From positions 6,755 through 70,754 of the forward strand of contig CADBUZ010000010.1 of NCBI GenBank assembly GCA_902797985.1: a stretch of 64,000 nucleotides of DNA, in the 5' to 3' direction. Below, piece by piece: positions 1 to 64,000 of the stretch. Under the pieces are notes generated by a model that saw only the letters and a list, made by a program, of their open reading frames with translations, did not search any database and was not told the origin of the DNA. Positions within the stretch are counted from its first letter, which is position 1, and every line of letters begins with the position of its first letter. The position numbers were made by a program, and so were the translations under genes. This DNA comes from an uncultured bacterium. Its GTDB lineage: Bacteria > Cyanobacteriota > Vampirovibrionia > Gastranaerophilales > Gastranaerophilaceae.

Positions 1-25
1 GACACATTAATGTTTTATATTGTAT

Positions 26-54
26 TATAAGAATAATGCTTCTCATGGTATAAT
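26..54 (+). promoter_or_regulatory. Candidate promoter of the helicase operon (extended -10 TGgTATAAT)
   Basis: TGGTATAAT lies at 46-54, about 20 nt upstream of the ATG at 75. The -35 region is weak, so the call rests on the extended -10 only. Confidence 0.3.
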
Positions 55-74
55 GAATTTGGAATTAATGGGTA

Positions 75-2903
75 ATGGTAAGTATAGAAGATATAGAAAA
101 TTTCATAAAGGAAAACAATGTATCGTTATTGGAACAAATCCGAGTAAATCTTAACAAGGAAGAAAAACTCGAATTAGTCAAATATGCTAAGCGTATGATT
201 CCAAAAATAAATAAAGTAACCCCTGACTTAAGATTGTCAATAGCACTTGTTATTGTTGCAAAACAAATATATGACCAAGGTAATTTTTGGGGTAAATTGT
301 CAGAAGCATTGCATATAAAGGATATTCCTTCAAACAAAACTACAATCATTGGTCAAATTTTTCTTAAAACAATAAAAAAATATAATTTATTTGAGGTAGA
401 AAAACATAAGAAAAATAATGAATATGTTCAAAATATATTAGCTCATTGTTTTATTCCGCAAAATTATCGTGAAAATTTCTACGAATTTATTTTTTCTTTT
501 TATGATAGGAATTTGAATAGGTGTATCCCTGAAAATATTGATGAAGATATTCAAGATTTAAAAAGATACATGAAAAAAATACAAAATACTCAAGATGAAG
601 AATTACATTTTGATGTATCTAAAAATCACGCTGCCGTTTCATATAAATTAATCAAATCAATTCAGACAGTTATTGCTGAAGAAGACGTAGTAATTCATAA
701 CACTCTTTTAGAATACTTAGAACTTATCGATAATTACTTTTACAGTAATTCAATAGATAAAATGCCTAAAAGTCTTATAAATTGGTGTGAAAATAAATTT
801 GAAAAGCTATCAAGTAGACGAGGGTCAAAATATAGAAATATCCCTCGGTTTAGAAATTCTACACCATTTATTGGGTATAGTGTTACAAATGGTAAAGCAT
901 ATATTGTTATACCTGAAAGAAAATTTTCAGAAGATATAAGCCAGGCAATTATCAAAATTAAAAAAGACAATGAAGATTACCGTTCTAGGGAGTTAGAATT
1001 ATGTCAAGCCTATGGATGTATAAAATCAGATGATGTTGAATTTATTGAAATCGACAATAATGATTTATTTTCGGAATTTAAGGTTTTTTGTAATGGAAAA
1101 TTAATAAAAACAATTGAAAAGGCTCCATTTAGAATTTTTCAAGATATAAAAAACTCAAATGATAATATATGTATAGATTATTACGAAATTAACGAGTTTC
1201 ATGAAGGTGAGATTTGTATATTAACCCAGCCAGAAAAAACAATGGAACTCAACAACACTACACTGCTATATAAAAATATAAATAATCGTGCATTTAACAC
1301 ATATATTTTCAACATGAAACAAGATACAACAGTATTAATTGATGGTATTCCTTTTGATAACAACTGTTTGGATAATGACAATGAAATATTTAAGCCTTTT
1401 TTTAATTCTCCTAGCAATTTCAGGATGAAAAAAGAGGATGGTAATGATATTATATGTACATATTCTCATCCAAAACTTTATTTCAAAAATCCTGATGAAC
1501 TATTAGAAAAAAATCCTTTTATCCTTTGCTCTAACAATAAACCGATTTGTTTAAAAGAAAACTCCGAAATAAAAAAACTCTCATCTGATATTGAGTATAC
1601 AGTTATAGATTTAACTAACTATATAGATAATAAAATTGGCGAATACACCATACAACTAGATATTTCTGGGCAACATAGAGTTAATCTATGTCAATACTTA
1701 TTAATAGATGATTTGGATTTTAAAACAGATAAAATCTTGTATGTATTTGATCAAAAAGCTATTATTACTCAAAATACACATCATAATGTAGAAGCAGAAA
1801 ATGCAAGAATAATTGATAATATAACTGTTGATAACCCTACAATAATAAATTACGAATACCAAATAGAAGATGATCTTATTGTAAAGTTTGATATAGAACT
1901 TGCTAACAAAAATTATAAAATAGAAATTCCATTACAAGTTTTTCAATATTCACTTGATAATAAAAAATGGTTATACTCGAAAAAAGAGCATATATATAAT
2001 CATGAACTAAAAAATTATTTTTATGTAAAGATTCCAAATATTAATGATGCAATTTTGTATATGAGTAATGATAGTTATTTCCCAATTCATAGTAAAAATA
2101 GGGGTAATTATTTAGAATTTGACATTAGCCAAATCACAGAAAAGGTTAATGAAACAGATTGTTTTAAAGATGACTTAAATATTGAATTTGAATATTATGA
2201 TAAAAAAACTTGTAAAGAAAATATTGGTGAAATTATAAATCAAATAGATATAAAATCTTTTACATTTGATTTTGATGAATCAAAACAATGTGTCTATATT
2301 AGTACTGAATTTTATACAGAAAAATATAAATTTGGTGTTGCATTAAGAAATGTTGAAACTAATGAAATATTGAATTTATATTTACAAAATGGGAAAAACT
2401 ATATACAAGAGCTAGATTCTCAAGGAATTTATGATATCACAAAATACATAGAAAAGAAAAATTCGTTTGGAACAACTTCTGAAGACAAAAAAATAATTGA
2501 AACTCTAGAAAAACAAACACCAACAGAAGTTCTCTTTTTACCATCAGATTGTCAAATAAAAATACAAGATTTATATTATAAAAATCAAAGATATTCATTA
2601 AGGTATGACTACCAAATAGCAAAAGTACGTGCATTCCCAAATTATTTTTGGGGCGTTTTGTATCAAAATTCACAATTTGATTCAAAAAGATATCGTATTA
2701 ATTTTGATTTTGTTCAAGAAAATAAACATAAGATTTATTTCAAATTATCAGATAGTACTGAATTTTGTTACGACACAGAAACAAACTTATTGATTCCATC
2801 TGATATGCCATCATTAGGTAAAAACTATTCCCGCTATCTATTTTTAGATTATGACAATACATATTTTAGTGTTACAATCAAAGAAAACCGAAAGGATTAT
2901 TGA
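75..2903 (+). CDS. Large uncharacterised protein (942 aa), first gene of the helicase operon; DruH-like by position and size only
   Basis: Uninterrupted 942-codon ORF with ATG at 75. Its TGA stop (2901-2903) shares one nt with the ATG (2903) of the next gene (TGATG junction), implying translational coupling. I recognise no catalytic motif, so the product call is positional. Confidence 0.5.
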   Translation: MVSIEDIENFIKENNVSLLEQIRVNLNKEEKLELVKYAKRMIPKINKVTPDLRLSIALVIVAKQIYDQGNFWGKLSEALHIKDIPSNKTTIIGQIFLKTIKKYNLFEVEKHKKNNEYVQNILAHCFIPQNYRENFYEFIFSFYDRNLNRCIPENIDEDIQDLKRYMKKIQNTQDEELHFDVSKNHAAVSYKLIKSIQTVIAEEDVVIHNTLLEYLELIDNYFYSNSIDKMPKSLINWCENKFEKLSSRRGSKYRNIPRFRNSTPFIGYSVTNGKAYIVIPERKFSEDISQAIIKIKKDNEDYRSRELELCQAYGCIKSDDVEFIEIDNNDLFSEFKVFCNGKLIKTIEKAPFRIFQDIKNSNDNICIDYYEINEFHEGEICILTQPEKTMELNNTTLLYKNINNRAFNTYIFNMKQDTTVLIDGIPFDNNCLDNDNEIFKPFFNSPSNFRMKKEDGNDIICTYSHPKLYFKNPDELLEKNPFILCSNNKPICLKENSEIKKLSSDIEYTVIDLTNYIDNKIGEYTIQLDISGQHRVNLCQYLLIDDLDFKTDKILYVFDQKAIITQNTHHNVEAENARIIDNITVDNPTIINYEYQIEDDLIVKFDIELANKNYKIEIPLQVFQYSLDNKKWLYSKKEHIYNHELKNYFYVKIPNINDAILYMSNDSYFPIHSKNRGNYLEFDISQITEKVNETDCFKDDLNIEFEYYDKKTCKENIGEIINQIDIKSFTFDFDESKQCVYISTEFYTEKYKFGVALRNVETNEILNLYLQNGKNYIQELDSQGIYDITKYIEKKNSFGTTSEDKKIIETLEKQTPTEVLFLPSDCQIKIQDLYYKNQRYSLRYDYQIAKVRAFPNYFWGVLYQNSQFDSKRYRINFDFVQENKHKIYFKLSDSTEFCYDTETNLLIPSDMPSLGKNYSRYLFLDYDNTYFSVTIKENRKDY

Positions 2904-5900
2904 TGCTTTTTAGGCCTGCGGAGAGTTCAAATAACATTGTAGAGTTTTACAAAAGATATTTATTAACTACTTTCCAAACAAATAATGAAAAATATAATAA
3001 ACAACTTGCACACGAATTAAATGAACCAAATGCAATAGCAAAAGGTCCGTATATAAGTTTGACTGATTCTTTTGAAAAAGGTAAAACCATACTAGATTTA
3101 ATTAAAGAAAATGAGTTGGTAAAAAGTTTTGGTAAAATAAAAAAACTGAAACCTGAGAGAACTTTATACAAACATCAAGAAGAAGCATTAAGAAAAGCTA
3201 ATCAAAATAAAAATTTAATTGTAACAACAGGTACGGGTTCTGGGAAAACAGAATGTTTCCTTATTCCTGTTATTAACCAATTGCTTAGCGAGCAAGAAAA
3301 TGGCACACTCGATGCCGGAGTGAGAACGCTTGTTGTTTACCCTATGAATGCTTTAGTTAATGATCAAATTCGAAGATTAAGAGAAATTTTTGAAAGTACA
3401 GATGATTGCAACATTACTTTTGGACGATATACTGGCGAAACAAAAGAAAAATATGAGGATGCACTAGAAGAATATAAAAATCGTGAAGGGACTTTGCCTA
3501 TCCAGAATGAATTAATTTCAAGAGATAAAATGCGTGAAAATCCTCCAAACATTCTAATCACAAACTATGCAATGTTAGAATATTTACTGCTGAGACCTGG
3601 TGATAATATTTTCTTTTCAGAAGAAAATGCGAAAAAATGGAGATTTATTGTATTTGATGAAGCACACACATATGAAGGGGCAAAAGGTATAGAAGTTGGG
3701 TCTTTGGTTAGACGTTTAAAAGCGACATTAAATAATCAAGATATTAATTTTATTCTGACCAGTGCTACTTTAGGAGATAAAAGAGATAATCAGAAAATAA
3801 CTGACTTTGGTAAATTGTTATGTGATGCTGAATTTGACCAAGATTCTATAATAAGATCTAAAACGGTTGCCCCTCTTATTAATGAACAAGCTAAAGAGTT
3901 AGATTTTCAAATATATCGTGATTTAGCAGAAAAAATAAGAACTAATGTCACAGAAGAAGATTGTATAAAATATATAGAAGATAAAGGTATTAAGATATAT
4001 CCTTCACTTGAAACAACACTGTATCAAATGATACTTAATGATGTTTTATACAAAAATGTAAGAGATGTATTATATGGCAAACCTAGAACATTACAAAATG
4101 CTGCCGAATTATTAAATTTATCAGAAAATGATTTCACTGATTTTATTACAGTTGCATCAAATGCACTATTAAATGGCGATAAAATATTTGACGCAAAATA
4201 CCATATGTTTTTAAGGGGCATTGAAGGTGTTTATATTACATTAAAACCCAGTGAAAAATTATTTATAAATAAACTTGAAACATATAAACCTACCCCATAC
4301 GCAAATGAAGACGAAATATACAAAGTATTTGAAATATCTTTTTGTAATAATTGCAATGCGACATTTATAACAGGACAGACAGAAAATCGTGAAGGTATAG
4401 ATTATTTAGTTCAAAAATCTAAATATAATGATGATTATAAACCTGAAATATATATGATTAATGAAAATGAAATAGAAGATGAGGATTTTGAATCCGAAAA
4501 ATCAGATATTGAATACCTTATATGTCCACATTGCGGAGCCATAAAGAAGAAATCAGCATTAAAACCTCTTAATTGTGGGCATAATCCTAATGAATTTCAA
4601 ACAATCATAAAGGTTAAAGATTCAGGCGACGTATTGCATACCTGTCCAAGTTGTGGAACATTTAATGCTCAAAGAAGCATAATTCGTCCTTATTTAGTGG
4701 GTAATGAAGCAGTAACAGCAGTTATTGCGACAGCATTATATAATGAATTACCACGTGAAATACTACAAGTTAGAGAAACAGAAAAAAATAATTTATTTTT
4801 TGGACAATCTTCTACGATTTCCGAAAAAATCATGACTAAATTATCAAAACAATTTTTGGCTTTTTCTGATAATAGACAAGCTGCAGCTTTTTTTGCTTCA
4901 TATTTAGAACAAACTTATAGAACAACCTTAATTAAAAGACTCATGACAGAAATAACTTGTACGCACCAAAACAAACTAAATGAAAGAGGGCTTTCAATAA
5001 GTATATTTAAAGATTATTTAGTTGATTTATTTAATAAATATAATATTTTTGAAGATACTACAACGAATGATGTCAGGGAAAAAGAAGCATATATTGCAAT
5101 TATTAAGGAACTTACAAATCTAAAAGCTAAAAGTTCTTTGCAAAACAAAGGAATATTAACATTTGATTTTGCTGTTAATATTCCAGAAATAGAAGAATAT
5201 AATTTATCAAAACAAGAAGCAAATACTATGGTAAAAATTCTAATGACGGAATTTTTAAAACATCGTGCCGTAAGCTTACCTCTAGAATTAACAGATGCAG
5301 ATAGAGAGAAATACTTATTAAATGGTATTCAAATGAGTTTTTCTAAAAATCCACTTGATAATAAAACTATAAAAAGCTGGATTCCTAATAATTTTAAAAG
5401 AAGTAAAAAAATAAAATTTTTAAATACATTACTACCGCAATTGTCAGAAGATGATATTACAGATTTATTATCAATGTTATGGGATTATCTTAAGGATGAA
5501 AGAAATAAATACTTGGTTACTAATAATAATCTTAGTTATTTATTAAATATAGATAAAATTATTGTAAAACCTGTAACAAATTTATATATTTGTCCAAAGT
5601 GTAAAACAATAACTCAATATAACCTGAGAAATATTTGCCCAAAATGTCTAGGGAAATTAGAAGAATACGATTATAAAAAAGATTTGGCAAACAATCATTA
5701 CGCAAGAGTATTCCACGAATTACAAATGGATGATTTAATAGCAAAAGAACATACTGCTCAGTTAGGACAAGATTTAGCTTATGAATACCAAAATGAATTT
5801 AAAAATAAAGAAATTAATGTCTTAAGTTGTTCTACAACTTTTGAAATGGGAGTTGATGTTGGTTCATTAGAAACTGTATTTATGCGTAATATGCCACCAA

Positions 5901-8002
5901 CTCCTGCTAATTACGCACAAAGAGCAGGTCGCGCAGGTAGGAGTTTACATTCTGCTGCATATGCATTAACATATTGTCCAAACAGTTCTCATGACTTAAA
6001 TTATTTTAAAAATCCTAAAAATATGATAGATGGTAAGATTAATCCACCTTCATTTAATATAAATAATAAAAAAATAATCTTAAGACATATTTTTGCATCA
6101 GCATTTTCTGTATTTTGGAAAAATAAAGATTATTCAGAATATTATACAAAAACTATTGGCGAGTTTTTTGACAAATCAGGTTTTACAAAATTTAAAGAAT
6201 ATTTGAATTCTAAGCCATCGGAATTAAAAAATTACCTTTTATCAGTAATTTCCGACAGAGAAACTATAGAATATTTTGATATTAATAATTTTGGTTGGGT
6301 TAAAAATTTATACAGCGAAGATCCTAAAGAACCCGGTGTATTTGATATTGCTAGAAAAAAATATGCAGAGAAATTAGATGAACTTGAAAAAGCTAGAAAA
6401 GAAGAAATCGAAAAAGCTCAAGAAGGGAAAAAATCAAAAATAGAAGGTATTCGTATTTCTATAGATAGTTTAAAAAGGCAACAAACAATTGAATTTTTAT
6501 CTTCAAACAATTTAATCCCAAAATACGGTTTCCCTGTTGATACTGTTGAACTACAAGGATTCAGTAGAAGTGGAATAATATCTAAATTACGTCTTGATAG
6601 AGACTTATTTAATGCTATATCTGAATATGCTCCAGGTTCAGAAATAGTAGCAAATGGTAAATTAATTAGAAGTCAATATGTAAAAAAATTAGAAGGTTAT
6701 GACTGGCCAAGACATAATTATAAAATATGCGAGCATTGTGGAACATTAAATCAAAGTAAAACTGGTTGGGGAGATGAACTTTCAATATGCAAACAGTGTG
6801 GTGAGGATTTATCAGATAAAAAATCTCGTCAATATATTGTGCCAAAATTCGGTTTTATTTCAGAAACAAATGAACCAAAAGATGTCGGAACAGATAAACC
6901 CGAAAAAACATATCACGGACAAATTTTATATATTGGAGATAAAGATAATATTATAGAGAAAAAATGTTTTCTAATTAATAATCAATTTGAGATCGAGCTT
7001 ACTTCAAGTAAGATGGATGAACTTGCTGTAATTAATACATCAAATTTTTATATATGCGATAAATGTGGCTATACTGAAACCGATAAGCACGGAATAAAAG
7101 ATGCAAAAGAAAAAACACACCCTAACCCTCGAGGGTATAATTGTCCAAACAAGCTTTTAACTAAATTAGATATAGGTCATGAATTTCAAACAGATGTTGT
7201 TGTTTTAAGATTTATAGGACAACAATTTGAAGATGATGAAGCTTGGTCAATATTATATTCATTACTTGAAGGGTTAAGTAAATATATTCCAGTTAATAGA
7301 AATGAAATTTCCGGTTGCTTGCATTGGTCTGAAAATAGTAGAGCATTTGTATTATTTGATAATACTCCAGGGGGAGCAGGATATGTAAGGCAACTTATGA
7401 ATCCATTAGTTATGCAAAATGTGTTGTCTACTGCACGTAAAATTGTAGAAGAATGCACATGTGGTGGTGAAGAAGGAGATGCGGCTTGTTACGCTTGTCT
7501 ATGCAACTATTATAATCAAAGACAACACGATAATTTAAAGCGCAAATATGCAATAGATTTTTATAAAAGATTATTATTTGGCAAAAATGATTTTTATGCC
7601 GAAGAACTTGAATTAATAGATAAATACAGTTCTGATGATTCAAAAACGCAAAAATATAAACTAATATTTAATAATAATGGAGTTAATTTAAGCAATAAAA
7701 CATATAAGGAAATATCAGATTACATTGCTGATGAAATAACACAAAAAGAGTTAGAAATTTTTAATTCAATATTACAAATAGAAAACATTGAATCATGCGA
7801 TAAACCATACTATATGCCAACTTTTACTGTGTTTGAGAATAAAGATGTGCTTGACCCAATTTTAGCTTGGCCAAATGCAAAAATAATACTATTTAGCAAT
7901 GATGAAAAGGAATCGTATGAAATTGCAAAGTATTCAGATTGGCATGCATTTTGTTTGTCAGAAGATTTTAATATGTTGAAGATAGTTAAATTATTAAAAT
8001 AG
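2903..8002 (+). CDS. SF2 DEAD/DEAH-box helicase fused to a zinc-ribbon-rich MrfA/DUF1998 domain (DruE-like, about 1699 aa)
   Basis: Helicase motifs: motif I TGTGSGKT (nt 3230-3250), motif II DEAH (nt 3656-3667), LTSAT and motif VI QRAGRAGR. There are multiple CxxC pairs. C-terminal DUF1998/MZB-type signatures: GHEFQTDVVVLRF, FDNTPGGAGYVRQL, CTCGGEEGDAACYACLCNYYNQRQH. Confidence 0.8.
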   Translation: MLFRPAESSNNIVEFYKRYLLTTFQTNNEKYNKQLAHELNEPNAIAKGPYISLTDSFEKGKTILDLIKENELVKSFGKIKKLKPERTLYKHQEEALRKANQNKNLIVTTGTGSGKTECFLIPVINQLLSEQENGTLDAGVRTLVVYPMNALVNDQIRRLREIFESTDDCNITFGRYTGETKEKYEDALEEYKNREGTLPIQNELISRDKMRENPPNILITNYAMLEYLLLRPGDNIFFSEENAKKWRFIVFDEAHTYEGAKGIEVGSLVRRLKATLNNQDINFILTSATLGDKRDNQKITDFGKLLCDAEFDQDSIIRSKTVAPLINEQAKELDFQIYRDLAEKIRTNVTEEDCIKYIEDKGIKIYPSLETTLYQMILNDVLYKNVRDVLYGKPRTLQNAAELLNLSENDFTDFITVASNALLNGDKIFDAKYHMFLRGIEGVYITLKPSEKLFINKLETYKPTPYANEDEIYKVFEISFCNNCNATFITGQTENREGIDYLVQKSKYNDDYKPEIYMINENEIEDEDFESEKSDIEYLICPHCGAIKKKSALKPLNCGHNPNEFQTIIKVKDSGDVLHTCPSCGTFNAQRSIIRPYLVGNEAVTAVIATALYNELPREILQVRETEKNNLFFGQSSTISEKIMTKLSKQFLAFSDNRQAAAFFASYLEQTYRTTLIKRLMTEITCTHQNKLNERGLSISIFKDYLVDLFNKYNIFEDTTTNDVREKEAYIAIIKELTNLKAKSSLQNKGILTFDFAVNIPEIEEYNLSKQEANTMVKILMTEFLKHRAVSLPLELTDADREKYLLNGIQMSFSKNPLDNKTIKSWIPNNFKRSKKIKFLNTLLPQLSEDDITDLLSMLWDYLKDERNKYLVTNNNLSYLLNIDKIIVKPVTNLYICPKCKTITQYNLRNICPKCLGKLEEYDYKKDLANNHYARVFHELQMDDLIAKEHTAQLGQDLAYEYQNEFKNKEINVLSCSTTFEMGVDVGSLETVFMRNMPPTPANYAQRAGRAGRSLHSAAYALTYCPNSSHDLNYFKNPKNMIDGKINPPSFNINNKKIILRHIFASAFSVFWKNKDYSEYYTKTIGEFFDKSGFTKFKEYLNSKPSELKNYLLSVISDRETIEYFDINNFGWVKNLYSEDPKEPGVFDIARKKYAEKLDELEKARKEEIEKAQEGKKSKIEGIRISIDSLKRQQTIEFLSSNNLIPKYGFPVDTVELQGFSRSGIISKLRLDRDLFNAISEYAPGSEIVANGKLIRSQYVKKLEGYDWPRHNYKICEHCGTLNQSKTGWGDELSICKQCGEDLSDKKSRQYIVPKFGFISETNEPKDVGTDKPEKTYHGQILYIGDKDNIIEKKCFLINNQFEIELTSSKMDELAVINTSNFYICDKCGYTETDKHGIKDAKEKTHPNPRGYNCPNKLLTKLDIGHEFQTDVVVLRFIGQQFEDDEAWSILYSLLEGLSKYIPVNRNEISGCLHWSENSRAFVLFDNTPGGAGYVRQLMNPLVMQNVLSTARKIVEECTCGGEEGDAACYACLCNYYNQRQHDNLKRKYAIDFYKRLLFGKNDFYAEELELIDKYSSDDSKTQKYKLIFNNNGVNLSNKTYKEISDYIADEITQKELEIFNSILQIENIESCDKPYYMPTFTVFENKDVLDPILAWPNAKIILFSNDEKESYEIAKYSDWHAFCLSEDFNMLKIVKLLK

Positions 8003-8011
8003 GATGATAGT

Positions 8012-9811
8012 ATGACTGTATATATTGCGGATGAACCAAATGAATATACACCAGAGAGTCAAGAGGATAAAATATTTTATGCTCTAAAAAATAATTTGCC
8101 CAAAGACGAAGATTATTACGTTTTTCATTCACTAAGAGTTACCAACGTTGTTAATAACGTAGTCATTCCAAAGGAAATTGATTTTGTTGTTTTTAATCCT
8201 AAAAAGGGGATAATATGTATAGAAGCAAAATCTGGCAATGTTTATACCAAATTAAATGAAATGAATAAATTAAAATGGTATTATGCAAATGGAGAGATTA
8301 TTGACAAGGGTGGTCCATATTGGCAAGCCGAAAAAAAGCAAATCGCAATAATTAATAGATTTAAAAAAGCAAAATGTTCACATCTTTTGGATAAATGTAA
8401 AATTCATTTTGCAGTTTGGTTTATTTCGTTAACTAAAGAACAATTTCATAATATTACTTTAACTCCGGAAGCTTCAGAGGAACTTACACTAACTAATGAA
8501 GATTTACAAAATCCTGGAGCAGCATTAGATAAAATATTTAGTTTAGATGTTGAAAAACATATTAATACAGAACTAACAAAATTTGATGTAAAAAAAGTAT
8601 TAGAAAATGTGCTGTGTCCAGAATTTAATCTTGTAGCATCTATGGCTTCAGAGATTTCTTTAAAAAGAAGTTCTCTTGCTCGTTTATTAGCGGAACAAGT
8701 AAAAATTTTAGATTTTTTGGATGAACAACAAGTTGTAACTATAAATGGTGCTGGTGGTACTGGTAAAACAATGATCGCATTGGAAAAAGCAAAAAGGTAT
8801 GCAAATAATGAGGAAAATGTTTTGTTTCTATGTTACAACAAAGCTCTATGCGAACACCTAAGAAATAATTATTCTCACTCAAATATAGATTTTTACAATA
8901 TTGATGCATTTGCGTGTTCATATTGTAAAACAGGTATAGCAGACTACAAATTATTAAAGAACAAAATTACAGACGATTATTTAGATGGTAATTTTAAGTA
9001 TAAGCATGTAATAGTTGATGAAGGGCAAGATTTTGGTCAATCAGAAATAGAAGAAAATCAAATATTAGATACATTTGAAGCTGCCGTTGTGAATGAAGAA
9101 GATGAAACTGGTAGCATGTATGTTTTTTATGATAAACAACAATTTATACAGGGTGAAGGTTGTCCAAGTTATATAAAAAATGCTGATTGTAGACTTTCAT
9201 TAACTGTTAATTGTAGAAATACAAATAATATAGCTGAAACATCAATTAGACCATTAAATTTACCTAAAAAATACAGAAATATAAAAATCAGACCAGATAG
9301 TGTAATAGGAGATACAACAACCTTATATGCTTCTGTAGATAAAGATAAACAACTCGAACATTTAAATCTATTCATTAAAAAATGCACAAGCAAAAGTATA
9401 AATCCTAAAGAGATTGTGATAATTTCTTGTAAAACTAAAAGTGAAATTGAAAATGGTAACAGTTTGCTTTCTAATTATGGGTCAGAATATACATGTGATA
9501 GTGTAAACATTAAAATAACAAATTGTGCCGATTTTAAAGGTCTTGAAGCAGATGCGGTTATATTAATAGATGTTGATAAAGGCACCTTTAATACTCAAAA
9601 AAATTGTAATAGGTTCTATGTTGCTGCTTCTAGAGCCAAATTCAATTTATACATAATTTGTGATATGACTCAAGAGGATTGTGCTATCTGTTCAGAAATC
9701 ATACAAAATAAAAAAGAAAATTTACCAGATAATATATCATTAGAAAATATAAAACTGAAAAATGCAGAAAAAAGATTTGCGGCAACCTTAAATGCAACTA
9801 TTTTATCTTAA
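8012..9811 (+). CDS. NERD nuclease-like domain fused to SF1 (UvrD-like) helicase
   Basis: Starts 9 nt after the previous stop with an AGGA-type RBS. N-terminal NERD-like block: FHSLRV...EIDFVVFNPKKGIICIEAKSG. Walker A GAGGTGKT and Walker B VIVDEGQDF. C-terminal FKGLEADAVILIDV...YVAASRAK is typical of UvrD_C_2. Confidence 0.75.
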   Translation: MTVYIADEPNEYTPESQEDKIFYALKNNLPKDEDYYVFHSLRVTNVVNNVVIPKEIDFVVFNPKKGIICIEAKSGNVYTKLNEMNKLKWYYANGEIIDKGGPYWQAEKKQIAIINRFKKAKCSHLLDKCKIHFAVWFISLTKEQFHNITLTPEASEELTLTNEDLQNPGAALDKIFSLDVEKHINTELTKFDVKKVLENVLCPEFNLVASMASEISLKRSSLARLLAEQVKILDFLDEQQVVTINGAGGTGKTMIALEKAKRYANNEENVLFLCYNKALCEHLRNNYSHSNIDFYNIDAFACSYCKTGIADYKLLKNKITDDYLDGNFKYKHVIVDEGQDFGQSEIEENQILDTFEAAVVNEEDETGSMYVFYDKQQFIQGEGCPSYIKNADCRLSLTVNCRNTNNIAETSIRPLNLPKKYRNIKIRPDSVIGDTTTLYASVDKDKQLEHLNLFIKKCTSKSINPKEIVIISCKTKSEIENGNSLLSNYGSEYTCDSVNIKITNCADFKGLEADAVILIDVDKGTFNTQKNCNRFYVAASRAKFNLYIICDMTQEDCAICSEIIQNKKENLPDNISLENIKLKNAEKRFAATLNATILS

Positions 9812-9911
9812 AAAATCCTAATTTTGTGTTGTAATGATACGATTTTGTCAAATTTAATTGAAATTTTCCCTACAACAAGTGATTAATTGCATAGCAGGAA
9901 GGAGTTTTGCT

Positions 9912-10112
9912 ATGACAGGAAAAGATTACACTTTATACGGAACAAAGATTTTGAATCTTAAAACTCAAGAAATCGGCTTGCTGATTTGTTTATGGAAAAA
10001 CAAATTTGCCGATAAAACTGTAGATTTTGCAACTTGCGTTGATAAAACCGGCAAGAGATATAACATTGAACTTGATAATATAAGAGGGTTTGAAGATGAT
10101 TTTGAAAAATAA
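9912..10112 (+). CDS. Small hypothetical protein (66 aa)
   Basis: Strong RBS AGGAAGGAG lies 7 nt upstream of the ATG at 9912. The upstream TTG-initiated extension in the ORF track has no RBS. No recognisable domain. Confidence 0.4.
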   Translation: MTGKDYTLYGTKILNLKTQEIGLLICLWKNKFADKTVDFATCVDKTGKRYNIELDNIRGFEDDFEK

Positions 10113-10374
10113 ATTAACCAAAGAGACATTAGACATTCCATATTCTGAATTCAGAAAAAAGTTTGCAAAAGAAATTCGGGATGCGTTTGAAAGTTACCGC
10201 AAGACACAATTGAACAAATATTCTTGGAACTTCAAAGACGACAATTCATTGGAGTTTAATTTTTATTTTGAACTCCATTGGAATTTCAATCATTTTGGAA
10301 ATAGTAACTGGTATATAGAACTTTATTTGAATAGTATCTTTTACCTGAACTCCAATATTGTACTCAATCATTAA
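10096..10374 (+). CDS. Small hypothetical protein, doubtful
   Basis: The ATG at 10096 overlaps the previous small ORF by 17 nt. The 3' 129 nt overlap the convergent mrr coding region, which argues against at least the 3' part being real. Confidence 0.2.
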   Translation: MILKNKLTKETLDIPYSEFRKKFAKEIRDAFESYRKTQLNKYSWNFKDDNSLEFNFYFELHWNFNHFGNSNWYIELYLNSIFYLNSNIVLNH

Positions 10375-11199
10375 CTTTGCAAGTTGTTTACCATCAACTA
10401 AAATAATGTTCGAATTTATATTATTGGCATATTCTCTAGCTTCATTGGTAAATGATGAAGTTGTAATAAATACTCCACGGTTTGCATTTTGTCCGTGTAC
10501 AGCACCAACAAATTTTTGGACTTCAGGACGTGATACGTTTTCCGCCCACCTTTTTGCTTGAATATAAATTTTGTCCAATCCTAAAACATCTTGCTTAATA
10601 ATCCCGTCGATTCCCTCATCACCGGATTTGCCTCGATTTTGTAATATATCTTTTTCTGAGCCACCATAACCCATTGCCAATAACAATTTCGCAACTAACT
10701 CTTCAAAGAAGGTTGGGGAATTGTCTGCAATCTTAGATAATAAATCCGCTTCTAAATGAGATGTCAATATCGCTCTTGCTTCTGCTATTAACTCATCTGG
10801 AGTTTTTTGTTCTTCAGCTGATTCATAAGAAGTTGTTTCACTTTGTTCAGTATTTACAGTATTTTGAAAATCTCTAAATTCATCATACTGAAGTAAGAAG
10901 TTTTTGGTTATTTTATCGGGATTTGTTTTTATTAAATCAATACCTCGCTGAGTAATTTTTATTACACCTCTTGCTGGGTAATCAAGCAAACACGCTTTTT
11001 TAAGATATGTTCTTGCCCACATAGCACGATTATAATATGTTGCTTGCGTTTGGCTTGGTAATTTTTCTTGCTTATCTTCTTCTGACAAACCAAGCATGTC
11101 AGCAGCTTGTTCGACAATATCTCTGCTTTTGTGTTCGTAATTATCTGCTATGAGTTTAAGTGTTGGTAACATAAAATCTTGATAACTTGGTACTGTCAT
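10246..11199 (-). CDS. mrr: Mrr-family type IV restriction endonuclease (Mrr_N winged helix + Mrr_cat)
   Basis: The N-terminus SYQDFMLPTLKLI...IVEQAADMLGLSEED is typical of Mrr_N. The catalytic block GDEGIDGIIKQDVLGLDKIYIQAKRW...TTSSFT is typical of PD-(D/E)xK Mrr_cat. Confidence 0.8.
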   Translation of the reverse strand: MTVPSYQDFMLPTLKLIADNYEHKSRDIVEQAADMLGLSEEDKQEKLPSQTQATYYNRAMWARTYLKKACLLDYPARGVIKITQRGIDLIKTNPDKITKNFLLQYDEFRDFQNTVNTEQSETTSYESAEEQKTPDELIAEARAILTSHLEADLLSKIADNSPTFFEELVAKLLLAMGYGGSEKDILQNRGKSGDEGIDGIIKQDVLGLDKIYIQAKRWAENVSRPEVQKFVGAVHGQNANRGVFITTSSFTNEAREYANNINSNIILVDGKQLAKLMIEYNIGVQVKDTIQIKFYIPVTISKMIEIPMEFKIKIKLQ

Positions 11200-11247
11200 A
11201 CTCCACTCCTTTTTTATTAGTTTATCATAAAAAACTTACATTCGTTT

Positions 11248-12615
11248 ATGATATACTTGAACCAAAAGGAATGTTTAATGACATTAATAGATAAAGAACT
11301 TGAAGTCGTTAAAATTAGCGATTTAGAAAATATAAAAATACCTAATTATCAAAGACCTTATACTTGGGGAATTGATTCTGTTAATACGCTTTTCGATGAT
11401 ACTTATAAAGCTTATAAAAAACAACTGAATGAATATAGACTCGGTTCCGTTATTTTACACAAAGTTAATAATAGTTATTTTATAGTCGACGGACAACAAA
11501 GGCTAACAACTATTACGCTTTTATTATTTTGCTTAAATAAAAAATGCGGGACATCTGAGAATTTCTGTTTAATGAATTCTGAATATAGTTTTTTATCAAA
11601 CAATACTATATTAACAAATCATGTAATTTTACAGCAAAGAGTTAGTGACTTAGATATTGAAGAATGTAAGAACTATAGGAGCTATATATTATCTCATTGC
11701 ACCTTCGTTAAAATTGTTACTGATGATGAACAAGAAGCCTTTCAGTTCTTTGATTCTCAAAATTCAAGAGGCAAAGAATTAGCACCTCATGATTTATTAA
11801 AGTCATATCATTTAAGAGAAATGAATGATGTTGAAACCGTTAAAAAAGTAAATATAATCAATAAATGGGAAAATATTAATCAAGATGACTTGGAAGTACT
11901 TTTCGAAAATTATTTGTACCCTGTTACACAGTGGTACAGATGTAAAAACGGCCTTTATTATTCTTCTAAAAAGATAGGGCAATTTAAAGGTATTACTAAG
12001 AATAATAACTATAACTATGCTGTTTACCATAAATCAAGTAATCTTTTTGTCGAACAATTTAATCAATCAGGGAATCACGAACTTTTAAATACAACAATGT
12101 TAAATCAATTTCAATTAACTCAACCAATTATTGCAGGAAGTCGGTTCTTTGAATATAGTCTACATTATAAAAATTTATTAGATGCCATTCGTTATAAATT
12201 AGAAATTTATCATAACAATGATGACGAGATACCAAATACAAGATCTGGAGATATTTACATAAAACAGCTATATGAATGTGTACTTTTATTTTTTGCTGAT
12301 AAATTCGGAATAGAATCTATTAATGATTCCGTTTTTCGTATAATTTATACTTGGAGCTATTTATTAAGATTAAAAATGAGTGCCGTTTATCAACAAACAA
12401 TCAATAAGTATGCATGTGGAGATCATAAAGATAGAACAAATATTAATATTCCAATTTTTGCATACATAAATGATTGCGTAAATCCCGAAGACTTAAATAT
12501 GCTCATTATTCCGAAACCTAGCGAAAACGAAATCCCTGCAGAAAATAAAGACAAATACAATGTAATATACCAAAAATTATTTGAAGATAACGGATGGCAA
12601 GAAGATGACAAATAA
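11248..12615 (+). CDS. DUF262 (ParB-like NTPase, GmrS-type) protein without a DUF1524 nuclease domain
   Basis: Motifs IPNYQRPYTW, DGQQRLTT and FDSQNSRGKELAPHDLLKS. No HNH/DUF1524-like C-terminus is seen. The true start may be the ATG at 11278, which has an AGGA RBS. Confidence 0.7.
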   Translation: MIYLNQKECLMTLIDKELEVVKISDLENIKIPNYQRPYTWGIDSVNTLFDDTYKAYKKQLNEYRLGSVILHKVNNSYFIVDGQQRLTTITLLLFCLNKKCGTSENFCLMNSEYSFLSNNTILTNHVILQQRVSDLDIEECKNYRSYILSHCTFVKIVTDDEQEAFQFFDSQNSRGKELAPHDLLKSYHLREMNDVETVKKVNIINKWENINQDDLEVLFENYLYPVTQWYRCKNGLYYSSKKIGQFKGITKNNNYNYAVYHKSSNLFVEQFNQSGNHELLNTTMLNQFQLTQPIIAGSRFFEYSLHYKNLLDAIRYKLEIYHNNDDEIPNTRSGDIYIKQLYECVLLFFADKFGIESINDSVFRIIYTWSYLLRLKMSAVYQQTINKYACGDHKDRTNINIPIFAYINDCVNPEDLNMLIIPKPSENEIPAENKDKYNVIYQKLFEDNGWQEDDK

Positions 12616-14386
12616 TCAAACAAAACCAACCCAAATAGCAATATCTGATATTTTTAAAGATGTTGAATATATTGTTCCAATATATCAAAGAAACTATGCA
12701 TGGAAAGCAAAACAAATAGAGCAATTGATTGAAGATATAAATAGTGCTAAAGACAACTATTATCTTGGTACTTTAATAGTGAATCAAAAAGAACAGAGCG
12801 TTTACGAAGTGATTGATGGCCAACAAAGATTAACAACTCTCTACTTATTAAAATTGTATTTATTAAACAATTCAAATAAGGAAGTCCATATTTATAACAA
12901 AACCCCACTACAATTTGAAGCAAGAGAAAAATATCATAATACATTATTAAATCTAAAAAAAGGTAATAGGATTGATGAAGAATTTGGTGCTACCGAATTA
13001 TATGATGGATACTTTGATATAAAAAAATATTTTAAAAATAACTCTAACAAAATAGATGAAACAAAATTTATAGAAAAACTAAAAAAAGTTTTTATAGTCA
13101 GAGTTCAGGTGCCTAAAGATATTGATTTAAACCACTATTTTGAAATAATGAATACTCGTGGAGAGCAATTAGAACTTCATCAAATTGTAAAAGCAAAAAT
13201 CCTTGCGCAATTAGATGATAACAAAGATAAACGAGTTGCGGCATATATATGGGATAGTTGTGCAAATATGGATTCATACGTACAAATGAGTTTTGATAAA
13301 GCAACTCGCAATAAATTATTTAGTGATAATTGGTCTAAATTAAAAGAAAACATTAAAGATTGGGAAACATTAAAAGAATATTTTTCCTATCAGATTTCAG
13401 AAGAAAAAAATCCAACGCTTCGGGAAATACTTGAGAAAACTACTGAATATAAAATAGAATCTAATATAAATAATGAAGATGTTGACAATGAACGCTTTGA
13501 ATCTGTAATATCCTTTCCAAATTTTATTTTACAAGTCAATGCCGTAATTTTTAATGATGAAGACGATACATCTTTAGATGATAAAAATTTTATACAAGTA
13601 TTAAAAAACAATTGGGAAAGTGCAGATGCAGCAAAATTATTTATTATAAAAATATTGGAATGTCGTGTTTTATTTGATAAATATATTTTGAAACGAGAAT
13701 ATGCAAAGGACTATCAAAAGACAGGTAAATGGTCACTACAAAAGTTGGAAAAGTATAAAGACATTCAAAGAAATAATGCCGAAAAGCCTTTATATAAGGT
13801 TACTGATGTCGAAAACGCTGATACTTTACGTACACTAGAATCGGCATTACGTATTACATACACATCTCCTAAAACAATGCATTGGATTACACTTGTTCTC
13901 AAAAAACTATTAGAAGATGAAAATATAAATTTAGTTGATTTGCTTGAACAGTATTGCCTGCGAAAAATTGATGAAGCTGATTATAAAAACAAAAATGGTT
14001 TTAATATAGAAAGAATTGTTTTTTCATATTTAGATTATTTACTATATAGAGATAATTATAAAGGTATTACAAAAAATGATTGGGAGTTTCAATTTAGAAA
14101 CTCTATTGAACACTTTTATCCGCAACATCCGGATAACGAAGAAAACTGGAATAAGAATGATTTGGATGGATTCGGCAATTTAGCATTAATAACTGTATCA
14201 GGGAATTCAAAGTTTTCTAATATGCCCCCAAGTGCAAAAATTGATTATAAGGAAATAATAAAACAAAGTTTAAAATTACAAATTATGATGAATATTACCA
14301 AAAATAATAATAAAATCTGGACTCCTGAACTTGCAGAAGAGCATAAAAAAGAAATGATAAAAATTCTTGATAATAATGGTATTTAA
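12605..14386 (+). CDS. GmrSD-family type IV restriction enzyme (DUF262 + DUF1524 HNH-like nuclease)
   Basis: N-terminal motifs VPIYQRNYAW, DGQQRLTT and FEIMNTRGEQLELHQIVK. C-terminal IEHFYPQH...GNLALITVSGNSKFSN is DUF1524-like. The ATG at 12605 overlaps the upstream gene by 11 nt. Confidence 0.75.
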   Translation: MTNNQTKPTQIAISDIFKDVEYIVPIYQRNYAWKAKQIEQLIEDINSAKDNYYLGTLIVNQKEQSVYEVIDGQQRLTTLYLLKLYLLNNSNKEVHIYNKTPLQFEAREKYHNTLLNLKKGNRIDEEFGATELYDGYFDIKKYFKNNSNKIDETKFIEKLKKVFIVRVQVPKDIDLNHYFEIMNTRGEQLELHQIVKAKILAQLDDNKDKRVAAYIWDSCANMDSYVQMSFDKATRNKLFSDNWSKLKENIKDWETLKEYFSYQISEEKNPTLREILEKTTEYKIESNINNEDVDNERFESVISFPNFILQVNAVIFNDEDDTSLDDKNFIQVLKNNWESADAAKLFIIKILECRVLFDKYILKREYAKDYQKTGKWSLQKLEKYKDIQRNNAEKPLYKVTDVENADTLRTLESALRITYTSPKTMHWITLVLKKLLEDENINLVDLLEQYCLRKIDEADYKNKNGFNIERIVFSYLDYLLYRDNYKGITKNDWEFQFRNSIEHFYPQHPDNEENWNKNDLDGFGNLALITVSGNSKFSNMPPSAKIDYKEIIKQSLKLQIMMNITKNNNKIWTPELAEEHKKEMIKILDNNGI

Positions 14387-14502
14387 GAATAAAACTTTGC
14401 CATTTCATATGTTAAATATGTATTGTAATAAAATATTACACAATAAGCCTGTAGTATACGCTTTTGCTTTATTTTAATATTAAAAACATTAAATTTTAAT
14501 TT

Positions 14503-15222
14503 CTATGCGAATTTATATTGATTCTTTTTATTACGTTTTATACACAAGGGCTTTAATTTTTCATCATTGTTTAGAAAATTAGAAACATAATTATAACGAT
14601 TTTCAACTAAAATGCTAGCATGGCAAGGTTTATTATTGCTTGTCTTTCGATATGCATATATTTCAATTTTATTGTTGTAAAATACATCTAGGTATTTTTG
14701 CATGTTTGTTACTTTTTTATTGCTTCCGCCCCATGCAATTAAAAGGGTTGAATTTTCTTTATTTTTTAAAACATAATCTTTTATAAATTCAGTATTTATA
14801 TTAGCAATATTTTCATCAATACTTATATTTTGTGAATTACTGTCGCCATCAATACGTGGATATGAGTTTAATACAGTAATCTTGTTATATTTTAATTTAT
14901 AAGCAACCCTAATTATGTTTTTAATAGTATAGTCAAATACTTTTGATTTATCGGTACTTGCAAAAGTATTTGAGGGGTTCATTAATATAGCAACAAACTC
15001 TTTTCCATTTTTAAATTTTGTATTTTTTATTTCTATATTTAAATAGTATCTGTAATCTTGTTTTTGAGGGTTAGGTGAGCTATAATACCCATAACCTGAC
15101 ACATCTAAAATAATATCTTTTAATTTTGTACAGTTCGGTAATTTGTAATTTACTGTTCCCTCAAGATTAATTTTAAATATTTCACCAAGTTTATCAATAA
15201 TTTGCTTAATACAGTATCTCAT
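14503..15222 (-). CDS. DUF1643-family protein with about 70-aa N-terminal extension
   Basis: YRYYLNIE...FVAILMNPSNTFAS...DYTIKNIIRVAYKLKYNKITVLNSYP matches the DUF1643 pattern RY.L.R.W...MLNPS.A....D.T......A...G......NL. Confidence 0.55.
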   Translation of the reverse strand: MRYCIKQIIDKLGEIFKINLEGTVNYKLPNCTKLKDIILDVSGYGYYSSPNPQKQDYRYYLNIEIKNTKFKNGKEFVAILMNPSNTFASTDKSKVFDYTIKNIIRVAYKLKYNKITVLNSYPRIDGDSNSQNISIDENIANINTEFIKDYVLKNKENSTLLIAWGGSNKKVTNMQKYLDVFYNNKIEIYAYRKTSNNKPCHASILVENRYNYVSNFLNNDEKLKPLCIKRNKKNQYKFA

Positions 15223-15279
15223 GCCATAGATTTTATCATAAAAGTAGAATGGGATAATTTATAAAATCTATTTTGGAAA

Positions 15280-15687
15280 TTATTCATACTCAATTCCGAA
15301 TAATTCTTTTTCAATTTGTTTGAAATGTTCCGGAGATAGAGTTTTTTGGGGTTGATTTTGTTTTGGCTCGATAATTTGTCGTTTGACCTGCGGCAGATTT
15401 TTTAAGATATGCATCAGCGAATACATTTCTGCCTGTGGAGTTTGTTGATTATTATCGATGTCGTTTGAAATTTTATCCATAATTTTTTGAGCAAAGTTCA
15501 GTAGTTCTCGGTTAAAAAGCTCTTGCTCTCTGCCTTTTTCTAACCTCTTTTTATCCCAATCATATTCTTTCTTCCAATAAAATAAAGTCCTGCGCGATAG
15601 GTCAAGTTTTGCACCAATCACATCAAGCGGTTGTTTTTCATAAACATACAAATGCTCTGCTTGTTTTAATTTATCTAATTTAGTCAT
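15280..15687 (-). CDS. Small HTH DNA-binding protein (Terminase_5/gpP-like HTH), last gene of the transposition operon
   Basis: AEHLYVYEKQPLDVIGAKLDLSRRTLFYWKKEYDWDKKR resembles the Terminase_5-type HTH. Only 2 nt separate it from the upstream gene. Confidence 0.45.
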   Translation of the reverse strand: MTKLDKLKQAEHLYVYEKQPLDVIGAKLDLSRRTLFYWKKEYDWDKKRLEKGREQELFNRELLNFAQKIMDKISNDIDNNQQTPQAEMYSLMHILKNLPQVKRQIIEPKQNQPQKTLSPEHFKQIEKELFGIEYE

Positions 15688-15689
15688 TT

Positions 15690-16244
15690 TTATACCTCAA
15701 ATATTATTCTGTCTATTGTAAAATTTGTTTTATCGGATAATCTTCGCACCTGAAAATTACAAGTTCTATCAATTATTCCGAGATTTTGAAAATATTTAAT
15801 CATCTGATTTAAAAGCGCTAATGTGTTTTTCAATACTTTTGGCGGTAAGTTTCTGCCTTTGCAAAAATAGTAAAACTTTTGGATATCCTCGCAAGTAATA
15901 TCATTTAAGTTTTTATTTCTGAAAAATGGGGAAATGTGATGCTTTAAAATTCCACAATATTTTCTAAAAGTATTATATTTACAATTATTTTTAACATAAT
16001 TCTCTAAAAAATATTCAATTGCAGCATTAATTGTAATAACCTGATAATTTGTCGTTTGTTTTGTGCAAATGATAAATTCTTGCTTAGGCTTTTCTTCCTG
16101 ATATTTATACATACCTTGTTCAAATACCAATTTATTCCCGTTCAAAAGCTGTTCAAGCTCTGTTTTACAATTGCATTCTGCAATAATTTCAATTTCATCA
16201 AGTGTAAATTCTTTTAAATGTCGCGCTAATTTTTCTATGTTCAT
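15690..16244 (-). CDS. Stand-alone tyrosine-recombinase core-binding (SAM-like) domain protein, no catalytic domain
   Basis: AIEYFLENYVKNNCKYNTFRKYCGILKHHISPFFRNKNLNDITCEDIQKFYYF...LALLNQMIKYFQNLGII follows the Phage_int_SAM/CB domain pattern. The ORF ends after 184 aa. It overlaps the upstream ATPase gene by 4 nt. Confidence 0.5.
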   Translation of the reverse strand: MNIEKLARHLKEFTLDEIEIIAECNCKTELEQLLNGNKLVFEQGMYKYQEEKPKQEFIICTKQTTNYQVITINAAIEYFLENYVKNNCKYNTFRKYCGILKHHISPFFRNKNLNDITCEDIQKFYYFCKGRNLPPKVLKNTLALLNQMIKYFQNLGIIDRTCNFQVRRLSDKTNFTIDRIIFEV

Positions 16245-16846
16245 ATTATTTGATTTATTACCTCCATATTTATTTCTGCTAAATTATTGTCTTTGGCAAA
16301 CGTTTCCATTTTATTTATTAATTGAACAATTTGTCGAAATCTGTTGTATTTTGTGTGGATATATTCAATTGTTTCTGGAGTAAACGTAATTTCGGATAAT
16401 TGGTTAATTATTAGCCCTATATCATTTACCCCAAAAGTTTCAAATTTTAGAATCTCTGAAAATCTGTCATAGAGATGCTTGTATCTTTCAAGTTTTCTGT
16501 GTGCTAAACCCATGCCGATAAAAATTATTGGGCAGCCGGTTTCGTCGTGAATATCACGCAAAGTTTCAATGGTTTTATAGTTATTCATCAGATAATCAAT
16601 TTCATCAATAAAAATTACCTGCGGATTTTGTTTTAGCTTTTTAACCACAATATTAATAAGGTTTGATGCACGCAGATAAATCCCGTCATATTTACAAGCA
16701 AGCCACAAAGCTGTTTGTGATTTACCAAGTCCCGGCTCACCATAAACCAATCCCATTTTTGGAATATTTTTTGGTTTGTTTATTAAATTTTCAACAAGTC
16801 CGATAAAGTTTTTGACGTTAGTAGTTTTTACAAAAATCTTATTCAT
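16241..16846 (-). CDS. AAA+ transposition ATPase (TniB/TnsC/MuB-like), unusually short (201 aa)
   Basis: Walker A GEPGLGKSQ and Walker B VIFIDEIDYL. It overlaps the transposase gene by 8 nt. Confidence 0.7.
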   Translation of the reverse strand: MNKIFVKTTNVKNFIGLVENLINKPKNIPKMGLVYGEPGLGKSQTALWLACKYDGIYLRASNLINIVVKKLKQNPQVIFIDEIDYLMNNYKTIETLRDIHDETGCPIIFIGMGLAHRKLERYKHLYDRFSEILKFETFGVNDIGLIINQLSEITFTPETIEYIHTKYNRFRQIVQLINKMETFAKDNNLAEINMEVINQII

Positions 16847-18545
16847 ATAAAAGTCTATACTCCTTTGTATTTCTAAATTCCGTTATCCAAGAATTATTTG
16901 GATCATTCGCAACTAAATATTCATATTTTTCTGAATTATTTTTGAACATCTTTTGAACGCCATTTAAACGGGTATTAAACACTTCTTGAAGGGGTAAATC
17001 TGAAGATTGTGTTTCTATTTTTGTTTCTAAAAGTTTTATATCTTTCGTTTCCAGATATTTTTTAACAGATTCAACAGTTTTCTTTTTTAATTGTCTTTGT
17101 CTTACAATTTTTTGCTTGTAATCTTCGTAGTCTTTAACATCACCTAGTAATTTTGCCATCGGATGTGTTTCTGTTACACGTTCTGCGGTACACAGGTATT
17201 CGCCTTTTGGGGTGTAAACTTTAATACTAGTGAGGTCAAAAAGATTATATTTTATCAAGACTTTACTTTTAAAGCCGTACAACCTTTCATCAAAATAATC
17301 ACAGTTTAAAAACCTAATACCATTTCGCTGAATTGTTTTAACTTCGGTTGCGAGCATCAAATCGTCAAGATTGTTAATATCAATATTTTGTCTTTTTCGT
17401 TCTTCTAAAACTTCCGCAATAGTTTTATCCGGAGCATTCGGGCAGGGCTGTGAATTTTTGAAACTCAGCCACATATCTATCATTTTTATTGTTTCTTCTA
17501 TAGTAGGAATAAAATCATTGTGTAGGCTTTTATGGAATTTTTCATTCCGCATCATATAAGCAGGTTTATTTTGAATACTGCTTCCGATATAACTTGGAAG
17601 TAATTTTTCAAAACTTTCCTGAAATTCTTTGAAAAATCTTTCAATTACTTTAGCTCTTGCGTTGTATGGTCTTGCAAAAACTGTTTCAATTCCTAACTTT
17701 GAATACAACCCCTGAAATCCAAGTTCCGTGAATCCCTTATCATCAGTAAAATATTTTGCTCTAAATGCTTTGCCGTTGTCCTGATACACAACTTTCGGTA
17801 TCATATCAAGATTGATTATTGCGTTTCTGAGGGCAGATGCTATACACTGCGTATTTTCTTCAATCATAATTTCATAGCCGACTAACGCTGTTGATTTCCA
17901 ATCCAAAAATCCAACAAGAGTTGCTCTGCATGGTTTACCTGTAAACGGATTAATCACCTGAAACGCTAGTTTATGCCCGTCTGCTACTAAAATATCCCCG
18001 ACTTCAAGTAAACTTGCATCTCGTTTTATATATGGTTCGACTTTATCAGATAGTGCTTTTTCTCCGTCACGAGCAAGAATCCATTTATCATAATTGTTAT
18101 CTTTAAACCATTTTGCATATCTTCTAAAAGTAATATCTGCCGGAATAAAACTTTGTCCTTGTTCTTTTAATTTGTATTTAGTAAGTGCAATTGCTTTGCC
18201 TATCGAAAATCTATTTGGGTGCAAAAGCAATCCCATAAATATTTTTATTTCTTCTTCATTCAGTACAGTCCTATAATCGTTGACACTACTGTATTTGTAT
18301 TGAGGTAAAAGCTTTGTATAATCATCTTTTCCATTTAACATTGAGTACCAACGATGTAAACTGCCTCGGGATATTTTACCTAAAATTTCAAAAATATGAG
18401 AGTTTGATGTATTATGCAATTTTACAAAATCATAATCGGCTTGGAGTTTATTTTGAGATTTCTTTCTAAACTCAAGCCATTGATGAACGATATCAAGTCT
18501 TGCTAAAGCTATTTGTTTACATTTTTCGGGTGTGAAGTTTATCAT
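16839..18545 (-). CDS. DDE (rve) transposase of the TnsB/TniA/MuA family
   Basis: DDE residues lie in VADGHKLAF, VYQDNGKAF and AKVIERFF. The C-terminal IQRNGIRFLNCDYFDERLYGFKSKVLIKYNLFDLTSIKVY matches the Mu-transposase C-terminal domain pattern. Confidence 0.85.
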   Translation of the reverse strand: MINFTPEKCKQIALARLDIVHQWLEFRKKSQNKLQADYDFVKLHNTSNSHIFEILGKISRGSLHRWYSMLNGKDDYTKLLPQYKYSSVNDYRTVLNEEEIKIFMGLLLHPNRFSIGKAIALTKYKLKEQGQSFIPADITFRRYAKWFKDNNYDKWILARDGEKALSDKVEPYIKRDASLLEVGDILVADGHKLAFQVINPFTGKPCRATLVGFLDWKSTALVGYEIMIEENTQCIASALRNAIINLDMIPKVVYQDNGKAFRAKYFTDDKGFTELGFQGLYSKLGIETVFARPYNARAKVIERFFKEFQESFEKLLPSYIGSSIQNKPAYMMRNEKFHKSLHNDFIPTIEETIKMIDMWLSFKNSQPCPNAPDKTIAEVLEERKRQNIDINNLDDLMLATEVKTIQRNGIRFLNCDYFDERLYGFKSKVLIKYNLFDLTSIKVYTPKGEYLCTAERVTETHPMAKLLGDVKDYEDYKQKIVRQRQLKKKTVESVKKYLETKDIKLLETKIETQSSDLPLQEVFNTRLNGVQKMFKNNSEKYEYLVANDPNNSWITEFRNTKEYRLLYE

Positions 18546-18652
18546 AATGTATTACCTCACACACATTCATCACTCACCTTTCGGAATAAATCAAGTCCTA
18601 AATCTCAATCTCAGAGACATTTTGACACATATCAAAATGTGAGATAAATTAT

Positions 18653-18780
18653 TTTTGCACTTTATTGCACAAAATTGCACATGGTAAATATTCAAATATA
18701 TTAGCGGTTTTAAGCATATAATACACTTAAAAATACAAATATTGGTGCAAAATAGTGCAAAAATTGTGACAAAAGTGCAA
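18653..18780. repeat. Phased hexamer arrays (3x TTGCAC, then inverted 3x GTGCAA + 1x GTGACA), candidate transposase-binding sites of the element end
   Basis: TTGCAC lies at 18655, 18665 and 18675. GTGCAA lies at 18745, 18755 and 18775, and GTGACA at 18766. Spacing is about 10 bp within each array, and the arrays are inverted relative to each other. Confidence 0.6.
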
Positions 18781-18926
18781 AAATGGACCGGCAAATCTCT
18801 ACACTATAAATCTGCCTCTATTACCCTAAACATCGGCACTATTACGATAAAACTCCCATCACAACTGTCCTGAAAACCTATACTTGGTGGTTCTCGTCCT
18901 TACTAATTTATGTATATAATTAAAAA

Positions 18927-19008
18927 TGTCGAAGATGGGACTCGAACCCACAAGGTGTTAACCACACGAACCTGAATCGTGCGTGTCTACCAATTCCACC
19001 ACTCCGAC
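18927..19008 (-). tRNA. tRNA-Leu (anticodon CAG), class II with long variable arm, no encoded CCA
   Basis: Reverse complement: GTCGGAG TG GTGGAATTGGTAGACAC G CACGA TTCAGGT TCGTG TGGTTAACACCTT GTGGG TTCGAGT CCCAT CTTCGAC A. The cloverleaf folds by hand with a 7-bp acceptor stem (one G-U). U33 and G37 flank the CAG anticodon. Confidence 0.9.
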
Positions 19009-19157
19009 ATTTCCTAAATTATACATCACTTTCAAATCAAATGCAAAATTATACTACCCACACTGACTGGCTAAATCTGTAATGAAAACACTTGAAAAGA
19101 GAACAATAATTTATTAGTCAGTTTTGGGGAATGTACCCCAATTAAAGGAGGTTAAAA

Positions 19158-21086
19158 ATGACGATTAGAAAACTTACTGTGGCAGCTGCAATTGCCGTTG
19201 GTATAACAACGTGTTCTATCACATCTGCAATGGCAGCATGCCCTTGTAACGAACGTCCTGTTGTAACAGCACCGTCATGTGGCTGTGAACAGGAACGACC
19301 TGTTGTGACAGGTCAAGCTTGTCCTTGTGAGGCAACACCTACCAAATGTGATACACCTGCTTCTGCTATGTGTCCTAGTACTCTTGGTGCAAGTCCATCT
19401 AATATGAGACAAATATACGCTTATCCAAACTCAATCTATGGATACAATAACTATATTGGGGAGGATTTCACCAATGGCGTGTTTCGCGGGGACGGATTCT
19501 CAGTTTCAGCAAGGGGATTATCTGAAACAACAAGTGGTTCAATGGTTAGCTCAGACGGCTCAATAACAGGCGCTGCTGCTAATATCCCTTGCCTTAACGA
19601 CTTATCTTCTCATAACGGTATTCGTATTATGAGAGATGAAGCAAAAATGGACGGTAACAGCACTCCCATCCATATGGAAACCACTAACTCACTAGAAGCT
19701 ATTAAGAAAACTCTCGTTCCATACGACCTTAATAAAGAAGGATGTGTAACAGGTGGTGCTGCCGGACTTCACAGAGATTACAACAATATTGGAAGCTCTT
19801 TCCCTGACGTTTCTAACGGTTATTGGGCTTCTTGTGATATAACTAAACTCGCTATGAACGATGTTGTTGTAGGTTACCCTGATAGCATGTTTAAACCTAC
19901 AAGAAACATCTCCAGAGCTGAATTTGCAACTATGCTAGTCAAAGGGTTTAACAAAGAAAGTGCTGCAAGCACAACTAATGCTTTTAGAGATGTCCCTTCC
20001 GGACACTGGGCAAATAATATGATTGGTCAAGCTGTTCATGAAAACTTACTTAAAGGTTACCCTAACGGCTTATTCAAACCATCTAACCCTGTGACAAGAG
20101 CAGAAGTTCTTTGCGCTATTTCTAAAGCAATCCCTTGCGATATAGACAACTGTAAAGCTCAAGAAATTTTATCAAAATACTCTGACGGTAAAACCGTTCC
20201 TGCTTGGGCACAAGTACCTATCGCAAAAGCACTTAACCAAGGTGTGCTCGATAATTCACCAAATCCTCGTGTAATTGCACCATTTAAAGATGCTACAAGA
20301 GCTGATGTAGCTTCTATGCTTCAAGCTGCAAGAATCGCAGGCGGATTTGATACGAACCCATCTACAGCTAACAACTGCTGTCCTGTTCAAAAAGAAGATA
20401 GAACTGCTTATGTAGAAAATCAAGAAATCGTAAAAATTCCTACATTACAGTTAGAATTTAAAGATCAAGTAAATGCTAAATCTTCTCACGTTGGACAAAA
20501 ATTTGCGGCTAAAACTTTAGAAGAAGTAACTATTGACGGTCAAGTATTCCCTGAAGGTTCTAACGTTTACGGTAAAGTAATCGAAGTTATAAGACCATCA
20601 GGCTGCCAAAAAGGTGCCCTAAAACTTGCATTTACAGAAATTGAAAACTGTGGCTGCAGAGCAACTCTTCCTCGCCAAATTTTAACAGCACAAGTGAATA
20701 AATCAAACACTCCAAATATAGTATCAAGAATTGTTACTGCTCCTCTTACTTGGGCAGGTTCAATGATAGGTATTGTTGGTAGAACAACAGGCGGTATGTT
20801 ATCTAACTTAGGTAACGCCGGTGAAGACGTAGCTTCAGGTGTTGGTATTGCATTGGGCGAAGTTTTCCAAGGTCAATTTGTTGCAGCTGGCAGAAGCTTA
20901 GCTGATGCTACCGTTGATACCCTTAAAGCACCTATCAACTTAACTAGAACTGCTTTATCAGGAACTTTAGGATTATTGCAATCTACCGGTGATGAAGTAG
21001 CTTATATGGTTGATGCTAAAGGTTATAAAATCTCTGCAATCAATCCGAAAGAACACGTTACCATTGCTTTCGGCTGTAGCGAATAG
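19158..21086 (+). CDS. Secreted SLH-domain envelope protein (3 SLH repeats) with Cys-rich N-terminal region
   Basis: GGAGG RBS and signal peptide MTIRKLTVAAAIAVGITTCSITSAMA. Three SLH-like repeats: FPDVSNGYWA...GYPDSMFKP...ISRAEFATML, FRDVPSGHWA...GYPNGLFKP...TRAEV, and a third ending TRADVASML. Confidence 0.75.
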   Translation: MTIRKLTVAAAIAVGITTCSITSAMAACPCNERPVVTAPSCGCEQERPVVTGQACPCEATPTKCDTPASAMCPSTLGASPSNMRQIYAYPNSIYGYNNYIGEDFTNGVFRGDGFSVSARGLSETTSGSMVSSDGSITGAAANIPCLNDLSSHNGIRIMRDEAKMDGNSTPIHMETTNSLEAIKKTLVPYDLNKEGCVTGGAAGLHRDYNNIGSSFPDVSNGYWASCDITKLAMNDVVVGYPDSMFKPTRNISRAEFATMLVKGFNKESAASTTNAFRDVPSGHWANNMIGQAVHENLLKGYPNGLFKPSNPVTRAEVLCAISKAIPCDIDNCKAQEILSKYSDGKTVPAWAQVPIAKALNQGVLDNSPNPRVIAPFKDATRADVASMLQAARIAGGFDTNPSTANNCCPVQKEDRTAYVENQEIVKIPTLQLEFKDQVNAKSSHVGQKFAAKTLEEVTIDGQVFPEGSNVYGKVIEVIRPSGCQKGALKLAFTEIENCGCRATLPRQILTAQVNKSNTPNIVSRIVTAPLTWAGSMIGIVGRTTGGMLSNLGNAGEDVASGVGIALGEVFQGQFVAAGRSLADATVDTLKAPINLTRTALSGTLGLLQSTGDEVAYMVDAKGYKISAINPKEHVTIAFGCSE

Positions 21087-21145
21087 TAAGTTGCGGTCAT
21101 TTGAGATTATAATATCTCTTTTCTCTGCATTTTCGCTCATATGCG

Positions 21146-21180
21146 TAAGCCGTCCAAAAGGACGGCTTATTGCTTTTATA
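21146..21180. terminator. Bidirectional hairpin terminator between convergent genes
   Basis: Perfect hairpin TAAGCCGTCC-AAAA-GGACGGCTTA at 21146-21169, followed by a T-rich tract. Confidence 0.6.
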
Positions 21181-21186
21181 ATCTTT

Positions 21187-22461
21187 TTATTTAGCCAATT
21201 TTATACAAAATTCTGCCCATTCTCCCTCTTTGCTATCAACGGTTAATTCTCCATTATGAGCAGACACTACCTTGTAAGAATAATACAAACCCAATCCTGT
21301 TCCTATTTTCCTGAACTTTTTACTCGCTGAATAATATCTGTTAAAAATTTTATCAATATCTTCTTTTGCAACACCTTTTCCATAATCTTTTACATATATA
21401 TATGAATGATTGTCTTTTTGTTTTGCTTTTAACTCTATATTTGTATCCGGTTTTCCATATATGATAGAATTATTAACAAGATTTTTTAATACACGCTTAA
21501 ATTGCATATAATCAACATTTATCTCAAAATCATTCTTTATATCAACAATAATTTTGTTATTTGTTTTATGTGCAATTGCTTCCATTTCTGATGATATTTC
21601 TTCTAAAAAACTCCTTACAGACACTTTTTCAAGATTTAATTCAACCTCACCCTCTTTTACCTTATATGTATCAAGAACTATTTGAACTAAATCTAACAGC
21701 TCTTTATTTGAAGATTTCATAGAATTTAATGCCTCTTTTTGATTTTCAGTAATTTCTCCAAACTTTTCGTTCAATAAAAATTCAAGCATATTAGCTTCTG
21801 CAATTATAGGAACTTTTAAATCATGAGTTAAAGTTGCAACAAAATCTTCTTTTAATGATTCTATTTCTTTTTGGTCTGTATAGTTAGAAATAACAACCAT
21901 ATACTTACCCTTATGTTCTTTAAACTCCAAAGGCTTTGTACTTGCTCTAAAAAACAAATCTTTTGCACCTTTTACAATTACTTCTTCATTCTCTAACTCA
22001 TCAAAACTGTTACCGCTTGAAACAGTTATAAATTCCTCAAGTTTTTTATTTAATATTTTTGACGACTTTAACCAATTTTTTATATTTTGATTACAATCTA
22101 ATATTTTAAATTTTTCATCACAAACAATAATCCCCTCAGTCAAAGAATCAAAAAGTGTTGATAAAAAATTATTCTTCTTTGTAAGCTCCATTTGATATTC
22201 CGTAATCATTTTTTCTCTATCATTTAGAGTTTCAATCATACGGTTAATACTTTTTGTAAGCTGTGACATCTCTTTTGGGGAAGATTCTGCTCTAACTGAC
22301 AAGTTCCCATAACGAACGGAATCCGCTATAGTATTCATATCACCTAAATAATCTTGTATCTTTTCAAATTTTTTGCGCAGCTTACTGTTTCTGCGATACA
22401 AATAAACACCCGCAGCACCGGTTAATATTATTCCAGCTATTAATCCTAATTTTATTAACAT
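21187..22461 (-). CDS. Membrane sensor histidine kinase (TM, PAS-like, HisKA, HATPase_c)
   Basis: H-box TLTHDLKVPI, N-box NLVNNSIIYG, G1 VKDYGKGV and G2 GTGLGLYYS. There is an N-terminal TM helix. No cognate response regulator is adjacent. Confidence 0.8.
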   Translation of the reverse strand: MLIKLGLIAGIILTGAAGVYLYRRNSKLRKKFEKIQDYLGDMNTIADSVRYGNLSVRAESSPKEMSQLTKSINRMIETLNDREKMITEYQMELTKKNNFLSTLFDSLTEGIIVCDEKFKILDCNQNIKNWLKSSKILNKKLEEFITVSSGNSFDELENEEVIVKGAKDLFFRASTKPLEFKEHKGKYMVVISNYTDQKEIESLKEDFVATLTHDLKVPIIAEANMLEFLLNEKFGEITENQKEALNSMKSSNKELLDLVQIVLDTYKVKEGEVELNLEKVSVRSFLEEISSEMEAIAHKTNNKIIVDIKNDFEINVDYMQFKRVLKNLVNNSIIYGKPDTNIELKAKQKDNHSYIYVKDYGKGVAKEDIDKIFNRYYSASKKFRKIGTGLGLYYSYKVVSAHNGELTVDSKEGEWAEFCIKLAK

Positions 22462-22473
22462 AATTATCTGATA

Positions 22474-22791
22474 TTACAAATACTTTTCTATATTAGAAAT
22501 AATCGTTGACTTTGGAACAAGACCAACCATTCTTTCAACAGCTTCACCATTTTTAAATACTAAAAGACTAGGCAAACCACTTACTGAATATTGTTTCAAC
22601 AATTCTCTATTTTCATCTGTATCAACTTTAACAATTTTAGCTTTATCAGAAAACATTGTTTCTATTTCATCTAACACAGGTGATAATTTACGACAAGGGC
22701 CACACCACTTTGCACCAAAATCCACAATTACAGGTACTTCTGATTTTATAACTTCTTCTTCAAATGTCGCTTCTGTTATATTTTTAGGCAT
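22474..22791 (-). CDS. trxA: Thioredoxin
   Basis: 105 aa with the WCGPC active site and the typical thioredoxin pattern throughout. Confidence 0.9.
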   Translation of the reverse strand: MPKNITEATFEEEVIKSEVPVIVDFGAKWCGPCRKLSPVLDEIETMFSDKAKIVKVDTDENRELLKQYSVSGLPSLLVFKNGEAVERMVGLVPKSTIISNIEKYL

Positions 22792-22875
22792 AATCCCTCC
22801 TTTTTAATATTTACTATTCATTTAATAATAGCATATCTTTATTTTTTATGCTATTATTCAAGTGGAGAGAAAATT

Positions 22876-23793
22876 ATGCCTAGAAAAAAAGTTATTGAAA
22901 TTGTTCTGGATACAGAAACAACAGGATTAGATTATACAAAAGAAAAAATTATAGAATTTGCAGCTGTAAGATTAGAAAATGGGAAAATCAAAGATTCTTT
23001 TCAAACTTTGATTAATCCTGAACAACATATTAGGAAATCAAGTATTGCTATACATGGAATTACACAAGATATGGTAGCGGACGCACCTACTGAAGCTGAA
23101 ATTCTGCCTCAAATCAGAGATTTCATTGGGGATTATCCTATTGTCGCTCACAATGCTATTTTCGACCACTCTTTTTTAAATGAAGCATATAAACGAGTTT
23201 TCAAGAAAAAATTTGAAAACGAAAGAATTGACTCTCAAATGATGTTTAAAGAAATTTGCCCTGATTTAGAATCTCATGGTTTAGTTGCATTAACCGAAAA
23301 GTTTAATGTGACTATGGAAAACCACCACAGAGCAATGGATGATACAATGGGACTCGCTCTTGCTTATCCTAAACTTAAAAAACTGTATTTACAAAAATAC
23401 GATTGGCAAGTAAAACAATTAGATAATATTGATTATTTATTTGAAAGATTCTTAAGAATACAACAAAGTATCAACACTATGCAAGCTGAACTGCAAGACT
23501 TAAAATCAATATTCAAACTACACTTTGAAATGGGTGGAGGGCCTATTACTGCAGAAGACGGTGACACTATGGTTTACCAATCTAAAAGATCTTTTGGCTA
23601 TAAATTATCTGATATTAAAGGAGTTCTTGAAGAATTAGGTTCTTTTGAAAAAGCCGTTAAACTTAACAATGGCTTCATTGACAGATTATGTAACAGTATG
23701 AGTCTTTCTGATGAAAACAGAAAAATACTTTGTGATGCAAGAAAAACTCTTTCTGAAACCAGAAATCTTCAAATTCTAAAACCTAACAAATAA
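22876..23793 (+). CDS. DnaQ/epsilon-like 3'-5' exonuclease with uncharacterised C-terminal domain
   Basis: ExoI VLDTETTGL, ExoII VAHNAIFDHSFL and ExoIII-epsilon HRAMDD. Confidence 0.75.
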   Translation: MPRKKVIEIVLDTETTGLDYTKEKIIEFAAVRLENGKIKDSFQTLINPEQHIRKSSIAIHGITQDMVADAPTEAEILPQIRDFIGDYPIVAHNAIFDHSFLNEAYKRVFKKKFENERIDSQMMFKEICPDLESHGLVALTEKFNVTMENHHRAMDDTMGLALAYPKLKKLYLQKYDWQVKQLDNIDYLFERFLRIQQSINTMQAELQDLKSIFKLHFEMGGGPITAEDGDTMVYQSKRSFGYKLSDIKGVLEELGSFEKAVKLNNGFIDRLCNSMSLSDENRKILCDARKTLSETRNLQILKPNK

Positions 23794-23795
23794 TT

Positions 23796-24278
23796 TTATA
23801 CTATATACTTTTTCAAGATTAAGTTTTTCAAGGCTTTTGCGTTAATAGCTTGCGGTTCTATTTGAAGTAATTTTTCTAAATATTCAAGTGCCTTATGGTA
23901 ATCTTCAATCTTCTTATAGGCAGCTGCCATTGCATATAGAGCATCTATAAATTTAGGATCTAACTCTAATGCCTTTTCTAAATCTGCAATTGCTTTTTTA
24001 ATATCAGGATTTTCAATATCTTTTCTTGATAACGATATATAAGCTTTATTATAATACGCATCCGTCATCTCAGGATTTATTTGTATTGCCTTTGTATAAT
24101 CCAGCATCGCCTCATCATAATTTCCAAGTGCTTGATTAACAACCCCTCTGTAAAAATAAGAAATTTCCCAATCATCTTTTAATTCAATTGATTGGGTTAT
24201 AAATTTCAAAGCCTCTGTATATTTTCCGGTGTGAATATATTCTATACCTTGATCGATATATGTTTTATAATCTGTCAT
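23796..24278 (-). CDS. TPR repeat protein
   Basis: Repeated 34-aa A/Y/L patterns (YFYRGVVNQALGNYDEAMLDYTKAIQINP and similar). Confidence 0.7.
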   Translation of the reverse strand: MTDYKTYIDQGIEYIHTGKYTEALKFITQSIELKDDWEISYFYRGVVNQALGNYDEAMLDYTKAIQINPEMTDAYYNKAYISLSRKDIENPDIKKAIADLEKALELDPKFIDALYAMAAAYKKIEDYHKALEYLEKLLQIEPQAINAKALKNLILKKYIV

Positions 24279-24344
24279 AAATACCTCTTTTTAAATATTA
24301 TAATAAATATTTTTAACATAAAACACTTATTTATATTTTTTCTG

Positions 24345-25202
24345 TTACCTCATTTGTACTAGTTTTTTTAGGTTAAAAGCCTCCCTTAATTCATCAACAA
24401 TTTTTGCAGACATTGTTTTAACACTATATGCAGAAGTATCACTTACCGACGTAACTTTTTTATTTTTTATCAAATTCGGATATTCATTTTTAAAATATTC
24501 CATATCTTTATTTTCCAAATTAAACACATCCTTATGCGCAATGTAACATAATTCTTCATCGGCATCTAAATCAACCTTTAAAGCTTTATTGGCTTTAAAC
24601 TTCTCGGAAGAAGCTTTTCCATAGTCAACAAATCCCATCCAAGGATCTACTATTACTGATTTATTATCAGGATAAGTTCTATATTTATATCTGTCTTGTG
24701 CCATTAAATACTTATTATTGTATGTATGTACAAAATCATAACCGCCATTTTCTGATTCTTTGAAATTTACACCAACAACTGTATGATCAATTGGACGCAT
24801 AGATTTTGTTTTTTTGTTATATGCAAATAAATCTAAAATTTTAACATCTTCATATCCGTTAAGCTTCAATGCAACATAAGCTGCATCTGAGAGTTCTCCG
24901 CAATTTCCCGCCTTATAATTTTTCATATTTGCAATTTCTCTAAACAATTTATCTTGCGGGGTTCTTCCTATGTATGCATGAATCCTTGTCTTGTAAATCA
25001 AATTACTTAAATAATCTACATAATTTTTAACTCTAGGACTTTTAGACACACTAATTGTACTATTAAATTTCGAATTAGATAATACGGGAAATTCGTTTAT
25101 TACAACACGACAGACATTATCTATCTCCTTTATTTCTTTATTGCGAGATGTATATGGAATATTATTATTTAAATTATAATTTATTGAAGTATATATATTC
25201 AT
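24345..25202 (-). CDS. Hypothetical protein with conserved Cys-His-Asp signature (paralog A)
   Basis: Signature residues lie in AGNCGEL, IDHTVVGVNF and VIVDPWMG. It is a paralog of the gene immediately upstream. The ATG at 25202 lies 8 nt after the upstream stop. Confidence 0.6.
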   Translation of the reverse strand: MNIYTSINYNLNNNIPYTSRNKEIKEIDNVCRVVINEFPVLSNSKFNSTISVSKSPRVKNYVDYLSNLIYKTRIHAYIGRTPQDKLFREIANMKNYKAGNCGELSDAAYVALKLNGYEDVKILDLFAYNKKTKSMRPIDHTVVGVNFKESENGGYDFVHTYNNKYLMAQDRYKYRTYPDNKSVIVDPWMGFVDYGKASSEKFKANKALKVDLDADEELCYIAHKDVFNLENKDMEYFKNEYPNLIKNKKVTSVSDTSAYSVKTMSAKIVDELREAFNLKKLVQMR

Positions 25203-25209
25203 TTTAATT

Positions 25210-26058
25210 TTATTCAAAATACGTTTGAGTTTTACCCAATTTTAATCCTGCATTACGCCTATGGCTAATTGCAACATTTTTAGAAAAATCATCTATGCTG
25301 AATTTATTTTTATTTACAAATTTATAATATAATCTTTCAAATATATTTAGTTTTTTCTTAGTTAATTCGGGATACATATTTTTTAAAACAGCTATATCAG
25401 AACGCTTATACTCTACCGGCTTTATTGTGATATAACAAATAGATTCTCCGTCTTTCAAAACACCATTAAACAAGTGTTGATTATTTTTATATTTCGATGA
25501 TAAATTAGAAGCATAATCTGTCATTCCTAACCAAGAATCAATTATTATACCTTTTCTATCATTAGAATATATTTTTAATACTCCATCGCCGTTATCTACT
25601 CTTGATTTTTCACTAAAATTAAGACCCACAACAGTATGATCAAAGGTTCTGACTGTCTTTGCTTTTCTATTATATGCGCCGAGAGTTAATAATTCTACAT
25701 TTTTTTGTTTATCCATTTTACAAGCAGTATAAGTAATATCTGCCATTTCACCACAGTTTGCCACTTTTATTTGTTTTATAAGTCCCACTTGTTTTATTTT
25801 TGCAATCGTTTTACTTGCTTGTTGACTCAAATACCCGCGCATTTCAGATACCATGTTACCTGCATATGATGATAATTTATAATGAATTGAAGAATGTTGT
25901 GATATATTATTTCGCTCTATTTTTGTATTTGAGTAAACAGGAAACTCTCTCATAACACGACGACAAATACTGTCTGCCATTTTTATTTCTCTATTTCTTG
26001 AACAAAAATTAACAGTTGGTTGAATTGATGTATTAATACAAGAATCTATTTTTTGCAC
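25210..26058 (-). CDS. Hypothetical protein with conserved Cys-His-Asp signature (paralog B)
   Basis: Signature residues lie in VANCGEM, FDHTVVGLNF and IIIDSWLG. It shares the N-terminal block SRNREIK..D.ICRRV..EFPV.SN.K with paralog A. Confidence 0.6.
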   Translation of the reverse strand: MQKIDSCINTSIQPTVNFCSRNREIKMADSICRRVMREFPVYSNTKIERNNISQHSSIHYKLSSYAGNMVSEMRGYLSQQASKTIAKIKQVGLIKQIKVANCGEMADITYTACKMDKQKNVELLTLGAYNRKAKTVRTFDHTVVGLNFSEKSRVDNGDGVLKIYSNDRKGIIIDSWLGMTDYASNLSSKYKNNQHLFNGVLKDGESICYITIKPVEYKRSDIAVLKNMYPELTKKKLNIFERLYYKFVNKNKFSIDDFSKNVAISHRRNAGLKLGKTQTYFE

Positions 26059-26117
26059 AATGGTACCTCAGATAATAGAACGCTTGTGAAAAAAATTTTT
26101 GCCAATTTTTATATGAA

Positions 26118-27860
26118 CTATTTCAAATTGTTACAAAGTGCTTTTGATGACAACGGTTCTCCCGTAAATTGTTCTATCATATCATTTTCATCAATGCTTG
26201 TACCATATTTAAACAAATTATTTTTTAAATATTCAGCAGTTTTATCATTTTCTGTAATATTACCAAGTTTATCTCTCAGATGGTTATACATCTGAGCTTT
26301 CATTAAATCCGCTCTAAAGTAGTTTTGATAATACCCCGGATGCGATAAATAATGAGGAATAGTAGCCCATTCATTATTCAATTCTTCTTCCTCATTTTTC
26401 CCTGCATATTTCACACCCAAATCATGCCAGAGTTTTGGCAAATTTTGATCTGGATTTTCATACATAGACTTTTCAAATCCAATAATTTGCATACACCTAT
26501 TTATAAATTTTGCTTCAGATTTTTTATAATCATTTTTAAAAGCTGTAAGTGTTTCATCTGGAACAATATTTCCAAGAATATTTTCCTGTTGTTGTAAATC
26601 ACCCATCATCATAGCCACCGCCTCTGTTAAAGCAGGGGTAGTATTTTGATCCATAAAAGGTAGTTCTGTATCAATTCCTAAATGATACACACAATGACCC
26701 AACTCATGGCATAGGGTATCAATACTACTTGTATCATTTGTAAGGTTTGCTAATATTCTTGCATCTTTCCCTGCCTGAATATCAAAACAAAAACCATGTG
26801 TGTTTTTATTCTTTCTAGGGAATAAATCAAGAGTTATCGGCATATTATCCACATCATAACCCATTCCTTTATATGCGTTTTTCGCAATATCAACTACTTG
26901 TTCCTTCGTTTTTAATGATTTGTTTATCTCTTTTGCAGGATTATTATTTAATAACAATCCATAGTGATATGCTTTTAAATCCTCCGGTTCAATCCCAAAT
27001 TCTTCCGCTAACTCTTTTTTACTTTCAGTTTGAAGTTTTTTATTTATGTCTTTAGCATTTGTATAAACTTCATCCAACAAATCTTGTAATTGTTCCGGTT
27101 CGACATCGTACATCTCTTTTAAAGTATATTCAAAATAATTCTTATAACCTTTTGATTGAGCAAATTTATTTCTCATTTTAACAAATTCGACCATATCATC
27201 AGCTATTAAATCGCCATTATGAACCTTAGCTTCATAAGCTTTTTCTCTTAAAGCTTCATCTTTTTCTGTTTGCAATAACTTATTAATTTCAGCCTTAGAA
27301 ATTTCCTTTCCATCAACTTTTGGGACATATGAATTAAATTTCATAGCTATTTCATTTTCTTTATCTCTGAGCGCTTTTTTCAATTCGCCAGCATTCAATT
27401 CTTCATCAAATTCACGAGTTAAATCATTTAATTGTTTACTAAGATGTTTATCCTGTAACCCTGCGTCTTTTAATTCTAATAACTTATTATATAAATTTTC
27501 ATCTCGATATAATTCATAAACTTCTTCAGTTGCAGCCTCTGATTTATTTCTGTTTTCATCCGTACTATTAATATAAAAATCCCAATCAGCTTTATACTGC
27601 TTTAACTGCTTTGGTTCTAATTCTTTACAAAAAGCATCTCTTATACTTATAAAATCATTATCCATATTTACCCCTTTTTCATCTATTTTAGCACAATTCA
27701 GCGGATAAAAATAAACTCTGCAATTTTCAGCCCTTAGATCAGATGAATTAACTCTATCATCATTCTTTTCATTATTTGAATTTGATGCGCCGGTAAATGT
27801 TTTTATTTTATAAGAATCTTTCTTCACATCAGATATATTATAATTAGTTAAAATTTTCAT
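26118..27860 (-). CDS. Gluzincin zinc metallopeptidase (M2/M3-like)
   Basis: HELGH zinc motif, with the third ligand candidate in TEAVAMMMGD 24 aa downstream. Length and helical character fit the oligopeptidase-type fold. The exact family is unverified. Confidence 0.55.
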   Translation of the reverse strand: MKILTNYNISDVKKDSYKIKTFTGASNSNNEKNDDRVNSSDLRAENCRVYFYPLNCAKIDEKGVNMDNDFISIRDAFCKELEPKQLKQYKADWDFYINSTDENRNKSEAATEEVYELYRDENLYNKLLELKDAGLQDKHLSKQLNDLTREFDEELNAGELKKALRDKENEIAMKFNSYVPKVDGKEISKAEINKLLQTEKDEALREKAYEAKVHNGDLIADDMVEFVKMRNKFAQSKGYKNYFEYTLKEMYDVEPEQLQDLLDEVYTNAKDINKKLQTESKKELAEEFGIEPEDLKAYHYGLLLNNNPAKEINKSLKTKEQVVDIAKNAYKGMGYDVDNMPITLDLFPRKNKNTHGFCFDIQAGKDARILANLTNDTSSIDTLCHELGHCVYHLGIDTELPFMDQNTTPALTEAVAMMMGDLQQQENILGNIVPDETLTAFKNDYKKSEAKFINRCMQIIGFEKSMYENPDQNLPKLWHDLGVKYAGKNEEEELNNEWATIPHYLSHPGYYQNYFRADLMKAQMYNHLRDKLGNITENDKTAEYLKNNLFKYGTSIDENDMIEQFTGEPLSSKALCNNLK

Positions 27861-27996
27861 AAAAAACCTATATTTTTCTACACAGTATTTTAATACCCCT
27901 AAAACATAATTTTTGCTAGCTGTTGATGAAATTATTAAATATTACGTAATATACTGACATAAAAATCTATTTTTATAACTCACAACACATGCATAA

Positions 27997-28060
27997 AATA
28001 TTTACCCCAATATTTACCCCAATATTTACCCCAATATATTTACCCCAATATATTTACCCC
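27997..28060 (+). repeat. Five tandem copies of AATAT(AT)TTACCCC abutting the gcvT -35 box
   Basis: Units at 27997-28008, 28009-28020 and 28021-28032 are 12 nt each. Units at 28033-28046 and 28047-28060 are 14 nt each. Confidence 0.9.
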
Positions 28061-28090
28061 TTGACATGTATGGGAGTTACCTTTTAAAAT
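28061..28090 (+). promoter_or_regulatory. Candidate gcvT promoter TTGACA-18 nt-TAAAAT
   Basis: TTGACA at 28061-28066, TAAAAT at 28085-28090, RBS GGGAGAG, ATG at 28114. The leader is only about 20 nt. Confidence 0.55.
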
Positions 28091-28113
28091 GTTTTTAAAA
28101 GGGAGAGTGTAAT

Positions 28114-29211
28114 ATGACAAAACAAACTTTTTTACACGACAAACACATTTCACTAGGCGCTAAAATGGTAGATTTTGCAGGTTGGCATATGCCTGTACAG
28201 TATTCATCCATAATAGAAGAACACAAAACCGTAAGGGAAAATGTTGGTTTATTTGATGTATCACATATGGGAGAAGTTATTGTTGAAGGTGAAGACGCAC
28301 TTCCTTATTTAAATAAAATTGTTCCGCAAGACATCACAAAGCTTGTCGATAGAAAAGCTGTATACTGTCAAATGACAAATAAAAAGGGCGGAATTATAGA
28401 TGATTTAATTATCTATAAAATAAAAGACAACAAATATTTAATTATAGCGAATGCTTCAAGAATTGATGAAGATTTAAATTGGATGGTTCGTAACAAATTG
28501 GGATTTAACGTAAACATAATAAATGAATCACATAATTATTCATTGTTAGCAGTACAAGGACCAAAGGCGATTGAACTTATTCATAAAATGGGTGTAGCAG
28601 AGCTTCCTCCATTTTTCTCAATTAAACGAGGAGAATTATTCAATATAAACTTATGGATATCCCGAACAGGATATACAGGTGAAGATGGAGTAGAGATTCT
28701 CGTAAGAAACGAATTTTCAGAATTTTTATGGGATAAAATTTTAGAATTTGGACAAGAATTCGGAATAAAACCAATCGGACTGGGAGCACGTGACACATTA
28801 AGACTAGAAGCAGCACTCCACCTGTACGGAAATGATTTAGACGAAGAAACAACTCCAATAGAGGCGGGTTTAAGCTGGTCTATTCCAAAAGCAAAAGTTG
28901 ACGACTACAACGGAAAAGAAGTTATAATGTCACAGATTGCAAATGGCACAGACAAAAAATTAATTGGTCTAAAAATGATAGATAAAGGAATTGCCAGACA
29001 CGGGTACGAAGTTTATTATAATAATGATATTATAGGACATATAACCAGCGGGGGAATTTCTCCTGTAAGAGGTGATAATATTGCACTTGCATACGTAAAA
29101 AACTTAACAGAAATGGAAATTGGTGCAACAATTCAAGTAAAAATCAGAGAAAAATTATATAATGCTGAAATAGTAAAAAGACCATTTGTACAAAAGAAAA
29201 ATAAAGGTTAA
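28114..29211 (+). CDS. gcvT: Glycine cleavage system aminomethyltransferase (T protein)
   Basis: N-terminus LHDKHISLGAKMVDFAGWHMPVQY and overall GcvT pattern, 365 aa. Confidence 0.9.
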   Translation: MTKQTFLHDKHISLGAKMVDFAGWHMPVQYSSIIEEHKTVRENVGLFDVSHMGEVIVEGEDALPYLNKIVPQDITKLVDRKAVYCQMTNKKGGIIDDLIIYKIKDNKYLIIANASRIDEDLNWMVRNKLGFNVNIINESHNYSLLAVQGPKAIELIHKMGVAELPPFFSIKRGELFNINLWISRTGYTGEDGVEILVRNEFSEFLWDKILEFGQEFGIKPIGLGARDTLRLEAALHLYGNDLDEETTPIEAGLSWSIPKAKVDDYNGKEVIMSQIANGTDKKLIGLKMIDKGIARHGYEVYYNNDIIGHITSGGISPVRGDNIALAYVKNLTEMEIGATIQVKIREKLYNAEIVKRPFVQKKNKG

Positions 29212-29234
29212 TATTTTATAAAGGAGAATTAAGA

Positions 29235-29615
29235 ATGAGCGAAGGAATGTTATGTAGTAAATCACACGAATATATTCTGGAACAAGAAAGCGGTAAATAT
29301 TTTATCGGACTAACTGATTATGCTGTTGAGCAATTGGGTGACATTGTATTTGTTGAGTTACCTGAAGTTGGTTCAAGTTTTGGCAAGAATGAATCTTTTG
29401 CAACAGTAGAATCAGTAAAAGCAGCTTCTGAAATATACATGCCTGTAAGCGGAACTATTGTTGAAATAAACGAGGATATTATTTCAACCCCGGAACTTTT
29501 AAATGAAGACCCTTTAGGTAAAGCTTGGCTTGTCAAGATAGAAACAACAGCTGATGACGTTGAGTTTAAAGATTTGTTGGATTATTCCGATTACAAAGAA
29601 GAAGTTGAAGGATAG
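29235..29615 (+). CDS. gcvH: Glycine cleavage system H protein
   Basis: Lipoyl-lysine motif ESVKAASE, 126 aa, immediately downstream of gcvT. Confidence 0.9.
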   Translation: MSEGMLCSKSHEYILEQESGKYFIGLTDYAVEQLGDIVFVELPEVGSSFGKNESFATVESVKAASEIYMPVSGTIVEINEDIISTPELLNEDPLGKAWLVKIETTADDVEFKDLLDYSDYKEEVEG

Positions 29616-29646
29616 ATATTATACAAAATAAGTAAATAAACAAAAA

Positions 29647-29680
29647 AGAGGTTATCAACCACGATAACCTCTTTTTATTT
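29647..29680 (+). terminator. Rho-independent terminator of gcvTH
   Basis: AGAGGTTATC-loop-GATAACCTCT followed by TTTT. Confidence 0.75.
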
Positions 29681-29683
29681 CAT

Positions 29684-29710
29684 AAAAAAAAGGCCGGATA
29701 AATCCGACCG
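29684..29710 (-). terminator. Rho-independent terminator of the minus-strand TPR gene
   Basis: On the minus strand, GGTCGGA-TTTA-TCCGGCC (one G-U pair) is followed by TTTTTTTT. Confidence 0.6.
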
Positions 29711-29785
29711 TGTTTGTGTGTGTATTTGATGAATTTTTGAAAATATGAATTTGTTAATTGAATGCGTTTAATTGATTTTTAATTA

Positions 29786-31714
29786 TTACCCAATTTCTTC
29801 TAAAAGGTCATTTATTTTGTTAATAAGCTCTGCATCACGATAATTATCAGTATGAGAAAGAGCTTTTCTTAATAATATTTTTGCTTTTGCAGGATTTTTC
29901 AAATCATACATAAGTTCACCTGCAGCATAATAATTTTCTGCAACACTGTTATCAACTTTTGCATCAGAATAATTTTTAACTGCATTTGCATAACATTTCA
30001 ATGCTTTATCTGGTTTATTAAATTTATTGAATGCGCCTGCTGTGTTACTTGATACATAACCTTTCATTTCGTAATCATTTGTTTGCGAAATTAAAACATT
30101 AGCTTCATCATAGAAAATAAAAGCATCTTGATTATATTTATCAGTATAAATATTTGCAATATTTGTCAAAGATTTTGATTGAGAAGACAGATTATCCTCT
30201 TGACCTGCGTAAGAGACTGATGTCATATAATGATTTATAGCAGAATCAACCTGATTAACATCGTCATAAATTTTAGCCATAGAATAATGAGCTTTTGTTT
30301 TAATTGTAGTATCAGTTGTATCTCTTAATGATTTATTATAACTACTTAGGGCTTGAACTAAATAATTATTATCATCATAAATTTTACCCATTTCAAAACA
30401 AATTTTAGATTGAGTTTCAGAATCATTAATCGCTTCAGCTCTTTTTAAAGCTTTTTGGAATATATTCATTGCTTTTGCAGGATTATTAGAATAAGCTTGT
30501 TTTTTAGCCTGAACGAATAGAGCTTTTAGTTCATTATCTTCAGGGATAATATTTATCTTAGGTTTTCTTCTTTTCGGAGCAACCGGTCTAACCGGAGGGA
30601 GCGGTCTTGCATGTTGAATAGGTCTTTGGACAACATTTTGAGGGACTGGTCTGTTATAAGCAGTCATTGGAGCATTTTTAGGAGCTCTTGCAGGCTGAAT
30701 AGGGACTGTTTGGTTAACAGGTTGATGGACTACTTGTTGAGGTTGTTCTTGAGGTTCTACCGGAACATAATCAGGTATTTCTCCTGTTGGAGTTTGAACT
30801 TGTTCCGGAATAGCTTCGTGTTTTTGACCTCTACCTACTACTGAATCAGGCTGTTGAGGAGCATTCTCTCCTTCAGGAAACTTAACAAGAAAATCTTGAT
30901 TTATTTCACCATCATTATAACTGTAATTTATTCTTTGCAAGAATAACGCATCTAACCAGTTTTGAACAACTTTTGAATCTTTATCTAAAGTTTCTGAAAT
31001 ATATTTATCAATAATTACAGCTGCATTTTGCAAATTAGTTTGAACAAAATTAATTGAAGGTGCATCACCTTTAGTATGTTCTATAACTTTTTCAAGATAG
31101 TCTTCTACCTCATCAACTAAACACTGAGGGGTACCAATTGCGGCGTATGTGCCTCGAAAATCTTTAATAATCTGTGCTATGTTAACACGATTATTTTTAG
31201 CCATATTATTAATTTGTTCTTGAGTTTTAGGATCATTTTGTATCTCGCGAACAGAAGTTGGCTGTTGTTCAGGGATTTGCTGAGGCTGTGCCATCGGTCT
31301 GACAGGTTGAGGCATAGCTTGACGAGGAGCCATAGCAATATTTTGCTGCTGGATTTGAGGAGGTTGTTGAGGCATACGTGGTGCCATTTGAGGTACAGAT
31401 TGATTACCCATAGGACGTTGAGGCTGTCTGGGAACACCCATTCTCACCGGTTTACCGACTCTACGTGCAGTCATAGGAGGAGTAGCTGATTGTCCTTGTT
31501 CTGATGCACGTCCACGAGCAATTGTACGTGGTTCTTGCTGTTCATTTTGCTGACCACGCCCGCCTTGCTGCTGACGCCCATTTTGCGACAAAGAATCTTG
31601 AGCCTGTTCTTCAGCCTCTTGCTCTGTTTTATAACCTTGACCTACGTATGGTCTTGGCGATATATTCATCGCATTGTACACTACAAACCGTCCTTCCCAA
31701 AGAGAATACGACAC
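29786..31714 (-). CDS. Pro/Gln/Met-rich low-complexity protein with C-terminal TPR repeats
   Basis: The N-terminal half is rich in PQ(R/M)P repeats. The C-terminal 250 aa show TPR-like periodicity (AKAMNIFQKALKRAE..., YYAAGELMYDLKNPAKAKILLRKAL). Confidence 0.65.
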   Translation of the reverse strand: MSYSLWEGRFVVYNAMNISPRPYVGQGYKTEQEAEEQAQDSLSQNGRQQQGGRGQQNEQQEPRTIARGRASEQGQSATPPMTARRVGKPVRMGVPRQPQRPMGNQSVPQMAPRMPQQPPQIQQQNIAMAPRQAMPQPVRPMAQPQQIPEQQPTSVREIQNDPKTQEQINNMAKNNRVNIAQIIKDFRGTYAAIGTPQCLVDEVEDYLEKVIEHTKGDAPSINFVQTNLQNAAVIIDKYISETLDKDSKVVQNWLDALFLQRINYSYNDGEINQDFLVKFPEGENAPQQPDSVVGRGQKHEAIPEQVQTPTGEIPDYVPVEPQEQPQQVVHQPVNQTVPIQPARAPKNAPMTAYNRPVPQNVVQRPIQHARPLPPVRPVAPKRRKPKINIIPEDNELKALFVQAKKQAYSNNPAKAMNIFQKALKRAEAINDSETQSKICFEMGKIYDDNNYLVQALSSYNKSLRDTTDTTIKTKAHYSMAKIYDDVNQVDSAINHYMTSVSYAGQEDNLSSQSKSLTNIANIYTDKYNQDAFIFYDEANVLISQTNDYEMKGYVSSNTAGAFNKFNKPDKALKCYANAVKNYSDAKVDNSVAENYYAAGELMYDLKNPAKAKILLRKALSHTDNYRDAELINKINDLLEEIG

Positions 31715-31825
31715 TAATTAGAATACCTTTAAACAGGGGGTTATTAAATCATCCGTTTAAATGAGTTCTGTTTTCTATTTAATGTTTTTTCATGAGAAGT
31801 CAAATTTTTTGTGCAATATTTTTAT

Positions 31826-32239
31826 TTATTCACCCATAACTTTGACAATAACACGTTTTCTACGTTGTCCGTCAAACTCTGCATAATATATTTGCTGCCA
31901 CGTTCCAAAGTCTAATCTGCCATCTGTAACAGGTACAATAACCTCATGACCTATTAAAAGACTTTTTAAATGACTATCGCCATTTGTTTCTCCGGTATTA
32001 TGATGATTGTAATTAATATCAAATGGGGCAAGTTCTTCCAGCCATTTATCTATATCTTCTATTAAACCATATTCAGCATCATTAACGTATATACCTGCTG
32101 TAATATGCATTGCTGATACTAAAACCATACCCTCTTTTATACCGCTGTTTGATACTATCTCTTGAACTTTTCTTGTGATATTTATATATTCTCTGTGTTT
32201 TTCTGTATTGAACCACAAATATTCAGTTTTAAATTTCAT
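31826..32239 (-). CDS. YjbQ/UPF0047 family protein (secondary thiamine-phosphate synthase-like)
   Basis: [14 protein letters not shown]...[38 protein letters not shown] matches the YjbQ family pattern. Confidence 0.8.
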
Positions 32240-32341
32240 TTAAAAACTCCTTTCACGATATTATAGAAGAATTTTAAACCAAACAAATTTCGGGTAAAAG
32301 TACTATGATAAACTTTTAAAAATATAGTATAGTAACTTATA

Positions 32342-32872
32342 ATGACAATAAGCAAGAATATTTCAGAATATATTGAAAACACAAAAGTTAATAAAAAATT
32401 TATCAAATGGAATAAATCAACCGTATACCTATACATAACGGAAATTACTACTGCAACGAATCTGAAAGAATATTACTATAATGAAGTTCGAAAAGGGATA
32501 ACTACTTGGAACAAAGTTTTATCGGAGAACAATATACCCATTAAATTCGAGCAAACTGAAACTGCAAAAAGCGCAGATATCATTATCCATTGGGTTAAAG
32601 TCGGACGTGTATTTGAAGGCATGTGTAAATACTTAAGCATAATCAACAATGAAATAAAAAAAGTTTCTATAGAAATTGGATTAGAAAACGAATATTCAGG
32701 CAAAAATACTACAAATGAAAGTATATTCTTCACGATAATGCATGAATTAGGACATTCTTTAGGACTTGGACACGGAGTTGATATTGATGATGTAATGTAT
32801 GTACCCCATAAAAAAAACATCTCAAAACCAAGTGAAAACGACATATATGTTTTAAAAGAAATATACAAATAA
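32342..32872 (+). CDS. Metzincin (matrixin/M10-like) zinc metalloprotease
   Basis: HELGHSLGLGH matches the HExxHxxGxxH motif. Confidence 0.7.
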   Translation: MTISKNISEYIENTKVNKKFIKWNKSTVYLYITEITTATNLKEYYYNEVRKGITTWNKVLSENNIPIKFEQTETAKSADIIIHWVKVGRVFEGMCKYLSIINNEIKKVSIEIGLENEYSGKNTTNESIFFTIMHELGHSLGLGHGVDIDDVMYVPHKKNISKPSENDIYVLKEIYK

Positions 32873-33003
32873 TTTACCTTTAGACATTTGTTAACATTTC
32901 TTAATATTATCCGGCTCAAAAAGCAATTTTCATGAGTAGATATACTTTATATATACATAGGAAATAAATTTAATTAGGATATTAAATTATAGGAGTATAT
33001 AAT

Positions 33004-33639
33004 ATGGTTGATTTCAATGGCTTCCAAAACTTAATTCACAACTTAGGACTATCCGCTGCTAGAATCGAGAACAACAAATTTGATATTGATTCAAAAAGTG
33101 AAGTTAGCGCATTTATTGCCGGAGCCGAAGAATGCAAAACCAAAGAATTGAATAAAGAACAAGGTGTTATTGAAGTTGGCTCAGAAGCAGAACTTGACCA
33201 AATAATGAAAAAAGAATTAGCTAGTTTAATGGGTGCTGACTTTGGAACAACAAAAGCAGGCTTGAAACAACATGTTGATGAAAACGGAAAGGCTAAATTC
33301 TCTGAAGAAGACCTTTCTCTTGAAAACTTGATGTCATTACTTGAACCTGAAGAAGGATTAAATATTGATCAAGTAAGAGAATATTCTAAAAAACCAATGT
33401 TATCAAGTGCTAGTGAAATCAATCCGCTTGAAGAATTAGAAAAATTAGGGATGAACGAAGCTGATGCACAAGTGCTAATGAACACTGTTCCAGGTGCAAT
33501 GAAATTCATAACAGATGCTATAAAAGACGGTTCAGCAAAAAGAATTACAAATTATATGACAGAATTAGGATATGGAAATGAAGCTATTGGCGGATTTATG
33601 ACAAATCCTGAAACTAAAGCTCTAATTTGGGAGTCATAA
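33004..33639 (+). CDS. Acidic hypothetical protein
   Basis: AGGAG RBS upstream of the ATG at 33004. No recognisable domain. Confidence 0.5.
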   Translation: MVDFNGFQNLIHNLGLSAARIENNKFDIDSKSEVSAFIAGAEECKTKELNKEQGVIEVGSEAELDQIMKKELASLMGADFGTTKAGLKQHVDENGKAKFSEEDLSLENLMSLLEPEEGLNIDQVREYSKKPMLSSASEINPLEELEKLGMNEADAQVLMNTVPGAMKFITDAIKDGSAKRITNYMTELGYGNEAIGGFMTNPETKALIWES

Positions 33640-33785
33640 ATTAGAATAGCCTGTGTTACAAACAAAAGGAGGATAAAAAATAAGAAAATAGCTTTATAAC
33701 AAAGATTTCTTCGAACCCGCAATAAGGAAATGCGGCAGTAGAGTCCCGTATGGGATATGGGAATAAGATAGTAAGATAAGGTTTG

Positions 33786-33812
33786 GCGGATAAAATCCGC
33801 CTTTTCTTTTTT
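33786..33812 (+). terminator. Rho-independent terminator about 150 nt downstream of the 33004-33639 ORF
   Basis: GGCGGAT-AAA-ATCCGCC followed by TTTTCTTTTTTT. Confidence 0.6.
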
Positions 33813-33817
33813 TAATT

Positions 33818-33988
33818 ATAGTTTAGCGACGAACTTCGTTCATCGCTAAACTATGGTCGTTAAGACGTTAGGTTCATTTAGTCGGCAAAGCCGACTAATT
33901 TATAATAATATACAGCCAAAGGCTATAAAATTGAACCTCACGACCTAACGTCCTAGCGTCCTAGTATCTGTTTATCTCGATAAACTAT
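33818..33988 (+). repeat. MITE-like repeat, copy A (most complete; opposite orientation to copies B and C)
   Basis: The ends ATAGTTTAGCGAC and CTCGATAAACTAT form imperfect terminal inverted repeats. Internal hairpins are TTAGTCGGCAAAGCCGACTAA and ATACAGCCAAAGGCTAT. The core of about 95 nt is near-identical to 44900-44995 and 48740-48835 in reverse complement. Confidence 0.8.
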
Positions 33989-34198
33989 AATTTCCTTAAC
34001 AATAAGATTGACACAAGAACATGTCTGTTGTTGAATAATAGTACACTTTAGTCGAAATTTTCGTGCTGGATTTGACGGCTCAAAGTATAAGTAGTAGCAA
34101 CACATTGCCGGAATAAGTAAGGGTTTCAGGATAATCAATGTGATTGCAGAAGGTAGGTCGGGGTTTCTGTCCTGACAAAAAGTAAAAAGGAGAAAATA

Positions 34199-34576
34199 AT
34201 GCCTACAATTAACCAGTTAGTACGTCAAGAACGTAAAAAACTAACAGACAAAACAAAATCTCCTGCTTTGATGAATTGTCCTCAAAGACGTGGAGTATGT
34301 ACAAGGGTTTACACAACAACCCCTAAAAAACCAAACTCAGCATTAAGAAAAGTTGCCAGAGTAAGATTAACAAACGGATTTGAAGTTACTTCTTATATCC
34401 CTGGTATCGGACACAACCTTCAAGAACACAGTGTTGTTCTTATCAGAGGAGGCCGTGTAAAGGATTTACCTGGTGTTCGTTATCACATCGTTAGAGGAAC
34501 ACTTGATACAGCAGGTGTTGCTAACAGAAACCAAAGCCGTTCTAAATACGGTGCTAAAAAAGGAGGTAAGAAATAA
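34199..34576 (+). CDS. rpsL: 30S ribosomal protein S12
   Basis: MPTINQLVR...[10 protein letters not shown]...; 125 aa. Confidence 0.95.
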
Positions 34577-35043
34577 TGTCAAGACGTTCTAAACCGGAAA
34601 GACGTATACCGGCTCCGGATCCTATATACAATAACGTAGATATTTCTAAATTCATTAACAGAATTATGCGTCGTGGTAAAAAATCACTTGCTGAAAGAAT
34701 TTTCTACGCTACATTAGAAAGAATTAAAGAAAGAACAAACGAAAATCCTATCGAAACTTTCGAAAAAGCATTGAAAAATGCTACTCCGTTATTGGAAGTT
34801 AAAGCTAGACGTATCGGTGGTTCTACTTATCAAGTACCTATCGAAGTTAAAGCTGACAGAGGATTTGCTCTTGCTTCTTCTTGGTTGATTGAATCAGCTA
34901 AGAAAAGAGGCGGAAAATCTTTCATCGATAAGTTAACAAACGAACTTATGGATGCTTCAAACGGCCAAGGTGCTGCTTGCAAAAAACGTGAAGACACCCA
35001 CAAAATGGCTGAAGCTAACAAAGCGTTTGCTCACTACAGATAA
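34576..35043 (+). CDS. rpsG: 30S ribosomal protein S7
   Basis: [10 protein letters not shown]...; 155 aa. The start overlaps the rpsL stop. Confidence 0.95.
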   Translation: MSRRSKPERRIPAPDPIYNNVDISKFINRIMRRGKKSLAERIFYATLERIKERTNENPIETFEKALKNATPLLEVKARRIGGSTYQVPIEVKADRGFALASSWLIESAKKRGGKSFIDKLTNELMDASNGQGAACKKREDTHKMAEANKAFAHYR

Positions 35044-35050
35044 GAATCAT

Positions 35051-35084
35051 AAAGCCCTCAATTTATTGGGGGCTTTCTATTTTA
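35051..35084 (+). terminator. Rho-independent terminator after rpsG
   Basis: AAAGCCCTCAA-TTTA-TTGGGGGCTTT followed by a T-rich tract. Confidence 0.65.
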
Positions 35085-35384
35085 TGAATTATGACTACAT
35101 TAAAATTTCACAAACCAACTATCAAATTTAATTTTGAAAATATAAATTCATCTTCTCTTGATTACAGAGAAGAATTAAAAATGTTCAAAAATATCGACCG
35201 AAAAATAGAAAATGAAATTTTCATTAAAAATATTCTTGGGATAAAGAAAAACTCTAATTAAAACATATACCCCAAATAAACTCCGGCAATCTCATACAAT
35301 ACCACTGAAACAATTTTGATAATTTATGTTTACCAAGTAACATAATATTACAAATAATTACAAACTTTACGGCAATTTCTGTAT

Positions 35385-35690
35385 GAATAAATACTTTATA
35401 TAAATAAGGGAATTATATAGAGGATATTCTATTGTCTGAAAGTATAAACACAAAATATGATGTTAATACAAAATTAACTCCGGAAATTCTCCTGCGGCTG
35501 ATGTTGTAGAAATTCAAGGAAAAGAAGATAAAAACTCTAACTATAAAAAATGGGGCAAAATCGGAGCCGGAATAGCAGCTGTTGCCCTTGCAACAGTCGG
35601 AATAATTTTTGGTAAAAAGAAAATTGACGCTAAAAAAGCAGAAAAGCTTGAAGCAGAAGCCCGCAAACTTGCAGAAGAAGCAAGAGCCAA
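35385..35690 (+). repeat. Duplicated 5' region shared by the two ART-like genes (copy 1)
   Basis: About 100 nt are identical to 37092-37198, followed by a 20-nt indel, then near-identical TM-helix and coiled-coil coding sequence. Confidence 0.85.
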
Positions 35691-37053
35691 AGCTAAAAAA
35701 GAAGCGGAACAAAAAGCAAAAGAAGCAGCTGAGAAAGCAAGAGTTGAAGCGGAACAAAAGGCAAAGGAAGCAGCTGAAAAAGCAAAACTTAAAGCGGAAC
35801 AAAAAGCAAAAGAAGCAGAAGCTCTAGCAAGAAAAAAAGAAATAGACCATTTGAATTTCGTTTCAAAATATAAATTAAAAAATGAATTTAGTGAAATTTT
35901 CCAAAACGGTTATAGCATTCCAAAAGAAAAGTCAGGATGGGATTATTTACATAAAATTGATAAAGAAGGAACTTTTTCTGATATTGAAAAATTGCCGGAA
36001 GCTATAAAAGAAAATATTGAAAAAGGTGCGGACATTTCTCCGCAGAGCATCGCTGATATATTAGAAAAAAACATGGAATTATTGTCTGATAGAAATACAT
36101 ATATTGAGTGTTTACATAAACTCAACAATAATTATGACGTTTCCATCCGAATAGCTGACAGACTATCCGAGCGTGATGCCATTTTAAAGGAAATTGTTAA
36201 AGAGTTAAAAACTGCAGCTCCAAATGAAGGAAAATCAACCTATGATGTATTTAAAGAATCAATAGAAACAGTTAAAGGTCGTCATAATGCTGTAAAAATT
36301 GCTCGAGAAAATAAGGTTAAATCAATTTTTGAACATAATGAATCAGAAACAGAAAAAATTCGTCAAAGACTTGTATATGATGAAAACTACACTCCTCATC
36401 CACAACATATTGAATTAACACAAGAACAAAAAAAGGCACTTATTGATACGTTAAATCAAGAGGCTGATATAAATCTCTCAATGGAATCCTCAATGAGTGA
36501 TATTATGAATGCTTGGCATTGGAAATATGTAGGTTTACCAATAAAACTATCAAAAAGCGCTCCCGAAGGCGAACGTGCCATTTTAGAAATGTTCCCGAAA
36601 TACAATGGAGAAGTTAACGGATATAAGGTTAAAAGCGAATTCAAGCACGCACCTTTGTATAGATTTATGCACGTAGAAAATGAACAAGAATTTTTAAAAC
36701 AGTTTGAAGAAATAGGTTCAGAATATGTACCTGATACAATCCAATCTTGCGGGAAAATGAAATATTACGGTGAAGCATATGGCGGATTAAATACACAATA
36801 TAACTTTACTGAATGGGATAAGCATAACAACATAAAACTTGTAATTCACCCAAAAGGAACTATTTCTTCCGCTGCAGATATAGGAGATACAAAATACGGC
36901 GGAATAGAAGCAATCTATCCGGCAGGAACAAAATTCAAATATATCGGTAAATTTAAAAAGACAGTTACCAAAGAAGAGTTAAACAAGGCAATGGGCGACG
37001 AATTAAAATTTGATGATTTTGACCGCTACGAAATTCATCTGCAAGAAATGTAA
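35467..37053 (+). CDS. Membrane-anchored coiled-coil protein with degenerate ADP-ribosyltransferase-like C-terminal domain; start codon unresolved
   Basis: The frame of the 35851-37053 ORF stays open back to 35467. It encodes a TM helix (WGKIGAGIAAVALATVGIIFG) and KAEAE coiled coil, but has no ATG/GTG/TTG before 35851. The C-terminus LYRF...KLVIHPKGT...GGIEAIYPAGTKFKYI follows the ART pattern but lacks the first Glu/Gln of ExE. Confidence 0.55.
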   Translation, partial: YKINSGNSPAADVVEIQGKEDKNSNYKKWGKIGAGIAAVALATVGIIFGKKKIDAKKAEKLEAEARKLAEEARAKAKKEAEQKAKEAAEKARVEAEQKAKEAAEKAKLKAEQKAKEAEALARKKEIDHLNFVSKYKLKNEFSEIFQNGYSIPKEKSGWDYLHKIDKEGTFSDIEKLPEAIKENIEKGADISPQSIADILEKNMELLSDRNTYIECLHKLNNNYDVSIRIADRLSERDAILKEIVKELKTAAPNEGKSTYDVFKESIETVKGRHNAVKIARENKVKSIFEHNESETEKIRQRLVYDENYTPHPQHIELTQEQKKALIDTLNQEADINLSMESSMSDIMNAWHWKYVGLPIKLSKSAPEGERAILEMFPKYNGEVNGYKVKSEFKHAPLYRFMHVENEQEFLKQFEEIGSEYVPDTIQSCGKMKYYGEAYGGLNTQYNFTEWDKHNNIKLVIHPKGTISSAADIGDTKYGGIEAIYPAGTKFKYIGKFKKTVTKEELNKAMGDELKFDDFDRYEIHLQEM

Positions 37054-37091
37054 TGAATCTTAAGAAAAACAATATATATTAGCAATATTTG

Positions 37092-49296: not shown

Positions 49297-49423
49297 AAAT
49301 CTTTAATTCAAACTTAGCTAAACAATAAAGCAACTCATTAAAGAAATCCTTTACTCCCTCAAAATAAATTGCCATAGAATCTTTAAAGCTAACTGTTCCG
49401 GGTAATAATAATTCGTTAAACAT
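49295..49423 (-). CDS. Unannotated 42-aa ORF with strong RBS
   Basis: On the minus strand, AAGGAG lies 6 nt upstream of the ATG at 49423. That ATG overlaps the stop of the upstream 63-aa ORF (ATGTTTAA). It is below the ORF-track size cutoff. Confidence 0.35.
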   Translation of the reverse strand: MFNELLLPGTVSFKDSMAIYFEGVKDFFNELLYCLAKFELKI

Positions 49424-49607
49424 ATTTACTCCTTAACACTTCATATCCAAAATAAGTAACGGTATTTTTATTTAAAACTTTAGTTTTTGTTACAAAAATT
49501 AAAAATATGTTATAAAACCATGCACACATGGAATTTAGAAAGTAGAGAAATCTGCACCTTAAATATCCAATAACAACCCCCAAAAGAGTATTCATAAAAA
49601 TACTCAT
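49416..49607 (-). CDS. Small hydrophobic protein (63 aa, two predicted TM segments)
   Basis: ORF from the track. It is coupled to the 42-aa ORF downstream. No clear RBS. Confidence 0.3.
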   Translation of the reverse strand: MSIFMNTLLGVVIGYLRCRFLYFLNSMCAWFYNIFLIFVTKTKVLNKNTVTYFGYEVLRSKYV

Positions 49608-49697
49608 ACAAACGGTTGATTTATCATCAAAAAACTCGAAAAAACATGCCCTTTAATAAAAAATATGTTATAATCCTGTTGGAGATATGGTAAATAA

Positions 49698-51305
49698 ATG
49701 AACAACCTACAATTTCAGAACGACGTTAATTTATTATTAGCGGTTCTACCTGACAAAATTAAGAGTCAGATAACTTATTCCAAAATGGAAGATGTAATAG
49801 AAATAGTTCTGGACATCGGTCGGCGTCCCGAGATAAGACACTCAGACGGCAAAATCGACAAATTGGACACGGGAGAAATTACATCCGAGGACATTGAAGA
49901 AGTCACGTCAAAACTTCCTGAATTTACAAGCGACAACCGCTCCGGCATCCCCGGAACATTGCACAGAATAAGTGCGATAAGAAACCGTCAAGGTAAAGTA
50001 GTAGGTTTAACATGCAGAGTAGGTAGAGTTGTTACCGGCACTATTGCTTGCATTAAAGATTTTTGTTTAATGGGTAAAAGCATTTTATTTTTAGGTCGTC
50101 CGGGAGTAGGTAAAACAACTAAGTTACGTGAAATATCACGTCTTGTTGCTGATGAACTTGGCAAAAGAGTTGTTGTAGTTGATACTTCCAATGAAATTGC
50201 CGGAGATGGCGATATCCCACATCCTGCAATCGGCTCAGCTAGAAGAATGCAGGTTAGACAACCTGAATTTCAAAAAGATATTATGATAGAAGCGGTTGAA
50301 AACCACACACCTGAAGTCATTGTCGTAGATGAAATAGGGACAGAAGCAGAAGCTCAAGCAGCAAGAACTATTGCAGAACGTGGGGTTATGCTTATAGCAA
50401 CCGCTCACGGTAATACTCTGGAAAACTTAATTAAAAACCCAACTCTATCAGATTTGGTAGGTGGTATTCAATCAGTTACTCTAGGGGACGATGAAGCAAA
50501 ACGCAGAGCCTCTCAAAAAACCGTTTTGGAAAGAGAAAAACAACCTACTTTTGACATTGTAATAGAAATTATTGATAGAAATACTTTAGCCGTATACAAA
50601 AATACATCAGAAGCGGTTGACTACATACTTAGAGGATGGCCGATAAGACCAGAAATAAGAAAAGTTCAAGAAGATGCAAATATTGCTATAGAAAGTGTTA
50701 AAACTGCCGCAGAACACATAAATACAATCGAATCAAAACTTTTAGAAAAACCTGAAGATACCTTAAAGTTCAGTTTTTCAAGAAAAGAATATGTGGAAAG
50801 TATTAAGCCGATAAAGAAAATATACCTATATGCAGTATCTCGAAGCATAGTGGAAAAAGCTATAGAAAGACTTGACTTAAATGCTGAATTAACAAGAAAC
50901 ATTGATGATGCTGATTTAGTAATTGCGCATAAAAACTTTGCAAAAGGCGGTGCAAAAATTTTATCAACGGCTAATGAATATAGGCTTCAAGTATTTTATG
51001 TAAAAACAAACTCTATGGCTCAAATACAAAAAGTATTAAAAGATGCTTTATGCGTTGATGAAACAGATGCTGAAAGCATTCACGGATACTATGACGAAGC
51101 AGAAAGAGCGCTTGATGAAGCAAAAGCAGCAATAAATAAAATACTTGCAGGAGCAGAAAAAATTGAGTTAAATCCTCAAAATCAACAAATAAGGAAACTT
51201 CAACACGCTCTTGTCGAACAGCATAATTTAGAGAGCAGTTCGGTAGGAGAAGGTAAAGACCGACATTTACGAATAGTTGGCGGAAACGAATTTAAAAACA
51301 GTTAA
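49698..51305 (+). CDS. Ycf45/SpoIIIAA-like AAA ATPase with C-terminal R3H-type region
   Basis: Walker A GRPGVGKTT and Walker B VIVVDEIGT. The architecture is as in cyanobacterial/plastid Ycf45. Confidence 0.6.
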   Translation: MNNLQFQNDVNLLLAVLPDKIKSQITYSKMEDVIEIVLDIGRRPEIRHSDGKIDKLDTGEITSEDIEEVTSKLPEFTSDNRSGIPGTLHRISAIRNRQGKVVGLTCRVGRVVTGTIACIKDFCLMGKSILFLGRPGVGKTTKLREISRLVADELGKRVVVVDTSNEIAGDGDIPHPAIGSARRMQVRQPEFQKDIMIEAVENHTPEVIVVDEIGTEAEAQAARTIAERGVMLIATAHGNTLENLIKNPTLSDLVGGIQSVTLGDDEAKRRASQKTVLEREKQPTFDIVIEIIDRNTLAVYKNTSEAVDYILRGWPIRPEIRKVQEDANIAIESVKTAAEHINTIESKLLEKPEDTLKFSFSRKEYVESIKPIKKIYLYAVSRSIVEKAIERLDLNAELTRNIDDADLVIAHKNFAKGGAKILSTANEYRLQVFYVKTNSMAQIQKVLKDALCVDETDAESIHGYYDEAERALDEAKAAINKILAGAEKIELNPQNQQIRKLQHALVEQHNLESSSVGEGKDRHLRIVGGNEFKNS

Positions 51306-51310
51306 TAAAA

Positions 51311-51347
51311 AAAACGGCAGATACCAAAATATCTGCCGTTTTATTTT
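51311..51347 (+). terminator. Rho-independent terminator
   Basis: AACGGCAGATA-loop-TATCTGCCGTT followed by TTATTTT. Confidence 0.75.
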
Positions 51348-51361
51348 GTGTGAGTGTTAAT

Positions 51362-51601
51362 TTAAGCTACCGTGTTTAACTTTTGATTAACAACAGGAGC
51401 AGTTTCATGTTCAGAAAGGAATCTAAAGGTACGATACAGCTTGTAACCCAACGATGTAATAGGGTTAGCATTAATAGAATCTGCTCTTTGTGCAATCAAT
51501 TTTTCTTTCTCAAAGTTTACTTTAATTTGTTGTTGAGAACGCGGTGCGATTGGTTGACTATTTGAAGTATAATTTATATTATTTATTGCGTTGATTTTCA
51601 T
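51362..51601 (-). CDS. Hypothetical 79-aa protein
   Basis: ORF with AGGAAAAAA-type RBS. No domain recognised. Confidence 0.4.
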   Translation of the reverse strand: MKINAINNINYTSNSQPIAPRSQQQIKVNFEKEKLIAQRADSINANPITSLGYKLYRTFRFLSEHETAPVVNQKLNTVA

Positions 51602-51791
51602 TTTTTCCTCTAAGTCTTTTGTTTTAAGTGTGACTTATACACTTCTTTTAACACTTTTATTATGATACAGATTAAAATATTTGTCAAGTGTTAATTTTAC
51701 ACTAATTCATAATAGGTCTAAACCCAGTGAGGATAGTCGTTTTAGATAAAGTGCATTTTATACACTTAATCACTTTTGTGGTTATTTTAAA

Positions 51792-51816
51792 TAAAAAATC
51801 CCCCACATGGAGGATT
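51792..51816 (-). terminator. Terminator directly after the transketolase N-terminal subunit gene
   Basis: On the minus strand, the hairpin ATCCTCCATGTGGGGGAT (one mismatch) is followed by TTTTTT. Confidence 0.5.
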
Positions 51817-51847
51817 ATTATCTTTATATTTATAAAAAACCCTTATA

Positions 51848-52699
51848 TTAAACTCTTTCAAGTTCTTTTAAAGCTTGTTCAAACTGCTCATCATTAGGAG
51901 CTTTTCCATGCCAGCCGGCATTATTTTCCATAAAGGACACACCTTTACCTTTTACTGTGTTTGCAATTATTGCAAAAGGCTTCTCAGATACTTTTCCTTT
52001 TTCGACGGCTTGATATATTTCATTAAAATTGTGTCCGTCAATAGATACAACTTCCCAGCCAAAAGCTTCAAGTTTTTTATCAAGAGGGTTCAACGACGTA
52101 ACTTTTTCTGTTTCACCATCTATTTGTAACCCGTTTCTGTCAATAATGGCAATTATATTATCTAATTTTCTGTGTGACACTTGCATAAAAGCTTCCCAGA
52201 CAGAGCCTTCTTGTAATTCACCATCGCCCATATAAACAACAACATTAGCAGGATTATTGTCAAGTTTTAAACCTAATGCGATACCACATCCTACAGACAA
52301 TCCTTGTCCTAATGAACCTGTTGAAACCTCTATTCCGTCCAATTCCTTACAGCAAGGATGACCTTGTAGCCTTGAGCCAAATTTTCTAAAAGTCATAAGT
52401 TCTGCTTCCGGGAAAAATCCTTTTTGGGATAAAACAGAATACAAAAGAGCTGATGCGTGACCTTTTGACAATATAAATCTGTCACGATTTACAAACTTTT
52501 GAGATTTCTTCCAATCTGTCGGAATATTTAATGATTTATTATATAAAACATTTAAAATTTCCACTCCGGAAAAAGCTCCTCCGATATGACCGGATGCAGC
52601 GTTATGAACCATTTTTAAAATATTAATTCTTGTTTGTTTACAAATCTTTTTTAAATTTTCAATTTCTAATTCTGATAAAACATTTTCCATAATAAACAC
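51848..52699 (-). CDS. Transketolase, N-terminal (TPP-binding) subunit
   Basis: GHIGGAFSGVEIL, SKGHASALLYSVL and GDGELQEGSVWEA; 283 aa. Confidence 0.85.
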   Translation of the reverse strand: MFIMENVLSELEIENLKKICKQTRINILKMVHNAASGHIGGAFSGVEILNVLYNKSLNIPTDWKKSQKFVNRDRFILSKGHASALLYSVLSQKGFFPEAELMTFRKFGSRLQGHPCCKELDGIEVSTGSLGQGLSVGCGIALGLKLDNNPANVVVYMGDGELQEGSVWEAFMQVSHRKLDNIIAIIDRNGLQIDGETEKVTSLNPLDKKLEAFGWEVVSIDGHNFNEIYQAVEKGKVSEKPFAIIANTVKGKGVSFMENNAGWHGKAPNDEQFEQALKELERV

Positions 52700-52708
52700 C
52701 GTTTCCTA

Positions 52709-53434
52709 TTATCTGGTAATAAACTTTTCTTTAAACACTCTCATAATAAAAAGAGGAAGTGTTGGGAAGATTCTTTTAAATCTTTCAGGTTGTTTTACTG
52801 TTCTATACAACCATTCTACACCCAATTTTTGATATATTTCAGGAGCTCTTTCAACCGTTCCTGACCAAACATCAAAACTTCCGCCCACTCCTATCATTAA
52901 TCCAAATGGAACTATTTTTTTAGCTTTTGAAATAAATTTTTCCTGCTTTGGAGAACCTAGAGCTACTAACACCAACCTTGCCCCTGACTGACTTAATTCA
53001 TCCAACACTCTATCTTCATCATCAAAATAGCCATCTTGTGAATAAACTATATTCACACCCTCAATTTCAGATTTTAAATTATCACATGCTTTCTGTATAA
53101 CCTCAGGTTTTGCACCAATCAAAGCGACAGGAAGATTATTTTGAGCCGATAGCTCTATCATTTTTCGCGCATAATCAACACCGGCTATTCTATCGACATT
53201 ATAACCAAGTATTTTTAACCCTATTTTAACCCCTACTCCGTCAGGAATAACCATTTCTGCAGTTTCTAATATAGATGCAAATTCTTTATCTACTTTTGCG
53301 CAGTCAAACATTTCAGGATTTATGGTTACAACTTGAGATACTTTATCTTCCTTTTCAAGCTTTAAGCCTTCTTCAAGAGCCCCTTCAAAGCTAAATCTAT
53401 CAATTTCATAACCTAATAATTTTACTCTGTCCAT
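52709..53434 (-). CDS. WecG/TagA/CpsF-family glycosyltransferase
   Basis: PDGVGV...LIGAKPEV...GYFD...ARLVLVALGSPKQEKF pattern; 241 aa. Confidence 0.8.
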   Translation of the reverse strand: MDRVKLLGYEIDRFSFEGALEEGLKLEKEDKVSQVVTINPEMFDCAKVDKEFASILETAEMVIPDGVGVKIGLKILGYNVDRIAGVDYARKMIELSAQNNLPVALIGAKPEVIQKACDNLKSEIEGVNIVYSQDGYFDDEDRVLDELSQSGARLVLVALGSPKQEKFISKAKKIVPFGLMIGVGGSFDVWSGTVERAPEIYQKLGVEWLYRTVKQPERFKRIFPTLPLFIMRVFKEKFITR

Positions 53435-53538
53435 AACAAGATTATACTTGAAAAATTGAAATAAGTATATATAATAATTTTATAAAATATTTGAACAATT
53501 TTAATTATAAATCGTTTAATAAATAAGGAGGCTAACCT

Positions 53539-54260
53539 ATGAAAAAATTATTAACAACAATGGTCGTTCTTGCAGTAGCAAGCACAACAACAATGGCAGC
53601 GACAACTTATACAGAAAAAGCTGTTAACAAACTTGTAAACCCGATTGCAAAAACAGAAGCTAGTGCAAGAAACCAAGCAGCACAAGCTCAAAAAGCCGCA
53701 CAAGCAAAAAAAGATGCTGCTATAAAAGCACAAAAGGCACAAAAAGCTAAAGCTGAAGCATTCAAAAAAGCTCAACAACAAAAAGTAAAAGACCAAAAAG
53801 CTAAAGCTGAAGCTCTTAAAAAGGCTCAAGAACAAAAAATTAAAGACCAAAAGGCTAAAGCTGAAGCTCTTAAAAAGGCTCAAGAACAAAAAATTAAAAA
53901 GAACAAAAAATTAAAGATCAAAAAGCTAAATTAGACGCAGCAAAAAAAGCTCAACAACAAAAAATTAAGGATCAAAAAGCTAAAGCTGAAGCAGCTAAAA
54001 AAGCTCAAGAACAAAAAATTAAAGATCAAAAAGCTAAATTAGACGCAGCTAAAAAAGCTCAAGAACAAAAAGCAAAAGCGGCTAAAAAAGCAGCAGAAGA
54101 TAAAGCAAAAGCAGCAAAAAAACAAGTAAACACTGTTAAATCAAATGCTAAAAACAGAGTTAATGCAGAAAAGAAAGCTGTTTCTAACGCTAAATCAAAT
54201 GCTAAAAAGACTGTTGAAACAAAGAAAAAACTATGGAAGGATTTGACAAAAATCAAATAG
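53539..54260 (+). pseudogene. Secreted Lys/Ala/Gln-rich tandem-repeat protein, frameshifted by a 17-bp duplication
   Basis: Signal peptide MKKLLTTMVVLAVASTTTMA, then 54-nt (18-aa KAQEQKIKDQKAKAEALK) repeats. At 53884-53900, GAACAAAAAATTAAAAA duplicates the following sequence. This causes a stop at 53932, while the frame that continues the repeats stays open from 53898 to the TAG at 54258-54260. Confidence 0.7.
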
Positions 54261-54283
54261 TTGCAAAACAGAATAAAATAAAA

Positions 54284-54318
54284 GACTTAACTATTAATAT
54301 ATGGTTAAGTCTTTTTTA
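54284..54318 (+). terminator. Rho-independent terminator after the repeat-protein gene
   Basis: AGACTTAAC-loop-GTTAAGTCT followed by TTTTT. Its position after 54260, not after 53934, supports the longer gene. Confidence 0.7.
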
Positions 54319-54365
54319 TTTCTATAAAACTTGTACACAAAAGCTTATTATTATATAATACTGCT

Positions 54366-55889
54366 ATGGTATCTAAGTCAATAACAGCAACCACAATAGG
54401 GTTAGACGCATATAAAATAGATGTAGAAGTAGATGTTACAAATTCACTTCCAAGCGTGACAATTGTAGGATTACCTGATAATGCAGTATCAGAAGCAAAA
54501 GAAAGAATAAGATCTGCTATAAAAAATTCAGGCTATACCTTCCCTAATACAAAAGTAGTTATAAATCTCGCCCCAGCAGATATTAAAAAAGAAGGTACTT
54601 TCTTTGATTTACCTATGGCTATAGGAATTTTACAAGAAGAAGGAGTTATAGAATCTGAAAAAATAAAAGATACCGCTTTTATTGGAGAATTGTCACTTGA
54701 TGGTTCTGTCAGAAGTGTTAACGGAATATTGTCAATTGTTACAGGCTTAAAAGAAAATGGAATAAAAACAGTTTTTGTTCCGAAAGACAACTCAAAAGAA
54801 GCAGCATTAGTACAAGATATTGTTATAATCGGTGCAGAACATTTATCAGATGTAGTGAACCATTATTCCGAAGAACCAATTAATCCTACAAAAATAGATA
54901 TCACAAAGTATCTTTCGACATCAACGCAAGAAGAATATATATATGATTTTAAAGATGTAAAAGGGCAACAAAAAGCAAAAAAAGCGTTGGAAATAGCTGC
55001 TGCAGGAGGACATAATATACTAATGTCCGGCACTCCGGGTTCTGGAAAAACCCTTATGGCAAAATGTTTTGCATCAATCCTTCCTCCTTTAGAATTAGAA
55101 GAAGCTTTAGAGCTTACAAAAATTTATTCAATAAGCGGACTTTTATCAAAAGATGAACCTCTTATGACAAAACGACCATACAGACCTGTGCACCATACAG
55201 CCTCTTCTGTCGGTATTATAGGAGGAGGCTCAAATCCTAAACCGGGTGAGATAACTCTTGCCCATAGAGGGGTTTTATTTTTGGACGAGATGGTTGAATT
55301 CCCTCGAAATGTTTTAGAAACCCTGCGTCAACCGTTAGAAGACGGATATGTAGTAATATCCAGAGCTAAAACTTCAATAACATATCCTTCAAAATTTATG
55401 CTGGTTGGAGCAATGAATCCATGCCCTTGCGGGTTTTTAGGTGATACTGAAAAACAATGTACCTGCACAGATATTCAAATTCAAAGATACCGTTCAAGAT
55501 TATCAGGGCCGCTTCTTGATAGAATTGATATTATTATTGATGTTCCAAGACTAACCTCTGACGAATTGTTAAACATTAATGAAAAAACTGAAACCTCTGC
55601 TCAAATTAGAGAACGTGTTATAAAAGCAAGAAAAATTCAAACAGAAAGATATAAAAATGAAGGTATTTTTACAAATTCAGAACTCAATTCAAAACTAATA
55701 GAAAAATACTGTAAATTAGATGATAACTCTCAAAAATTAATGAAAATGGCATCAATTAAATATCAACTTTCAGGAAGAAAATATTCAAGAATATTAAAAC
55801 TTGCAAGAACTATAGCAGATTTATCAGGGGACGAAAACATTTCAACTGTCCATATTTCACAAGCCCTTCAATATAGAACACAAGAATAA
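54366..55889 (+). CDS. YifB/ComM-family Mg-chelatase-like AAA+ ATPase
   Basis: Lon-like N-domain, Walker A GTPGSGKT, LFLDEM and the C-terminal ChlI-like region; 507 aa. Confidence 0.85.
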   Translation: MVSKSITATTIGLDAYKIDVEVDVTNSLPSVTIVGLPDNAVSEAKERIRSAIKNSGYTFPNTKVVINLAPADIKKEGTFFDLPMAIGILQEEGVIESEKIKDTAFIGELSLDGSVRSVNGILSIVTGLKENGIKTVFVPKDNSKEAALVQDIVIIGAEHLSDVVNHYSEEPINPTKIDITKYLSTSTQEEYIYDFKDVKGQQKAKKALEIAAAGGHNILMSGTPGSGKTLMAKCFASILPPLELEEALELTKIYSISGLLSKDEPLMTKRPYRPVHHTASSVGIIGGGSNPKPGEITLAHRGVLFLDEMVEFPRNVLETLRQPLEDGYVVISRAKTSITYPSKFMLVGAMNPCPCGFLGDTEKQCTCTDIQIQRYRSRLSGPLLDRIDIIIDVPRLTSDELLNINEKTETSAQIRERVIKARKIQTERYKNEGIFTNSELNSKLIEKYCKLDDNSQKLMKMASIKYQLSGRKYSRILKLARTIADLSGDENISTVHISQALQYRTQE

Positions 55890-55984
55890 AAAATTCCTCT
55901 AAATTATTTATTGACAAATTAATTCTAATGCAATAAATTGTAATTGATATATAACTACTATTTAATAAAAGAAAGTGTAAAAAG

Positions 55985-56497
55985 ATGTTTAATATATTTG
56001 GTAAGAAAAAAGAAAAAGTAGAGCAAAAAATTGCTCAAATACTATTTGATAACTCAATGGTAATATCAACAGCTGAATCCTGCACAGGAGGTCTGCTTAG
56101 CTCAAGATTAACAGATGTTCCAGGAAGTTCATTATATACAAAATTAAATTTTGTAACCTATTCAAATGCAGTTAAACAAAGCTTACTCGGTGTGAGCCAA
56201 GATACTCTTGAACAATATGGTGCAGTTAGCAAAGAATGTGCTGCAGAAATGGCATTAGGTTTACACGAAAAAACAAACGCAGATGTTGTTATTTGCACAA
56301 CAGGTATTGCAGGCCCAACAGGAGGAAGTCCCAATAAACCTGTCGGCTTAATGTATGTTGCTATAAAATCTAAATACAAAGCTGTCGTTCAAGAATTCAG
56401 ATTAAATCCAAAACTTAAACGCACAAAAATGAAATACAAATTCACCCAATGTGCATTAGAAATGCTTTTAGACTTCTTATCTGATATTAGTGCGTAG
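55985..56497 (+). CDS. CinA-family protein (PncC-like nicotinamide-nucleotide amidohydrolase domain)
   Basis: TAESCTGGLL...GVS...GAVS...A.EMA...TGIAGP pattern. Confidence 0.8.
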   Translation: MFNIFGKKKEKVEQKIAQILFDNSMVISTAESCTGGLLSSRLTDVPGSSLYTKLNFVTYSNAVKQSLLGVSQDTLEQYGAVSKECAAEMALGLHEKTNADVVICTTGIAGPTGGSPNKPVGLMYVAIKSKYKAVVQEFRLNPKLKRTKMKYKFTQCALEMLLDFLSDISA

Positions 56498-57413
56498 TAC
56501 TTGAATTAGCCATAGACGCAAATTTTTCAAGCAAATCAGGACATCTGTCAATTAATAATTTTGCAAATTGTCTTGTATCAACTTGTGTTGCGACAACAGA
56601 GAATAAATCTTCAGGAAGCTGTCTTGTCATTCTCGTTAAAGAATCATGGTTTAATGCTACCATAGATTTAACCATATCAGGTTTTTGAAGTCTTGATACC
56701 ATGCCATTATATGCTTCTGAGCTAAATTGGAGAAGCACATTTTTATCTTCATTAGCCATCTGGAATGCAACATTACGTTGTATATCAGGATCAAGAGAAG
56801 CCATTACTTCTCTAAATTGTTTGTCTGGCAGAGCTGTAATTTGTGAAATCAACTTGGAAGCATCACTTTGATCAGCCGCTTCACCTGAAATACTTTCAGC
56901 CAACTGAATAAGCATATCAGGAGGCAAATTCTTGAGCTGTGCTGTCACTTGTTCTTTAGGTATTTCGGAACTCATAAAAAATGATTCCATTGCTTCTTCC
57001 GGCATCATTGCTATTATCTGGGACAATGAGAACGCCTCCAGCGCAACACTAGCCGACTCTGCTACAGATACTTTTCCAAGCATCTGCTCAAGTTTTTCCT
57101 GTGTAAAGAAGTTGAGTCCGATTACCATGTCTTCATCGTCAAGCAATTCCATTACTTTTTCACGCTGCTCTGATGACATTTTTTGCAATATATTATATTT
57201 ATTGGCAGGATCAGCCAACTGGAAGGTTTCTATCAATTCATCAGCACTTCCGAACAATTTTCGGCCATAATCTTTTGCAACGGCGTTTCCGCTTTCTGCT
57301 TCTGCCTCAATTATTTCATCTACCGATCGATTCGTATAATCCTGCATTCTCGAGGTTGTTATATTGAGTTTATCCATCAAATGATATTGATCGGTATTCA
57401 ATGAAATAGTCAT
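56487..57413 (-). CDS. Acidic helical-repeat hypothetical protein (weak FliG/MgtE-N-like feel)
   Basis: 308-aa ORF. The resemblance is low-confidence only. Confidence 0.35.
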   Translation of the reverse strand: MTISLNTDQYHLMDKLNITTSRMQDYTNRSVDEIIEAEAESGNAVAKDYGRKLFGSADELIETFQLADPANKYNILQKMSSEQREKVMELLDDEDMVIGLNFFTQEKLEQMLGKVSVAESASVALEAFSLSQIIAMMPEEAMESFFMSSEIPKEQVTAQLKNLPPDMLIQLAESISGEAADQSDASKLISQITALPDKQFREVMASLDPDIQRNVAFQMANEDKNVLLQFSSEAYNGMVSRLQKPDMVKSMVALNHDSLTRMTRQLPEDLFSVVATQVDTRQFAKLLIDRCPDLLEKFASMANSSTTH

Positions 57414-57497
57414 AGATATCTCCTATTTGTATATATTATATATATAATAAGTAAATATTTTTTCAAAAATTGACTTTTTTATTAAGTTTTATTAACA

Positions 57498-58136
57498 TTA
57501 CTGCTTTATTGTAACAGGCGGTGGTTGAATATACAAAGGGAGAACTTTCGCCCAATTTCCTTCATCTGTTTTTAGTTTTTCAACTGCTATTTGAGATAAA
57601 ATTTCTCCAAGCTCAAATTCTGCTTGTTCGTAAGAAATAACTTCTTCTGCAGGAAGTCTGAATCTTTCTATTAATCTATTATCTGTAATGACTTTTTTAC
57701 CTTTTATCATTTCATCAACTTTTTCAAGCTCCACAGCTCCATATAATTTTTTGTCATAATAATAGGCTTTATTTTTTCTTGCATCAAGCGCAACAATATA
57801 TTCATCATTTTTAGCACGAGAAATAATTTCTAATGAAGAAATCCCTATTGCCTTGCACCCCAATTGTTGAGCCATAACTCTTGCAACCGTTGTACATGCT
57901 CTTATCCCCGTAAAACTTCCCGGTCCGACATTTATAGCAATAGCATATAAATCTTGAGGAGTTTTATTACTTACTTTCAAAATATTTTTAATTGTAGATA
58001 TTAAATATGCAGAATGATAACTCTTTTCATCTGAAAAAATAGTTTCTGAAGAAATAATATCACTCTCCGTTCTAAGTACAACATAAGTTTTATCTAAGCA
58101 TGTATCAAAAGCTAATAATAATTTTTCGTTTTCCAT
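57498..58136 (-). CDS. tsaB: tRNA t6A biosynthesis protein TsaB
   Basis: GPGSFTGIR motif; 212 aa. Adjacent to tsaE. Confidence 0.85.
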   Translation of the reverse strand: MENEKLLLAFDTCLDKTYVVLRTESDIISSETIFSDEKSYHSAYLISTIKNILKVSNKTPQDLYAIAINVGPGSFTGIRACTTVARVMAQQLGCKAIGISSLEIISRAKNDEYIVALDARKNKAYYYDKKLYGAVELEKVDEMIKGKKVITDNRLIERFRLPAEEVISYEQAEFELGEILSQIAVEKLKTDEGNWAKVLPLYIQPPPVTIKQ

Positions 58137-58138
58137 AA

Positions 58139-58609
58139 TTATTTTTCCATTTTTGAAATTATATCTTTTTTGCTATCCCCAATAGCAGTAAATGAATAAC
58201 ATCTATTGTCATCATCATCGTAAGTAACATTTATTTCAATCCTATCAAATGGGACTTCCCCTTGTGAAAACTCAGCCCATTCTACAAATGTAAGGCATTT
58301 CCCTTCAGAATATTCTCTAAGCTCATCAGTTATTGTTTTTATACCAACATTTTCTAACCTATACAAATCAAAATGATAGATAGGAATTTCTCCTGTATGG
58401 TATTCATTCAAAATGGTAAAACTGGGACTTGTTACTTTTTCTTTTATATCAAGTGCTTCTGCGACAAGTCTGACGAAAGCTGTTTTCCCCGCACCTATAT
58501 CACCAAAAAGATTAACAAAACAGCCGACTTCTTTTGTAGCATCTGCAAATTTTTTTGCTAACTCTCGTGTGTCTTCTATCGAATAACAAGTCTTTGTATA
58601 CTTATCCAT
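58139..58609 (-). CDS. tsaE: tRNA t6A biosynthesis ATPase TsaE
   Basis: GDIGAGKT Walker A, SPSFTI and HFDLYRL motifs. Confidence 0.85.
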   Translation of the reverse strand: MDKYTKTCYSIEDTRELAKKFADATKEVGCFVNLFGDIGAGKTAFVRLVAEALDIKEKVTSPSFTILNEYHTGEIPIYHFDLYRLENVGIKTITDELREYSEGKCLTFVEWAEFSQGEVPFDRIEINVTYDDDDNRCYSFTAIGDSKKDIISKMEK

Positions 58610-58657
58610 TTAAAATTCCTCTAAATATATTGTAGTTTGAAAATAAAAAAAGGTAAA

Positions 58658-64000: not shown

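Follow-up and report, generated by a model that had tools for sequence, protein, structure and literature searches.

A Druantia-related three-gene locus with a DruE-type helicase, a distinct helicase C-terminal domain and a NERD-SF1 helicase

Described relatives of the locus

Druantia type III consists of DruH and DruE (the E. coli YjiT/YjiV type is III-A), with DruE being a giant YprA-family DEAH helicase with an MZB domain. Upstream of the helicase gene, and in translational coupling with it, lies a single gene for a ~950-1100-aa protein of no known family, in which a globular N-domain is combined with Ig-like repeats and which diverges more rapidly than its helicase partner. Defence islands or mobile elements harbour the system. 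These traits recur, the partner's fold as a prediction, in the locus described here, whose genes we term g1, g2 and g3 (Table 1) and which lies in a window of 64,000 nucleotides, the whole stretch of DNA analysed. In contrast to type III, g1 is not detectable as a DruH/YjiT (STY4851) family member, and g2 is ~400 aa shorter than the III-A helicase, lacks its two PLD nuclease domains and ends in another domain of ~113 aa (CTD). Most loci of the g1-DruE kind additionally contain a third gene, encoding a NERD-SF1 helicase. The hosts differ as well, being Proteobacteria or Actinobacteria for type III and low-GC Clostridia, Chloroflexota and Gastranaerophilales for g1-DruE loci.

Druantia type I (DruABCDE) provides the top PADLOC profile for g2, DruE1, and one type I locus (L043) carries the same CTD and NERD-helicase add-on. 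However, the window locus lacks DruA-D, and g2 is ~25% identical to the L043 DruE. ARMADA type II also places a Druantia-related YprA helicase (ArmC) before an SF1 UvrD-like helicase with an N-terminal nuclease-type domain (ArmD, RelE-like plus GajB/UvrD-like helicase). There, the differences are a NERD DNase-type fold instead of RelE at the N-terminus of g3, a predicted active Vsr nuclease in ArmC whereas g2 carries none, and the lack of a BrxHII-like helicase and a PglX methyltransferase in the window locus. DISARM (DrmA/DrmB/DrmC/DrmE plus a methyltransferase) similarly joins a YprA-type helicase with DUF1998/MZB to a separate nuclease in trans, but in the window the DruE-type helicase is unsplit, and there is no DrmC PLD gene, DrmE or methyltransferase.

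Nhi and similar nuclease-helicases provide defence as single proteins. The comparison of g3 with Nhi drawn in the initial annotation holds for the domain order, nuclease followed by SF1 helicase, but the similarity is weak and partial (3e-8, residues 232-408 only). The best PADLOC model is instead the reverse transcriptase-associated RTasNERD-Hel, matched over its full length (8e-49). Unlike that system, g3 has no reverse transcriptase nearby, and its clade is tied to MZB helicases.

Gene products of the coupled operon

The three ORFs (942, 1699 and 599 aa) are tightly coupled and agree with the initial description. As had been described, the ATG of g2 overlaps the TGA stop of g1 in a TGATG junction (2901-2905), and 9 nt separate the g2 stop at 8002 from the start of g3 at 8012. 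The window begins 74 nt 5' of g1, with context further upstream lying outside it. A consensus promoter scan returned 83 sites versus 74 expected and is uninformative in AT-rich DNA, so the -10 element in Table 1 is only a candidate. Within the window, the operon has a transposition module, Mrr and a GmrSD-like pair as neighbours; GC around the locus is lower than in the remainder. A Mu/Tn7-like element carries the locus. Among homologous loci, the flanks vary while the trio stays, and they consist of other defence genes (Mrr, GmrSD, type I RM).

Table 1. Coordinates of the operon and its features within the window
Feature	Position	Strand	Basis
Possible extended -10 promoter element TGgTATAAT, 21 nt 5' of g1 start	46..54	+	Read directly from sequence; candidate only
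g1: DruH-like partner, candidate sensor, cytoplasmic, no known sequence family, 942 aa, ATG start	75..2903	+	ORF
g1 N-terminal all-helical globular domain, aa 1-247	75..815	+	AF2 model, pLDDT 83
g1 beta-rich region, aa 265-940: tandem Ig/FN3-like beta-sandwich array and C-terminal beta domain	867..2894	+	AF2 secondary structure
g2: DruE/YprA-family SF2 helicase without nuclease domain, 1699 aa	2903..8002	+	PADLOC, Pfam
g2 RecA1/DEAD domain, aa 90-292; Walker A GSGKT at 112, DEAH at 252	3170..3778	+	Pfam, motifs
g2 Helicase_C (RecA2) core, aa 945-1013; motif VI QRAGRAGR at 1006	5735..5941	+	Pfam, motif
g2 MZB/DUF1998 zinc-binding domain, aa 1452-1533	7256..7501	+	Pfam PF09369, 44 bits, cut-off 24.2
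g2 CTD, aa ~1587-1699, ~113 aa; proposed g3 docking site	7661..7999	+	Alignment of DruEs with versus without g3; HMM
g3: NERD nuclease and SF1 (UvrD-like) helicase, 599 aa, translationally coupled to g2	8012..9811	+	ORF, Pfam, PADLOC
g3 NERD (PD-(D/E)xK) nuclease domain, aa 17-123	8060..8380	+	Pfam NERD 1.2e-9, family alignment
g3 SF1 helicase core; Walker A GAGGTGKT 246-253, DEGQ 336-339, NCRNT, KGLEAD, YVgxSRA	8702..9667	+	Pfam, motifs

By its sequence, the g2 product is a clear DruE/YprA-family helicase, scoring 2.4e-174 with DruE1 and 1.8e-171 with DruE3 in PADLOC, and matching DEAD (3e-26), Helicase_C (1e-11) and MZB/DUF1998 (4e-11) in Pfam. All features named in the initial annotation are present, with motifs I, II and VI intact and nine CxxC pairs. 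Against DruE of type I and of type III-A, g2 can be aligned only to near residue 1555, and E. coli DruE runs ~380 aa further; tandem PLD domains occupy this C-terminal stretch (Bell et al., 10.1101/2025.09.15.676423). Pfam detected no nuclease family in g2. An extra segment does follow the MZB domain, although it measures 166 aa rather than the "about 180 aa" first estimated, and comprises a variable acidic linker and the conserved CTD.

For g3, the Pfam matches to NERD (1e-9) and UvrD_C_2 (1e-8) bear out the original reading of a NERD-like nuclease joined to an SF1 helicase. An alignment of 16 family members shows no variation at E55, D57, E71 and K73 or in any of the SF1 motifs. With nuclease triad and helicase motifs intact, g3 looks active.

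No motif had been readable in g1, and searches against Pfam, NCBIfam and PADLOC likewise gave no match to this protein, whose family amounts to 371 representative clusters. The AF2 model predicts that a helical N-domain precedes an array of tandem Ig-like domains. Conservation within the family is highest in the helical domain, where nearly invariant residues cluster, and Foldseek matches are confined to ectodomains with multiple Ig/FN3 domains and to phage tail or baseplate proteins with Ig repeats. Every sequence test against the DruH/YjiT family was negative: none of the 12 PADLOC DruH models matches g1, while E. coli DruH, the positive control, does match, and the profile-profile comparison with DruH stays below significance. 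The hhalign alignment to the DruH N-domain is colinear (4-250 versus 11-247) and gives only a hint (P=0.006, probability 6%). Nevertheless, the layout of DruH as seen by cryo-EM matches the g1 model (10.64898/2026.05.12.722862; 10.64898/2026.05.12.724681). g1 is also the fastest-evolving of the three genes, as identities to the window are 24-27% for g1, 49-55% for g2 and 37-47% for g3 in homologous loci, and 75%, 97.5% and 99.5%, respectively, in the locus L002; the same pattern is reported for DruH. g1 is similar to DruH in its size and position, in the architecture predicted for it and in its rapid evolution; of the relationship initially sought, these likenesses stand, whereas no significant kinship in sequence was detected. 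By analogy, g1 is most likely the sensor. DruH dimers are reported to have nuclease activity, so the effector need not be g3.

Co-occurrence of the C-terminal domain and g3

The survey of g1 homologues retrieved 26 species-level loci. A g1 homologue adjoins DruE in every one of them, directly upstream in 24 and in reverse order in two distant loci. In 17 of the 24 loci with g1 upstream, a g3 homologue follows DruE, with gaps of -4 to +12 nt; g3 is thus no accidental neighbour. Seven loci combine g1 with a CTD-less DruE and have neither g3 nor an evident nuclease; as these at least persist with g1 and DruE, g3 is accessory rather than essential to the core.

To locate the CTD, an HMM of alignment A5 was run against all ORFs of the loci fetched and the later L045 and L046 proteins. 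The domain is present in 27/27 helicases preceding g3 or a g3 remnant and in 0/10 without g3 (Fisher p=3e-9, phylogenetically uncorrected). Among these 37 helicases, neither a CTD without g3 nor g3 without a CTD was found, save in L022, where g3 is freshly disrupted. Loci without g3 occupy at least four separate places on the DruE tree, and in the sister pair L018/L022, DNA homology ends exactly where the CTD starts. This pattern points to repeated joint loss or gain of CTD and g3, although the CTD coding sequence is contiguous with g3, so that joint events could partly reflect single recombinations instead of a functional bond. The CTD itself has no match among Pfam and PDB sequences.

The pair is also found on other defence systems. 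Five g3 relatives with 41-46% identity were sampled, and each is encoded immediately downstream of an MZB helicase whose CTD sits beyond the end of its family profile. No sampled locus has a g3-type gene on its own, and the routine solitary occurrence of the NERD helicase considered at the outset is not seen in this sample. Besides the type I locus L043 (DruE1 1853 bits, DruD1 5.5e-23), the pair is found in two DISARM-type loci, L041 and L046, in which DrmB bears the CTD and a g3-type gene comes next (L046 with DrmA 7e-221, DrmB 1e-81 and DrmE 5e-17), and in L045, where a CTD-bearing DruE and a g3 relative accompany an unrelated 898-aa partner. In these arrangements, CTD and NERD-helicase behave as a portable cassette.

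Competing explanations and the proposed mode of action

A reversed order of events is conceivable, if unlikely: g3 would act first, nicking or resecting phage DNA and thereby producing 3' ssDNA tails for DruE loading, and DruE would be the executing motor, perhaps passing DNA to host nucleases such as RecBCD/AddAB. Characterised DruE indeed depends on exposed ssDNA or a 3' overhang, Druantia III is reported to require RecBCD components, and the g3-less loci show that DruE can be the core actor. This order, however, explains neither the pairing of a nuclease-less DruE with g3 nor the need for a dedicated C-terminal domain.

The initial annotation also considered two adjacent systems on one transcript, here a Druantia-like g1-g2 pair and a stand-alone Nhi-like g3, with the CTD as a degenerate nuclease remnant unrelated to g3 and co-lost merely by DNA adjacency. 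The CTD stretch 'dliW..kKV.lFL' aligns to the Vsr 'PDIVLTKYKIVIFC' strand pair (E=0.26), and DruE of types I and II is described as ending in inactivated Vsr domains (Bell et al., 10.1101/2025.09.15.676423). The autonomy of Nhi-type proteins, the weak matches of g3 to the Nhi and GajB models of PADLOC and the seven loci without g3 are likewise compatible with independence. Yet the Nhi match is partial, synteny favours linkage, and CTD and g3 never separate outside L022, although losing only g3 should be no harder than a deletion that stops precisely at a domain boundary. The recurrence of the pair on three other helicase architectures, past their profile ends, and the helicase linkage of all sampled g3 relatives make independence improbable. 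Even less credible, to the point of being very improbable, is that the operon serves the transposon in DNA repair or in maintenance of the mobile element instead of immunity, for instance as an MrfA/YprA-like repair helicase set. YprA/MrfA helicases do include housekeeping repair enzymes and the element is Mu/Tn7-like, but g2 scores 580 bits with DruE versus 103 bits with TIGR03817 (cut-off 874), and the trio is kept among differing, defence-rich flanks.

The locus is probably best explained as an anti-phage system of three components that is related to Druantia and resides in a mobile defence island, its defence function being suggested by homology and context. The Druantia-like pair with a third nuclease-helicase component proposed initially is retained, but not its assignment to type III, as g1 fails the DruH/YjiT tests and g2, without PLD domains, is equidistant from type I and III-A DruE (~25% identity to each). 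In the proposed mechanism, g1 would stand in for DruH, sensing infection through a phage protein or DNA structure and licensing the helicase. By analogy with characterised DruE, g2 would be the motor, a 3'-to-5' DNA helicase loading on 3'-tailed or ssDNA-containing phage DNA. We propose that the CTD serves as an adaptor that recruits or couples g3, possibly by physical docking, so that DruE would unwind and present phage DNA for degradation by g3. With its NERD PD-(D/E)xK domain and own SF1 motor, g3 would supply in trans the nuclease missing from g2, and the locus would represent a new form of Druantia whose DruE serves as the dock for a portable NERD-helicase effector.

Gene order and the two helicases

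The three genes are co-directional and closely packed as initially annotated by ORF reading: g1, the DruH-like partner, shares a TGATG stop/start junction with g2, the DruE-type helicase, and g3, the NERD-SF1 helicase, starts 9 nt after the g2 stop (Table). A scan of this region for promoter-like and terminator-like sites found 83 of the former, where 74 are expected, and 4 of the latter, where 2.9 are expected, and is uninformative because the DNA is so AT-rich (27% GC). The G+C content stays at 26-28% up to ~16 kb of the window, compared with 30-37% over most of the remainder.

Table. Features of the operon and of the DNA on its 3' side (window positions)
Feature	Position	Strand	Size, matches and setting
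TGgTATAAT element	46-54		inside the 74 nt of the window 5' of g1
g1, DruH-like partner	75-2903		942 aa
g1 stop/g2 start overlap	2901-2905		TGATG
g2, DruE-type helicase	2903-8002		1699 aa from ATG
g3, NERD-SF1 helicase	8012-9811		599 aa
Small ORF	9912-10112		66 aa; between g3 and Mrr; no family match
Small ORF	10090-10374		94 aa; between g3 and Mrr, overlaps Mrr 3' end; no family match
Mrr-type type IV restriction enzyme	10246-11199	minus	PADLOC mREase_IV, 1e-85
DUF262/GmrSD-like gene	11248-12615		GmrSD_N and DUF7834; 3' of the trio
DUF262/GmrSD-like gene	12581-14386		GmrSD_N and GmrSD_C; 3' of the trio
Transposition module	14503-19009 region	minus	
TniB-like AAA ATPase	16241-16846	minus	
Mu/TnsB-like transposase	16839-18545	minus	
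tRNA-Leu(CAG)	18926-19009		adjoins the transposition module

The helicase features read by eye in g2 were all recovered, namely the SF2 motifs (GSGKT at 112 as motif I, DEAH at 252, QRAGRAGR at 1006 as motif VI), nine CxxC pairs, and the DUF1998/MrfA-type module as an MZB domain (PF09369, score 44 bits, cut-off 24.2, 4e-11, residues 1452-1533), along with the Pfam domains DEAD (3.4e-26) and Helicase_C (1.2e-11). PADLOC aligns g2 over nearly its full length with DruE1 (580.7 bits, 2.4e-174) and DruE3 (571.1 bits, 1.8e-171), the best non-DruE family being SngC at 102 bits. Assignment as a type IV DruE was rejected, with DruE4 (372 bits) scoring below DruE1 and DruE3, as was assignment as a repair-type YprA helicase. 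Identity is ~25% to a type I DruE (locus L043) and to the type III-A DruE of E. coli alike. The two alignments end near residue 1555 (~1553 for E. coli), and the E. coli protein runs ~380 aa further. The C-terminal extension of type III-A DruE carries an inactive and then an active PLD nuclease domain (Bell et al. 10.1101/2025.09.15.676423; 10.64898/2026.05.12.724681). In g2, which ends 166 aa past the MZB domain, Pfam searches gave no PLD match and no nuclease family of any kind. Since no nuclease family was detected, g2 is, on sequence grounds, a separate DruE clade that lacks a recognisable nuclease.

Such an activity could reside in g3. Its proposed combination of a NERD domain and an SF1 helicase is confirmed by Pfam (NERD 1e-9, UvrD_C_2 1e-8), and residues 12-549 match positions 11-510 of the 519-position PADLOC profile RTasNERD-Hel at 8.3e-49. 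The family alignment (n=16) displays invariant E55, D57, E71 and K73 in the NERD domain, as well as an invariant Walker A motif (GAGGTGKT, 246-253), DEGQ at 336 and later SF1 motifs. Judged by these motifs, g3 is predicted to be an intact nuclease-helicase. The likeness to Nhi drawn in the initial annotation fared less well, as the PADLOC Nhi model matches only residues 232-408 (2.9e-8) and not the full length; moreover, Nhi is a single-gene, stand-alone system, whereas the g3-type genes examined all adjoin an MZB helicase. With the RTasNERD-Hel type g3 shares the NERD PD-(D/E)xK signature (D...ExK) and SF1 Walker A/B, but differs in having no reverse transcriptase partner: no such domain was found in the ten ORFs scanned in the window at 9.9-18.5 kb, nor adjoining the trio in loci L001, L002 and L008.

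Conservation of the trio can be followed in a survey of one genome per species, in which a 12-sequence g1 alignment as query yielded 26 loci with a g1 homologue. In all 26 this gene adjoins a DruE gene, lying directly 5' of it in 24. All three genes recur in this order in 17 of these 24 loci, where a g3 homologue follows DruE with a spacing of -4 to +12 nt. Proteins of the g3 type number in the thousands, and the possibility that they routinely occur alone found no support: the gene lies directly after an MZB helicase in the 17 genome loci and in five of five sampled relatives. The closest genome locus, L012 from a Candidatus Gastranaerophilales MAG, encodes proteins 77% (g1), 90% (g2) and 85% (g3) identical to those of the window, and the other surveyed loci belong to Clostridia, plus one to Chloroflexota. 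The two distant loci with reversed order (L036 5389-12586 and L037 2-6659) encode a DruE-like helicase and then a weak g1-like protein (E ~1e-20), and contain neither g3 nor the C-terminal domain of g2 discussed below.

The flanking DNA varies among loci while the trio is retained. Clustering of flanking ORFs revealed no fourth conserved gene, the recurring neighbours being only other defence genes such as the type I RM gene HsdR. Mrr and GmrSD-like genes also lie 3' of the trio in L002 and L003, though not in L001 and L008, and at the position of the window's two small ORFs L002 and L003 have similarly sized ones (66 and 77 aa). Where upstream DNA is visible, the 5' neighbours in relatives are a 202-aa ORF, transposase genes or type I RM genes. 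The 202-aa ORF lies ~165 nt 5' of g1 on the same strand in L001 (9227-9835), L008 (155-763), L009 (578-1186) and L010 (151-759); it has no PADLOC match and no Pfam family on record, and is absent from L002 and L003, while the window starts only 74 nt 5' of g1. Mutually homologous large proteins occur 5' of the g1 homologue in L014, L015, L029, L031, L032 and L035, and also in L002 (5868-8654), where Pfam domains identify the protein as a type I restriction HsdR; in loci that lack g3, large upstream proteins are sometimes encoded 64-146 nt away on the same strand. The transposition module of the window also encodes a DUF1804-like protein, a DUF1643 protein and a small one bearing a Phage_int_SAM_3 domain. 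A similar module sits immediately 5' of the trio in L001, which suggests that a Tn7/Mu-like element carries the defence genes as cargo.

The partner protein g1 and DruH

The absence of any readable motif in g1 was confirmed, as Pfam, NCBIfam and PADLOC all gave no match. A word-based search yielded no more than 12 close homologues; a profile search of 1.84 billion representatives extended the family to 371 related clusters, mostly of 920-990 aa. None of the 12 PADLOC DruH models is matched by g1, by 50 diverse relatives or by 8 further distant, N-terminally extended relatives. As a positive control, full-length E. coli YjiT (1096 aa), whose gene adjoins a DruE-type helicase gene beside mcrBC, matches all 12. 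Likewise, precomputed Pfam annotation gives PF27205 and PF27201 for DruH homologues and no family for g1 homologues. A transitive link from g1 to DruH was sought and not found through the 58 relatives scanned with PADLOC. Two of the longer distant relatives (P0105 and P0120, ~1090-1130 aa) carry an N-terminal extension matching the PADLOC candidate models PDC-S14/PDC-S57 (to 1.5e-13), a putative domain that by these matches is unrelated to DruH.

When the g1 family was compared profile to profile with 22 aligned DruH sequences, hhalign gave no significant similarity (E=0.095, probability 0.6%). With the N-terminal 262 residues only, residues 4-250 align colinearly with 11-247 of DruH (P=0.0058, but a probability of only 6%), which may be taken as a hint and nothing firmer; the beta-rich remainder displays no similarity to DruH (P=0.75).

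Structure prediction offers a different view of g1. An AF2 model built with 13 close homologues was unusable (pLDDT 49.5), while a 50-sequence alignment raised the pLDDT to 83 and gave an all-helical region (1-247) followed by beta-sandwich domains (265-940). Foldseek searches of PDB (copy to April 2026) and BFVD with this model returned, at low TM-scores, only generic arrays, namely ectodomains with tandem Ig/FN3 units and phage tail or baseplate proteins with Ig repeats, and no DruH structure was among the matches. In cryo-EM studies, DruH has a globular N-domain, whose regulatory surface is essential, then Ig-like subdomains and finally a C-terminal domain, and the protein is assigned a role as sensor or in binding ssDNA (10.64898/2026.05.12.722862; 10.64898/2026.05.12.724681). 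The predicted layout of g1 matches this DruH-type architecture, the comparison being with the published description of DruH only. DruH is reported to bind ssDNA, with ATP competing.

The partner is also the least conserved member of the trio. Across relatives, identity to the window proteins is 24-27% for g1, 49-55% for g2 and 37-47% for g3. In L002 g1 is 75% identical to that of the window, versus 97.5% for g2 and 99.5% for g3, and the g1 divergence is spread along the whole protein. Compared with window 75-9811, both L002 and L003 display such mosaic divergence, with g1 alone much diverged, which suggests rapid diversification or replacement of this one gene. DruH likewise evolves faster than DruE (10.64898/2026.05.12.724681).

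Co-variation of the g2 C-terminal domain with g3

DruE proteins followed by g3 measure 1691-1711 aa, and intact ones without it 1578-1612 aa. Alignment of the two sets places the difference wholly at the C-terminus, at window residues ~1587-1699; this domain of ~113 aa (CTD) makes up most of the unassigned tail initially annotated at about 180 aa, a tail that is indeed present and measures 166 aa after the MZB domain. The CTD has conserved motifs, KPxY, W82 and FC among them. An HMM of the CTD, built from alignment A5, matches the extreme C-terminus of every helicase with a g3-type gene after it and none of the others, the E. coli DruE included. In total, 27 helicases have both CTD and g3, 10 have neither and none is discordant (Fisher p=3e-9, uncorrected for phylogeny). 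On a neighbour-joining tree built from the DruE core, loci lacking g3 are scattered among those bearing it, at four or more separate points. Among the natural g1-DruE pairs that lack the CTD is that of Herbinix hemicellulosilytica (L014). Locus L022 retains the CTD beside a disrupted g3, and in its sister L018 the 93%-identical DNA stops exactly where the CTD would start.

No fold could be assigned to the CTD. A Pfam scan of 12 members gave only noise, with no Vsr or DUF559 match, a profile search of the PDB found nothing below E=0.2 and only chance gp120 matches, and hhalign gave no significant match to the preceding region in a type I DruE. An hhalign comparison with a Vsr protein aligned 14 columns at E=0.26, covering a Vsr strand pair; short and non-significant as it is, this alignment could be regarded as the only lead on the fold.

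The pairing extends to other helicase systems. All five sampled g3 relatives (41-46% identity) are encoded directly 3' of an MZB helicase bearing a C-terminal CTD. One of these loci, L040, has the trio in its g1-type form, with an upstream protein that matches the g1 profile at 1e-260. Another, L043/L044 (1-10713), is a genuine Druantia type I, with matches to DruD1 (5.5e-23) and to the full DruE1 profile (1853 bits). Its DruE carries the CTD at 1776-1894 (~120 aa), past the point where the DruE1 profile ends, and 3 nt after it comes the gene for a NERD-SF1 helicase 44% identical to g3. In a DISARM-type set, L041/L042/L046 (1-12135; DrmE 5e-17, DrmA 7e-221, DrmB 1e-81), the CTD lies on DrmB at 647-763, past the DrmB profile; next come a NERD helicase of the g3 type, an ORF of 69 aa and a C5 DNA methyltransferase; a weak PLDc_2 match on the cut upstream gene occurs only in L046. 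Finally, L045 (1072-10716) encodes a DruE of 1742 aa with the CTD, a NERD helicase and, upstream, an 898-aa protein matched by neither the g1 profile nor any PADLOC model, which is apparently a further partner type, neither g1-like nor DruH-like.

A proposed accessory cassette and its rivals

We interpret g1 and DruE as the core unit and the CTD with g3 as an accessory cassette, gained or lost as a unit and common to YprA-helicase systems. On the broader proposal, that CTD and NERD-SF1 helicase make up a portable effector cassette of two parts, a docking domain and a trans-acting nuclease-motor, which has repeatedly been plugged into g1-type and Druantia type I systems, into the DrmB of DISARM-type systems and into one or more further partner types, and has also been lost as a unit, our confidence is evenly balanced. 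Mechanistically, g1 would take a DruH-like sensor or licensing role, DruE would engage and unwind phage DNA, and the CTD would couple DruE to g3, which would supply the nuclease and a second motor. The sequence analysis establishes the gene identities, intact motifs, synteny, co-variation and occurrence across systems; the defence function itself, the docking of g3 on the CTD and this order of action are our inference.

The main rival keeps the same parts and reverses their order, with g3 acting upstream to make 3' tails for DruE. A different reading, put forward in the initial annotation, takes the locus as two independent, adjacent systems sharing one transcript. The CTD and g3 are contiguous on the DNA, which would suit such an arrangement, but their co-variation is perfect and solo g3 genes are absent among the loci examined, and we disfavour it. 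The alternative label offered there, a Druantia-III-like pair with a recruited third component, holds in part: the DruE helicase and the DruH-type layout of g1 agree with it, while the DruH family, the PLD domains and the two-gene form do not. The window operon shares the logic of a partner plus DruE with Druantia type III. However, type III is a two-gene system, whereas the window and 17 of the 24 loci with g1 before DruE carry a third coupled gene; its partner is DruH/YjiT (STY4851/ECs_5259; PF27205 and PF27201), a family to which g1 cannot be assigned by sequence; and type III-A DruE has two C-terminal PLD nuclease domains, neither of which is present in g2. Druantia type I has DruA, DruB, DruC and DruD 5' of DruE, and g1 matches none of them. 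ARMADA type II likewise encodes a YprA helicase and then ArmD, a nuclease-fused UvrD-like helicase, but its BrxHII-like helicase and PglX methyltransferase occur neither in the window nor in related loci. Full-text literature searches found no described Druantia with a NERD-helicase component, the sole mention of NERD concerning the unrelated TALON system, so that by these searches a Druantia-type locus with a NERD helicase is a previously undescribed combination.

Few defence systems are as widespread as Druantia, whose type III mechanism has been worked out only in preprints of 2025-2026. If the cassette reading is true, effectors in helicase-based immunity would be exchanged via a transferable adaptor domain. 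The presence of the CTD if and only if the NERD helicase is present is a simple genetic signature, which points to a contact site. With the nuclease split from the helicase in the g1-type branch, the system offers a testable model of how the DruE motor is coupled to an effector, and the add-on common to Druantia type I and DISARM-type loci suggests a shared accessory layer across YprA-helicase systems. As g1 has a DruH-like shape without detectable sequence similarity, it can be used to test which DruH features matter, among them the N-domain regulatory surface and the Ig-like array. The branch is sizeable (371 g1 clusters), and current tools would call at best an orphan DruE in it. If the reading holds, it would constitute an unannotated, gut-Firmicutes-centred Druantia subtype, whose sensor, DruH-like in form, would be either analogous to DruH or very distantly homologous to it.

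Follow-up and report, generated by a model that had tools for sequence, protein, structure and literature searches.

A putative Mu-derived transposon, probably protein-targeted to tRNA genes, in an uncultured Gastranaerophilaceae bacterium

Introduction

How might a DNA transposon find the downstream flank of a tRNA gene by means of proteins rather than a guide RNA? The question is raised by a cluster of four minus-strand ORFs at 15280-18545, adjoining a tRNA-Leu(CAG) gene, in a stretch of 64,000 nucleotides (the window) from an uncultured bacterium of the Gastranaerophilaceae. A sequence-only reading had described the cluster as a CAST-like transposition module in which an integrase-like core-binding-domain protein occupies the position of TniQ, and had suggested that target selection is protein-only. 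In this work the four genes, the ends of the element, its cargo and its relatives are examined. The locus probably represents the left portion of a transposon, not itself a phage, that took its machinery from transposable (Mu-like) phages and is protein-targeted to tRNA genes.

Results

The locus and its core genes

The four ORFs were recovered at their predicted sizes and with the junctions first described (an 8-nt overlap, a 4-nt overlap and a 2-nt gap), and the identities first proposed for them were borne out by Pfam. The genes and the adjoining host features are as follows.

18926..19009, minus strand: tRNA-Leu(CAG), host gene with the targeted 3' flank (ARAGORN; Rfam tRNA, 49.8 bits)
18883..18925, no strand: host spacer of 43 bp from the tRNA 3' end to the left end (left-end profile match ending at 18882; flank census)
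16839..18545, minus strand: predicted MuA-type DDE transposase, 568 aa (Pfam Mu-transpos_C and rve; PHROG 310)
16241..16846, minus strand: predicted MuB/TnsC-type AAA+ ATPase, 201 aa (Pfam AAA_22/TniB)
15690..16244, minus strand: 184-aa protein with a winged helix and a core-binding domain (Pfam Phage_int_SAM_3; AF2; Foldseek)
15280..15687, minus strand: 135-aa protein, HTH fold plus a long helix (DUF1804 / Terminase_5 HTH; PHROG 756; AF2 model)

Purifying selection acts on all four core genes, with dN/dS values of 0.07 for the transposase, 0.25 for the 184-aa protein and 0.16 for the 135-aa protein. The 184-aa gene is translationally coupled to the ATPase gene.

Ancestry of the transposase and ATPase

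The transposase matches the Mu-phage family PHROG 310 over its full length (E=4.5e-87) and is 46-50% identical to the transposases of true Mu-like phages, in which portal, MuF and Gam genes are present. When a transposase profile was searched against the PDB the best match was MuA (4fcy, 5e-14, positions 59-499, end-binding domains included) and the second was ShCAST TnsB (2e-10); with the single sequence the top match was ShCAST TnsB (E=2e-4). Residues D189, D256 and E302 are invariant in the transposase alignment, and from this we infer that they are the catalytic triad. A 226-aa relative of the ATPase matches PHROG 296 (E=9e-38), and the PDB matches to the ATPase profile include ShTnsC (7e-6) and MuB. 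ShTnsB and ShTnsC are also relatives of the module, but MuA and the Mu-phage PHROGs score better in this comparison of match ranks. Judged from these matches, the transposase and the ATPase appear to be of MuA/MuB type and not CAST- or Tn7-derived.

The window copy of the ATPase carries both Walker A and Walker B, and 25 conserved residues between them are removed by an in-frame deletion, which accounts for a length of 201 aa versus 226 aa in the relatives. The ATPase is probably defective, and because the conserved residues are missing the window copy is probably non-autonomous and dependent on other copies for movement.

Ends, repeat arrays and target duplications

The left end of the element was located with an nhmmer profile of 10 diverse left ends. 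This end and the neighbouring features are as follows.

18774..18882, minus strand: conserved left end, terminus 5'-TATAGGTTTTCAGGACAGTTGTGATGGGAG at 18882 (nhmmer profile, E=1.2e-25)
18745..18782, minus strand: first array, a 10-bp-phased set of four TTGCAC-type hexamers that includes one variant, TTGTCA
18654..18681, plus strand: second array, a 10-bp-phased set of three TTGCAC hexamers in the opposite orientation to the first
18546..18640, minus strand: conserved leader ahead of the transposase gene, TGTGTCAAAATGTCTCTGAGATTGAGATTTAGGACTTGATTT... (L001, L003, L004, L085)

The same terminus recurs in ~70 loci and lies 43 bp from the tRNA, closer than the 80-150 bp first estimated. Together with the right end of the family it forms an imperfect inverted terminal repeat of ~13 bp. 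The left end begins with TA, whereas the ends of Mu and Tn7 typically begin with TG. The last 5 bp of the host spacer are CCAAG in the orientation of the element and would represent one of the two target-duplication copies. The right-end profile had no match in the window, and the other end of the element lies outside it.

Relatives supplied the right end and the duplications that the sequence-only reading had proposed to obtain by comparison. A 12.7-kb element is flanked on both sides by AGGGA in L003/L005 and at a second site, in L004, by GGGAG on both sides; a sister element with a tyrosine recombinase (YR), L100, has the duplication ACGGA. The target duplication in the family is 5 bp. The left and right flanks of two loci, L021 and L031, do not match as duplications; a possible reason is exchange between copies that are stacked. 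The four core genes of L084 and L085 are followed immediately by the right end.

The two hexamer arrays are separated by ~60 bp of non-conserved DNA. The first array is the sole cluster of its kind in the window and is kept upstream of the transposase gene of relatives, and arrays were not found at the right ends of the family. The sister family of YR type has the same array architecture with a different hexamer, CGGACA. The predicted fold of the leader was not significant (z = -1.47).

The family and its cargo

The window element has 312 relatives in Candidatus Gastranaerophilales MAGs. Elements measure 13 to >19 kb. The complete element of L003, within its 5-bp duplications, holds nothing but the four core genes, restriction-modification genes, Gabija-like genes and small genes. 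In the window the cargo consists of defence genes, has a GC content of 0.25-0.30, versus ~0.40 to the right of the tRNA, and comprises the following.

1..15222, no strand: cargo, continuing past the left edge of the window (ORFs; PADLOC)
75-2903: 942-aa partner of DruE
2900-8002: DruE-like helicase (PADLOC DruE, 2.4e-174)
8012-9811: NERD-helicase
about 9911-10374: conserved small gene pair
10246-11199: Mrr type IV restriction enzyme (PADLOC mREase_IV, 1.3e-85)
11248-14386: two DUF262 proteins
14503-15222: DUF1643 protein

The gene order, the protein sizes and the location beside a tRNA gene are the same as in type V-K CASTs, as the first reading noted. On that model cas12k, a CRISPR array or TniQ could be located at the end of the element that falls beyond the window. 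No CRISPR-like array was found in window positions 1-19200 and no TniQ or Cas match in 1-19000, where TniQ was tested to E 1 with all four proteins; weak Cas3 matches in the cargo are helicase-level and lie beneath the DruE match. The absence of cas12k, CRISPR array and TniQ first noted for the 18 kb available stood, and it extends to complete relatives. Neither Cas, TniQ and TnsA nor a repeat array is present in the 12.7-kb element of L003/L005, the right ends of L084 and L085 come straight after the four genes, and no Cas genes were called in the related loci examined. Despite the single-sequence match to ShCAST TnsB, a V-K-like or Tn7-like transposon with such components at its unseen end is extremely improbable, and for the family this interpretation is refuted by L003/L005 and by the right ends of L084/L085.

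A decayed Mu-like prophage, or an integrase-type tRNA island in which the 184-aa ORF is a broken integrase, was also considered. Genomic islands beside tRNA genes are usually integrase-driven, the A and B genes are of phage type and relatives of the 184-aa protein with a catalytic domain exist. However, complete copies contain no integrase and no phage structural or lysis genes (presence of the phage genes would have marked a Mu-like prophage remnant), the ends carry 5-bp duplications and not att repeats, genomes hold multiple copies at different tRNAs, and hundreds of proteins keep the length of 184 aa and show purifying selection. The element content, the duplications and this conservation contradict such an origin, which we regard as very improbable. 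The family appears instead to consist of Mu-derived transposons that lie downstream of any tRNA or tmRNA gene and carry defence genes in gut Melainabacteria; it is apparently undescribed.

Targeting of tRNA and tmRNA genes

A transposon with a DDE transposase and an AAA+ ATPase parked beside a tRNA gene had been recognized from the start, and the same location recurs across the family. A tRNA gene (20 species) or the tmRNA gene precedes 48 of 59 distinct left-end flanks. The orientation of the element is constant at these targets, on the same strand as the tRNA with the left end proximal, and insertions lie 37 to ~100 bp from the tRNA/tmRNA 3' end, with a minimum of 37. This distance could be shaped by selection against damage to the tRNA terminator. 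Tn7 and CASTs insert at a fixed spacing, in contrast to the broad 37-100 bp seen here. The T-loop box GTTCRANYC is present in 44/44 targets, and the nearest cluster of insertions is 59-66 bp away from it. Among phage-type relatives none of 11 has a tRNA in the locus. Elements stack in tandem or nest within a copy already present, in its left end, and single genomes carry multiple copies at different tRNAs.

The identity of the target tRNA does not track protein sequence. Transposases that are 100% identical are found at tRNA-His and tRNA-Ser, HTH proteins 98.5% identical at tRNA-Thr and tRNA-Lys, and core-binding proteins 94.6% identical at tRNA-Gln and tRNA-Tyr. Since complete relatives have no Cas12k, CRISPR array, TniQ or TnsA, targeting is taken to be protein-only, which is undescribed as far as could be found.

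The 184-aa third protein

The third protein consists of a winged helix (residues 1-50) and a tyrosine-recombinase core-binding domain (residues 72-155). As first read, its C-terminal half is a core-binding/SAM-like domain and no catalytic domain follows: Phage_int_SAM_3 is the sole Pfam match (residues 76-125, 5.4e-13) with no match to Phage_integrase, the AF2 model (pLDDT 86.7) has a core-binding fold and no catalytic domain, and Foldseek matches the model to 3nrw, 2kkp and the core-binding domains of lambda Int and Tn1549 Int. In relatives of 330-365 aa the catalytic domain, with its R-K-H-R-H/W-Y residues, starts at the exact point at which the protein stops. The window family, L003 included, lacks any recombinase that retains a catalytic domain.

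The first reading had held that a homolog with a catalytic domain at the same position would mark the 184-aa protein as a decayed fragment. Such homologs do exist, as full-length tyrosine recombinases with R..HxxR..Y motifs occupy the third-gene position in L090 and L094-L100, but the 184-aa form is not decayed because its length is constant in hundreds of copies (624 homologs have the same length) and its dN/dS is 0.25. Across relatives the third protein is modular, with a conserved winged helix and a variable C-terminal domain. The winged helix is similar to the gene that follows B in Mu-like phages (hhalign probability 91%, E=1e-6), and since it follows B in true phages it is older than the recombinase fusion.

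It is possible, though we lean against it, that the protein is a remnant of a cointegrate-resolution recombinase, its DNA-binding half being kept as a regulator or architectural factor at the phased TTGCAC arrays, which would once have served as a res or arm-type site, while another component targets the tRNA. Tn5053 and type V-K CASTs, which have no TnsA, form cointegrates, and the same would be expected of the elements described here; Tn552 and Tn5053 keep a serine resolvase after the ATPase, just as the sister elements keep a full-length YR, and longer tyrosine recombinases are found at this position in L108 and L122. Transposition that leaves a 5-bp duplication is seen in the sister elements too (L100), so the YR is not their integrase. 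The arrays, in direct and inverted sets, occur at the left end only. In L110, the third protein has no recognisable core-binding domain and yet the locus lies ~40 bp after a tRNA, so the core-binding domain may not be the tRNA reader. Against a remnant, the arrays show no recognisable res-like core site (a 6-8 bp spacer between inverted half-sites), and the winged helix predates the recombinase fusion. Moreover, a gene with a role in resolution only should be lost once catalysis is lost; instead it shows constant length, purifying selection and coupling to the ATPase.

The 135-aa HTH protein

The 135-aa protein has weak DUF1804 / Terminase_5 HTH matches in Pfam and matches PHROG 756 (E=1.8e-12). 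A protein of the Mu-like phage L117 is 33% identical to it (E=8e-18); the gene for that protein overlaps the large-terminase gene at the start of the latter, and the L117 transposase shares 50% identity with that of the element. These matches indicate homology to small terminases of the Mu gp27/DUF1804 type; a fold search with the HTH model gave generic matches only.

A satellite of Mu-like phages, in which this protein would redirect the large terminase of a helper to a pac-like site at the TTGCAC arrays, is conceivable but unlikely. Phage particles would then carry the element from cell to cell, and replication and insertion would be left to the A/B genes. In Mu the pac site also lies in the left end, 10-bp-phased repeats would suit an oligomeric HTH ring, and defence cargo beside a tRNA resembles known satellites. 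On the other hand, a helper phage of the same host was not identified, capsid-remodelling or other satellite genes were not found, headful packaging of an element of this size would take up much host DNA, the HTH fold matches are generic and the protein could simply be a repressor.

Discussion

Relation to known systems

The family shares with Mu-like phages the MuA- and MuB-type proteins, the 5-bp duplication, the winged-helix homolog after B and the HTH homolog before the large terminase. It differs in having no structural, lysis or Gam genes, in its defence cargo, in the core-binding domain of the third protein and in a left end that begins with TA. The target choice of these phages is near-random, whereas the family occupies the 3' flank of tRNA and tmRNA genes in a fixed orientation.

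The likeness to ShCAST (TnsB-TnsC-TniQ-Cas12k) includes the order of transposase, ATPase and small third protein near the left end, the lack of TnsA, 5-bp duplications, a position downstream of a tRNA with the left end proximal, TnsB as the second-best structural relative and a host lineage that is sister to Cyanobacteria. ShCAST reportedly inserts 60-66 bp from the PAM, and the closest insertions of the family lie at a similar distance from the box, which may be coincidence. Unlike ShCAST, the family has no Cas12k, tracrRNA, CRISPR array or TniQ, uses any tRNA/tmRNA gene rather than one guide-matched site, inserts over a broad range of distances and has machinery nearer to Mu than to Tn7.

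Relative to Tn552 and Tn5053, the sister elements L090 and L094-L100 also have a site-specific recombinase after the ATPase, lack TnsA and are presumably replicative. The recombinase is of tyrosine and not serine type and is lost in the window family. TniQ, which Tn5053 has, is absent, and insertion is into tRNA flanks instead of res sites.

TnsF of Tn6022 and the Tsy element is a target selector derived from a tyrosine recombinase, without catalysis, in a DDE/AAA+ transposon; it retains an inactivated catalytic-like domain, has zinc fingers, acts together with TniQ and TnsA, and directs insertion to comM (Faure et al. 2023, PMC10293859). The third protein resembles TnsF, by description, in being recombinase-derived and catalysis-free with active-recombinase relatives in sister elements, and differs in that its catalytic domain has been lost entirely, its N-terminal part is a winged helix of Mu type, TniQ is absent and the targets are tRNA genes. 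CasMu-V and CasMu-I are non-phage MuA/MuB transposons that acquired a dedicated target-selection module, which consists of inactivated CRISPR effectors and guides (Altae-Tran et al. 2023, PMC10910872); the family has none of these.

Proposed mechanism

In the mechanism we propose, the MuA-type transposase would pair two unlike ends and the MuB/TnsC-type ATPase would mark the target DNA. An element-encoded DNA-binding protein would read the shared 3' part of tRNA genes (T-arm/acceptor, box GTTCRANYC) at least 59 bp from the insertion, and a local preference for a G/C triplet would then fix the exact site within the permitted range. The third protein, with its ancestral winged helix that partners the B ATPase and its core-binding domain, is a tentative candidate for the selector; the small-terminase-like HTH protein is a weaker one, and the rest of the likelihood falls to the transposase, the ATPase or a host factor.

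A more specific version can be put forward as speculation. The selector would be two-headed, its Mu-type winged helix binding the B ATPase or the left-end repeats and its domesticated core-binding domain binding the tRNA gene, which would tether the left end, and the transposon would read the T-arm/acceptor of every tRNA/tmRNA gene; it may also ride Mu-like phages via the small-terminase homolog. In eukaryotes the Ty3 and Dada elements target tRNA genes, and the generic targeting of tRNA genes proposed here would be like theirs. If this is true, a bacterial transposon finds a generic feature of tRNA genes by means of a protein and not a guide RNA.

The four-gene module in the window and its left end

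ORF calling recovered the four minus-strand genes as they had been described from the sequence alone, encoding proteins of 568, 201, 184, and 135 aa with overlaps of 8 nt and 4 nt and a gap of 2 nt. In Pfam, the first protein matched Mu-transpos_C and rve, the second AAA_22/TniB, the third Phage_int_SAM_3 only, and the fourth, weakly, DUF1804/Terminase_5; none of the four matched TniQ at E values up to 1, in agreement with the absence claimed previously. The module lies beside one tRNA gene:

18926-19009, minus strand (same strand as the module), tRNA-Leu(CAG)

The sequence-only reading had placed the element end 80-150 bp from this tRNA; the left-end profile corrects this to 43 bp, with the left terminus at window position 18882. 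TTGCAC arrays occupy window 18654-18681 and 18745-18782, and such arrays are confined to the left end. The leader was also considered as a structured RNA and this was rejected, as its fold did not reach significance and Rfam gave no match. Searches with the TTGCAC motif and the right-end profile found no right end in the window, and the element therefore runs off the left edge.

The region to the left of the module (window 1-15222) is AT-rich cargo that includes genes for a DruE-like helicase, a NERD-helicase, an Mrr-type restriction enzyme, and two DUF262 proteins, and it contains no CRISPR-like array, in line with the sequence-only reading. The DruE-like helicase (1700 aa, PADLOC E=2.4e-174) is preceded by a 942-aa protein without any match (window 75-8002), and this protein may be the unrecognised partner in a Druantia-like system. 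A pair of small genes (~66 aa and ~75-94 aa) at window 9858-10374 (+) recurs in two related loci, L003 (12938-13354, -) and L085 (9491-9980, +), with 79-87% nucleotide identity across elements whose cargo otherwise differs; in L085 the pair precedes the transposase and follows the same conserved leader.

The transposase, 184-aa, and 135-aa genes are intact in the window copy. The ATPase gene (16241-16846) has an in-frame 75-bp deletion at window 16656. The 25 residues lost, from the stretch between the Walker A and B motifs, are conserved in all relatives (226 aa) and also in those of a sister family with a full-length tyrosine recombinase in the third-gene position. Because the deleted segment is a conserved part of the AAA+ core, the window copy is probably immobile unless complemented.

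A family of transposons with Mu-type machinery

Among species-representative genomes, 312 relatives of the transposase were counted, the great majority in gut and rumen MAGs of Candidatus Gastranaerophilales/Melainabacteria, and several genomes hold more than one copy of the element. The 184-aa protein has 624 homologs, almost all of 184-189 aa. The module is constant and the cargo is variable (restriction-modification, Gabija-like, and other defence genes), and all four genes are under purifying selection, with dN/dS of 0.07 for the transposase, 0.05 for the ATPase, 0.25 for the 184-aa gene, and 0.16 for the 135-aa gene.

The transposase matches the Mu-like phage family PHROG 310 over its full length (E=4.5e-87), and its profile finds MuA as the best PDB entry (5e-14), end-binding domains included, followed by ShCAST TnsB (2e-10) in the catalytic core only. 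Residues D189, D256, and E302 are invariant and would constitute the catalytic triad. The ATPase matches the MuB family PHROG 296 and shows weak relatedness to ShTnsC, MuB, and VchTnsC. Relatives of the transposase at 46-50% identity occur in true Mu-like phages with repressor, B, Gam, portal, and MuF genes, and none of 11 such phage loci has a tRNA. In L110, a family locus, the first module is followed immediately, and in the same orientation, by a second, distant pair of transposase and ATPase (23% and 28% identical, respectively; 4406-7238), with a gene for a 63-aa HTH protein ahead of the pair.

The 135-aa protein is 33% identical (E=8e-18) to a gene of the Mu-like phage locus L117 that overlaps the large-terminase gene at its start and occupies the position of the Mu gp27/DUF1804 small terminase; Foldseek of the 135-aa model returned generic HTH matches only. 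An unlikely reading of this homology is that the small-terminase homolog and the left-end repeats form a pac system, the element being a satellite of Mu-like phages. It is compatible both with target selection by the third protein and with a resolvase origin for it, which are weighed below.

Element ends and target duplications

Each copy has one conserved left end, starting 5'-TATAGGTTTTCAGGACAG or TATAACCTTTCAGG, as found by a profile of the first ~110 bp ahead of the module, and a conserved right end, ...TCTTGTTCTGTATGTTAAATTACA-3', was found in ten loci. The termini have ~13 bp in common (TATAATTTAACAG vs TGTAATTTAACAT), the only terminal similarity that a comparison with left ends of other subfamilies brought out; a search for long inverted repeats between the boundaries of the complete element in L003 gave nothing above shuffled controls.

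The family moves by DDE transposition and not by integrase recombination. An identical 12.7-kb element is flanked on both sides by AGGGA in L003 and L005 and by GGGAG in L004, where it is nested inside the left end of a window-like copy whose flanks rejoin into unbroken left-end sequence; a sister-family member is flanked by ACGGA. Direct repeats of ~70 bp with the tRNA-Val 3' end in L003 were first read as att sites of the element, a reading that was rejected, since a 5-bp duplication marks the boundaries of the element; the repeats are part of distinct 110-bp mini-insertions within the tRNA. These 110-bp sequences have hairpins (L003 7109-7290 and 20039-20218; also upstream of the left end in L034 and L048), each is followed by a ~70-bp copy of the tRNA or tmRNA 3' end and terminator, and they have the appearance of integrase-type mini-insertions within the tRNA gene that displace the transposon at least 200 bp from it.

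More complex arrangements were also seen. An IMG/VR contig (L107, ~6900-13400) carries a decayed window-like copy with split transposase, ATPase, and 184-aa genes and, beside it, an additional left end together with a divergent A/B module whose third gene encodes 222 aa, in a tangle of nested elements. In the sister-family locus L100, ~3 tandem copies of a ~270-bp AT-rich repeat (~16730-17540) form an insertion that separates the left-end repeats from the transposase leader in the downstream copy.

Insertion at the 3' flank of tRNA and tmRNA genes

DDE transposition in this family is site-directed and orientation-specific, its targets being the 3' flanks of tRNA and tmRNA genes, and the elements have no guide RNA system, TniQ, or TnsA. 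The same-strand 3' end of a tRNA (20 species) or tmRNA (9 cases) lies 37-234 bp upstream in 48 of 59 distinct left-end flanks, and most of the others either belong to a second copy that is stacked behind a further element or are interrupted by a contig end. Where the distance is larger, remnants of earlier left ends or small insertions of unrelated origin in the tRNA account for it. Every one of the 44 flanks at a distance of up to 130 bp contains the T-loop box GTTCRANYC, and the nearest insertions cluster 59-66 bp from it. When the spacer between tRNA and left end was searched for a target motif, only terminator T-runs were conserved, with a GAGAACC-like motif in just a few spacers. The 5 bp beside the left end often contain GGG or CCC (e.g., AGGGA, GGGAG, CCCTC, CGGGG) by our reading of ~40 loci in genomes of ~30-35% GC, which suggests a local target preference of the transposase.

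The identity of the target does not follow protein sequence: identical transposases are found at tRNA-His and tRNA-Ser, HTH proteins that are 98.5% identical at tRNA-Thr and tRNA-Lys, and core-binding proteins that are 94.6% identical at tRNA-Gln and tRNA-Tyr. Since tmRNA has only the T-arm and acceptor end in common with tRNAs, we infer that this 3' part of the gene is the recognised feature.

The third protein as candidate target selector

In the model of the 184-aa protein (pLDDT 86.7), residues 1-50 fold as a winged helix, which a linker connects to a core-binding domain of four helices at residues 72-155. This predicted domain can be superposed on its counterparts in integrases, upholding the assignment made earlier for the C-terminal half. 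The nearest longer relatives are tyrosine recombinases of 330-365 aa that have both domains in common with it (30-38% identity) and, beyond them, a catalytic domain in which the customary Arg, His-x-x-Arg, and Tyr are found. In the sister family (L090, L094-L100) recombinases take the identical position after the ATPase and a transposase that is 53-58% identical, with longer versions in L108 and L122. These elements also lie beside tRNAs, nest in resident left ends, make 5-bp duplications, and have CGGACA in place of TTGCAC as the phased repeats of the left end. The winged helix aligns with a small protein encoded directly after B in related true phages (hhalign probability 91%, E=1e-6) and, as judged from sequence, is older than the recombinase fusion. 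In Fusobacterium phage phiRTG5 (L089), a true Mu-like phage, a 259-aa integrase-like protein with a SAM-like domain and a weak catalytic-domain match is encoded just upstream of the transposase (3230-4009); it was rejected as a relative of the 184-aa protein, similarity between them being undetectable.

In the mechanism we propose, an element-encoded DNA-binding protein would dock on the T-arm/acceptor end of the tRNA or tmRNA gene and recruit or nucleate the ATPase on the downstream side, and the transposase would then insert past a ~59-bp footprint at a locally preferred site. The third protein is tentatively ranked first as the candidate selector because it is in the TniQ position and translationally coupled to the ATPase, because a conserved adaptor with a variable DNA-binding domain is a build typical of selectors, and because TnsF sets a precedent for a recombinase-derived target selector (PMC10293859). 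Counting against this, the third protein of L110 has an unrecognisable C-terminal domain, yet the element lies ~40 bp from a tRNA; a link of the core-binding domain itself to tRNA adjacency was rejected on the same variant. The main rival, which we consider doubtful, is that the third protein is a relic of a cointegrate resolvase and now a regulator that binds the phased repeats.

Comparison with known systems and significance

The family behaves like a safe-site transposon of the Tn7/CAST type and uses the same location as V-K CASTs, but it lacks the TniQ and Cas effector that define Tn7/CAST elements. Its descent makes it a Mu-type A/B machine, yet phage structural genes are absent and insertion is non-random. 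The domesticated recombinase half resembles TnsF, and the recombinase after the ATPase in sister elements resembles Tn552/Tn5053. CasMu are phage-free Mu transposons with added selectors (PMC10910872). No published description of the family was found in the literature covered, which was incomplete.

The family would give MuA/TnsB and MuB/TnsC machines a third route to safe sites, besides TniQ/TnsD proteins and CRISPR guides. As the target class is any tRNA or tmRNA gene, each genome offers dozens of landing sites, and the compact four-gene module is a possible tool for guide-free insertion at conserved sites. The elements form an evolutionary series from a transposable phage, to a phage-free transposon with a tyrosine recombinase, to a transposon with the recombinase DNA-binding half only, which parallels TnsF and bears on the origin of tRNA homing in the sister phylum's V-K CASTs. 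The family also accounts for the build-up of defence islands beside tRNA genes in gut Melainabacteria.
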